From an uncultured Bacteroidales bacterium (GTDB lineage: Bacteria > Bacteroidota > Bacteroidia > Bacteroidales > VadinHA17), in contig CAWJLF010000012.1 of the NCBI GenBank assembly GCA_963843635.1, positions 33,829 through 97,828 of the forward strand: 64,000 bases of DNA, given 5' to 3'. Of this stretch, positions 1-64,000 are shown piece after piece. Position 1 is the first letter of the stretch. Every line of letters starts with the position of its first letter. The translations under genes were made by a program, and so were the position numbers. The notes below the pieces were generated by a model. That model was not told the DNA's origin. It saw only the letters and a list, made by a program, of their open reading frames with translations, and searched no databases.

Positions 1-588
1 CCAATTAAACAAAAGTATGGATATTCAATAAGCGGTAGTATTAGTCTTATTGATCCCTATAACGGACAACTCTGGGATATTTATCAAGTTAAAATAAGTA
101 TACCATATGCATACCCTAATATAATACCATCTACTTTTGAGCTGGGTAAAAAAATAGGTTGGATTCATGAGAACCACATAGATTCTGAAGGTAAGTGTTG
201 TCTAGCTCCAAGGTTGGAAGAATATATTATTCTTGGCAAGAAATATTCATTGGTTGATTATATAGACAAATTGGTTATCCCGTTTTTTGCTAGCCACAAA
301 TTAAAAGAATTGCATATTGATGAAGGGATTGGTGAATATTCTCATTTCGGTTCAGGAATAATTCAATACTATGAAGAAAAATTTGGAACAACGGATATTA
401 AAACGATTTTAGAATCACTTTATATTCTATCCAATAAAAGGCACTTTGAGCGGAACAAAAAGTGTTTTTGTGGATCAGGAGAAAAATATAAATATTGTCA
501 TCTCAAAAAATTGTCTAACTATCAAATTTTTGATCGGAGAATTTTTCTAGAAGATTTGAAGGATATTGAAAAGATAGTTAAAAAGTGA
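1..588 (+). CDS. 5'-truncated CDS: UBC/E2-fold (prokaryotic E2-like) protein with C-terminal SEC-C zinc-binding motif
   Basis: Frame 1 is open from nt 1; the listed ORF 214..588 only starts at an internal TTG. ...VKISIPYAYPNIIPSTFELGKKIGWIHENHIDSEGKCCLAP mirrors the E2 core (YPxxPP..F, HPN-like HEN, G-x-C-L). Candidate catalytic Cys codons are at 196..201. The C-terminus has CFCGSGEKYKYCH (nt 463..500), matching the SEC-C pattern CxCxSGxKxKxC[CH]. Confidence 0.6.
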   Translation, partial: PIKQKYGYSISGSISLIDPYNGQLWDIYQVKISIPYAYPNIIPSTFELGKKIGWIHENHIDSEGKCCLAPRLEEYIILGKKYSLVDYIDKLVIPFFASHKLKELHIDEGIGEYSHFGSGIIQYYEEKFGTTDIKTILESLYILSNKRHFERNKKCFCGSGEKYKYCHLKKLSNYQIFDRRIFLEDLKDIEKIVKK

Positions 589-640
589 TCTTTCAAATTC
601 TCTACTGCGATGTGAATAATTATGTAGCTCCTATTTTTTG

Positions 641-712
641 TACTACTAATGAAGATGGCCTCGTAAATATCTGATTTACAAGGCCATTTCGTTTACTCAG
701 TCGGGGTGAGAA
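641..712 (-). repeat. Copy 1 of a shared 3'-flank module (hairpin plus 13-nt motif), immediately after the Fic stop codon
   Basis: TACTACTAATGAAGATGGCCTCGTAAATATCTGATTTACAAGGCCATTTCGTTTACTCAGTCGGGGTGAGAA. It aligns with 2529..2583 apart from a 17-bp gap and a few substitutions. Confidence 0.7.
657..685. terminator. Hairpin between the convergent E2-like and Fic genes (12-bp arms, 5-nt loop)
   Basis: GGCCTCGTAAAT-ATCTG-ATTTACAAGGCC. The single mismatch becomes a G-U pair in the minus-strand transcript. There is no strong T-run, so terminator function is inferred from position only. Confidence 0.4.
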
Positions 713-714
713 AA

Positions 715-2274
715 TTAAGAATTCCTGATATTAAAGGAAGACTCTTTCTTCATTTGTTCTTTAGTAAGATTGGCAATAAAAGCAGCAAAAACACTAATAT
801 CTTGATCTACACTAGCCTTTTCAAGGGCAGCCATGTAATTCTCTCTTTTATCTACAGGAATTACCGTCCATGGATAACCTCCGGATGCAAGCATTGTATT
901 CATTAAAAACCTTGCAATCCTGCCATTTCCGTCCGAGTATGGATGAATATATACAAAAAAGAAATGTCCAAGCACAGCCTTTACAGAAGGTTCAGTTTCT
1001 TCCTCAAGTAGTTCAAATAGCGTTGGCATTGCATCACGGACTGAATCTGGATCTGGTGGAACATGACGTGACTGACTGATAAAAACATCATTATTTCTAT
1101 ACCCTGCAAGATCAGAAGGTTTTAAAATCCCTGCGGTAACGCTTGGTGCAAACAATTCCCGAAACCATGAACCATGGTCACTATAGATTATTGCTCCTGG
1201 GTTTTGGCCTGTAAGAATCTTCTGGATACTTTCTTTTACTTTCTGAAAAGCTTGCCAGTATCCTCTAGCAGCAAGGGCATTTTTATGTTCAATATCCTCT
1301 TTTGAACCAATTGGATCCCAATTCCCACTTCTTACTTTTTCTATTAGTTCAACTGAAACATTGTATCCTTCTATTGATAACGAATTATATGCATCAAGCT
1401 TATAGATATCCTCAACTTTTTTTAAATATTCTGAAATATCCTTTGCTGAACCTGGAGCTTCAGGGAAGTTCTCAATTACAATATTCCTCATCTGTTGCCA
1501 CATAAGTTTTATACGGAGTGCAACAGCAGATTTATCTCTTTCGGACAAAATTATCGGAAGTTTATCATCAAATGGATCCTTTTCACGTACATCGTATCCA
1601 GCAGACTTCATAGTATTGATTATATCGTCTGCAATTTTTGATCTTTTAATATTTCTAAAAGCTCCGGCCAGTCTTCCGGCAATTAAAGAATGTCCACCAT
1701 CTAGAAGTGGATTTAGGATTTCTGATGAATCTTTAATCAATAATAAAGCAGCTCGGATATCACTCGGAGATTGTACATAGAAGCTCTCTGAGCATGAAAT
1801 TAGTGCCATTGTCAATGAATAAATATTGACACCATTTTTAACATATATATCATTTTTCTGAGGAATCTTTAATGTTATTTCCAAGATTGAAGTTCCATGA
1901 AGCAGATTTGTCAGATTATTATTTGCTTTTGGAGACCTTACCAGGAGCTGTTTTGGGACTGTCCAATTTCCTGAATGTATGGATATAGATTGCTCTGGGG
2001 ATAAACACCATCTGCCAGAAAATCTGTTATTTAGATAATCCGAACAGAATTTCCAGAAATTAGTATACCAGGAAGTTGTATCTCCAGGTTTAGTGCCTGG
2101 ACGAGAGGGAATATACCAACCTTTAATAACTTCTTGAATGAATCCATTCTCAAGCAGTCTTTCACGATGTGTTCGGGAAAGACTGCTGGCTTGAATTGCA
2201 GTAATCCCATCTTCACTCTGAATCTTTCTTAATTCTTCAAGTGATTCTGCTAGCTTCTTTGCTGGTGTTGGCAT
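715..2274 (-). CDS. Fic/DOC family protein (class II, self-inhibited) with a long N-terminal AbiEi-like winged-helix region
   Basis: Fic motif HPYSDGNGRIAR (nt 910..945) matches HxFx(D/E)GNGRxxR. The inhibitory-helix motif SLSIEG ([ST]xxxE[GN]) lies at nt 1366..1383. N-terminal ...ITAIQASSLSRTHRERLLENGFIQEVIKGWYIP resembles the AbiEi antitoxin wHTH (..L.rLv..G.l.rv.rGvY). Confidence 0.9.
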   Translation of the reverse strand: MPTPAKKLAESLEELRKIQSEDGITAIQASSLSRTHRERLLENGFIQEVIKGWYIPSRPGTKPGDTTSWYTNFWKFCSDYLNNRFSGRWCLSPEQSISIHSGNWTVPKQLLVRSPKANNNLTNLLHGTSILEITLKIPQKNDIYVKNGVNIYSLTMALISCSESFYVQSPSDIRAALLLIKDSSEILNPLLDGGHSLIAGRLAGAFRNIKRSKIADDIINTMKSAGYDVREKDPFDDKLPIILSERDKSAVALRIKLMWQQMRNIVIENFPEAPGSAKDISEYLKKVEDIYKLDAYNSLSIEGYNVSVELIEKVRSGNWDPIGSKEDIEHKNALAARGYWQAFQKVKESIQKILTGQNPGAIIYSDHGSWFRELFAPSVTAGILKPSDLAGYRNNDVFISQSRHVPPDPDSVRDAMPTLFELLEEETEPSVKAVLGHFFFVYIHPYSDGNGRIARFLMNTMLASGGYPWTVIPVDKRENYMAALEKASVDQDISVFAAFIANLTKEQMKKESSFNIRNS

Positions 2275-2320
2275 TTTTAATCCTCCACTTTATTAATAAT
2301 ACTACTTGAGATCCTAATCT

Positions 2321-2412
2321 ATATCTAGTTTGTTGTGTTGCGCAATATCTAGTTTATTGTGCTGTGTGATATATAGTATATTGTGTTGTGTCGTATCTAG
2401 TTTAATTTGTTG
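2321..2412. promoter_or_regulatory. Four direct repeats with exact 24-bp phasing in the Fic leader (operator or iteron-like)
   Basis: Units start at 2321, 2345, 2369 and 2393: ATATCTAGTTTGTTGTGTTG / ATATCTAGTTTATTGTGCTG / ATATATAGTATATTGTGTTG / GTATCTAGTTTAATTTGTTG. They lie between a candidate -7 box (2413..2420) and the Fic start codon (2274). Confidence 0.6.
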
Positions 2413-2420
2413 CAAATTTA
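2413..2420 (-). promoter_or_regulatory. Candidate Bacteroidota -7 promoter box (TAAATTTG on the minus strand) for the Fic gene
   Basis: Plus strand CAAATTTA equals minus-strand TAAATTTG, matching the TAnnTTTG consensus. No well-spaced -33 TTTG was found. Confidence 0.3.
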
Positions 2421-2528
2421 AGAAAATATTATATCTCAACCAGATAAAAGACAAATATGAAGCGTTGTCACCATAGAAAAAGAATCAGATAAAAATTTCC
2501 AAAACAGATAAGAAGTTGATGGGTTTTA

Positions 2529-2583
2529 TACTACTAATGAAAATGACCTCGTAGATATTTGATTTAATCAGTTGGGATGAGAA
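2529..2583 (-). repeat. Copy 2 of the shared 3'-flank module, immediately after the integrase stop codon
   Basis: TACTACTAATGAAAATGACCTCGTAGATATTTGATTTAATCAGTTGGGATGAGAA. Same orientation and same position relative to the stop codon as copy 1. Confidence 0.7.
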
Positions 2584-3915
2584 TCAATTTTTATTTTTTA
2601 CTCTGACTTTTTTTAATTTCCGAAGTTTCTGATCCAGGTTCTTCTTTAGCAATTCATCATTAGCAAAATTTGTGTACTTCTGTAAGGTTCTCAAATTACG
2701 ATGACCGCTCATTTGCATAACTTGAGCATCATTATAACCTTCCAGGAAAGCGTTTGTGATCATACTTCGTCTGCAGCTGTGGCATGTTATAACATCATTC
2801 TTCAGCACATCATCTACCTCAACAATTCCTTTAATATATTTTCTTTTATTCGTTAGCGGTTCTGTAAATAAATCATGCTTTTTAAAAAGGTTGCGCAACG
2901 TCCGGTTGTAAAAGGAATTCATTTTCAACTCAAAATGGAAGTTGTAATTCTCAATAATTTCTAATAAAAGTGGGTGAACAATGGGTATTTGACTTTCACT
3001 TGCAAACCTCTCTGTATGTTTATGTAGCTCTTTTGTTAATACATAGCCATCAGGGATCTTAGTAAAATCAGATTTTGATAAATGGCTCAAATCTTCATAT
3101 CGTAAGCCACACTCACAGTTAAATATGAAAGAATCAAAAGCAAGTTTATTATAATCACCTTCTATTTTATGTCGTGTCTCAATTAATTTTTGAATCTCAT
3201 CTTTTGTAATATAAACAACTTCCTTGTTGGTCTTTTCTATTTTTGGGAAGAGGTTATGGACATTAAAAGTTGCTATATTCTCATCTCCCAGCCAAATTAA
3301 AAACTCTTTAAATACATCAAGTCGCTTCTTAAGGGTATTTTGTTGCAAATGACCTTTGCTAACATAACCTTTCAGGTTCCGTAAGTCAATCTGGCTGAAA
3401 CTTATCATCAGATTAATGAATTTCTTATCAACATGAAGTAAAAAGTAGGTCTGTTTTTCATATTTCTGAAAATCAGTTAAGAAGTTCTTGAATGATTGAT
3501 AGTTCTTTAATGATATGGATTTTAAAAAAGGATTTGTTTTTTTTGTCTCAAAGAATTGATCATAATACTCTGATAATCCGGTCATCTTGCTTATAGTTTC
3601 CACCGGAACTTTCGTAGCATTGTATTTATTTTTTTTAACATAACGCATGCATTCTTGCTGATTTATTGGCCTGTGGCCACTAACTAAATTAATGTATTCA
3701 TCAACAACCCACTGTATTTCCTGCATATGCCCATTCAACTTCTCATGGTCTTTCATCTTTGTGTTGAAATAGTTTTCAGAAGTCATCTTGTTCTTAGCAA
3801 ATTCATACCTGGTGTTGATTCTTAATACATAATTGTCTTCCTTATAGTAGACATAAATGTACTTGTATCCATTATTATTATATACCTTGAGTTTTGATCT
3901 TTTATAAGTTTTCAT
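2584..3915 (-). CDS. Tyrosine-type site-specific integrase (Bacteroidota type with N-terminal arm-binding domain)
   Basis: C-terminal ...HSCRRSMITNAFLEGYNDAQVMQMSGHRNLRTLQKYT supplies the H-x-x-R...H...Y catalytic residues, and LRYEDL supplies the box-I Arg. The N-terminus is KLKVYNNNGYKYIYVYYKEDNYVLRINTRY. Start is taken at ATG 3915; the ORF track extends to a TTG at 3951. Confidence 0.9.
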   Translation of the reverse strand: MKTYKRSKLKVYNNNGYKYIYVYYKEDNYVLRINTRYEFAKNKMTSENYFNTKMKDHEKLNGHMQEIQWVVDEYINLVSGHRPINQQECMRYVKKNKYNATKVPVETISKMTGLSEYYDQFFETKKTNPFLKSISLKNYQSFKNFLTDFQKYEKQTYFLLHVDKKFINLMISFSQIDLRNLKGYVSKGHLQQNTLKKRLDVFKEFLIWLGDENIATFNVHNLFPKIEKTNKEVVYITKDEIQKLIETRHKIEGDYNKLAFDSFIFNCECGLRYEDLSHLSKSDFTKIPDGYVLTKELHKHTERFASESQIPIVHPLLLEIIENYNFHFELKMNSFYNRTLRNLFKKHDLFTEPLTNKRKYIKGIVEVDDVLKNDVITCHSCRRSMITNAFLEGYNDAQVMQMSGHRNLRTLQKYTNFANDELLKKNLDQKLRKLKKVRVKNKN

Positions 3916-4113
3916 AATTAGCGATATAGGTGGATTTGTAAAAATAGTCAAATTATGAACGAATTATGAACTTTCGGGAACAGTTTGTGAAATAAGGTGT
4001 TTGAGATGTTTTTTAAGCTAATTTATTAAATAATTCTGAAATGCCCATAAAATAAGCTCTAATGATGATTTATTGGGAGGTTGGTTGACATGAGAAAAGA
4101 GAGTATCGGAGTC

Positions 4114-4126
4114 TTCTCACCCCGAC
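4114..4126 (+). repeat. Third, inverted copy of the 13-nt motif (TTCTCACCCCGAC)
   Basis: Exact reverse complement of 700..712. As in copies 1 and 2 (read on the minus strand), it is followed by an A-rich spacer and a hairpin. Confidence 0.6.
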
Positions 4127-4139
4127 AAATGAAAAATGA

Positions 4140-4167
4140 CCACATTGTGAAAACAATGTGGTTTTTT
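4140..4167 (+). terminator. Canonical rho-independent-type hairpin with no annotated gene upstream on the plus strand
   Basis: CCACATTGT-GAAA-ACAATGTGG is a perfect 9-bp stem with a GAAA loop, followed by TTTTTTA. The complement also ends in TCATTTTT, so it could act in both directions. Confidence 0.5.
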
Positions 4168-4258
4168 ATTGATCTGAAGCGTCAACTGCTTGCAGTTGAA
4201 AGCAAAAGAGCAATAAAAAAACCTCAGGAGCGAAGCGACAGAGGTCATTTTTCATTTT

Positions 4259-4477
4259 AGCCACCCACCTGGAAGTCCGCGAGTCACGCGGGAGCGTGAC
4301 GAGCAATCTTCTCTTGCATGTGCAATGGCTTAATAATTTTAGCCACCCACCTGGAAGTCTGCGAGTCACGCGGGAGCGTGACGAGCAATCTTCTCTTGCA
4401 TGTGCAATGGCTTAATAATTTTAGCCACCCACCTGGAAGTCCGCGAGTCACGCGGGAGCGTGACGAGCAATCTTCTC
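4259..4477. repeat. 82-bp tandem repeat, 2.7 copies, nearly identical
   Basis: Units start at 4259, 4341 and 4423 (AGCCACCCACCTGGAAGTCCGCGAGTCACGCGGGAGCGTGACGAGCAATCTTCTC...). Copies 1 and 2 differ at one base (C/T in GTCCGCG). Each unit holds a GTCACGC-GGGA-GCGTGAC hairpin. Confidence 0.9.
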
Positions 4478-4678
4478 CAGGAGTGTTTCCTGAAGGGCTT
4501 AATCTTTTAAATTATATCAACACTTTGTGCTCATTGTGTAGTTTTTAAAAAGATCTGTCCAACATAAAGGGGTTAAGGTTTGTTTACTATAAAATACACG
4601 TTAATTACAGGAAGGAAAAAAATCTTCCAATTTACGGAGGATACACAATTGAAGATATACATTTAAAAAGATATAGTT

Positions 4679-5746
4679 ATGCTACAAACAAAACAAATTC
4701 AGGAACTTCTGGGAAAAGAATCATCATTACTTGGATCTTTTACTCCAAAAATCAGTAAAGAGATGATAACCATTCCACATAGAGAAATGGTGGATAATAT
4801 TTTTATGTATTCCGACAGGAATAACCGGGTACTGGGTAATTTGTCCTGGTTGTATAATTCAGGTCATCTGGCAGGTACGGGATACCTTTCAATATTACCG
4901 GTCGACCAGGGAATTGAGCATTCTGCTGGGGCTTCGTTTGCAAAAAACCCTATTTATTTTGATGCTGAGAATATAGTGAAACTCGCAATTGGTGCAGGCT
5001 GCAATGGTGTAGCCTCTACCCTTGGTGTGCTGGGAATCGTTTCCCGTAAATATGCTCACAAAATCCCTTTTATTGTAAAACTTAATCATAATGAATTATT
5101 GACCTTCCCAAATACTTTCGACCAGATTCTGTTTGGGTCGGTTGACCAGGCCTATGATATGGGAGCTGCAGCAGTAGGAGCGACAATTTATTTTGGCTCC
5201 CCTGAATCTGACAGGCAAATTGTTGAAATCAGCAAAATATTTGCTTATGCGCATCAAAAAGGAATGTTTACTATTTTGTGGTGTTACTTAAGAAACAGCG
5301 AATTTAAAAAGGATAAAGACTATCATGTTTCTGCTGATCTGACAGGACAGGCAAATCATCTTGGTGTAACCATTGAGGCAGATATTATCAAACAAAAGCT
5401 TCCGGAGAACAATGGCGGGTACAAAGCTCTTAATGAGTATGGGGAAAAGTTCGGTAAATATGATGAAAGGATGTATTCTGAACTTAGTTCTAATAATCCA
5501 ATAGATTTAACCCGCTACCAGTTACTGAATAATTATGCCGGACGGATACCTTTAATCAATTCCGGCGGAGCTTCCGGGAAAAACGATATGGCTGATGCAT
5601 TGCGTACAGCAGTTATTAACAAGCGCGCGGGAGGAAGCGGTCTGATTTTGGGAAGAAAAGCATTCCAAAAACCTTTTAAAGAGGGCGTTTCTATAATTGA
5701 AGCTGTTCAATCTGTATATTTAGATAAATCTATAACAGTAATTTAG
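4679..5746 (+). CDS. fbaB: Class I fructose-bisphosphate aldolase (FbaB/DhnA type)
   Basis: Colinear with E. coli FbaB as I recall it: [80 protein letters not shown]. Confidence 0.95.
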
Positions 5747-5764
5747 TATAAAAAAAGTAAAACT

Positions 5765-6442
5765 ATGGCACAATTAATTTTACTCAGGCATGGGGAGTCT
5801 GTCTGGAACAAAAAAAACGTTTTTACAGGATGGGTGGATGTACCGTTGTCTCCAAACGGTATTACAGAAGCAATAAAAGCCGGTGAACAATTATCAAAGA
5901 TTGAATTTGATGTAGTTTACACCTCGGTTCAGGTGCGGTCTATCGAAACGGCAATGCTGGCTCTGGCTCAGAATAAAAGCGATAAAACCCCGGTCGTCAT
6001 TCACGACGAAGGGAAAATGAAAGACTGGACAATTATTTATAGTCAGGAAATGGCAAAAAGCATTATACCGGTTTACCGCGACTGGCACCTTAATGAGCGT
6101 TATTATGGTGAATTGCAGGGAAAAAACAAAGCTGAAACAGCAAAAGAATACGGCGATGACCTGGTGCATCAATGGCGGCGTAGTTATGATGTTCCTCCGC
6201 CAAACGGTGAATGCCTGAAGGATACGGCAGAACGTACGATCCCTTTTTTTAAAGAAAATATAATACCTAAACTGGAAGAGGGTAAGAACATTCTGGTATC
6301 GGCCCATGGCAACAGTCTGCGTTCAATTGTAATGTTTATCGATAAGCTCACAAAAGAGGGGGTACTTAGCCTGGAAATACCGACCGGCAAACCTCTTTAT
6401 TATGAAATGAAGGATGGGAAACTGGAAAAAGTCAGCACCTGA
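5765..6442 (+). CDS. gpmA: 2,3-bisphosphoglycerate-dependent phosphoglycerate mutase
   Basis: N-terminal LILLRHGESVWNKKNVFTGWVDVPLS carries the RHGE catalytic-His motif. WHLNERYYGELQG and SAHGNSLR supply the second catalytic His. Confidence 0.95.
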   Translation: MAQLILLRHGESVWNKKNVFTGWVDVPLSPNGITEAIKAGEQLSKIEFDVVYTSVQVRSIETAMLALAQNKSDKTPVVIHDEGKMKDWTIIYSQEMAKSIIPVYRDWHLNERYYGELQGKNKAETAKEYGDDLVHQWRRSYDVPPPNGECLKDTAERTIPFFKENIIPKLEEGKNILVSAHGNSLRSIVMFIDKLTKEGVLSLEIPTGKPLYYEMKDGKLEKVST

Positions 6443-6450
6443 CAACCTAA

Positions 6451-8814
6451 CTACTCGTATCGTAGCGCTTCAACAGGATTTTTACTTGCTGCTCGATAGG
6501 ATTGTAATCCTACTGTCAGCATGGTAATAGTAATTACTATAAACCATGCTAGGACAAATAACCACAAGCTTATATTTATACGGTATGCAAAACTCTGAAG
6601 CCATATATTAGTCGCAAACCAGGCAACAGGACTTGCAATTAAAAATGAAATAGTAACTAATCCAAAATATTCTTTTGACAGCATGTAGAATATTTCAGGT
6701 GATTTTGCACCGTTCACTTTCCTTATCCCTATCTCTTTAGTCCTGCGCACTGTCATGAAAGTAGATAACCCGATAAGACCAAGAATTGATATTATAATTG
6801 TCAGGAAAGTGAAATACCCGAACATAGTACCAGAAATCAGTTCTATCCGATTATAGCTATCATAGTCATCCTCAAGGAATTGAATTTTCAGAGGATAATC
6901 AGTTTTATATGATTTAATCGTTTTCCTGATTTTATTTACTGTCGAAGCAATTGAATCGGATTTCATTCTGAGATAACACTTACCTCCTATAGTATATGAC
7001 TGTATTGGTATTATTAGAAGCGGATCAATTGTGAAATGGAATGACTTAAAATGAAAGTTTTTTAATACGCCAATAATAGTAAATTTTAATCCTTTTGTTG
7101 TTGTCAATATTTCTCCTACGGGATTTTTAAAACCCAAAATTTCCGCTGCTTTTTCGTTGATCACTACTGCAGAATTATCAGTTGAAAATTCATCGGCATT
7201 TAAATAACTCCCTTCCTTAAGCTCAAGGTGAAAAGTTTTAGCATAATCCTTATCAGCTTCCAGTATAGTAAACATAATATCATTGCCTTCCTTTTTCCCT
7301 TTCCAACTAAAATCATTCACAGTTGACCAATTATTTAGAATATATTGGTGTCCGGTAATTGTTACATTTAATATTTCAGGAATATTGCTGAGTTCGCTTT
7401 TTATAGTCTCCCGTCGTATACCTTCATTGAATTCAAAATAACAAACATTATCTATATTAGCACCAAAGTTTTTACTTTTCATATAGCTGAGCTGGCTTCT
7501 GATAATTAGAGTACTTATAATAAACAGGAAAGCAAGTGTGAACTGGGACACGACCAGCATTCTTTTGAATCTTGCCTTTCCGGTATTTTTAATTATAATT
7601 CCCTTCAATATATTAATTGGCTGTAAAGAAGATAAATAGTATGCCGGGTAACTCCCCGCCAATAATCCGCAAAACAATACTACTGTGACTAAAACTATAT
7701 ATAATCCTGCACTCCGGTAGTTGACTCCCAACTTAATAAACATTGCAGTATTAAAAACGGGCAACAACAATTCAACCAGGATCATTGCAATTACATGTGC
7801 AACAAATACGATCAGCAGAGATTCTCCTAAAAACTGAAAGATTATTTTTTGTTTGGATGCCCCTGCTATTTTACGTACACCTATTTCTTTTGCCCTCCCG
7901 GATGATTGCGCAGTTAAGAGATTCATAAAGTTAATACAGGCAATAGTGAGAATTAATATTGCAATCAGGCTCGCAAGTCTGACAGGTGTAATATTGCCAT
8001 ATTCAATATCATTAGTATACATCCCGTGAGAATATAAATGTATCTTCTTTATGTTTTGAAGGAATATTTCAGCATTTGACTCTTTAAGATATCTTTGTAT
8101 AATTCCTTTAATGTTTTCTTCAACTTTCTTGCTGTCAGTCCCTTGCTTAAGCTCAATAAAGGTAAATGTGTTGGCATTCTTCCAATCATTCAGGTTGCCT
8201 GCAATTCTCATTTTTAAAAACTCACTGGAAACTAAACAATCAATATAAAAGTGACTGTTACGCGGAACGTTCTTTATCACCCCTGTGACTGTGAAAACAA
8301 GATTCGGACCGTCGTTCATTGTTTTGCCAAGTGGATCCTCACTGCCAAAGTATCTTTTTGCCATGTCCTCAGTAATAATAATATCATAAGGACCGTTTAA
8401 AGCGTTATTTTTATCTCCCTGAACAAACACAATATCAAACATCTTAAAAAAATCCTTATCCACCGTGGCAAGTGTTCCTTCTATAGTATTATCCCCTTTT
8501 ATAAATGTTTCCCAGAAATTCTGGTATACTGTCGACCGTATTATTTCGGGATATTCTGCTTTCAAAGCAGCAGCAAGAGGATATGTTGTGACGGCAACCT
8601 GTTCCAGTTTCCCGTCAGTATAATGTCTTTCAAGCACTCGATATAAGAAGTCAGCATTTTTGTAGTACCTGTCATAACTGAATTGATACTGTACCCATAA
8701 AAGGAGTAAAATTGCACATGCCATGCCAATGGCCATACCACTGATATTCAGAATTGAGTATATGGAATTTCTTTTAATATTCCGAATTGCGATTTTGAAG
8801 TAGTTCTTTATCAT
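6451..8814 (-). CDS. ABC transporter permease, MacB/FtsX family (two FtsX domains, ~787 aa)
   Basis: Starts with the family-typical MIKNYFKIAIRNIKRNSIYSILNISGMAIGMA. Two FtsX modules are present (...AKEIGVRKIAGASKQKI... and ...TKEIGIRKVNGAKSPEI...), ending ...AASKNPVEALRYE. Start is set at ATG 8814; the ORF-track extension to 8901 runs through low-complexity leader DNA. Confidence 0.9.
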   Translation of the reverse strand: MIKNYFKIAIRNIKRNSIYSILNISGMAIGMACAILLLLWVQYQFSYDRYYKNADFLYRVLERHYTDGKLEQVAVTTYPLAAALKAEYPEIIRSTVYQNFWETFIKGDNTIEGTLATVDKDFFKMFDIVFVQGDKNNALNGPYDIIITEDMAKRYFGSEDPLGKTMNDGPNLVFTVTGVIKNVPRNSHFYIDCLVSSEFLKMRIAGNLNDWKNANTFTFIELKQGTDSKKVEENIKGIIQRYLKESNAEIFLQNIKKIHLYSHGMYTNDIEYGNITPVRLASLIAILILTIACINFMNLLTAQSSGRAKEIGVRKIAGASKQKIIFQFLGESLLIVFVAHVIAMILVELLLPVFNTAMFIKLGVNYRSAGLYIVLVTVVLFCGLLAGSYPAYYLSSLQPINILKGIIIKNTGKARFKRMLVVSQFTLAFLFIISTLIIRSQLSYMKSKNFGANIDNVCYFEFNEGIRRETIKSELSNIPEILNVTITGHQYILNNWSTVNDFSWKGKKEGNDIMFTILEADKDYAKTFHLELKEGSYLNADEFSTDNSAVVINEKAAEILGFKNPVGEILTTTKGLKFTIIGVLKNFHFKSFHFTIDPLLIIPIQSYTIGGKCYLRMKSDSIASTVNKIRKTIKSYKTDYPLKIQFLEDDYDSYNRIELISGTMFGYFTFLTIIISILGLIGLSTFMTVRRTKEIGIRKVNGAKSPEIFYMLSKEYFGLVTISFLIASPVAWFATNIWLQSFAYRINISLWLFVLAWFIVITITMLTVGLQSYRAASKNPVEALRYE

Positions 8815-8999
8815 TGTTGCTTGGTGCTGGTTACTTGTTGCTGGTTGCTGGGACAACTGCAACTTCATTACTTGTAAGTCATTGAGAGCGAAGCGAAGCA
8901 ATCTCCTTCTCTCTTAATGCCAATTACCATACCACTATTATTTACTCTTTGAAAATTAATTATTTAAGTAATAAAATCAAAATAATATTTTTTATATTT

Positions 9000-9036
9000 G
9001 TCTAATATAGGGGCAAGAAATGCCCATATATTAGAC
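9000..9036. promoter_or_regulatory. 37-bp near-perfect palindrome in the divergent FtsX / response-regulator intergenic region
   Basis: GTCTAATATAGGGGCA-AGAAA-TGCCCATATATTAGAC, with 15/16 arm matches. The centre GGGGCAAGAAATGC has sigma-54-like GG-N10-GC spacing, but the flanking bases are non-consensus. Confidence 0.35.
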
Positions 9037-9128
9037 ATAAGTTAACAATTTAAAATGTTTGGTCAGAGTTAAAGAAATTTAAAGTGGAAGCTGGTAAATA
9101 ACCTTTTTAGCAGATTTTTAAATGGTAA

Positions 9129-9220
9129 CACAGAGGAAATCCTGAGAACCACAGAGTGACACAGAGAATAGCTTTGAAGAGACTCTGAGCCACTCTGTGC
9201 ACCCTTTGTGAAACTCTGTG
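9129..9220. repeat. CACAGAG / CTCTGTG word cluster in the leader of the response-regulator gene
   Basis: CACAGAG occurs at 9129, 9150 and 9160. Its complement CTCTGTG occurs at 9193 and 9214. This is a GC-richer islet inside AT-rich spacer, 37-128 nt upstream of ATG 9257. Confidence 0.6.
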
Positions 9221-9256
9221 TAAGTTCTTAATTAACTTGAATAACAGTATTACATA

Positions 9257-10621
9257 ATGAAAGGTAAATTATTGATTGTTGATGATCATAAACAGGTTTT
9301 GAAAGCATTAATCCAGTTGCTTGAACCAGAATTTGGCAGTATTACCGGAATATCAAATCCTAATCAGATAATCAGCTGTTTAAACAGGGAGGAGTATGAT
9401 GTTATCCTGTTGGACATGAACTTTTCAGCCGGCGTTAATACTGGCAATGAAGGTATTTACTGGCTCAATCGAATAATAAAATCAGATCCGCTGGCCATTG
9501 TAGTGATGATAACTGCATATTCCGATGTTAACCTGGCTGTAAGGGCTATAAAAGAGGGAGCTACTGATTTTGTAGTGAAGCCGTGGGACAATAATAAACT
9601 TATTACTTCCCTGCAGGCAGCATTTAAACTCAGACAATCAAAGATTGAGAACAAGAAGCTCCGCGACAGACAAAAGCAGATAAATAAAGGGATTATAAAT
9701 CAGGTTGATCCACTGATCGGAAAATCACGGGCAATAGAAAATGTTTTACAGATGATAAAAAAGGTAGCCAGAACAGATGCAAATGTTCTGGTAATAGGCG
9801 AGAATGGGACAGGGAAAGAGTTAATTGTAAAAGAGATCCATAATAATTCACGCAGGGCCTACGAAGCTTTTATCAGTATTGACATAGGAACAATTACCGA
9901 GACATTATTTGAGAGTGAAATGTTCGGACACGTTAAAGGAGCTTTTACTGATGCCAGGGAAGACAGAACCGGGTGGTTCGAAACGGCTTCGGGTGGCACC
10001 CTGTTTCTGGATGAAATAGGAAACCTTTCTCTTACAATGCAATCAAAACTGCTTGCAGCCATTCAAAACCGGGTAATCTGTAAGGTAGGCTCAAAAACAC
10101 CGATACCTTTTGATATAAGACTTATCTGTGCAACCAATAAAAATCTGGAAGAAATGGTCACAAAGAATCTCTTCCGCGAGGATCTTTATTACCGGATTAA
10201 TACAATCGTGATTGATATACCTCCATTGCGTGACAGGGGTGAAGATATTGTTTTGCTTGCAGAGCATTTCTTAAAGGAGTACTCAGTCAAATATGAGAAA
10301 TTCCAATTGAAATTCAGCAGCAAAACTCTTGATAAACTAATGAAATACAACTGGCCGGGAAATGTAAGGGAGTTGCGTCATACAGTAGAAAAAGCAGTTA
10401 TATTATGTGAATCTGATATTTTAATACCGGAAGATTTTATAATCTCACATTCATTACAACAACCTTCTCAACAGCAAAAGCCGCCAACATTTGCCGAAAT
10501 AGAAAAACGAGCCCTGCAAACTGCTCTGGGAAATAATAATGGAAGTGTTCTGAAAGCTTCAAAAGAGCTTGGATTAGCCAGACAAACAATGTACAATAAA
10601 ATGCAAAAGTATAACCTTTAG
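9257..10621 (+). CDS. Sigma-54-dependent Fis-family response regulator (NtrC-like)
   Basis: Receiver domain (LLIVDDHK...DVILLDMNF...KPW). AAA+ domain with GENGTGKE Walker A, the GAFTDA (GAFTGA-type) sigma-54 contact loop, and LFLDEIG. C-terminal Fis-type HTH (SKELGLARQTMYNKMQKY). Confidence 0.9.
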   Translation: MKGKLLIVDDHKQVLKALIQLLEPEFGSITGISNPNQIISCLNREEYDVILLDMNFSAGVNTGNEGIYWLNRIIKSDPLAIVVMITAYSDVNLAVRAIKEGATDFVVKPWDNNKLITSLQAAFKLRQSKIENKKLRDRQKQINKGIINQVDPLIGKSRAIENVLQMIKKVARTDANVLVIGENGTGKELIVKEIHNNSRRAYEAFISIDIGTITETLFESEMFGHVKGAFTDAREDRTGWFETASGGTLFLDEIGNLSLTMQSKLLAAIQNRVICKVGSKTPIPFDIRLICATNKNLEEMVTKNLFREDLYYRINTIVIDIPPLRDRGEDIVLLAEHFLKEYSVKYEKFQLKFSSKTLDKLMKYNWPGNVRELRHTVEKAVILCESDILIPEDFIISHSLQQPSQQQKPPTFAEIEKRALQTALGNNNGSVLKASKELGLARQTMYNKMQKYNL

Positions 10622-10633
10622 AAAACTTCAACC

Positions 10634-11998
10634 ATGGTACTAAACAGATTCTTCATCAATGTATTTCTACGTGTGACTTTTATTGTTTTATCCAGTTTGG
10701 TTTTAGGAATAGTGCTACAACATCTTGACCAGGGATACTATTACACACTTACAGGTATGATTTTCCTCATTACATTACAGACCTGGATGCTGGTCAATAA
10801 GGTTAACAGAACAAATACTGATCTGGAAAAATTCTTTTCATCGGTTCAGTGTTATGACTCATCCGTCCGTTTTTCAGATAATACAAGGAATAATTCGTAC
10901 AGGAAATTGCATGACAGAATGAATGATTTAAATACGATTATTCAGAGTGTTAAAATAGAAAATGAGAGAACCAGCCAGTTCTTACAAAGTTTGGTTGCCC
11001 ATGTTGATGTTGGATTGTTGTCATTTGATATGAATGGCAGGATAGAAATCTATAACAGGGCTGCAAAAAGGTATTTAAATGATCAGCAACTTCAGGAACT
11101 GTCGTCTTTAAGAACTACAAATGATGAAATTTATAAAATTATAAGTACTATAAAGCCGGGACAGGAGATATTGCATAAAATGAAAATTGACAATCTCATA
11201 CAAAGTATCCTGATAAAAGCTACCGAACTGAAATTTGAAAATAATGTAGTAAAACTTGTTTCTTTTCAGGATATCACAAATGAACTCGATAAAAAGGAAT
11301 TGGATTCCTGGCAAAGATTAATCCGCGTGCTGACTCATGAAATAATGAATTCAATAAGTCCGATTACTTCTCTCACCACAGTGATTTCAGGGTACTTTAA
11401 AAAAACGGATAATGAAAAATTAATTCCATTAGAAAGGATAGATTATCAAATAGTTACAAAAACACTATCCGGGTTGAATACAATTGAAGAAACAGGAAAA
11501 GGATTATTGGATTTTGTTGATAAATACAGAAGCCTGACATCATTACCATTACCTGATTTAAGCAAATTCACTATTAATAATCTCTTCCGGAAATGCAAAC
11601 TCCTAATGGAATCAGTTATTCCGAATAATATAAAAATTATTGCAAGCGTTTATCCTGAAGATATTGATCTGGTAGCAGACTACGCTCAGGTTGAGCAGAT
11701 TCTAATAAATTTAATAAAAAACGCTGTTGAGGCCTTATCTTGCAAGAAGAAAGGAACAATTCACCTTAATGCATTCTATACCGAGGGCGGGATCTTAATT
11801 CAGGTTGAAGATAATGGGATAGGAATATCCGGTGATATTATTGAAGATATTTTTGTGCCATTTTATACAACAAAAAAAAATGGTTCAGGGATAGGATTAA
11901 GCCTGTCAAAGCAAATAATGCAAAATCATTATGGCACAATTTCAGTTAATTCTGTTCCAAACAAGGGATCCAGATTTATTTTAAAATTTCAATTCTGA
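10634..11998 (+). CDS. Sensor histidine kinase (two N-terminal TM segments, PAS-like region, HisKA and HATPase_c)
   Basis: H-box LTHEIMNSISPI, N-box LINLIKNAVEA, G-boxes VEDNGIGI and GSGIGLSLSKQIM. It starts 12 nt after the response-regulator gene. Confidence 0.9.
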   Translation: MVLNRFFINVFLRVTFIVLSSLVLGIVLQHLDQGYYYTLTGMIFLITLQTWMLVNKVNRTNTDLEKFFSSVQCYDSSVRFSDNTRNNSYRKLHDRMNDLNTIIQSVKIENERTSQFLQSLVAHVDVGLLSFDMNGRIEIYNRAAKRYLNDQQLQELSSLRTTNDEIYKIISTIKPGQEILHKMKIDNLIQSILIKATELKFENNVVKLVSFQDITNELDKKELDSWQRLIRVLTHEIMNSISPITSLTTVISGYFKKTDNEKLIPLERIDYQIVTKTLSGLNTIEETGKGLLDFVDKYRSLTSLPLPDLSKFTINNLFRKCKLLMESVIPNNIKIIASVYPEDIDLVADYAQVEQILINLIKNAVEALSCKKKGTIHLNAFYTEGGILIQVEDNGIGISGDIIEDIFVPFYTTKKNGSGIGLSLSKQIMQNHYGTISVNSVPNKGSRFILKFQF

Positions 11999-12000
11999 CT

Positions 12001-12285
12001 GTCCCCGAAGGGTTATTGATATTTTTCCTTATCCTGCCAGGTGTGCCATTCATATATTATGGTGATGAGATAGGTATGCGATATATTCCTCAATCCCCAG
12101 ATGTAGAAGGGAGCATGATGCATTCCCGCAGCTGTACACCCATGTAGTGGGATAATAGCATGAATGCGGGCCATGTTTCGTACATATTCGGAACGACTGA
12201 TAAATGCTCTTACAAAACGGGTAAAAAACTGGATAAAGTTAAATTACCGGCAGTATCAGCTGTTATTTTTAAGATCGAAGATTAA
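12001..12285 (+). pseudogene. C-terminal relic of a GH13 alpha-amylase-family gene
   Basis: Frame 1 reads ...LPGVPFIYYGDEIGMRYIP...RSCTPM*WDNS...LPAVSAVIFKIED*. GxPxIYYGDEIGM and PMQWD are GH13 signatures. TAG sits where the conserved Gln codon is expected. The whole N-terminal catalytic part is missing, because the relic abuts the kinase stop codon. Confidence 0.6.
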
Positions 12286-12300
12286 GGATTTTTGATAATG

Positions 12301-12325
12301 CACCCATTCACTTAATTGATGGGTG
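12301..12325. terminator. Weak hairpin between the convergent GH13 relic and the FabK-like gene
   Basis: CACCCAT-TCACTTAATTG-ATGGGTG has a 7-bp stem and an 11-nt loop, with no T-run. Confidence 0.25.
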
Positions 12326-12361
12326 ATTCAGTATCAATAGTAAAATTTAAGGCTCAGAAAT

Positions 12362-13444
12362 CTATTTACTCTCTTTATACTCATTAATGAGGGACTGAAA
12401 GATCTCCTTGACGGATGATATCTTTGTAGCTTTGAAAGCATTACTTCCGGCAAAGGCAAACCCATTCTCAAAATTCCCTTTCAATGCGCTAATAAGTGCT
12501 GTAATTATACAATACGGACTCTTGGAGATATCACAGGTCCTGATACATTTAAAAGGACATTTCTTTGGCTGTTTTGTACCGTCTTTTACTTTCTGGATGA
12601 AATTTGAGAAAATAGCTCTGCCGGGCATCCCCACAGGACTCTTTATGATCTCAATATCATTTTCCACAGCATTTATATATGCCTGTTTGAAACCTTCGGA
12701 AGCATCACATTCATTTGTGGTGACAAACCTGGTTCCCATCTGTACACCTGCTGCGCCCAGCTTCATAATTTTCTTGATATCATCGCCGGTATATATCCCT
12801 CCAGCCGCAAAAAGTGGAACCTGTTTATTATATTTTTCCTCAAAGATTTTAAGCTCACTCACAATCTCAGGTACCAGTTTTTCGAGTGTATAATTATTAT
12901 CACTAATCTGATCTTCCTTGAATCCTAAATGCCCTCCTGCCTTAGGCCCTTCAACTATCATTGCATCCGGGAGGTAATTATAATTGGTTTTCCATTTCTC
13001 GCATATTATTCTTGCAGCTCTTGCTGATGAGACTATTGGAATAAGCTTTGTAACACTATCTTTCTTTAAAAATGAAGGAAGATCGAGGGGGAGACCTGCT
13101 CCAGCTATAATAACATCTACTTTTTCAGAAATGGAGGTCTTTATCATATCGACAAAATTTGTCATGGCCACCATAACATTGACACCGATGACACCCAGGG
13201 TCTTCTCCCTGGCTTTCCGTATCTCCTCCTTAAGTCCGTGTATACTTGCTTCAAGATAATTAACTGAAAAATCCCTGTACAGAAGTCCAAGTCCTGCACT
13301 CGAAATAATGCCTATTCCTCCCTCATTGGCTACTGCAGAAGCAAGCCCTGAGAGTGATATGCCAACACCCATTCCCCCCTGTATTACCGGAATGGCAATT
13401 GACAGATTCCCCAACTTAAGTGCTTTCATTTCATCAAGATTCAT
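12362..13444 (-). CDS. Nitronate monooxygenase-family FMN oxidoreductase (FabK-like enoyl-ACP reductase II candidate)
   Basis: IPVIQGGMGVGIS (FMN-binding motif), EGPKAGGHLG, AAGGIYTGDDI, GAAGVQMGTRF. Confidence 0.8.
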   Translation of the reverse strand: MNLDEMKALKLGNLSIAIPVIQGGMGVGISLSGLASAVANEGGIGIISSAGLGLLYRDFSVNYLEASIHGLKEEIRKAREKTLGVIGVNVMVAMTNFVDMIKTSISEKVDVIIAGAGLPLDLPSFLKKDSVTKLIPIVSSARAARIICEKWKTNYNYLPDAMIVEGPKAGGHLGFKEDQISDNNYTLEKLVPEIVSELKIFEEKYNKQVPLFAAGGIYTGDDIKKIMKLGAAGVQMGTRFVTTNECDASEGFKQAYINAVENDIEIIKSPVGMPGRAIFSNFIQKVKDGTKQPKKCPFKCIRTCDISKSPYCIITALISALKGNFENGFAFAGSNAFKATKISSVKEIFQSLINEYKESK

Positions 13445-13569
13445 CTTTATATTTTTATAGTGTGGCTCCGGGAGCGGTGGGTTATTTATCCCGGCCGTAG
13501 TGAAGTTATATGCAGACTGGGTTAACTGTGTGACAACGCTACATGGGAATCACATTGTTTATTAGGCCG

Positions 13570-13577
13570 CAAAGATA
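13570..13577 (-). promoter_or_regulatory. Candidate -7 box (TATCTTTG on the minus strand) upstream of the FabK-like gene
   Basis: Plus strand CAAAGATA equals minus-strand TATCTTTG (TAnnTTTG), about 125 nt upstream of ATG 13444. Confidence 0.3.
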
Positions 13578-13912
13578 CGTAATTATTTCAGGTTTTGACG
13601 TTATTATTACCCTGAAAGCAAGTGAAATGTTTAATAACAGCATATATATCACTTTTTTCAGGTTAATATGGTCTGAATGTACGCACTTGGTCCAAACGCA
13701 TAGACTCATCCATTACGGCGCCTATCTTATGGTTCTGATTCTGAAAAGGAAGGTATGGAGTGAGGAGGGATTAATCTGCATTATTGCAAAGCTCTTCAAT
13801 CAGTGTTTAGTTGTATGTCTTATTAATCAGACAAATATGCTTTCTGGGGGTATCCCATAATGCTTTTTGGCCAGTAAGGTCAGGGAAATATTATTTAATA
13901 TATTGAAAATAA

Positions 13913-14125
13913 ATGTATTATTCTGGTCAAAAAATCGTATCTTGTAAGAAATTTAAAAGTACTATGTTCGAAAAGAAACAAAATGTTTATAAATCTCCCG
14001 ATCTTTCTAAATTAAAGGAAGTTATCATTGATCACAAAACAAAAATATACATAGATCCCGAAGCAGATGTCGAAGAGGCAAAGAACAGATATTTGTACAG
14101 GATGCCTACAAAAAGGAATAAATAG
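13913..14125 (+). CDS. Small hypothetical protein (possibly starting at the internal ATG 13964)
   Basis: The only support is an open frame in an otherwise empty spacer. No motif was recognised. Confidence 0.2.
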   Translation: MYYSGQKIVSCKKFKSTMFEKKQNVYKSPDLSKLKEVIIDHKTKIYIDPEADVEEAKNRYLYRMPTKRNK

Positions 14126-14205
14126 GGATACTCATCACAACAGAATTGAGAATTTTCACTTTTAAGCTTGCTCCCTTTGTGCTTAAAAGGCATTTCTGTG
14201 AATTA

Positions 14206-15327
14206 TTATTCCAGCTTTATACTATAAGCTCCTTTCGTAATTATTTTCTCAACCTTTGGTTGGTAAAGAAGCTCAACATACCCATTGTATAAACGTCCCA
14301 GGTCGACTTTTGTCTTTTTCAGGAAATAGGTATTGTTTTCATCCTTTACAAATTCAAGGAGGTAATTATTCCCTTCAAGACTAAGCACGGATTCTTCAGG
14401 TACCGCCATAACAGTTTCGTCTCTGGTTACTATCCCTGCTTCAATATATGCGTTATTAACAAAATTTGCTCCTTTCGGGTCATCAATATCAGCATAACAA
14501 AATACTGTTTTTGATTCCGGATCAACATTTTTACCTATGGATCTCAATGTAGCCGAATATGATTTGTCCTTGTTCCCCAAAAGGCTGAAAGAGATCTTCT
14601 GATCTTCATTAAGTTTATCAAGATCTTTTTCAAATACGGCAACTCTGAGTTGTAGCTGGTTGACATCCAGCACTTCGGCAATAACCATCTGCGGATCGGT
14701 AAACTGGCCAATCGTTACATTGATACCCGAAATAAAACCATTAAACGGAGATCTCAGAACAAAGGACTTATAGAAATTCCCATCTTTTATTTTAGATTCA
14801 TCAAGACCAAGAGAATTGATTTTCAATTTCAGAGCTGAATATTGTGCATTAGCTGACCTGAATTCACTCTCAGCCATTATAAACTCTTTCTCGGTACCTA
14901 CTTTTTCACCATAGAGTGATTTTATCCTTTCATATTCAGATCTTTTCCGTGTTAGCTGACTTTCGCTTTCAGCATAATCTCTCTGCAGATTAATAAATGC
15001 ATCGCCGGCAAGCTCAAAGAGAGCTTCACCTGTCCTTACATTCTGGCCACATGAGCAGTTGATCTTTTGGATATGGCCCGGAACAGGCGTGCTTATCCTG
15101 GCAGTCCCTGAGGGCTCCACCATTATGTTACCACTACATTTTATTACGTCATCAAATCGGACCTGTTCAGGTTCGCTGATGACCATTTTACCTGTTTCAA
15201 ACTGTTCATGTGTAATGCTTATCAGGTTATCTGCAGAATCTGCAACCTGTTCATTGTTTTTCGTATGGTTACACGAAATAAATATGACTGCAGTGATAAA
15301 AAATATAAATTTGAGTTTCATAATCAT
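14206..15327 (-). CDS. Efflux RND periplasmic adaptor subunit (CzcB/HlyD family)
   Basis: Signal/lipoprotein N-terminus (FFITAVIFISC). Also a lipoyl-like hairpin (GHIQKI...GQNVRTGEALFEL), a coiled-coil segment and a beta-barrel domain (VLRSPFNGFISGINVTIGQ). It is the last gene of the czcA-tolC-adaptor operon. Confidence 0.85.
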   Translation of the reverse strand: MIMKLKFIFFITAVIFISCNHTKNNEQVADSADNLISITHEQFETGKMVISEPEQVRFDDVIKCSGNIMVEPSGTARISTPVPGHIQKINCSCGQNVRTGEALFELAGDAFINLQRDYAESESQLTRKRSEYERIKSLYGEKVGTEKEFIMAESEFRSANAQYSALKLKINSLGLDESKIKDGNFYKSFVLRSPFNGFISGINVTIGQFTDPQMVIAEVLDVNQLQLRVAVFEKDLDKLNEDQKISFSLLGNKDKSYSATLRSIGKNVDPESKTVFCYADIDDPKGANFVNNAYIEAGIVTRDETVMAVPEESVLSLEGNNYLLEFVKDENNTYFLKKTKVDLGRLYNGYVELLYQPKVEKIITKGAYSIKLE

Positions 15328-15333
15328 AATCTG

Positions 15334-16533
15334 TTAATTTGATAAATACATCTGTTCCAGGATATTAGTATTGTATTGTAACACATTGTCAAGATAATCC
15401 AGTTTAATCATTACAGCGTTCTCATAGCTGCTGGTAAACCTGAAAAGATCTATCTCACCGCTCTCAAGACTCTTAAGTGCAGTCCTGAGGATCTCTTCAT
15501 AAAGTAAACTGCCTGTTGAATTAAAATAATCAATGGCCTCCCTGAGTCTTAGTTCTTCCCGCTTGTAAGCGGCTATTTTGTTTTTCAGGGCATTGATCTC
15601 ATACTCGGTCATCAGTTGGCGGGAATCGATAGAGATTCTTGATGATTTGATCCTTGATCTCTGACTACCGAAGAAAAGGGGTACTGCCACACCTACCTGG
15701 AATCCGTTGTAGTACCTCGAGCTTTCATGTTTGTCAGTACCTGTGAAATAGTTCAGTGAAAGATCAGGCAGCATTTTATTCCTCTCAATTTTCAACAAAG
15801 CCTCGGCATAATTATTCTGCAATTTCAACAATTGAACGGCAGGATATGATTCTATGTTCTTCTCATCAGCGACTATCATTTCAATATTGCCTGCTACTGC
15901 AAAATCCTCTTCATAGTTCATGAGTGCCTTCAGTTTCTGAAATGTGGTTTGAATATAGTATCCTGTTCCATCGAGGTTTAATTTAGCCTGGTGCTGACGT
16001 GCTTTTATATTTAGGAGATCGAAGCTGACTGTAATCGCCTTTTGCAAACCTTGATTCAGCATTCCTCAGCAGGTCGGAATAAAGGCTGTCAATACTCCTG
16101 TACATATCCTGCCTGGCCTGAAGTATCTTGAGTGTATAGAAAGAAAGTGAGACATTCTTTTGAAGAGACTGTCTGCGCGTCTCCAGGGCCAGCTCGGCTC
16201 TTGACACATCTATCATTCTCGCATTCCTCTCAGCGAAGTACAGGGTAGGAAAACTCAGGTCCTGTGATATACCCCATATATGTAAAGGATAACCTAACGG
16301 AGTAATATTATTCTGATCATATCCATAACTCAAAACTGTTTTGTCCGGATCGAAGGCAGTCGCCTTGAGAGCAACTATCTCTTTCACTTTCAATGCATAT
16401 GCATTAATCTCTTTGTTATTAGCCAGGGCAATATCCATGATCTCATTAAGAGTCATCTCTTTTTCTGACCATATGATGATAGTGCAGGAAGGAGGATGAA
16501 AAGGAGGATAACGACCGGCTTATACCTGATCAC
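15334..16533 (-). pseudogene. TolC-family outer membrane efflux protein, frameshifted at least twice
   Basis: Fragments 15983..16456 and 15334..16062 overlap in different frames and join at ...AESRFAKG / ITVSFDLLNIKA. Its signal peptide (M/V)IRYKPVVILLFILLPALSSYGQ is encoded from GTG 16533 in the frame of the czcA-like tail and is cut off from MTLNEIMDIA by a 1-nt shift near an AAAAA run. Confidence 0.75.
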
Positions 16534-19500
16534 TCTGAAAGGGAAAAACCTGATCCTCTTCACGTTGTTGAAGATTTCGAAAAGTAAAGGCAAAGCTATC
16601 ATTGTAAGCATAGTTGAAGTGAATAGTCCTCCGATAACAACTGTGGCCAGCGGACGCTGGACCTCTGCTCCTGCACCTGTGGATATCGCCATAGGAAGGA
16701 AACCCATCGCTGCAGCTCCTGCTGTTAACAAAACAGGACGAAGCCTGTCTTTTGTTCCTCTCAGGATTACTTCTCTAATATCCTTAACCCCATCATGTTG
16801 CAGCTCCTTAAGATGTTCAATAAGTACTATACCATTAAGGACAGCAATACCAAACAATGCTATAAAACCTACGCCTGCCGAGACACTGAATGGCATGCCT
16901 CTTATCCATAGGAGTATCACTCCTCCGACAGTTGCCAGGGGAATTGCAGTAAAGATCATAATGGCATCCTTGAATGATTTGAATGCAAAATGGAGGAAGA
17001 TGAATATAAGCAGTAAGGCAACAGGGACTGCTATCATTAGCCTTCGACTGGCGTTCTGAAGATTCTCAAACTGACCACCATAGGAAATATAGTTACCCGA
17101 TTCAAGGGTGACATTATTATTGATTTTTGCCTGTATATCCTTTACCACTGATTGCAGGTCGCGATTCCTTACATTCACACTGACCACAACTCGTCGGTGA
17201 GTGTTTTCCCTGGAAATCTTAGCCGGGCCTTCGGCATACTGTATATCAGCCAGTTCCTCGAGGGGGATCTGTTTCCCATTACTTAGAGGCACATATAATT
17301 GCCTGATATCATTTATATCAGTCCTGTTCTGTTTTTTGAGCCTGGTCACCATGTCAAAACGTTTTTCCCCTTCAAAAACGGTTCCGGCAACCTGTCCTCC
17401 AAATGCTGTTGATAAATATCCGTTCAGGGACTTTATGTCGAGGTCATAATATGCGATCTTCTTCCTGTCGTAGGCTATTCTCACCTGTGGCAGACCTGCG
17501 GTTTTTTCAAGGATAACATCACCGGCCCCGGGAATATCTGAGATTAAATTCTTGATCTCAACTGCCTTTTGCCCTATATAGTCAAGGTCCTCTCCGAATA
17601 TTTTAATGGCAATATCGGCTCTTACTCCGGTTATTAGTTCATTAAAACGCATCTCAATTGGCTGGGTGAATTCATACTCGAGACCAGGCAGAACCGACAA
17701 TGCTTCTTTGAATTTCCCGGCCAGCTCCTCCTTGCTTTTTGCACTTACCCATTCTTTTTTAGGCTTCAGCTTGATGATCATATCGATCTCTTCCATCGAC
17801 ATGGGATCAGTTGGTACCTCAGCTGCTCCTATACGGCTTACTATCTGGTCCACCTCGGGGAATCGGGATATCAGTATATTCTCCATCTCAGTGGTTGTCT
17901 CAACGGTTTTTGTGAGTGAGGTGCCGGTCTTCAGCACGGGCTGGATGACAAAATCTCCTTCATCGAGAGTTGGAACAAATTCACCTCCGATCCTGGTGAA
18001 AAGGAACAGGGTCAGAGCCAGAGAGAACAGAGCGGCGCCAAGAACAGCGCGCTTATGTCCGCAGGACCACCTGATAACCGGTTCATATGACTTATGGACA
18101 ATCTTCATTATCCATGCTGAGATATCGTGTTTTTTCTTTTTCCCTGGTTTCAGAAAAAGAGAAGCTGCCACGGGTAGCCATGTCAGACCAAATATCATTG
18201 CACCAATGAGGGCGAAGGAAAAGGCAATAGCCATAGGATGGAACATTTTTCCTTCCACTCCGCTTAACGAGAGAATGGGTATGAAAACAATCAATATGAT
18301 CACCTGCCCGAAGATGGCTGAATTCATCATTTTCGATGACCCGGAGAAGGAAACGCTATCGAGGAGTGCCTGCTGCTCTTCCCCTGACACGCCGGTTATT
18401 TCATCCTTCTTTATCGTTATCTGCAGCGCTATATACTCTACTATGATGACAGCACCGTCGATGATAATACCGAAATCGAGAGCTCCAAGGCTCATAAGGT
18501 TGGCATCAATACCGAATATATACATCATTGATATGGTAAACAATAATGCCAGAGGTATCATTGAAGCAATAACAATGGCAGACCGGAGGTTGCCCAATAA
18601 TAGAAGTACGATAAAGAATACGATCAGCGCTCCGAGTATAAGGTTTTCTGCTACTGTGGCAGATGTCTCACCTATAAGTTCGCTTCTTTCAAGTATAGGA
18701 TTTATGAATACTCCTTCAGGGAGGTTCTGTTGAATCTCATCCACGCGTTTCTTAACTTCCTTTATAACCTCCTTTGAATTGGCATCCTTCAGCATCATTA
18801 TCTGGCCCAGCACAGTTTCTCCCTTTCCATTGGCAGTGATTGCACCAAAACGGTTTGCATATCCATAATGAACATCTGCAATGTCCCTGATAAATATTGG
18901 AACACCATTATTACCGGATACAACTATATCCTCAATATCGGGCAATGATCTCACCAAGCCGTCACCCCTGATGAAGTAACTCTGGTTTGTCTTTTCAATA
19001 TAAGCGCCTCCAGACACATTATTGTTAGATGATATTGCATTGAAGACATCCAGCAGTGTAAGGTTTACTCCCTTTAGTTTTTTCGGGTCTATTGCTATCT
19101 CATATTGCTTAAGGTAGCCTCCCCAGCTGTTAATCTCCACCACTCCATTTATACCTGACAGACGGCGGCGGACAATCCAGTCCTGTATGGTCCTGAGATC
19201 CATGGGGGTATACCTGTCCTTGTATTCCGGTTTGACATCTATGATATACTGGTATATCTCTCCCAGTCCAGTTGTTATCGGACCCATATTGGGAGTACCG
19301 AAGCCTTCCGGGATGTTGGCTGATGCACTTTTAATCTTTTCCGCTATCAGCTGACGGGGAAGATATGTTCCCATATTATCACTGAAGACAATTGTGACCA
19401 CGGAGAGTCCAAATTTAGAGACGGACCGGATCTCTTTGACACCCGGCAGGTTAGCCATCTCCATCTCAACAGGTGAGGTTATGAACTGTTCTATCTCCTG

Positions 19501-19674
19501 AGTGGACAGGTTGCCTGAGGTAGTGATTACCTGCACCTGGTTATTGGTAATGTCGGGAACTGCGCCTACAGGAATTCTGAAGACAGTATATAGTCCGAAT
19601 GCGGACACAGTAGCAGTAAACAGGATAACGATCAGTTTATTCTTTATACTGAAAGAGAGAATCTTGTTGAGCAT
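16453..19674 (-). CDS. CusA/CzcA-family heavy-metal efflux RND transporter
   Basis: 1,073-aa uninterrupted ORF with 12-TM RND architecture: MLNKILSFSIKNKLIVILF..., ...GALDFGIIIDGAVIIVE..., ...GFIALFGIAVLNGIVLIEH... The last ~25 codons read through the neighbouring gene's signal peptide, so the true 3' end is uncertain. Confidence 0.92.
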   Translation of the reverse strand: MLNKILSFSIKNKLIVILFTATVSAFGLYTVFRIPVGAVPDITNNQVQVITTSGNLSTQEIEQFITSPVEMEMANLPGVKEIRSVSKFGLSVVTIVFSDNMGTYLPRQLIAEKIKSASANIPEGFGTPNMGPITTGLGEIYQYIIDVKPEYKDRYTPMDLRTIQDWIVRRRLSGINGVVEINSWGGYLKQYEIAIDPKKLKGVNLTLLDVFNAISSNNNVSGGAYIEKTNQSYFIRGDGLVRSLPDIEDIVVSGNNGVPIFIRDIADVHYGYANRFGAITANGKGETVLGQIMMLKDANSKEVIKEVKKRVDEIQQNLPEGVFINPILERSELIGETSATVAENLILGALIVFFIVLLLLGNLRSAIVIASMIPLALLFTISMMYIFGIDANLMSLGALDFGIIIDGAVIIVEYIALQITIKKDEITGVSGEEQQALLDSVSFSGSSKMMNSAIFGQVIILIVFIPILSLSGVEGKMFHPMAIAFSFALIGAMIFGLTWLPVAASLFLKPGKKKKHDISAWIMKIVHKSYEPVIRWSCGHKRAVLGAALFSLALTLFLFTRIGGEFVPTLDEGDFVIQPVLKTGTSLTKTVETTTEMENILISRFPEVDQIVSRIGAAEVPTDPMSMEEIDMIIKLKPKKEWVSAKSKEELAGKFKEALSVLPGLEYEFTQPIEMRFNELITGVRADIAIKIFGEDLDYIGQKAVEIKNLISDIPGAGDVILEKTAGLPQVRIAYDRKKIAYYDLDIKSLNGYLSTAFGGQVAGTVFEGEKRFDMVTRLKKQNRTDINDIRQLYVPLSNGKQIPLEELADIQYAEGPAKISRENTHRRVVVSVNVRNRDLQSVVKDIQAKINNNVTLESGNYISYGGQFENLQNASRRLMIAVPVALLLIFIFLHFAFKSFKDAIMIFTAIPLATVGGVILLWIRGMPFSVSAGVGFIALFGIAVLNGIVLIEHLKELQHDGVKDIREVILRGTKDRLRPVLLTAGAAAMGFLPMAISTGAGAEVQRPLATVVIGGLFTSTMLTMIALPLLFEIFNNVKRIRFFPFRVIRYKPVVILLFILLPALSSYGQKKR

Positions 19675-19866
19675 AACAGGTGGTTAGTGTTTAGGTTACT
19701 CATTTATGGGTTTAATTTAAACAAAAAAAGTGAGAAAAAAGCAAAAAAAAAGCAAGGAATCAATTACTTCTGCACCCCCGAATCCTGCAACACATGCACC
19801 CTGCACCCTGCACGATAAATTTCCTGCTATTAATCTCTATTTGCAATTTTGTAAAACATATTTCAT

Positions 19867-19874
19867 TATATTTG
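19867..19874 (+). promoter_or_regulatory. Candidate -7 box TATATTTG upstream of the barrel/giant/FN3 operon
   Basis: Matches TAnnTTTG. TTTG words at 19840 and 19848 lie 23 and 15 nt upstream, which is off the usual 19-21 nt spacing. It is 162 nt before ATG 20036. Confidence 0.3.
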
Positions 19875-20035
19875 TTTTAATAAGCAATATATAAAATGTC
19901 AAGCTGGTATTCAGCTGTTTATCATATAGTTATTTGAATTTTTCGTGCCCGTTTGCATGAAGGATCCAAAGAACGCTTTTTCATTTTTTATAGGAATATT
20001 AGTTACATAATCTGGATTAATCAACTTTCCATCAA

Positions 20036-21731
20036 ATGAAAAGGAGCTGCTATTTTCTACTGCTATTGTTTTTTCTTCTGTTAACTGACTTAACATCTTT
20101 CGCCCAGGATCTGGCTAATATTAGCAAGCAGGAACCATTCAAGATAAGCGGGACGATAAATACCAAACTACAGTTTTATAACACCAATAAAACCAATCCA
20201 TCTCTTGAGTCCTTTTGTCTGGTATATCCAGGGCAGCCCCGTTGTCTCCCTTTATGGAATAACACTGCCTTTCTCATTCAGGATAAGTGAACAGCAAAGA
20301 GATTTTCGTCAGCCCTTTAACCAGTTCGGGGTCAGCCCCTCCTATAAATGGGCAAAGCTTCATCTTGGATATAAATCATTAAACTGGTCAACCTACGCAC
20401 TTGCCGGCCATTCAATATCAGGTGCCGGCTTTGAGCTGTCACCGGGAAAGTTCCATATTGGCCTTATCACGGGACGTCTGCTGAAGCCAGTAAAATATAT
20501 AGACAATCCCCAGGTACAAATTACACAGACGCCTGCTTATAAACGTAGAGGAACTGCCTTTACCTTCGGCTACGGAACCACGAAAAACAATGTTAACCTG
20601 GTTATACTAAAGGCGAAAGATGATTCTACATCAGCCGGTGATATTCCGATGCAGTACCAGGTTACTCCTGATGAAAACCTGGTTGTTTCCCTTATCTCAA
20701 AACAAGTCATTGCAAAGAATTTTATCTTTGACTTTGAGGTGGCTCAGAGCCTTTATACAAAAAACATGGCGACAAAGCTCTCCGATACAACCGGGGGCTT
20801 TATAGCAAAGGCATTCCCGTTTCTCATGAAGACCCATCTCTCAACCACATCAAGCAATGCTATACAAACAAGCATAGGATATCAATCTGATCTCTTTAAA
20901 CTATTAGTAAAGTACCAGCGTATTGAGCCGGATTTTAAATCCATGGGAGCATATTATTTTCTTACTGATATAAGTAATATTACTGTAGAACCAACTTTTA
21001 AGATGATAAAGAAGAAGCTGACTCTCGGAGGTAGTTTCGGATCACAATATGACAACCTGGGTAATGATAAGAGCCTGAGAACCAGGCGAACCATTACTTC
21101 TGCCCGAATGACTTTCATTCCTGTTCCGCAATACAACCTGAGTGCCACATATTCAAACTATGGTTTGGCACAGGAATCGGGATTGCTTTCGATCGATACC
21201 CTCAGGCAAAGCGAAGTGGCACAGGCAACCAGCCAGTTTGGAATTGTGCAGTCCATTAATCTTAACGGCAAGTCTTTTGCACATAACCTGATGATAAATT
21301 TTAATTCTCAGAAGTTAAATGACAGAAACAAGAATACAGCTCAATACAGCGAATTCTCAACTAATATACTGTCTGCCGGTTATTTCATGAGCTACCTACC
21401 ATGGAATATGAATGCATCAATATCATTTAATTACACGAAGTTCAGACAGGATACTATTACCACACTTGTTACAGGACCTTCACTTGCCCTTGGAAAATCA
21501 TTCCTTAAGAATAAGCTTAATACTTCACTTTCTTATTCAGCAGTGAAGAATAAAGTTCAGGATAAAGAAACTAACAGGATAAGTATCTTAACATTTCAAT
21601 TAGGTTACAAGCCTGCCAAAAATCACAGGCTGTCCCTCAGGTACAACCACCAGGTTAACGAAGGTGTTAATACCACCTATCCATCCTATTTTGAAAACAG
21701 AGTCGATTTTGATTATTTATATACTTTCTGA
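20036..21731 (+). pseudogene. Orphan ~565-aa OM beta-barrel protein, single frameshift near nt 20200-20215
   Basis: Signal peptide MKRSCYFLLLLFFLLLTDLTSFAQ is in ORF 20036..20290; the rest is in ORF 20205..21731. The span of 1,696 nt is not a multiple of 3. Alternating amphipathic strands run throughout, and the C-terminal aromatic beta-signal is ...RVDFDYLYTF. The shift may be an assembly error at the CCTTTT run. Confidence 0.7.
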
Positions 21732-21732
21732 T

Positions 21733-24700
21733 ATGACGACAATCATTACCAAATACAGATATTTCAGACAGTTATGGATGTCTCTGGCATTTCTTTTCCA
21801 GGGACTGTTTGTCCTTTCCCTTAACGGGCAACAGAACCTGGTTATTAATACAATGGTACGGCCACCCTATGCGACAGATATCTATCGTTACCCGGATTTG
21901 ACCAGGGTGATGATCACATCTTCTTTTACCACAAGGGGCACTTTTGTTGTTCATATCAAAGGTGATAACGGTGTTGACCTGCGTACATCCCCGGATTATA
22001 ATCCCTTACCTGTTTCTGTTTCGGCTAATGAGATGAACCAGTATACCGGTATCGACCTTTCAGGATACTTTGATTATACTAATCTTGTCAGTTCAGGTAT
22101 TCCAATTCAAAAACTAATTGATGATGGTCTTCCGGAAGGGAATTACCAGATCTGTTTCAGGATGAAGGATGGATCAGGGACTTTTATCTCATCTGATGAA
22201 CCATTAGGATGTAGTAACTTTTTTACTATTCGATTTGGTGATCCCCCGGTTACCATTAATCCCCAATGCGGAGCTATCCTCAATAAGACAGGCCTTCAGA
22301 GCATTGTCTTTAGCTGGACCCCGGCAACAGGAGCTCCGGCGTGGACTCAGTATAACCTGAAAATCGTGGAGTTGCTCGACTCCACTCAGAATCCGAATGA
22401 TGCAATGCTCACCTCTACACAACCGCCGTTCTTTGAGACATCCGTCCAGAGTGGTTTTTCGTTCTTTTACGGTCCTTCACAGACTCTCCTTCAGAAGGGG
22501 CATTTTTATGCATGGCAGGTTACAGCAGAAGACAGGGAATCGAGGACTAAATTTTCAAATAATGGCAGGAGCGAGGTTTGCTGGTTTAAGTGGGATCCAA
22601 AGGAGATGCCTGTATTCCACGTCGTTACACAAAGCGAGACAGTGAAAAAGAATGAACCCAAGATCAGTACTGTCACCAATGTTGATCCTGTTCCAATAGC
22701 AGTAGTAAGCGGGAACCTCAATTATAAATTCAAGGGATCAAGCTCCAGCGGTACTTTTTCACAGTCATCACAGCAGTTTGGCCCTGCCCAGCAATCAATC
22801 ACTCAGATGGGCGATGGCCTGGTATATAATCATGATAATATTTCGACTGCCGGTTCAAAACCACTGGCTAACGTAAAAGTCAGCCTGGTTATGACGTATG
22901 TATTGAAGGGAATGGTCAATAACAAGAGTTATGACGGGTCAGCTATAGACATGAGTGATATCAGGACAGAAGGAATTTTCATGCAGTCATATCCCGATCA
23001 GGAAAAGATACTTGCCACAACTACTACAGGCCCGGATGGCAGTTTCACTTTTCAGTTCATGGATACTGAACAGAAACTGGGTCTTGTTGATGCCAATGCT
23101 GACTGGAAATCAAACGGGGGAGAGTTTTTCGATCATGTAACCGGTAAACTGTATAAGGTGATAAGGCTGAAGGTAGACAATATGTACTATTGCAGCCCCG
23201 ATATCAATATTAAAGTAACTCCATGGCAATCCCTCGACCTTGGTACTGTGATATCATATGTAAAGAGTTATAACCTGAAGGTTCATACGCAATGGACTAA
23301 CTCGAAGTTCTATGAAACCAAATCCGGACAGGGTACTGCACTGGAAAAAGTCAAGACAACAATCTTCCGCAAATCTTTTGCAGGTAACGTACCACGTGAT
23401 GAAGGTGGCTATTCAATACCAAACGGGCAGTTGCAGGTGAGCATCCTGCCGAAACTTCTTAAAACAGACTATTCCAAAAGTGACGGGAATGTTATATTCA
23501 CAAACCTGGTACAGCATAATCCGGATAATAGCCAGGACAGGTACTACCTGGTTTGTGAACCGGATATGATCAATGGACCTTACATCTTTAAAAAGAGAGA
23601 AAGGGCCTATTACCCGATTTACTTTAAAGACAAGAAAGATTTTCCTTTCAATAGTATGAGATACGAAGATACCAATTCCAATCTGCCCCCTACTTCGGAA
23701 CAGGCTTATGGTGAGAATATAACATGGAACAGTCAGTTGCAGGTCAGGACCTATGAAATGACCATGGAATTATACCCTCAACGGCCGAGGATAATAGGGA
23801 AGGTTGATGTAGAGAATGTAAACGCCAAACCTATGAGTAATATTACTCTATTGCTGCTAAGTAACTATGATAGTACTTCTGTTAACAATGTCCTTGTTCG
23901 TACTGCCAAAACCGATTCAAAGGGTTTTTATGAATTTGATAATCTCGATATGGAGCTAGGTAAATTCAATACGGAAGGCCCAACTCCGGTGAATGGTCCT
24001 GACCGTACATTATTCTGCACTCCATCCGGCTTCAAAGGACAGGCTGAGCACCTTGGGACACTCATCTGGGGTCAGCAGGAAGAAAAGAATTTCCATCTTG
24101 TGCCGGACGGCTTGTTCACAGGCTATGTTGTAGATGACAAGGGTAAGGCTGTTGCCGCCGATATACAGGTAGATGATCTTGCTTTTGCTTCAACAACAAT
24201 GCAGTTTGAATACAACAACCAGGCCGGAGGAGGAAGCAACACCGGGAATACAGGGAATATCGGCAATAATGCTCAGGTGAGTACTGTTCAAATGAATAAT
24301 GTGCAGGCTACTAATGTTCAGTCTAATAACATAGGAGTGAGCAATAATAGTACAATGCAGGTTGCAGGAGCCAGTGCCTCCCAGGTAAACATGCCGACTG
24401 ATGTGAAGCAGGTCTTCTCCATACATGCTCCCTCAGGAAAGGGACGTCAACTTAAGATCATTCCCAAAGATCCGGGTTATACTTCGGAGACATATACAGT
24501 CGACATACCTAAAGAAATAAATAATGCAGCTGGCCAGCCATTGAAACCGTATGTGGTGTACCGTATGAAAAAAAGGGTTCGTTTTATGGTTGCCGAAAGA
24601 CCGGCTGCTAAAATTTACCTTATCAGCAGTCTCAAACCGGTGCCAATGGCAGAGGTCACTCTTAAGGTACCCGGAGGGGATATTACAAAGACAGCCGATA

Positions 24701-27633
24701 TGAGAGGTACAGTGGTCTTTGAATTTGAAAACAATGGTACCTCCTTCGATTTCGATATAAAAGCACCTGATGATGCTGACCTGAAAGATACTCCCTATCA
24801 TCTTAATAATGTGAAGGATAGTAAGACAACGATCGTATATCCACCTGCCTTGCTTGATAAAGCAACAAAGATTACAGGAAAGGTGACTCTGGGGGATAAC
24901 AAAGTTGCCCTTAAGGATGCAACTGTTTATGTTGAGCAGGGTAACGGAGAACGCATTGAGACAAAGACAGATGATAATGGCAATTATACTCTCCATAAAG
25001 TGCCGGTTGACCCGTCAAATATAACCGTATGGGCAACCAAACCAAACTCAGTGCCCAATATTGTTAGCCAGTCAAAACAACTGACTTTGCAAAAAATGAA
25101 CAAACTTGATTTTACCCTTCAGGTTGATAATGAAATTGCCATTGAGAATATTTTTGGCTTTGAAGTAGATATACAAAAGAAAGAAAAACAATCAGATGGA
25201 ACCTATCTATTGACAGGTGCCCTCATTAACCTTCCGGACAATCCTAACTTCAAAATGGCTGATGACGGACTGACTATCCCGTTTGCAGATATGAAGATCA
25301 AGAAAAGCGGCAAGTTCACCACCGGGGGTATTCCGTTAGGGGTTCCCGCTAATGCTGAGTTTGAGACGGATATCACTAATCTTCAACTTGTACTTAATGA
25401 TGTGTTTGGGGTGCTTCAGACTCCTTCAACTGGGTCAAGGCTAAAGGTAAGTTCTGATAACAATAAGGGCCAGATAAAAGGCAAGGCAGGAATAATGAAG
25501 ACCTCTTTCCAGTATTCAGGTAGTTATATCACCTTCCAGGCCGATGAACCATTATACTTGTCACCCCAACCGGGCAGCACCCAGAAAGACGTGATTACTC
25601 TTACGGTTAATGATTATCCTGCCAGGAAATGGGGAATTACTGGTCCGGGAGGTAACGATGTGCAGTTCAAATTCCTCGATTTCAATGCAAAAGGGAGTAA
25701 GACAAGCTCATGGCTTGAAGGCAACAAGATTGGTATATCTACGGTTTTGACTACTAATACTATAACGGGTATTGTACCTTCAATACTCTCCGTTGATATA
25801 GGCGAACTCGTACTGAAACCTACTAACATAGATCCTTTGACGGGAAATAAACCACTGTCTTTCAAACTTGAGAAATGGGATTTCCAGAGCACAGGCTGGA
25901 ATATTGAACAGACCAAAAAAGGTATTTACATTCCGCAGGGAACAATTAAGACGGGTATAATTGATGTACCAGTCAAAAAAGTGGTGATAACCCCCGACAA
26001 TTTTGCAGTGGGGGAGAGTGACGTACATGATCTAACGTTCTCCAGTGTGATCCCTCTAAACATACTTACCCCAAACACATCGTTTGGATATAACCCGGCT
26101 ATAGGATCAGACAGGAAAGGGCATTGGGAGCTCAGGATAATAGGAACACAGGGATCCCCGGGTGTGTCGATTACCGGTCTGCCGGGAATGGAACCAGGAG
26201 CTGCGATAAAATTCCAGTCCTTCTCACTGCTGAGTAATGGTGAACAGGAAATTGACCAGGGCAACCAGACCCAGGAGGTCACATTTTATAAGTTGCTTAA
26301 GGTTCAGCCTCTGTCTTTCTATGGTGGCGATAAATATTTCCTGATGTCATGTAACATCGATCTGGATATTCCAAGGATCAAGTCAAAAAGCGCTATGATC
26401 AAATTCTCAAAACCCGCCTCACAGGTTAACTTTGAGTTGATGCCTTTTAATGTGAGCTTTGACGGGCCCGGTGGTATCACATTTATTTCTGGACTTACAC
26501 AGGGTGATCAGAAACTCGATGCGACAGGCTTCACGGCCACCGGTACGATAAAAGACAGTGAGGGGATCAACCTTAAAGGAAAGTTGCACAGGACTGTAAA
26601 TGCAGCATGGCTGGAAGTTGATCCTAAAGGACAGAAGATGCCTCTGGGAGCAGGTCAGACCTACCTGGCAGGCATTGAAGGGAAGATGGAAGTTGTGCCG
26701 AATATAAGCGACTGGAATAATTTCAGCTTCAGTGGTGATATGACAGGATTCAAAGGCATGGAGTCAGATCTCCATAAGACTTTTACTGTCCATGGCAGCA
26801 TAACAGCCGACAATGAGGGTCTGGGTGTTAAGAATATCCCAACCCCATTCGGGGGAATGTCAATAACATATGATATTCAGAATGCACGTCTTACGGGTTA
26901 TCTCGACGTGGATAAGCAGGTTGGTGCCATGAGAATGAAAGGAGCTGCCAACATGCTGGTTGATGCTTCAGGCTGGTATTTCCTCCTCGGAGGTCAGCTG
27001 ACAGCCCCAGGGATAGGTAATATGCAGGCGGGTATGCTTCTCGGTGATTATCACCAGATGGCGCCTGATGTGGTTCAGACCCTGATGCAGTTCGCATATG
27101 ACAAGAGCGTCCCTGCCAGCTTCAAAACAGGGATATCAGGCTTCTTCTTTACAGGACAGAAAGATGTTCCGATAATCAACATACCCGATTTTGAGATAAA
27201 CATCGGGATTCTCGATGCCAAACTGGGCCTGTCTGCAGGACTGGATGGCCGGCTATGGATGGGATTTGACGACAGTGGTAACGAGTACGGTATTGGAGCA
27301 ATGGCTTATGCACATGCCTGGTTCAGCGCCTCATCTATTACCTGTACAAAACTAAGTGCTGAGGCCAGGGCTGAATTGGGAGCCAAAGGCATCTACCAGT
27401 CAAACACTGGAACATTTTCAATTACCGGTTGTGGCAGCTTTACTATCAGTGGCTCAGCCAGTCAGTGTTTCCCAACTCCTTGCTGGGATGGAATATGTTG
27501 CAAGGCATGTATCGGTGGAGGTGTCAGCGAAGGCATAAAGGTAGATATGACTTTTGATTCCAATGGAAATACAAGTCTTGATTTTGGCTTTGGGAACTGC
27601 AGTGGTCAGTCAACAATGTCTGGCAACTGGTAA
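21733..27633 (+). CDS. 1,966-aa secreted giant protein with multiple carboxypeptidase-regulatory-like beta-sandwich modules and a Cys-rich tail
   Basis: ATG lies 1 nt after the barrel stop codon. Signal peptide ...WMSLAFLFQGLFVLSLNGQQ. Module signatures: TTGPDGSFTFQF, TDSKGFYEFDNL, VVDDKGKAV, TADMRGTVVFEF, TDDNGNYTLHKV. An N/Q-rich spacer lies at nt 24208..24393 and 9 Cys fall in the last ~100 aa. No catalytic motif was recognised. Confidence 0.85.
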   Translation: MTTIITKYRYFRQLWMSLAFLFQGLFVLSLNGQQNLVINTMVRPPYATDIYRYPDLTRVMITSSFTTRGTFVVHIKGDNGVDLRTSPDYNPLPVSVSANEMNQYTGIDLSGYFDYTNLVSSGIPIQKLIDDGLPEGNYQICFRMKDGSGTFISSDEPLGCSNFFTIRFGDPPVTINPQCGAILNKTGLQSIVFSWTPATGAPAWTQYNLKIVELLDSTQNPNDAMLTSTQPPFFETSVQSGFSFFYGPSQTLLQKGHFYAWQVTAEDRESRTKFSNNGRSEVCWFKWDPKEMPVFHVVTQSETVKKNEPKISTVTNVDPVPIAVVSGNLNYKFKGSSSSGTFSQSSQQFGPAQQSITQMGDGLVYNHDNISTAGSKPLANVKVSLVMTYVLKGMVNNKSYDGSAIDMSDIRTEGIFMQSYPDQEKILATTTTGPDGSFTFQFMDTEQKLGLVDANADWKSNGGEFFDHVTGKLYKVIRLKVDNMYYCSPDINIKVTPWQSLDLGTVISYVKSYNLKVHTQWTNSKFYETKSGQGTALEKVKTTIFRKSFAGNVPRDEGGYSIPNGQLQVSILPKLLKTDYSKSDGNVIFTNLVQHNPDNSQDRYYLVCEPDMINGPYIFKKRERAYYPIYFKDKKDFPFNSMRYEDTNSNLPPTSEQAYGENITWNSQLQVRTYEMTMELYPQRPRIIGKVDVENVNAKPMSNITLLLLSNYDSTSVNNVLVRTAKTDSKGFYEFDNLDMELGKFNTEGPTPVNGPDRTLFCTPSGFKGQAEHLGTLIWGQQEEKNFHLVPDGLFTGYVVDDKGKAVAADIQVDDLAFASTTMQFEYNNQAGGGSNTGNTGNIGNNAQVSTVQMNNVQATNVQSNNIGVSNNSTMQVAGASASQVNMPTDVKQVFSIHAPSGKGRQLKIIPKDPGYTSETYTVDIPKEINNAAGQPLKPYVVYRMKKRVRFMVAERPAAKIYLISSLKPVPMAEVTLKVPGGDITKTADMRGTVVFEFENNGTSFDFDIKAPDDADLKDTPYHLNNVKDSKTTIVYPPALLDKATKITGKVTLGDNKVALKDATVYVEQGNGERIETKTDDNGNYTLHKVPVDPSNITVWATKPNSVPNIVSQSKQLTLQKMNKLDFTLQVDNEIAIENIFGFEVDIQKKEKQSDGTYLLTGALINLPDNPNFKMADDGLTIPFADMKIKKSGKFTTGGIPLGVPANAEFETDITNLQLVLNDVFGVLQTPSTGSRLKVSSDNNKGQIKGKAGIMKTSFQYSGSYITFQADEPLYLSPQPGSTQKDVITLTVNDYPARKWGITGPGGNDVQFKFLDFNAKGSKTSSWLEGNKIGISTVLTTNTITGIVPSILSVDIGELVLKPTNIDPLTGNKPLSFKLEKWDFQSTGWNIEQTKKGIYIPQGTIKTGIIDVPVKKVVITPDNFAVGESDVHDLTFSSVIPLNILTPNTSFGYNPAIGSDRKGHWELRIIGTQGSPGVSITGLPGMEPGAAIKFQSFSLLSNGEQEIDQGNQTQEVTFYKLLKVQPLSFYGGDKYFLMSCNIDLDIPRIKSKSAMIKFSKPASQVNFELMPFNVSFDGPGGITFISGLTQGDQKLDATGFTATGTIKDSEGINLKGKLHRTVNAAWLEVDPKGQKMPLGAGQTYLAGIEGKMEVVPNISDWNNFSFSGDMTGFKGMESDLHKTFTVHGSITADNEGLGVKNIPTPFGGMSITYDIQNARLTGYLDVDKQVGAMRMKGAANMLVDASGWYFLLGGQLTAPGIGNMQAGMLLGDYHQMAPDVVQTLMQFAYDKSVPASFKTGISGFFFTGQKDVPIINIPDFEINIGILDAKLGLSAGLDGRLWMGFDDSGNEYGIGAMAYAHAWFSASSITCTKLSAEARAELGAKGIYQSNTGTFSITGCGSFTISGSASQCFPTPCWDGICCKACIGGGVSEGIKVDMTFDSNGNTSLDFGFGNCSGQSTMSGNW

Positions 27634-27660
27634 TATTATTGAAAAGAAAAACCAAGTAAT

Positions 27661-29652
27661 ATGCAAAGGATATCATTTTATCGTCTAATAGTATCAGTCC
27701 TCTTATTCTCATTAGCAGCTCCATTTGCCGGAGCCCAGGAAAACAGGCCGACAGCAGTGGGGACCAGGAACGGTATCTGGATCTACCTGGGTAATGAGAT
27801 CCCCAGGGGCTTCCGGTATGAGATATTAAGGAAGACTGGCAGAGCAAACTACACCGTGATTGGGACCGCCACCTATCCGGAAGATGAAAAGGAGATGAAG
27901 GCTATAGTTTCACAATACAGTCCATACTTCGGAGACCTTGAAAAGTTCGGCGACAAAGAAGTCACTGGATTAAGAAATTATGCGGGGAAGCATAAAACAT
28001 CGGACTCAATTACCATGCCTGACTTACCCGTGATGCACCTGGCACTTGGAACAGCTTATTTTGACACTGATGTGCAGCCTGGTACTGATTATCAATACAG
28101 TGTGCGAAAGATTACCGGGAAAGATACACGTGCCTGGGAGAGAGAGAGTAATACCGCTTCATTTCCGCCTGTGACAGATATCATGAGACCGGTATTCAGC
28201 AACAAGGAAGAGTCGCGCTCGCAGATACTGATACGCTGGTATGTTCCTGAACAGAAAATGCTTAATACATTTGCTGTATACAGAGGAGTTTTCGGGAAGG
28301 GAGATTTTAAGAAAATTGATGCAATAAAAGGATATAATTCATCCCGGGACACTGTGTTTCTCATAGCTATTGATACCAATGTAACCGTACCGGCATTTTA
28401 CCAGTATTACCTGCTTCCCCTTGATATTTACGGCAACAGCGGTCCCGGATCTGATACTGTGGGGGCCGGTACTTTGGGACATGCATATAACCCGGTTCCT
28501 GATTATTTGAAGGCAAGGGGCAGGGATAAAGACCACCAGGTTGAGATAAGCTGGAGTTTCCGGGACAAGAAATATCTTCGTGGGATAGAAGTTTTCAGGA
28601 GCTCGTCATTCGACGGCAGATATGACAGGATAGCCCTTCTCCCGGCAGGCGATACAACCTATACAGATGTTGTTCCTGTTGCAAACGAGAATTACTGGTA
28701 CTACCTGGTAATTGACGGACCGGTTTCCAAAAGTCTTCCCACTGCAAGAGTATCTGTTATGTTCAGGGCTCCCGGAGAGAAACCTTCTCCCCCGGACGAG
28801 ACAGGCGCTGAAAGTGTCAGTGGAGGAGTTAAAGTATACTGGAGCTATCACGATCCTTATGTGAAAGGGTTTTATGTTTACAGGTATGTCTACGAGAAAT
28901 CTGATTATATACAGGTTTCCTCGCTCATCCCTGCAGGGGGCGAGATATTCAGCTATATTGATTCAGTTGGACAGGGACAGGGGAGTGGTGTGCTGCGTTA
29001 TGCTGTACGGGCAGTGAATGACCTGGACCAGATGAGTGATCTTTCTTCACCTGCAAGTGCCAATCCGGGAGTCAGGTCCGCTGTCGGGGTCCCCTTAAAT
29101 CCAAGAATAAACAGATCCGGTAATGGTATAATGTTAATATGGGACGACCTGCGCAACAGTGAAAAGTCGTTAATGGGATATAAGGTTTACAGGAAAAGTA
29201 CGGCGGGAAAGAATTTTGTTATGATGCCTAACGACACACTCAGGAATGATAAAAATTATTTCAGCGATACCACTGTCGTCCAGGGGATGAGCTATCAATA
29301 TGCTGTAACAGCAATAGATTATTACGGGAATGAGAGTCCGATGAGTAACTTAATCTCGTACAGCATGCCGGCCGAATATATCATTCCTCCGGTCATTTCA
29401 GGAGCTGTGGGAACTACAGGAGGTATTATGATCAGTTGGGGACAGGTGAATGACGAAAGCGTTGTCTCTGTCAGGGTGTACCGGATACAGCCAGGCGGAA
29501 AAGCAACAGCCTTGGCAACATTATCAAAAGATGAAAACCAGTATCTGGATAATACAGCAAGGAAGGGAGAACTCTATATTTATGAGATATCTCTTCTTAC
29601 AGGTGACAACAGGGAGTCGGTCAGAAGCAGAGGTGTCAGTATACGATACTGA
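27661..29652 (+). CDS. Secreted protein built of six fibronectin-type-III-like modules
   Basis: Signal peptide MQRISFYRLIVSVLLFSLAAPFAGAQ. Six repeats each end in an FN3 G-strand-like motif: YQYSVRKI, YQYYLLPLDIYGNSG, YWYYLVIDG, LRYAVRAVNDLDQMS, YQYAVTAIDYYGNES, YIYEISLLTGDNRES. It starts 27 nt after the giant gene. Confidence 0.85.
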   Translation: MQRISFYRLIVSVLLFSLAAPFAGAQENRPTAVGTRNGIWIYLGNEIPRGFRYEILRKTGRANYTVIGTATYPEDEKEMKAIVSQYSPYFGDLEKFGDKEVTGLRNYAGKHKTSDSITMPDLPVMHLALGTAYFDTDVQPGTDYQYSVRKITGKDTRAWERESNTASFPPVTDIMRPVFSNKEESRSQILIRWYVPEQKMLNTFAVYRGVFGKGDFKKIDAIKGYNSSRDTVFLIAIDTNVTVPAFYQYYLLPLDIYGNSGPGSDTVGAGTLGHAYNPVPDYLKARGRDKDHQVEISWSFRDKKYLRGIEVFRSSSFDGRYDRIALLPAGDTTYTDVVPVANENYWYYLVIDGPVSKSLPTARVSVMFRAPGEKPSPPDETGAESVSGGVKVYWSYHDPYVKGFYVYRYVYEKSDYIQVSSLIPAGGEIFSYIDSVGQGQGSGVLRYAVRAVNDLDQMSDLSSPASANPGVRSAVGVPLNPRINRSGNGIMLIWDDLRNSEKSLMGYKVYRKSTAGKNFVMMPNDTLRNDKNYFSDTTVVQGMSYQYAVTAIDYYGNESPMSNLISYSMPAEYIIPPVISGAVGTTGGIMISWGQVNDESVVSVRVYRIQPGGKATALATLSKDENQYLDNTARKGELYIYEISLLTGDNRESVRSRGVSIRY

Positions 29653-29656
29653 CAGA

Positions 29657-30967
29657 TCATTTCATGAGTTTACTTATTATAAAGTTACCTAATTCCCTGC
29701 CTTTCAGTACACTGGTATCAGCAGTAAACCTGTAATGAATACCTCCGTAAACCCTGCTGATGGATACTTCAGCAGCTGCATCCTCAAATGAACTGAAATG
29801 TCGTTGCATACCTATATACCTGAGGTCTGCAGTATCCTGGAATGCAAAATTCTGTCCGAAAATGGAAGTAAGCAAACTGGCTGCACTGGCTGAGATTGTA
29901 CTGTGTGCACTTGTATATTCCGGGAATGAGGGTGTTTGTAATAGTGGCATCCAGTTGGGATCAAAGGACTCATTGATAGCCGTTACAGGACGAATATAAC
30001 TGCTTCGGTATTTCTCATCCCATGATGAAATGAAAGCATCATATAACGCAATGGAAGTGTAGGCATATGCTATGGCTGTTTTCACTTCATCAGCGCCGGC
30101 CATTCTTGAGGCTATTGCACATATACCCATCCAATGGCCACCAGGTGTTATTTTTTTGTTGCCGAACATCATGTGTCCCACGTGTTCCACAACAAAAGGA
30201 TTATCGTCCCAGTAACGTGCTATATCAATTTGTTCCCCTGTAAGATGCTTATTGATTGTATAAACATTGAGCAATTCCTTATAATAGAGACTATTGGTGT
30301 CCATACTGAATTGCAGGGGGCTCGCAGGGTTTAAACTGCGAGGCGGAATCCATAATCATTGGCATCATGGTGTTCCAGCACCATTCAATACCATCCAGAT
30401 AGTCAGGGGGAGTGGGCCGCCATTTTCCCGGTATCATTACTTCCCAGGTATTTCTCTTTTCCCCTTGACTGTAAATAACCGTCCATATAAGCTCTGCGCA
30501 AAACGGTACTCCCCACACTGTCACCAAAATCAACGATCGCTCGTAGGTTGCATCATCCAGAAGGTTCCTGAACCTGTTATAAACAGATTGTTCATAATGA
30601 GTCAGGGAATCCACCGAAAATACCTTCACATTGCGGACCACTTTAAAAAAAGCTTTGCTGGCAGCAAGGGTGAAATTATAATTTTTGCTGTTTCAGGACT
30701 GGCATAGGATCAAAGCCATGTCAGCCTGGTGGTTATTGACTGATAGCCTTCTCGTTAAACTAATAGCCTCATAGGTGGCCAGCGATGCATATACATATAG
30801 CCTGCTTGCCACAGGTGGTGTAAAGACATCATAGATAATTACCTGTGTAAGCTTATCCTGGTTGTTATGCAATGATCTCAGCATCCGATATCTGCATTGA
30901 CCACCTCTCTTTTGCAGCCGATGACTGACAGTACCAGGATAAGGACCAGACTGTTTTGGTAAGGCAT
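29657..30967 (-). pseudogene. PAP2-superfamily / vanadium-haloperoxidase-like lipoprotein, multiply frameshifted
   Basis: Lipobox start MPYQNSLVLILVLSVIGC (ATG 30967). Fragments 30693..30884 (TPPVASRLYVYASLATYEAI), 30291..30641 and 29657..30304 (PEYTSAHSTISASAA...SRVYGGIHYRF) are colinear but lie in different frames. Confidence 0.75.
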
Positions 30968-31051
30968 TTTATATATTCAGAAGAATGATTTTAATATGTA
31001 TTTTCTTTTATTCATTTCGTTTTTTTCAGGTTTCCCTGAGCATAAAATTTT

Positions 31052-34000
31052 CAGTGGCCCTCTGTTTGTGCGCTGCAGCCACCAGGAGCTTCCTCCGACC
31101 CCTTAAGTGGCAATGCCTTTGCCATTACCGGGGATAATATGCCACTTTCATCAATGACAGCGGGCTGAAATTGCCATGCCCGTCACCCAGCATCAGCAGT
31201 CCGTTTAAGGCATCATATCTGCCTGTAAGACCTCGGTGCCAAAATCATTGGTGTTTGCAAGAACATCGCGTTGCCATCGTCATTGAAATCGCCTGTGCAA
31301 CCAACCTCCAGAGGTGGAGAGTTGAGCCTTTAGGTGGCAAGGGAATTAGGGTAAATGGTTATTGCCGTCATTTCTGCAAAAGGATGACCTGAAATCAGTG
31401 GCTTTAAGCACCTGTGCTTTTTCCATCTGTTCAGGGGAAAAAAGTTGGTCGATGGTGGCGTTGCGAATGATTTGTAATTCTGAAATTTAGATCTCATCCC
31501 TATCATCTCTTTGACAATATCATCTCTTCCCTGCGCAGGAAAATTGCTCATATAGTATCCTGTTGACTGGCGATCATATAAAGGGCAGGAAAGGCATCAT
31601 AACTTCCATTATTGTCAAAGTCGCCCGGCATAACAGAGACCGGGTATTCTTCACTGGCCCTGTAATATGAATTTAGGCCAAGGTTACCCACTACAAAATC
31701 CATATCTCCGTCATTGTCAAAATCCGCAGCTACAACAGTAGTCCACCAGCCCTTATGACCCGCTAAACCTGTCTGATCCGTTATGTTCCTGAATTTACCA
31801 TTCTCATTGAGCAGGAAGGTGACTGGTGTCCATTCGCCTGCAATAATAAGATCAGGCAGCCTGTCATTATTAATATCTGCGAACAAGGCATCACTTACCA
31901 TACCAAAATTGATAAGATCAGGTGCAATTTCTTTTGTAACATCAGTAAACTTTATTTTGCCGTTTTTTGTGTCATTCCTGTAAATGAAGCTGGAAACAGG
32001 CTTTGGATAATTCCATGGAAATACCCTGCCCGAGATAAAGAGATCAGGATCTCCGTCCCTGTCATAATCCGCAACTCTCACACTCCCTTTGCTTGTAAAG
32101 TCTATGGGAATGGCTGAGGAGTCTTCTGTAAAATACCTTTTCCATCGTTTTGATAAAAATGATCCCTGTAGGCTTCCGAATATGGTTCATTCTCATAGCC
32201 ACCTGATGAAATATAAAGATCCTGGTCACCGTCTCCATCTGCATCAAATAGCTGGATGCCGGTATCATCCCATGTCTTGGATTGTAAGATCTCATCACTC
32301 AGGAGAGGCTTATGAGTGAAGGTCCCGTCTTTTTTCTGTAAGAAGATAGTGGCGCTTGTATGAGAAGAGCCACCCGTAATAAGATCTTCAAGGCCGTTAC
32401 CATCAATATCACCGGCAGCAATTGAGGGACCGGATTCAGAAAACTTATGAGGCAACAGTTTTTGTATATTGAAATCAACAAAATCTTTCTCCTTATCTAT
32501 ATATTGCAACCTTAACAGGTTCTGTAACATCCATGAACAGGCTTTTCCTGATTGCCGGTTTCACAGGTTTGTTAAGAAAGCTTCTGCGCATCATCTGTTT
32601 TCACATTCAAAACCTGGTCGGCATTGATATTCTGAAGTATTTCTGATGTCCCGTTTTGCCATCTGACTATCATCGAATCTACCCTGGTGGATTTTCCGAG
32701 TACCGAAATGAGCTATTCCTCCAACTGTTGACAGGTAACCGCGTGCAGGTGCATTTTCCCACAATTGCTGCTTGCCATCATCATAATAAATCTCGATCAA
32801 GGCACCCAGCCCACTGATATTAAGTGAGTCCCCATGCAGGATAACTTCAAGGAAATGACCTGTTTCCGGGTTTGTTCCCTCTCATTGTTCCTGTATACCT
32901 GGGCTTCATCATTGATATTGTTTATTACGAGATCGAGGTCACCGTCATTATCGAGATCGCCATAGGCTGCCCCGTTTGAGAATGTCGGAGATGAGAATCC
33001 CCATGTCCCGGACATATCAGTAAAGGCCATATTCCCATTATTCCTGAATATGTAATTATGGAGTTTTACCTCCGGCACCTGCTTAAGGATATCAGATTTA
33101 GAAGCGGTCTGCAATGCATTCATCCTGAACATTCCAAAGTCGTGATCGGTAATATCCCGTGGAAAGCCGTTTGCAATAAACAGATCCTTATAGCCATCAT
33201 TATCAAAGTCGGCAAGCAGGGGAGCCCAGCTCCAGTCAGTGGCTTCAATGCCGGCATAAAAGGCTATTTCGCAGAACACAGGTGTGCCTGTTGAATCCTT
33301 AGGTCCCTCATTTATCTGAAGCGTGTTGCGTGTATACTGATATCCGTACCCGTAACGTTCGGTATTCTGATAGAACTGGTAGCTTGCCGGAATGAGCATC
33401 ATCTTTTTCCTGAAGTTATCTTCAGGGTTCATGTCAAGCGTTATGAAGTCGTCAGTCCGTCATTGTTAATATCGCCGACATCATTTCCCATAGCGCTGTT
33501 GGAAGTATGCTTGAAACATGGAAGTAATCTGCTCAGAAAAGGTGCCGTCTTTATTATTGATCCACAGCAGGTCATTAGAGAGGTAATCATTGCTGACATA
33601 GATATCTTTCCATCCGTCGCTATTTATGTCGGTGATACTGGCCTGGTTACCATATCCTTCTGTCATTATGCCTGCTTCTTCGGAGACATCGGTGAAAACA
33701 GGGTGATGTAGGATAGTGTCCCATTCGTTGCGGTACAGCTTCCCCTGCTGGAATTGGAGCCATCACGGGTCAGATGGTGAAAAATATAGGGTGAATTCCT
33801 GTCATTTATCTCGTTAACAGTGAGATAGACATCTAAATCACCATCATTATCATAGTCGAAGAAAGCAGCCTGTGTTGTATGGGAATCATCGTCGAGACCA
33901 TATTCCGCTGCCATATCGTTAAATACCGGTATGTTCACTGCTGTTATTACCCTGATTAATATACAGGATGTTTTTTCTCTTTTCAGGGTCGCTTGCTAAT

Positions 34001-34414
34001 GGTGGCTGAGATATAGATATCGAGAAGTCCATCATTATTGATGTCAATAAGCGATACTCCCCGGCACCATTTTCCTTCACCCCCGCACCAGCCATATCTG
34101 TTACATCTTCAAAGCGTGAAATCACCCTTGTTGAGATATAGTCTGCAGGGGACCATGTTCCCTGTAAAGAAGATATCAGCCAGTCCGTCATTGTTAAAAT
34201 CGCCTATTCCAACGCCACCTCCATTGAAGATATTACCATTGTCAAGCTGGTTAACAGAGTCATTTTCAATGATCCTGTTAACAAAATGAATCCCTGAATG
34301 GGATGAACTGATCTGTTGAAAATGAGAATTTTCACTGTTGCATGAAAAAATTAAAAACAGGATAATCGCTGGGACAAGTATTCTTACAGGTTTAAATGAT
34401 AATGAACTGAACAT
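31052..34414 (-). pseudogene. ~1,100-aa VCBS/FG-GAP repeat protein with ASPIC/UnbV domains (CRTAC1-like), heavily frameshifted
   Basis: At least 9 colinear fragments. N-terminus: MFSSLSFKPV...GIGDFNNDGLADIFFTGN. Repeated D.DxDGDxD calcium-loop motifs (FDYDNDGDLDVY, DFDNDGYKDLF, DLDNDGDLDLV, DADGDGDQDLY, DYDRDGDPDLF, DFDNDGDMDF). ASPIC-like ARGYLSTVGGIAHFG. Confidence 0.8.
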
Positions 34415-34595
34415 AAATCGTGTAATGAGTTAGGTTATCCCTTTTGACAGGTAGTAATTAAATATTCAAACAACAACAAACCCTGTTGGTTCATTGCCCG
34501 ATTGTTAAAATTTAACCTGATAAGAAATTGTAATTGGTCTTTCCTGGCAGGTTTTCCTGCTGCCGTTCCTGCCGTGATAATAAATTTAGCGGGAA

Positions 34596-36830
34596 TCAAT
34601 TTTTTTCATCACCGGCAGCAGTATTAAAATATTGTGCGAGATCCTGTAATATTTTGGCATCGACTTCTATTTGTTGCTGAGCCTCTTCCCAGTTTCTTTC
34701 TTCGATAGCTTCACTTATACCTGGCATAGTTTTGACGCCATAGCCCGTGTAATATCCGGGAGCATAAAGAATATTTTTATACCATTCTCTGCGGGGCAAA
34801 CCTTTTTCTGTCAGTAGCTGCTGTTCAGCTCTGTAAAGTTTCTGATTAAACTCTTTGCTTATGGTTCCTGTCATTAGATTCTTTTGACAGATAATGCTGA
34901 GGCTATCGACACTGGTTCCCAATTCCTGTAAAGCGTTGTGCAGGGGTGAAAAATCCAGGTATGGCACCTCTGGTTTAACTCTGGGGCCATATAAGCCTTT
35001 TGTAGGATCTTCACCTGTAGCATACCTGCCTTTAATGATCAGGCTATTATCTACATCGGTGCTCTCGCGGCTATTTTCTAAAAGTGTCATTAGCTCCTTT
35101 GAATATTCCCTGGCTGTCTTGTATAGATGTGTGAAATCGAAAGGCAGCTCATCGGCATTTGCCATCCGTAAAACAGCATGACCTGCGGTCTCTGCCAGTG
35201 TAACACCATACTGAAAGCCAGGGTCGACAAACCTTGTATACAGGCTATATGAATCATATATAGAATGATAATCGCCACTCCCGTCTTCCCCTCCATAGCC
35301 AGGTTTAGTGCCGGTATCCCCGCATGCTGGATAAACGATGAATAATCGGACCCTGACCCAAGCGCTCCCAGTTTTAATTCTTTCTGGCCCATATTTTTTT
35401 CTTTGCTTCCGAGTTTCCGGCGGATATTGCATCATGTGCCTTTTTCCTGTCAAATACACTTACATGTGTCTGGGGGTCAATGACCTGTTTTGCGATCTCA
35501 TCCATGAAAGGCTCAAGGGTAGGCGAGCCCTCGTGCAAAGAGGAATCCACGGCCATTACCATCGGAGTTTATATATACCACTGCCTTTTCTCTGCAGCTC
35601 TTTTTCATGTTCCTCAACCCATTCTGTTGATCCAAGCAGTCCGGGTTCTTCACCGTCCCATGCACAATACACTATTGTCCTGTCAGGCCTCCACCCGTTT
35701 TTCATCATGATGCCCATCGATCTGGCCTCTTCGAGCAGGGCAGCCTGTCCGCTTATCGGATCTCCTGCTCCATTGACCCATGCATCCTGGTGATTTCCGC
35801 GTATAACCCACTCGTCAGGATATCTTGACACCATGGATTTTAGCAATGACATCATAACATGGCACAAGATCCCAGTTAAAAGTAATTTAAGATGTACCTT
35901 TGTCTTGCCCGGTCCAATATGATATGCAAATGGCAGACCACCATGCCAGCTAACTGGTGCAACAGGTCCGCCAAGAGCTTTAAGCAAGGGCGCTGCATCG
36001 TGGTAGCTTATTGGCAAAACAGGGATCTTCAGGAGGCTGGGAGCCTCTGATCTTTCCAATCTCTTAGCGTCTTTTGTTGCACCGGTGCCAGGAGTCAGCG
36101 GATCACCTGGGTACCAGGCGGACATGTCAATAACAGAGCCTCTCTGTACCCCATACTCATTTCTGTAAGCTCCTTTCGGGTAAACATCTCCCTGGAAGTA
36201 TCCGTCATCAGCAGGGTCACTGTAGATGATGCACCCAATGGCTCCATGTTCCTGTGCCACTTTCGGTTTTATTCCTCTCCAGCTGTGACCGTACTTAGCA
36301 ATAACAATCTTGCCCTTTACGTCAATACCCATCTTATCTAAAACCTCATAATCCTGGGGCAGTCCGTAATTAACAAATACCAGGTCAGCTGTAACATCCC
36401 CATCAGCACTGTATGCATTATATGTTGGCAGCTGCCCTGATTGGCCTGAAGTAGCATCCTCATTAAGAGCAGGCTCCTTTAGTACAGCTTTATATGTTGT
36501 TGGAGAGATCATCTCCAGTACCCTTGTCTTTGGAGTGGGGAATAATACAAAGAATGTCTCAATGCTGGCATCCCACCCCCATTCCTTATACAGGTTAAGA
36601 ATATATTCCGCATTTTCCTTATCACCGGGAGAACCTAAATGATGAGGTTTAGCTGAAAGGATCTTAATTGTTTTTCCAATGTTGTCTTTATCAAGATTCT
36701 GATCAAATGTTTTTTCAACATTCAGTTGCCTGTCAATATTTTTATCAGTGAAACCTGTAATTTTTTCTGTCTGGGCATAGGATGTTTGTAAGATGAGTAT
36801 CATCAAAACGGGAAGGAAAAGTTTTTTCAT
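34596..36830 (-). pseudogene. M28 metallopeptidase, glutamate carboxypeptidase II (NAALADase)-like with a PA domain, frameshifted at least 3 times
   Basis: Signal peptide MKKLFLPVLMILILQTSYAQ. PA-domain stretch GDVTADLVFVNYGLPQDYEVL...GKIVIAKYGHSWRGIKPKVAQEHGAIGCIIYSDPADDGY. Fragments 35556.., 35374.., 35090.. and 34596.. are colinear (GSGSDYSSFIQHAGIPAL; GDYHSIYDSY). Confidence 0.8.
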
Positions 36831-37260
36831 CTTTAAGGAATTAAGCTTATAATAATTAACTATTAACGTTTCAGGACTTATAAATGTTTGGCGGTGATAA
36901 GTAAAGATAATTAAAAGCATATAAATTAGAGGTCACAAGTTAATAAATGATTTAGTTACGGTCAACAGTCATTTTACCTGAGGTCGCCAGTCCTCGTCTA
37001 GATCATGTCGTAATGGCAATGTATACACCTGAGATACCTCACGGTCGTGCGGGGTGCGAAAGCGAAACGAAGGAATCTGACGGTGTTGTTGACTGTTCAA
37101 CATGACGTGTCATTACGATGAATTTGTCGTTAACTCGTCATTTTATGCAATTATAACCGTTTGATACCGTTTTAATCAAATTATATCGTTCAAATGACTC
37201 ATACATGGCGTTTCTATTGGGATTTAAATTGTTTATATTTATAAAAAAAAATTATCAATC

Positions 37261-38648
37261 ATGAATGCAACCATCAAACGAGCGTTATTTTCAGTCGTTC
37301 TCATCTCACTATCTCTTCAGGTTTTAAGGGCCAATATTTCACTTCCGGAGATATTTTCAAGCAACATGGTACTTCAGCAACAGGCAGATGTTACGATATG
37401 GGGCTGGGCAAAAGCCGGGGAGAAAGTGACAGTGAAAGCCGGGTGGCTCGATACGGAGCTTAATCTACAGCCAATACCCAGGGCATATGGAAAATTGTGC
37501 TATAGGACGCCTGCATGCCGGAGGACCTTATGATATTTCCTTCAGGGGATACAACAGCATCACCTTGAGCGATGTGATGATAGGGGAAGTCTGGCTCTGT
37601 TCAGGGCAGTCGAATATGGAATGGAGTGCACAGTCGGGTATCGATAATGCTGAAGAGGAGATAAGTAATTCAAATTATCCGAATATCAGACTTTTCACTG
37701 TTTACTCATCAACAGCCCTCTGTCCGCAGCAGCACCTTACTGGCAGCTGGGCCAAATGTACACCTGAGACTATGCGTAGTTTCAGTGCAATAGGCTATTT
37801 CTTTGCCAGGAAACTATACAAGGAGCTGGGAGTTCCAATAGGAATAATTAATTCAAGCTGGGGGGGTACACCTGCCGAGGCATGGATGCCGGAAAATGTT
37901 ATTGAGAAGGATGATTTTCTCCGCGAGGCCGCTGCGAAACAGGTACCAGTTCCGTGGGGTCCGGTAGAAACAGCAAGGTTATACAATGCGATGATCTCAC
38001 CAATGATCCCCTTCAGGATTGCAGGGGTACTCTGGTACCAGGGTGAGGCAAATACTGTAAATGCCTACGCCTATAAGGAGCTTCTCGAAGGACTTATTAA
38101 GGGATGGAGAACTAACTGGGGTTATGATTTCCCGTTTTACTATGCACAAATAGCGCCATACAGGTACGGTAATAACTTTGATGGGGTAATGGTACAGGGA
38201 CGAACAGAGGAGGGCTCTTGAACTGCCCAATACAGGTATGGCTGTGCTCAGTGATATATGCGATACTACCAATATCCATCCGAAAGACAAACAGGATGCT
38301 GCATTAAGACTTGCTTATCTGGCCCTTAACAGGTGTTATAATTTGAGCCGGTTCGAAGATTCGGGACCATTATTTAAAGATATGGTTGTTGATAAGAACA
38401 AGGCAATAATCTCGTTTGATTATAGTGAGGGCTTACATTCTGAAGGGAAACTGCTTAATTATTTTGAGATAGCCGGAGCTGATAAGGTCTTTTACCCGGC
38501 TGAAGCAAAGATAGAGGGAGAAAAGGTTGTTGTACAGTCCAAGAAAGTTAAAAACCCTGTAGCTGTACGTTTTGCCTGGAGGAATACAGCCACTCCAAAT
38601 CTCTTCAACGGAGCTAACCTTCCGGCTTCTTGTTTCACAACAGAGTAA
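37261..38648 (+). pseudogene. Sialate O-acetylesterase (SGNH/DUF303 type), frameshifted
   Basis: Three colinear fragments, with GEVWLCSGQSNMEW (catalytic Ser block), SWGGTPAEAWM and VLWYQGEAN. At least two shifts lie within 37470..37540 and another near 38220. Confidence 0.8.
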
Positions 38649-38868
38649 CGCCACAACGGCGCAAACCACCTTCGACAAGGCTTCGGCGGTCAAAGGGCGC
38701 GGAGGCAGGCAGAGGGAAATAGGGAAATGTATTTTGTATAATAAATGACAGGCGATGTTAGGTAATGAATCATTTTCAGAAATTTTGTTCTCTATTCTCT
38801 GAGTCGTTTGTCGTGCGTCTTGCGTCCAGTGTCCAGTATTTATAATTTAAATTAATTCAATTCACAAT

Positions 38869-39579
38869 ATGAAAAAAATAATTATTATAGCTTTGATAAT
38901 AATATCAGGTATTCAGACTGCCGATGCCCAGTTATTCAAAAAGGTAAAGAAATTCTTTAACCAGCCCAATGCAGGCCTGACTGAGAAAGATGCAGCAGAT
39001 GGTATAAGGGAAGCACTTATAAACGGAACCGGAAATAGTGTGAAGCTCGTTTCAGTCCTCGACGGTTACTGGGGGAATCCTGAAATAAAGATCCCTTTCC
39101 CTCCCGAGGCAACGGAGATGGAGTCGAAACTGAGAGCAATAGGTCTGGGTAAAAAAGTTGATGAATTCAACCTATCCATGAACAGGGCTGCGGAAAAAGC
39201 AGCGAATGAAGCAAAACCCATTTTTATTGCTGCCATCAAAGGGATGACAATAAGAGATGCTATCAATATTGTCAGGGGAGAGAACAATGCAGCAACAATG
39301 TATCTGCAAAGAACGACAACCCCTGAGCTGACAGTTAAATTCGAACCAATAATACAGACCTCTCTTGAAAGTGTGGATGCTACAAAATACTGGAGCGACC
39401 TGATCAATATTTATAATAAGATCCCTTTTGTAAAGAAGATGAACCCCGACCTGGCGGCTTATGTGACAGAGAGGGCCATTGACGGGTTATTTATAATGAT
39501 AGCAAAAGAGGAGCTTAAGATACGAAAGGATCCAATGGCCCGAACCACTGAATTGCTAAGGAAGGTCTTTGGGAATTAG
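38869..39579 (+). CDS. Secreted DUF4197-like protein
   Basis: Signal peptide MKKIIIIALIIISGIQTADAQ. Blocks GIREALINGT, EIKIPFPPEA, LSMNRAAEKAANEAKPIFIAAIKGMTIRDA and AIDGLFIMIAKEELKIRKDP...LLRKVFG match my recollection of the DUF4197 consensus. Confidence 0.7.
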   Translation: MKKIIIIALIIISGIQTADAQLFKKVKKFFNQPNAGLTEKDAADGIREALINGTGNSVKLVSVLDGYWGNPEIKIPFPPEATEMESKLRAIGLGKKVDEFNLSMNRAAEKAANEAKPIFIAAIKGMTIRDAINIVRGENNAATMYLQRTTTPELTVKFEPIIQTSLESVDATKYWSDLINIYNKIPFVKKMNPDLAAYVTERAIDGLFIMIAKEELKIRKDPMARTTELLRKVFGN

Positions 39580-39588
39580 CATGTTATC

Positions 39589-40419
39589 ATGAAAGAATAC
39601 CTTAAAAATGATCACGACCTGAATACATTTATTAATGTATTTGATGAATGTCCGATATGGTCGGCTCCCTTTGGTCTGAAACTGCTGGACTACATTGATT
39701 ATAAATCTAATATTACTGCTCTCGATATAGGTTTTGGTACAGGTTTTCCATTGACAGAGATAGCCCTGAGACTGGGGTCAGGGTCGACAGTGTATGGGAT
39801 TGATCCCTGGACTGAAGCAATAGTAAGAGTCAGGGAAAAGATTGACAGGTACAGGATAACAAATATTAAGATCATCGAAGGCATGGCAGAATCTGTTCCG
39901 CTGGCAGATAATTATCTCGACCTGATTGTCAGCAATAACGGAATAAATAATGTAAACAATATCGGACAGGTGATATCGGAATGTTCAAGAATAATTAAGC
40001 CAGACGGACAATTCGTTCAAACATTCAATACTGACAAAACAATGTTCGAGTTCTATGAACAGATGGAGGAAATACTTCATGAAATGAAGCTGTTACATGA
40101 AATAAAACTGATGCATCAGCATATTTACGAAAAGCGAAGGCCACTCCAGGAAATGATAGAAATGCTACGGAGAAACGACTTTATAATTAAGGACCTTGAG
40201 CATGATCAGTTCAATTACAGGTTTACAGACGGATCAGCAATGCTGAACCACTATTTCATCAGGTTGGCATTTATGGATTCTTGGATCAAATTAATACCTG
40301 CGAACAAACTTGAGGAGGTTTTTGATACCCTGGAAGAACGCCTGAATGAGAAAGCTAAAATCACAGGAGGCCTTACGCTGAGTGTTCCATTCGTACTTGT
40401 TAATGCCATAAAACAGTAA
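39589..40419 (+). CDS. Class I SAM-dependent methyltransferase
   Basis: Motif I ALDIGFGTGFP, post-I VYGIDP, and motif II/III LDLIVSNNGINNV...IIKPDGQF. Confidence 0.85.
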   Translation: MKEYLKNDHDLNTFINVFDECPIWSAPFGLKLLDYIDYKSNITALDIGFGTGFPLTEIALRLGSGSTVYGIDPWTEAIVRVREKIDRYRITNIKIIEGMAESVPLADNYLDLIVSNNGINNVNNIGQVISECSRIIKPDGQFVQTFNTDKTMFEFYEQMEEILHEMKLLHEIKLMHQHIYEKRRPLQEMIEMLRRNDFIIKDLEHDQFNYRFTDGSAMLNHYFIRLAFMDSWIKLIPANKLEEVFDTLEERLNEKAKITGGLTLSVPFVLVNAIKQ

Positions 40420-40479
40420 TGCATGATGGTCATAGAATATTGTGATTAATTGTGAATAGCTGATAGTGGAAATGTAATT

Positions 40480-41256
40480 ATGAGTAAAAAAGACTGGAAT
40501 CCCACTCAATACCTGCAATTTAACAGGGAAAGACTACAGCCCTCAGTGGACCTTGTCTTCCATATTGATTTGAAAGATCCAAAAAGGATACTGGATATTG
40601 GATGTGGACCTGGCAACAGCACACAGGTTCTTTTGCATCGCTGGTCCACTGCTGAGATAACAGGTATTGATAATTCTCCTGCTATGATTGAAAAGGCAAG
40701 GAATGACTATCCCGATCAGAGATGGGTATTAATGGATGCATTAAAAGACAAAATACCCGGTACATATGATATTGTTTTTTCAAATGCCACAATTCAATGG
40801 ATCCCGGGTCATGATCTTTTGGTGAAGAAGTTCTTTGACATCATTAACAATAGAGGGGTACTGGCTATTCAGATCCCAATGTTCATGGAGATGCCTGTCG
40901 CGAAGGCAATTACAAGAACTGCAGCTGAAAAAAGGTGGTACTCTCAGACAAGAGGCCTTGAAGAACTGTTTACAATACATGATCATTCATATTACTATGA
41001 TCAGCTAATTGGATATGCTGCCAGGATAGAGATGTGGGAGACCGATTACCTGCATATAATGGATTCTCATCTTTCTATACTTGATATGATAAGAAGTACA
41101 GGACTAAAACCATATCTGGACAGGCTGGATTCGGATAACGACCGAAGAGATTTTGAAGAATATTTTTTGGCTGAGCTAAGAAAGGACTACCCTTTACAAA
41201 AGGATGGGAGGGTCCTTTTCCCTTTTAAAAGGTTGTTCTTTATTGCATATCGATGA
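40480..41256 (+). CDS. tam: Trans-aconitate 2-methyltransferase-like SAM methyltransferase
   Basis: DWNPTQYLQFNRERLQPSVDLV...ILDIGCGPGNSTQVLLHRWSTAEITGIDNSPAMIEKAR parallels the Tam N-terminus (W.p..Y..F...R.rP..dLl...DLGCGPGNsT). Confidence 0.8.
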   Translation: MSKKDWNPTQYLQFNRERLQPSVDLVFHIDLKDPKRILDIGCGPGNSTQVLLHRWSTAEITGIDNSPAMIEKARNDYPDQRWVLMDALKDKIPGTYDIVFSNATIQWIPGHDLLVKKFFDIINNRGVLAIQIPMFMEMPVAKAITRTAAEKRWYSQTRGLEELFTIHDHSYYYDQLIGYAARIEMWETDYLHIMDSHLSILDMIRSTGLKPYLDRLDSDNDRRDFEEYFLAELRKDYPLQKDGRVLFPFKRLFFIAYR

Positions 41257-41347
41257 GCAAACAGGATTTAAGTGTAGTCTTAATAATACCTTGAATTCTC
41301 AAACATATGCAGTTGGCTTATTCTATTATGCATTGATGATAGTGTAA

Positions 41348-42439
41348 TTATCCGGACCTGCCGTTTCGGTTCTTCCTCAAGTGTTTTACAACAAATGCTG
41401 AATCCCTGCCAACACCGCCTATCAGACCGGAAGTCAAACCATACTGGAATAACATCCCGGTAAAGTATAATCCACTTTCGTCGGATGATATCCCTCTTTT
41501 TGTTACAGGCCATCCAGACTTATCAAATGGGATATCAAGTTCAATCCATGAAAAATCCGGTCTGAAACCGGTGGCCCATATTACTGAATTAATTTTTACA
41601 ATACGTCCATCCTCCAACTTTGGCATACCATTTTCAATGCCTCTAACCCGTGGTACCTGTTCCACACCTGCGCGAACCAGGTCTGTGACAGACACGCTTA
41701 TTAATGGGCCTCCTTTGCTGGTTATCGCAACTCTTGCTTTTCTTCCGATCGGTGTCGAGATGGTCAGAATGTTGTTTGCAAACCACCAGTATAAACTTCC
41801 TGCGTATCGAAAGACCTGATCAGGGATATGAAAAGTAGGATGGCCGGAGATAAGAGTATGTCTGCTTTTAGAAAGCTCAATTGCTATTTCTAATCCTGAA
41901 GTTCCTGCACCTACAACAAGAACATCCCCGGAAGGCAAAGAATCAGGATTTAAGTATTGTGAGGAATGAATTTGATAAATGTTTTTATCCAGTTCTCCGG
42001 CAAAATTTGGTACACGAGGTAAAGGATTAGTCCCTGTTGACACAATTACATTATTGCTAATATGCACACCTTTGCTTGTAACTACTTCAAATCCCTTTTC
42101 ATTACGTGACAAACGTAACGCTTTTTCATTCAGGCGGACAGGCAAATGAAAATCTGTGGCATATTTTTCAATATAATCCGCTATTTCATCCTTTGAAGGT
42201 AAGTATCCACGTGATGCAGGAAAAGGATGTCCGGGTAGTCCATCATACTGAGAAGGAGTAAATAAGTGAAGGGAATCCCACCTGTTTCGCCAGGAGTCTC
42301 CGATTTTATTTACAGAATCAATAATTATGAAATTTTCATTAGTCTTTGAAAGGTAATATCCGGCAGATAATCCAGCCTGTCCGGCACCGATAATAATAGT
42401 TCCCCATTGTGAATTTGGGTTAGAACTTTGATTTTTCAT
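41348..42439 (-). CDS. FAD/NAD(P)-binding flavoprotein monooxygenase-like oxidoreductase (CzcO/FMO-like)
   Basis: Two Rossmann dinucleotide motifs, IIIGAGQAGLSAGYYL and LVVGAGTSGLEIAIEL, plus ATGF near the C-terminus. Confidence 0.85.
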   Translation of the reverse strand: MKNQSSNPNSQWGTIIIGAGQAGLSAGYYLSKTNENFIIIDSVNKIGDSWRNRWDSLHLFTPSQYDGLPGHPFPASRGYLPSKDEIADYIEKYATDFHLPVRLNEKALRLSRNEKGFEVVTSKGVHISNNVIVSTGTNPLPRVPNFAGELDKNIYQIHSSQYLNPDSLPSGDVLVVGAGTSGLEIAIELSKSRHTLISGHPTFHIPDQVFRYAGSLYWWFANNILTISTPIGRKARVAITSKGGPLISVSVTDLVRAGVEQVPRVRGIENGMPKLEDGRIVKINSVIWATGFRPDFSWIELDIPFDKSGWPVTKRGISSDESGLYFTGMLFQYGLTSGLIGGVGRDSAFVVKHLRKNRNGRSG

Positions 42440-42599
42440 TTTTCACACAGATAAAATAAGTAAAACACCTGAACACTAAATTGTAAACGTAGGTCTGATA
42501 TTAAATCTCAATATTATTCGGAGTAAAAAAATAACTAAGGAATACCTGATCTGGATTTGATATTAGCTTAATAACAATTGTATAAAACTAATGTTCATA

Positions 42600-43715
42600 T
42601 TAGAAAAGCATTTTAACTAGCTTTTCAGCATTCTTCATGTTGTCAAAATTTTTCGAAAGGATGTATGCACGTTTACTGATCATTGCCTCGGTGAAAGGTT
42701 TCTTCATCAGGTAATGGATCATTTCGGCCAGGTCACTGTCTGAATCAGCAACATGAAGGAGACTCTTAAGCGAGGTGTTAACTTCTGTTGCAGAGTTGAC
42801 AAGACAGTGCCTGCCGGCAAAAAGGGCCATCAGTAATTTCAGTTTAAAGCCATTGAATGTAAGGGATGGCAGGATGTTGACATGAGCATTGATAATCAGC
42901 TCCTTCATAATATGGTCATCCGGATCAGCGAAAACCTCGATGTTTGAATGTCTGGATGCCAGAGAAATGATTGCCCCTGAAGGGTGTTTCCCGGCTATGA
43001 TACATTTGTAAGGTATCTGTGAAAAAACCCCGGTTATCAGAAACCTTGCCACTATTTCATTCTCCCTGACTGAAAGGTCTCCGTGGTAAATTATATAATC
43101 ACCTTTTCCTGTTCGGCTTACAGGTTCATAAAAAGGGTGAGACGGACCAAGGAGTACGGAGTTATGAAACCTGTGATTGAAATATTCCTGATCCTTTTCA
43201 GAAATTGCAAGGATCCGATCGGCACCTCTGAGAACATTTTCATACAGGCTGAGTTTTTCCGATTCAATACGGAAATATAACTTTTTAAAGTAACCAGATT
43301 CATTTTTTGCAAGCGAGGAATAATATTTATGTTCAATATTATGTAGTCTTACAAGCTTTTTTCGTACAGCAAGATCAGGATGATTGATATAAAAAGATGA
43401 TTGAAGACCATCGAAAAGAATAGGGTAGCTATTGTTTACCAGGTTATTCAAAAGAGATTTGTTTTTCCTGCTTATTACAGAAGAAGGCTGAGAAGAAAAT
43501 TGTGATAAGAATAAAGATCTCCTTGGATAATAGTCAGTTGTGTCACATAGTTCTTCAAGTTCCTTCGAGTGCCTGCGTCCATATTCAAAACAATGAAGAT
43601 GGATGCGGATCCCCATATCATGTAGTGATCGTATCCTGTGAAATGTGTCTATCATACCTCCATAATCAGGGGGATATGGAACGTTAAGTGTAACTATATG
43701 AAGATGCAGGTTCAC
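42600..43715 (-). CDS. GT-B fold glycosyltransferase (GT4-like)
   Basis: N-terminal IVTLNVPYPPDYGGMID. C-terminal half has a GT1/GT4-like layout (IIYHGDLSVRENE..., PSLTFNGFKLKLLMALFAGRHCLVN). Confidence 0.75.
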   Translation of the reverse strand: MNLHLHIVTLNVPYPPDYGGMIDTFHRIRSLHDMGIRIHLHCFEYGRRHSKELEELCDTTDYYPRRSLFLSQFSSQPSSVISRKNKSLLNNLVNNSYPILFDGLQSSFYINHPDLAVRKKLVRLHNIEHKYYSSLAKNESGYFKKLYFRIESEKLSLYENVLRGADRILAISEKDQEYFNHRFHNSVLLGPSHPFYEPVSRTGKGDYIIYHGDLSVRENEIVARFLITGVFSQIPYKCIIAGKHPSGAIISLASRHSNIEVFADPDDHIMKELIINAHVNILPSLTFNGFKLKLLMALFAGRHCLVNSATEVNTSLKSLLHVADSDSDLAEMIHYLMKKPFTEAMISKRAYILSKNFDNMKNAEKLVKMLF

Positions 43716-43800
43716 AGTAAGAAAAATTCCCTTTCCAAGAGCAACAATAAATATAGGTATAAATTTCAGCTGTTCACTGGCTGAATTAGCATTTTCTGTT

Positions 43801-43808
43801 TAACTTTG
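43801..43808 (+). promoter_or_regulatory. Candidate -7 box TAACTTTG upstream of the small OM barrel gene
   Basis: Perfect TAnnTTTG, 68 nt before ATG 43876. No clear -33 TTTG. Confidence 0.35.
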
Positions 43809-43875
43809 ATTAGCAATACAGTTTAACACAGGAGCTTATATTTATCAACAGACATCATTTTTTAAAAAAAAGACC

Positions 43876-44514
43876 ATGAAATCAACGAGATTTATTTTTA
43901 CGGGCTTATTAATCTTTCTTTGTTTTAGTCTGAATGCACAGGTATTTATTGGAGGTAATTTTAGTTTTAAAGCCTCTGGTGGTAGTATCGATGATGGATC
44001 CACAACTACTGACAAAATTTCATCTTTTAGTATTGATCTTTTACCAAAGGTAGGAAAATTCATGTCGGAAGAAGTGGCAGTGGGTGCTGCCTTAAGTATT
44101 TCATACGGCCACGTCAGAATGCCAGGTGTCAATGAAGTAGTTTCAAAATCCCATACTGTTGGGATAGTGCCGTTTATGAGGTATTATCCATTAAAGATTA
44201 ATAAATTTTCCATATATGGACAGGCAAACGTCGGACTGTTGTTTACTGGTTCAAATACAAAAAGCGGGGGGACAACAACAGACGGACCATCTACCACAAG
44301 CTTTTATATTAATGTATTTCCCGGACTGGCTTATGAACTGAATGAAAGATTATCACTTGAAACATCTCTCAATTTTCTGAGTTTTGGGTATCATAATAAT
44401 ACAACTAAAAATGGAGCTGTAAAGGATAAGACTTCTACTTTTAATATCGGAGCAGGTATTGATAATATCATTTCAGTCGGAAGCATTACAATTGGCGCTA
44501 TTTACAAATTTTAA
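43876..44514 (+). CDS. Small (8-strand type) outer membrane beta-barrel protein
   Basis: Signal peptide MKSTRFIFTGLLIFLCFSLNAQ, alternating beta-strand pattern, and C-terminal ...GSITIGAIYKF ending in an aromatic residue. Confidence 0.75.
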   Translation: MKSTRFIFTGLLIFLCFSLNAQVFIGGNFSFKASGGSIDDGSTTTDKISSFSIDLLPKVGKFMSEEVAVGAALSISYGHVRMPGVNEVVSKSHTVGIVPFMRYYPLKINKFSIYGQANVGLLFTGSNTKSGGTTTDGPSTTSFYINVFPGLAYELNERLSLETSLNFLSFGYHNNTTKNGAVKDKTSTFNIGAGIDNIISVGSITIGAIYKF

Positions 44515-44804
44515 AATATTATTATCATTATGATAAGTCATTGGGGGATATTACAGTCTATGACTGAACTTACAGAATGGCCTTTTCCTTTTTGGGACCA
44601 TGTACCAGGAAAAGTAAGATAGGATGTTGTGGAATAATTTCAATCCGTAACTTTAATACATGGCTTGTTAAGGAGGGAAAATAGTTAGGATTATCTGTCA
44701 TGATATTGTTTTTAATTTGTCTCATAAGATTATCGATACGATTGTAAAATCTTTTGAAAGGTGTGCGGTAAAACAATTCATTATAATTTCATTATCCTTG
44801 TATT

Positions 44805-64000: not shown

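Follow-up and report, generated by a model that had tools for sequence, protein, structure and literature searches.

TANFOR Proteins and Barrel-Associated Systems

Nearly all surface proteins of the Bacteroidota are generally attributed to the T9SS or to lipoprotein export. Type-B cargo of the T9SS needs an adjacent cognate PorP/SprF barrel. With respect to other outer-membrane barrels that hold or pass proteins, MtrB is a sheath around a protein (MtrA), and usher pores pass folded Ig-like pilins.

The founding TANFOR protein belongs to Tannerella forsythia, a periodontal pathogen. TANFOR, a toxin class proposed in 2020 for the Bacteroidota, has been described only bioinformatically, as polymorphic toxins, with T9SS export from the cell as a matter of speculation (Jana et al. 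2020, PMC7073777). In the same study, membership is based on an RPS-BLAST E<1e-7 over at least 90 aa, the T9SS is present in more than 95% of the TANFOR-encoding genomes, and SprB/CTD genes as well as FN3 genes are enriched in the vicinity of TANFOR genes. The TANFOR giant of T. forsythia was detected in a vesicle proteome (PMC10682907). A full-text literature search found no further work on the class after its description in 2020.

Gene Organization of the Locus

In the window, i.e., the whole stretch of 64,000 nt of DNA that was analysed, three genes are located in tandem on the + strand, to which all coordinates given below refer. These are a barrel gene (20036..21731), a giant gene (21733..27633, with the ATG at 21733 and the stop at 27633) encoding 1,966 aa, and an FN3 partner gene (27661..29652) encoding 663 aa. 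According to the ORF calls, the ATG of the giant is situated 1 nt past the barrel stop, and giant and FN3 gene are separated by 27 nt. All three translations start with a signal peptide, in which a basic n-region precedes a hydrophobic core and a cleavage site of the A/G-x-A/G type, confirming the co-directional arrangement, the spacing, and the export signals given in the preliminary description. A lipobox is absent from all three translations.

The FN3 partner consists of six modules of approximately 100 aa, which are visible by periodic B-strand Trp and F-strand Y-x-Y motifs. The earlier reading of this protein as six FN3-like modules is borne out by these motifs, although the Pfam fn3 match remains sub-threshold (22.4 bits). 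TM segment, lipobox, and CTD are all absent from this protein (for the CTD, in Pfam and NCBIfam at E<=0.1).

Domain Architecture of the Giant

The N-terminus of the giant reads MTTIITKYRYFRQLWMSLAFLFQGLFVLSLNG/QQ and represents a cleavable N-terminal Sec signal peptide; an inner-membrane anchor is absent. Downstream of the signal peptide, a TANFOR-like domain (21835..22242, approximately aa 35-170) with a conserved GLPEGNYQIC...PLGCSNFF motif and a Cys pair is followed by an FN3/Ig-like domain (22243..22602, approximately aa 171-290) with weak fn3 and Ig_Rha78A_N matches. The subsequent beta-sandwich stalk (22720..25119) contains prealbumin/CarboxypepD_reg-like and Big_5 modules and is interrupted by a lineage-specific N/Q-rich spacer (24211-24402, approximately aa 827-890), the presence of which had been correctly recognised before. 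For the number of carboxypeptidase-regulatory-like sandwiches, at least five had been counted. This count is not verified by HMMs, since only one CarboxypepD_reg (aa 1047-1129, 38 bits) and one Big_5 (aa 858-940, 26 bits) exceed the Pfam cut-offs, and the remaining stalk signals are weak (SdrD_B, NOMO including its Ig-like match, TTR, two prealbumin-like, and one FN3-like).

The C-terminal all-beta module (25129..27630, aa 1133-1966) is the best-conserved part of the giant, with 78% identity to the nearest homolog compared to 73% for the whole protein, and was present at 61 of 81 loci. Its last approximately 250 aa (from ~26836) are predicted to form long, strongly amphipathic hairpins; the C-terminal strands comprise 18-24 residues with one strongly hydrophobic and one charged face. 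The Cys-rich tail (27343-27600) contains 8 Cys, five of which are nearly invariant. In case of the nine-Cys tail assumed before, eight Cys are indeed found in the last 96 residues, and the ninth is located at position 1540. The AlphaFold2 model of the module reaches a pLDDT of 85.9, and no convincing fold match was obtained with Foldseek: LptD ranked first (E 1e-8, TM 0.11) followed by ApoB100 and MTP, and due to TM-scores of 0.08-0.14 and an rmsd above 40 A none of these is a real fold match. T9SS CTD, SprB, TamB/AsmA, and catalytic families were not found in the giant at E<=0.1 in Pfam and NCBIfam, in line with the catalytic motif, lipobox, and sorting domain previously reported as missing.

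Relationship of the Giant to the TANFOR Superfamily

The giant does have known relatives. A match to TIGR02542 was observed (22.9 bits, E 6e-5, over ~50 aa), which is located below the curated cut-off of 67 bits. Full-length homologs of the giant score 26.6 to 63.9 bits on the same model, with E down to 1e-17, and family members are also given at 38-64 bits. They reach down to 24% identity, and some of them are named “TANFOR domain-containing protein” in UniRef/JGI. Relatives originate from the Bacteroidales, Cytophagales, Flavobacteriales, Sphingobacteriales, and Chitinophagales. Due to the sub-cut-off score, the higher-scoring or TANFOR-named homologs, and the occurrence of the same gene trio around canonical members, the giant is, as judged from sequence comparison, probably a divergent relative within the TANFOR superfamily and not a model-level member.

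Shared with TANFOR proteins are the N-terminal Sec signal, the order of a TANFOR-like and an FN3-like domain, the large size, the largely Bacteroidota-restricted occurrence, and nearby FN3 genes. Furthermore, a domain-less protein of ~550 aa is encoded upstream of the founding protein of T. forsythia and of several of the listed members. Apart from the low score, the giant differs in its C-terminus, which is a conserved 830-aa beta module instead of a variable toxin, and its subclass is one with a conserved, non-toxin C-terminus. In other subclasses, no barrel lies next to the TANFOR toxins. In the relatives P0067, P0073, and P0092, tandem TANFOR copies occur (up to 4-8); such repetition is more in keeping with a binding or stalk module than with a single secretion signal.

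The Outer-Membrane Barrel

After repair of a frameshift (see below), the barrel comprises ~564 aa, which is the length of its orthologs, and ends with DFDYLYTF. P0122, an intact ortholog with 86% identity, was used as a stand-in for AlphaFold2 modelling. Its model is an all-beta barrel of about 24-26 strands (pLDDT 79.7) lacking plug and POTRA, so that the description of the first gene as a barrel of ~565 aa with this terminus and without these parts stands. All Foldseek matches of the model are outer-membrane barrels, namely MtrB, FimD/PapC pores, and barrels of TonB-dependent transporters. The best match is MtrB (E 1.9e-9, TMq 0.52), and FimD reaches a TMq of 0.36-0.43.

At the sequence level, the barrel has no relatives in Pfam, NCBIfam, or PDB. 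A Pfam domain was found in 0 of 1,102 barrel homologs, and for 48 homologs inspected at E<=0.05 nothing exceeded chance-level Pfam matches. In a library of 1.84 billion proteins, the family forms 3,029 clusters at 50% identity. The most invariant residues (Q92, P93, N95, G98, P101, Y103, and W105, as well as S302, G304, Y306, and F308) appear in loops of low pLDDT in the model, a pattern as would be expected for partner-binding sites.

Microsynteny and Natural Fusions

Barrel and giant gene occur in this order and on the same strand in all 84 loci examined, of which 81 were found via the barrel and 3 via distant giants. In all 81 barrel-derived loci, the giant is located directly downstream, either overlapping or with a spacing below 30 nt. 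An FN3 gene follows the giant in 64 of these loci, the remainder being short contigs or fragmented ORFs. In the reverse direction, the giants P0109, P0114, and P0119, sharing only 24-25% identity, are flanked by a domain-less gene of 561-570 aa upstream and an fn3 gene of 653-661 aa downstream, so that the FN3 gene is present in all 67 loci with enough contig (64 + 3). Thus the synteny check proposed earlier for the trio was strongly passed, and barrel, giant, and FN3 gene constitute a real three-gene module that occurs throughout the Bacteroidota. Its occurrence extends from the Bacteroidales, Flavobacterium, and Pedobacter to MAGs of Latescibacteria and Krumholzibacteriota, is patchy, and in some genomes includes more than one copy.

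According to the supplementary table of PMC7073777, canonical TANFOR loci of T. forsythia, Mucilaginibacter, Olivibacter, Dyadobacter, and F. terrae show the same trio layout; the upstream barrel goes unmentioned in that work. In the founding T. forsythia locus, a domain-less 548-aa gene is located upstream and a 665-aa signal-peptide protein is encoded among the downstream genes. This protein takes the position of the FN3 partner and is separated from the giant by a small restriction-endonuclease-like gene (PMC7073777).

The region of the giant that aligns in every subclass is the N-terminal 300 residues (TANFOR plus FN3-like), with a weak contribution of the Cys-rich tail. Flavobacterium loci retain barrel and FN3 gene next to giants of ~1,513 aa, which have aa 4-300 and a weak C-tail similarity in common with the window giant. 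Natural fusions were found in P0390 (978 aa) and P0343 (949 aa), consisting of a signal peptide, a TANFOR-like/FN3-like head, and a full barrel; the head matches aa 133-289 of the window giant (E 1e-10) and the barrel part the barrel family (E 5e-75). Due to the fact that P0390 stands alone as a gene on each of two contigs and that its order, head then barrel, is opposite to the operon order, a read-through artefact can be dismissed. Synteny and fusion are evidence of coupling and say nothing on mechanism or topology. By analogy to TonB-dependent transporters, the fused head could be periplasmic or a plug of the lumen and not an exported passenger. CTD proteins are encoded near some loci (L001, L083, and L085).

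Comparison with Known Systems

The preliminary description stated that the trio does not fit the named Bacteroidota routes (T9SS CTD with PorP/SprF, TamAB, and Sus), and indeed none of them was supported by HMM and fold searches. In case of T9SS cargo recognised by a CTD, TIGR04183/PF18962 (type A) and TIGR04131 (type B) are absent from giant and FN3 protein at E<=0.1. For a TamB/AsmA-like protein, matches to AsmA, AsmA_2, and TamB are absent, and TamB does not occur among the top 50 Foldseek matches (best TM <=0.14). For a Sus-like system, matches to Plug, TonB_dep_Rec, and SusD are absent, and all three proteins are devoid of a lipobox. Similar to SprB-SprF of the type-B route, a giant surface protein of the Bacteroidota is encoded together with an outer-membrane barrel of its own, but the window giant lacks CTD and SprB repeats, and its barrel is outside the PorP/SprF family and about twice the size.

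As in two-partner secretion and CDI (TpsB-TpsA, CdiB-CdiA; type Vb), the barrel gene is located directly upstream of a gene for a giant exoprotein that depends on Sec; likewise, the conserved N-terminal region of this giant co-occurs with the barrel, and related N-terminal domains are fused to toxins elsewhere. In contrast to the 16-strand Omp85/ShlB-type barrels with POTRA of type Vb, the barrel modelled here has ~24-26 strands, no POTRA, and no Omp85 relationship; the giant lacks the TPS (haemagg_act) domain and has an Ig-like sandwich stalk instead of a beta-helix, and an FN3 gene is the obligatory third component. Two-partner secretion was rejected, as matches to Bac_surface_Ag, ShlB, POTRA, and haemagg_act are absent and the barrel model has no periplasmic domain.

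The order of signal peptide, soluble head, and C-terminal barrel in P0390 and P0343 is that of classical autotransporters (type Va). However, the fused barrel comprises ~530 aa compared to a 12-strand beta-domain of ~280 aa, no Autotransporter Pfam match was obtained, and in the window the parts are encoded by separate genes. The structures closest to the barrel model are those of MtrB (MtrCAB) and FimD/PapC, which share its size class and a lumen holding or passing proteins. They differ in that identity is ~10% without a relation at the sequence level, and the window lacks cytochromes, a chaperone gene, the usher plug, and the N- and C-terminal usher domains. A chaperone-usher pathway was likewise rejected, because Usher (PF00577) and PapD matches in Pfam are absent and only generic barrel similarity at ~10% identity is left. 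A polymorphic toxin with immunity gene is not in agreement with a C-terminus whose 834 aa are the best-conserved part and match no toxin family, nor with a next gene (27 nt downstream) that encodes the FN3 protein.

Proposed Function and Alternatives

The best explanation, with the case for it appearing evenly balanced, is that the trio represents one envelope machine, in which a dedicated barrel exports and/or anchors the giant via the TANFOR head. In such a machine, Sec would take all three products to the periplasm, the large plug-less outer-membrane barrel would be the dedicated partner of the giant, and the TANFOR plus FN3-like head would be the element recognising the barrel. The giant, built from this head, a stalk of Ig-like/prealbumin-like sandwiches, and an amphipathic C-terminal beta module rich in disulfides, would pass through the barrel and/or be held by it and be displayed as a long fibre on the surface of the cell or of vesicles. 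A barrel of usher/MtrB size would be wide enough for folded, disulfide-bonded Ig-like domains. The six-FN3 protein may be an accessory, with a guessed role as periplasmic escort/adaptor or as second surface component. The system would act as a counterpart of autotransporters or two-partner systems whose parts are distributed over three genes, with a barrel unrelated to Omp85/autotransporter barrels. Gene anatomy, relatedness to the TANFOR family, the fold of the barrel, strict synteny, and the natural fusion of head and barrel are shown, and we infer the physical contact of barrel and giant, the direction of transport, the surface exposure, and the part taken by the FN3 protein; display, adhesion, or export may be the function of the module. 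In favour of this explanation are the strict linkage in both directions, the published trio layout, the head-barrel fusions, the head as shared region, the size class of the barrel, its invariant loop residues, the vesicle proteome of T. forsythia, and the strain variation in giant and FN3 gene. Against it speak the tandem TANFOR copies of some relatives, the absence of a barrel next to TANFOR toxins of other subclasses, the possible periplasmic or plug position of the fused head, and the T9SS carried by more than 95% of the TANFOR-encoding genomes.

Of the candidates for bringing TANFOR proteins to the cell surface or keeping them there, the barrel is at present the best one. Over several Bacteroidota orders and two neighbouring candidate phyla, it is genetically locked to TANFOR giants, in some organisms it is fused to the head, and the same module is present in T. 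forsythia, the giant of which is found in vesicles. With a large barrel family (~3,000 clusters) that is unannotated in Pfam, NCBIfam, and PDB, the window thus offers a concrete, testable candidate. If the barrel is an exporter or anchor, it would represent a new kind of barrel-dependent surface display in the Bacteroidota. It is tempting to speculate, though rather doubtful, that the barrel family constitutes a previously unrecognised T9SS-independent export and anchoring route of the FCB group/Bacteroidota, in which a plug-less barrel of ~26 strands recognises the TANFOR head, passes or holds folded, disulfide-bonded Ig-like giants, and may in addition act on orphan TANFOR-tagged toxins whose genes lie at other places in the same genome. 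If true, this would explain the exit of the TANFOR toxin class from the cell.

An unlikely alternative to the envelope machine is that the giant is a cargo of the T9SS carrying a non-canonical signal, crossing the outer membrane via SprA/Sov, the route that Jana et al. suggested for TANFOR proteins, and subsequently handed to the barrel, which would then serve as a PorP/SprF-like surface anchor only. This would have a precedent in type-B cargo with its cognate PorP/SprF barrel next door, and it could draw on the conserved C-terminal tail of the giant, weakly common to the Flavobacterium subclass, and on the CTD proteins near L001, L083, and L085. The T9SS frequency above 95% in TANFOR-encoding genomes and the SprB/CTD enrichment near TANFOR genes (PMC7073777) point in the same direction. 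However, CTDs of type A or type B are missing at E<=0.1, none of the 48 barrel members matches PorP/SprF or another Pfam family, and the barrel (564 aa, ~26 strands) is far larger than PorP/SprF. In addition, MAGs of Latescibacteria and Krumholzibacteriota contain the trio as well, and the P0390 fusion suggests that the barrel is linked to the N-terminus of the giant and not to its C-terminus.

It is considered quite improbable that the trio is a toxin system directed against bacteria or eukaryotes, in which the giant is a TANFOR-class toxin, released or presented by the barrel, and its amphipathic, disulfide-locked C-terminal hairpins form pores by insertion into target membranes. The definition of TANFOR as polymorphic toxins (PMC7073777), the two-faced C-terminal strands of 18-24 residues, and the restriction-endonuclease-like small gene between giant and downstream signal-peptide protein in T. 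forsythia are consistent with it. Yet this C-terminus is the most conserved part (78% vs 73%) and not polymorphic, toxin domains were not found in the giant by Pfam/NCBIfam and weak-match scans, a small immunity-like gene is absent with a giant-FN3 gap of 27 nt, and the 50 best Foldseek matches obtained with the C-terminal model include no pore-forming toxin. Least probable is a structure of the LptD/TamB kind that spans the envelope or handles lipids, with hydrophobic C-terminal groove/sheet and barrel acting in outer-membrane biogenesis or integrity instead of display: the LptD (E 1e-8), ApoB100, and MTP matches, all amphipathic beta-sheet lipid binders, and the LptD/MtrB size of the barrel speak for it, but TM-scores of 0.08-0.14 with an rmsd above 40 A, the absence of AsmA, TamB, and LptD HMM matches, a cleavable signal peptide without inner-membrane anchor, a ~1,000-aa Ig-like stalk with low-complexity spacer that is too long for the periplasm, and a patchy, sometimes multi-copy distribution unlike that of essential biogenesis factors argue against it.

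Frameshifts and Strain Variation

The barrel gene is split into two ORFs (20036-20290 and 20205-21731) by a one-base insertion (20203..20210, ...CCA TCT CTT G AGT CCT..., with the extra base at ~20205). In the ortholog alignment, barrel orthologs read NPSLSPFVWY across this point, and the base at 20205 is missing in all four independent public metagenome runs that cover the site, the contigs being otherwise at least 99% identical. An isolated frameshift at 16022 in the upstream TolC-like gene is absent from the sole run whose contig spans that position. It had been argued that the operon is maintained beside decayed genes. This argument is weak, because the barrel shift and, on thinner evidence, at least one neighbouring shift are private to the assembly.

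Across the 7.85 kb of giant and FN3 gene, zero indels were observed among strain contigs, and substitutions are spaced by 3 nt. Maintenance is better supported by the zero indels and 3-nt-spaced substitutions among strains and by the conservation across phyla. The decay of genes downstream of the operon is real, as a region-specific excess of indels and substitutions: between 29.9 and 35.6 kb, the comparison of strain contigs revealed no fewer than 37 indel places, and substitutions amount to roughly 1-7% in each contig.

Operon Structure

The conserved operon encodes three Sec-exported proteins, all on the (+) strand. The gene of the barrel protein is split by a frameshift into ORFs at 20036-20290 and 20205-21731, the ATG of the giant gene (1,966 aa, 21733-27633) follows 1 nt past the barrel stop, and the FN3 gene (663 aa, 27661-29652) lies behind a gap of 27 nt. 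This spacing, the common direction of the genes and a Sec-type signal peptide at the start of each product, all reported in the preliminary description, were confirmed by the ORFs and their translations. Alignment with orthologs, which read NPSLSPFVWY over the shift point, attributes the barrel frameshift to a single extra base in ...CCATCTCTTGAGTCC.... Four independent metagenome runs from salt marsh and soil were compared; their contigs are otherwise at least 99% identical, and in each of them one base at 20205 is missing. This argues that the shift is private to this sequence and reflects either misassembly or a mutation that arose very recently. None of the RNA-seq runs searched contains the trio locus.

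Protein Families of the Trio

The first protein is a large, plug-less outer-membrane barrel. Its 508-aa ORF has 1,102 homologs in a set of 5.8 billion proteins, nearly all of them 555-585 aa long, all labelled 'hypothetical' and none with a Pfam domain. With a profile of 48 members, 3,029 clusters at 50% identity were retrieved from a library of 1.84 billion proteins, 1,566 of which match at E<=1e-30. HMM scans and a PDB profile search gave no sequence relative in Pfam, NCBIfam or PDB, and nothing was found in a Pfam scan of 48 barrel homologs. The AlphaFold2 model of P0122, an intact ortholog with 86% identity, is all-beta with ~24-26 strands (pLDDT 79.7, pTM 0.66) and has neither a plug nor a periplasmic domain. 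Foldseek searches of the PDB with this model matched outer-membrane barrels only, all at ~10% identity, with MtrB in first place (E 1.9e-9, TMq 0.52), followed by SlpA, the usher pores FimD/PapC and barrels of TonB-dependent transporters. In the model, the most invariant residues (Q92, P93, N95, G98, P101, Y103, W105 as well as S302, G304, Y306, F308) are located in low-confidence loops, as expected for partner-binding surfaces.

Full-length homologs of the giant share between 24% and 73% identity with it and were found in Bacteroidales, Chitinophagaceae, Saprospiraceae, Flavivirga and others, and several bear the UniRef/JGI name 'TANFOR domain-containing protein'. The NCBIfam model of this domain, TIGR02542, scores 22.9 bits (E 6e-5) against the giant N-terminus, below its cut-off of 67, and 26.6-63.9 bits against the relatives of the giant. 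As judged from these scores, the giant is a divergent relative of the TANFOR family, a named but barely studied family. Behind the N-terminal signal peptide, the giant comprises a TANFOR-like domain (~aa 35-170), in which a Cys pair is conserved, an FN3-like domain (aa 171-290), a beta-sandwich stalk whose only domains above cut-offs are CarboxypepD_reg (1047-1129) and Big_5 (858-940), a lineage-specific N/Q-rich spacer (~aa 827-890), and an all-beta C-terminal module of 834 aa (modelled pLDDT 85.9). This module is the best conserved part (78% vs 73% identity overall to the nearest homolog). The last ~250 residues form hairpins with strands of 12-24 residues, which have one hydrophobic and one charged face; five of the 8 Cys in this region are nearly invariant.

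In Pfam and NCBIfam scans of the three proteins and ten sub-fragments of the giant, only generic Ig- or prealbumin-like domains and the sub-threshold TANFOR match were observed. CTD, SprB, TamB/AsmA, TPS and toxin families were not found in the giant by these scans, in agreement with the earlier statement that it carries no known sorting or export family. The sole match in the PDB profile search with the giant was a NOMO Ig-like repeat. The FN3 protein consists of a signal peptide and six modules of ~100 aa each. Pfam fn3 hits are sub-threshold, and the six modules proposed previously are supported by periodic B-strand Trp (189, 294, 390, 490, 589) and F-strand Y-x-Y motifs (144, 247, 346, 445, 545, 639). 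No lipobox, anchor or CTD was detected in this protein.

Microsynteny of the Trio

The barrel profile was run against 185,579 species genomes and yielded at least 562 loci, of which 79 were kept. Within the Bacteroidota, these loci are distributed over Bacteroidales/Rikenellaceae, Cyclobacteriaceae, Flammeovirgaceae, Saccharicrinis, Flavobacterium, Pedobacter, Mucilaginibacter, Saprospiraceae, and Chitinophagaceae; further loci occur in Latescibacteria and Krumholzibacteriota MAGs. Including two more loci, a giant gene is situated directly behind the barrel gene on the same strand in 81 out of 81 cases, and the FN3 gene is next in 64, the remainder being truncated contigs or fragmented ORFs. 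The syntenic trio anticipated from the single sequence is thus found across genomes. Adjacent genes overlap or are separated by less than about 30 nt, and starting from giants of 24-25% identity leads to the identical trio. The Flavobacterium giant (~1,513 aa) has only aa 4-300 in common with the giant of the window, with barrel and FN3 genes kept; its Cys-rich tail shows weak co-linear similarity (hmmsearch E 2e-4 to 7e-3 in four out of five, hhalign probability 53%).

The other neighbours are variable and include LytTR/GerE response regulators, Y_Y_Y/Reg_prop histidine kinases, AraC, and a collagen-repeat protein in Pedobacter. Regulators adjoin the trio at L082:422-3068, L083:2128-5978, L084:802-3129, L019:9023-9820, and L036:4197-6248 in other genomes, and in case of L001 the regulator is of the AraC type. 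The recurrence of two-component regulators hints at signal-controlled expression. The nearest regulators in the window, a sigma-54 activator and a kinase (9257-11998), are 8 kb off, past an efflux operon. In 19 Pedobacter/Mucilaginibacter loci, a gene for a collagen-triple-helix-repeat protein of ~600 aa is located directly upstream of the barrel gene on the same strand, e.g., at L055:8114-9937 and in 18 further loci. Pedobacter frigiditerrae RP-1-13 carries a trio locus (L048) on contig 8 plus a published TANFOR gene on contig 5. It appears to possess at least two TANFOR giant loci, which would fit cognate barrel-giant pairs; the check for a barrel covered the contig-8 locus.

Head-Barrel Fusions

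Two of the 150 best-scoring barrel-family clusters are longer than the others, P0343 (949 aa) and P0390 (978 aa). Both are built of a signal peptide, a head of TANFOR-like and FN3-like domains, and a complete barrel. The head of P0390 (aa 131-275) matches aa 133-289 of the window giant (E 1e-10), and its barrel (aa 445-978) matches aa 27-564 of P0122 (E 5e-75). The P0390 gene (L085:10001-12937) stands alone on two contigs beside the housekeeping genes pheT, zapA and RNase Y, and no giant or FN3 gene was found in its flanks. Since the head precedes the barrel, whereas the operon has the barrel gene first, a read-through artefact was rejected. The giant is a member of the TANFOR family; its head is the one region shared universally and, in some organisms, is joined to the barrel. 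This fusion is the strongest evidence that TANFOR head and barrel interact; within the fused chain, the head may serve as a passenger, as a plug, or as a periplasmic domain. With the 271-aa head as the sole query, the word index restricted a homology search to 2 matches.

Proposed Function and Alternatives

It is tempting to speculate, with about an even chance of being correct, that the barrel is the dedicated exporter and/or socket of the giant via the head, the giant being a surface fibre and the FN3 protein its escort or extension. The barrel would recognise the giant through its head, and the lumen, comparable in size to that of ushers or MtrB, could accommodate Ig-like modules in folded, disulfide-bonded form. 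The giant would then extend as a long surface fibre, escorted or lengthened by the FN3 protein. In P0067, P0073, P0092, and WP_052449025.1 of T. forsythia, 4-8 tandem TANFOR modules occur at the N-terminus of giants that reach 2,600-3,100 aa and have the same C-terminal module as other giants; for such copies a binding module is a better fit than a pure secretion signal.

Export of the giant by the T9SS, with the barrel as an anchor only, is an unlikely alternative. The study that defined the TANFOR class noted an enrichment of FN3, SprB and CTD near TANFOR genes and speculated on T9SS export (PMC7073777); CTD and SprB families were not detected in the giant itself by the above scans.

A barrel is never mentioned in that paper and, being devoid of domains, was invisible to its domain-enrichment test. 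For several canonical members, the trio arrangement can nevertheless be read from Supplemental Data 1 of the same study, which contains a Tannerella forsythia giant of 3,078 aa with an upstream gene product of 548 aa and downstream genes that include a 665-aa signal-peptide protein, as well as a Mucilaginibacter giant of 2,152 aa flanked by 572 aa upstream and an FN3 protein of 668 aa downstream; trio-like layouts are also present in Olivibacter, Dyadobacter, and F. terrae (PMC7073777). A small restriction-endonuclease-like gene is situated in T. forsythia between the giant gene and the gene at the FN3-partner position.

Still less probable is a pore-forming or otherwise toxic giant. Jana, Salomon and Bosis defined the TANFOR class as one of polymorphic toxins (PMC7073777). 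The neighbours of the toxin-bearing members (Tenacibaculum, Cellulophaga, Pedobacter, others) differ from the trio. An LptD/TamB-like envelope or lipid device is very improbable: LptD, ApoB100, MTP and phage fibres, the top Foldseek matches (PDB and BFVD) of the C-terminal module, were rejected as indications of its fold or function because of TM values of 0.05-0.14. A BAM-dependent barrel formed by the tail hairpins of the giant itself was likewise rejected, as a low-confidence tail of 13 residues comes after the last strand and the family shows no conservation of the C-terminal residue (W, Y, P, D or N).

The T. forsythia TANFOR giant was detected in a vesicle proteome (PMC10682907). In the full-text literature searched, the class is covered by just the 2020 paper and this proteome, with no later work reported; a paper on colony spreading (PMC9950754) was discarded as unrelated. 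New here is the unannotated barrel family with its strict coupling and occasional fusion to TANFOR giants. We class the trio as a putative case of giant exoproteins being exported or displayed with the aid of a barrel, and it renders the question of TANFOR export directly testable.

Strain Variation and Neighbouring Regions

Against the four metagenome runs, zero indels were observed over giant and FN3 genes (7.85 kb), and many of the differences occur in 3-nt-spaced series, as in synonymous variation. A uniformly noisy assembly of the whole window was rejected because of these zero indels; isolated private 1-nt indels are nevertheless present. Downstream, at 29.9-35.6 kb, no fewer than 37 places with indels were counted, and substitutions amount to roughly 1-7% in each contig. 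An isolated shift at 16022 divides the TolC-like gene upstream of the trio; it is absent in the single run whose contig spans the site. The preliminary description had argued that the operon is maintained amid decay; with the barrel shift private to the assembly and the TolC-like shift likewise absent in one run, this argument is weak. Its surface-module interpretation is supported in part, being weakened on this point and by the named family of the giant.

The TolC-like outer-membrane factor gene belongs to an RND efflux operon and occurs as two ORFs (15334-16456), together with AcrB (16453-19674) and an HlyD-type MFP (14206-15327). Sites 16022 and 16459 each show a 1-nt difference in the one covering metagenome contig (otherwise at least 99% match), which suggests a private indel or assembly error. 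The indel-rich, more divergent stretch 29657-36920 contains gene fragments only, namely PAP2/VCPO, three FG-GAP pieces and a split M28 peptidase gene (34596-36920); the same position in the close relative L081 is occupied by Nramp, M16 and an intact 743-aa M28 peptidase. This stretch may have truly decayed or may be a mixture of strains that was poorly assembled. At 715-3951, a Fic-domain protein gene adjoins a tyrosine integrase gene where the GC content of the window is lowest (0.32-0.35 vs ~0.42 around the operon); a mobile element may have its edge here.
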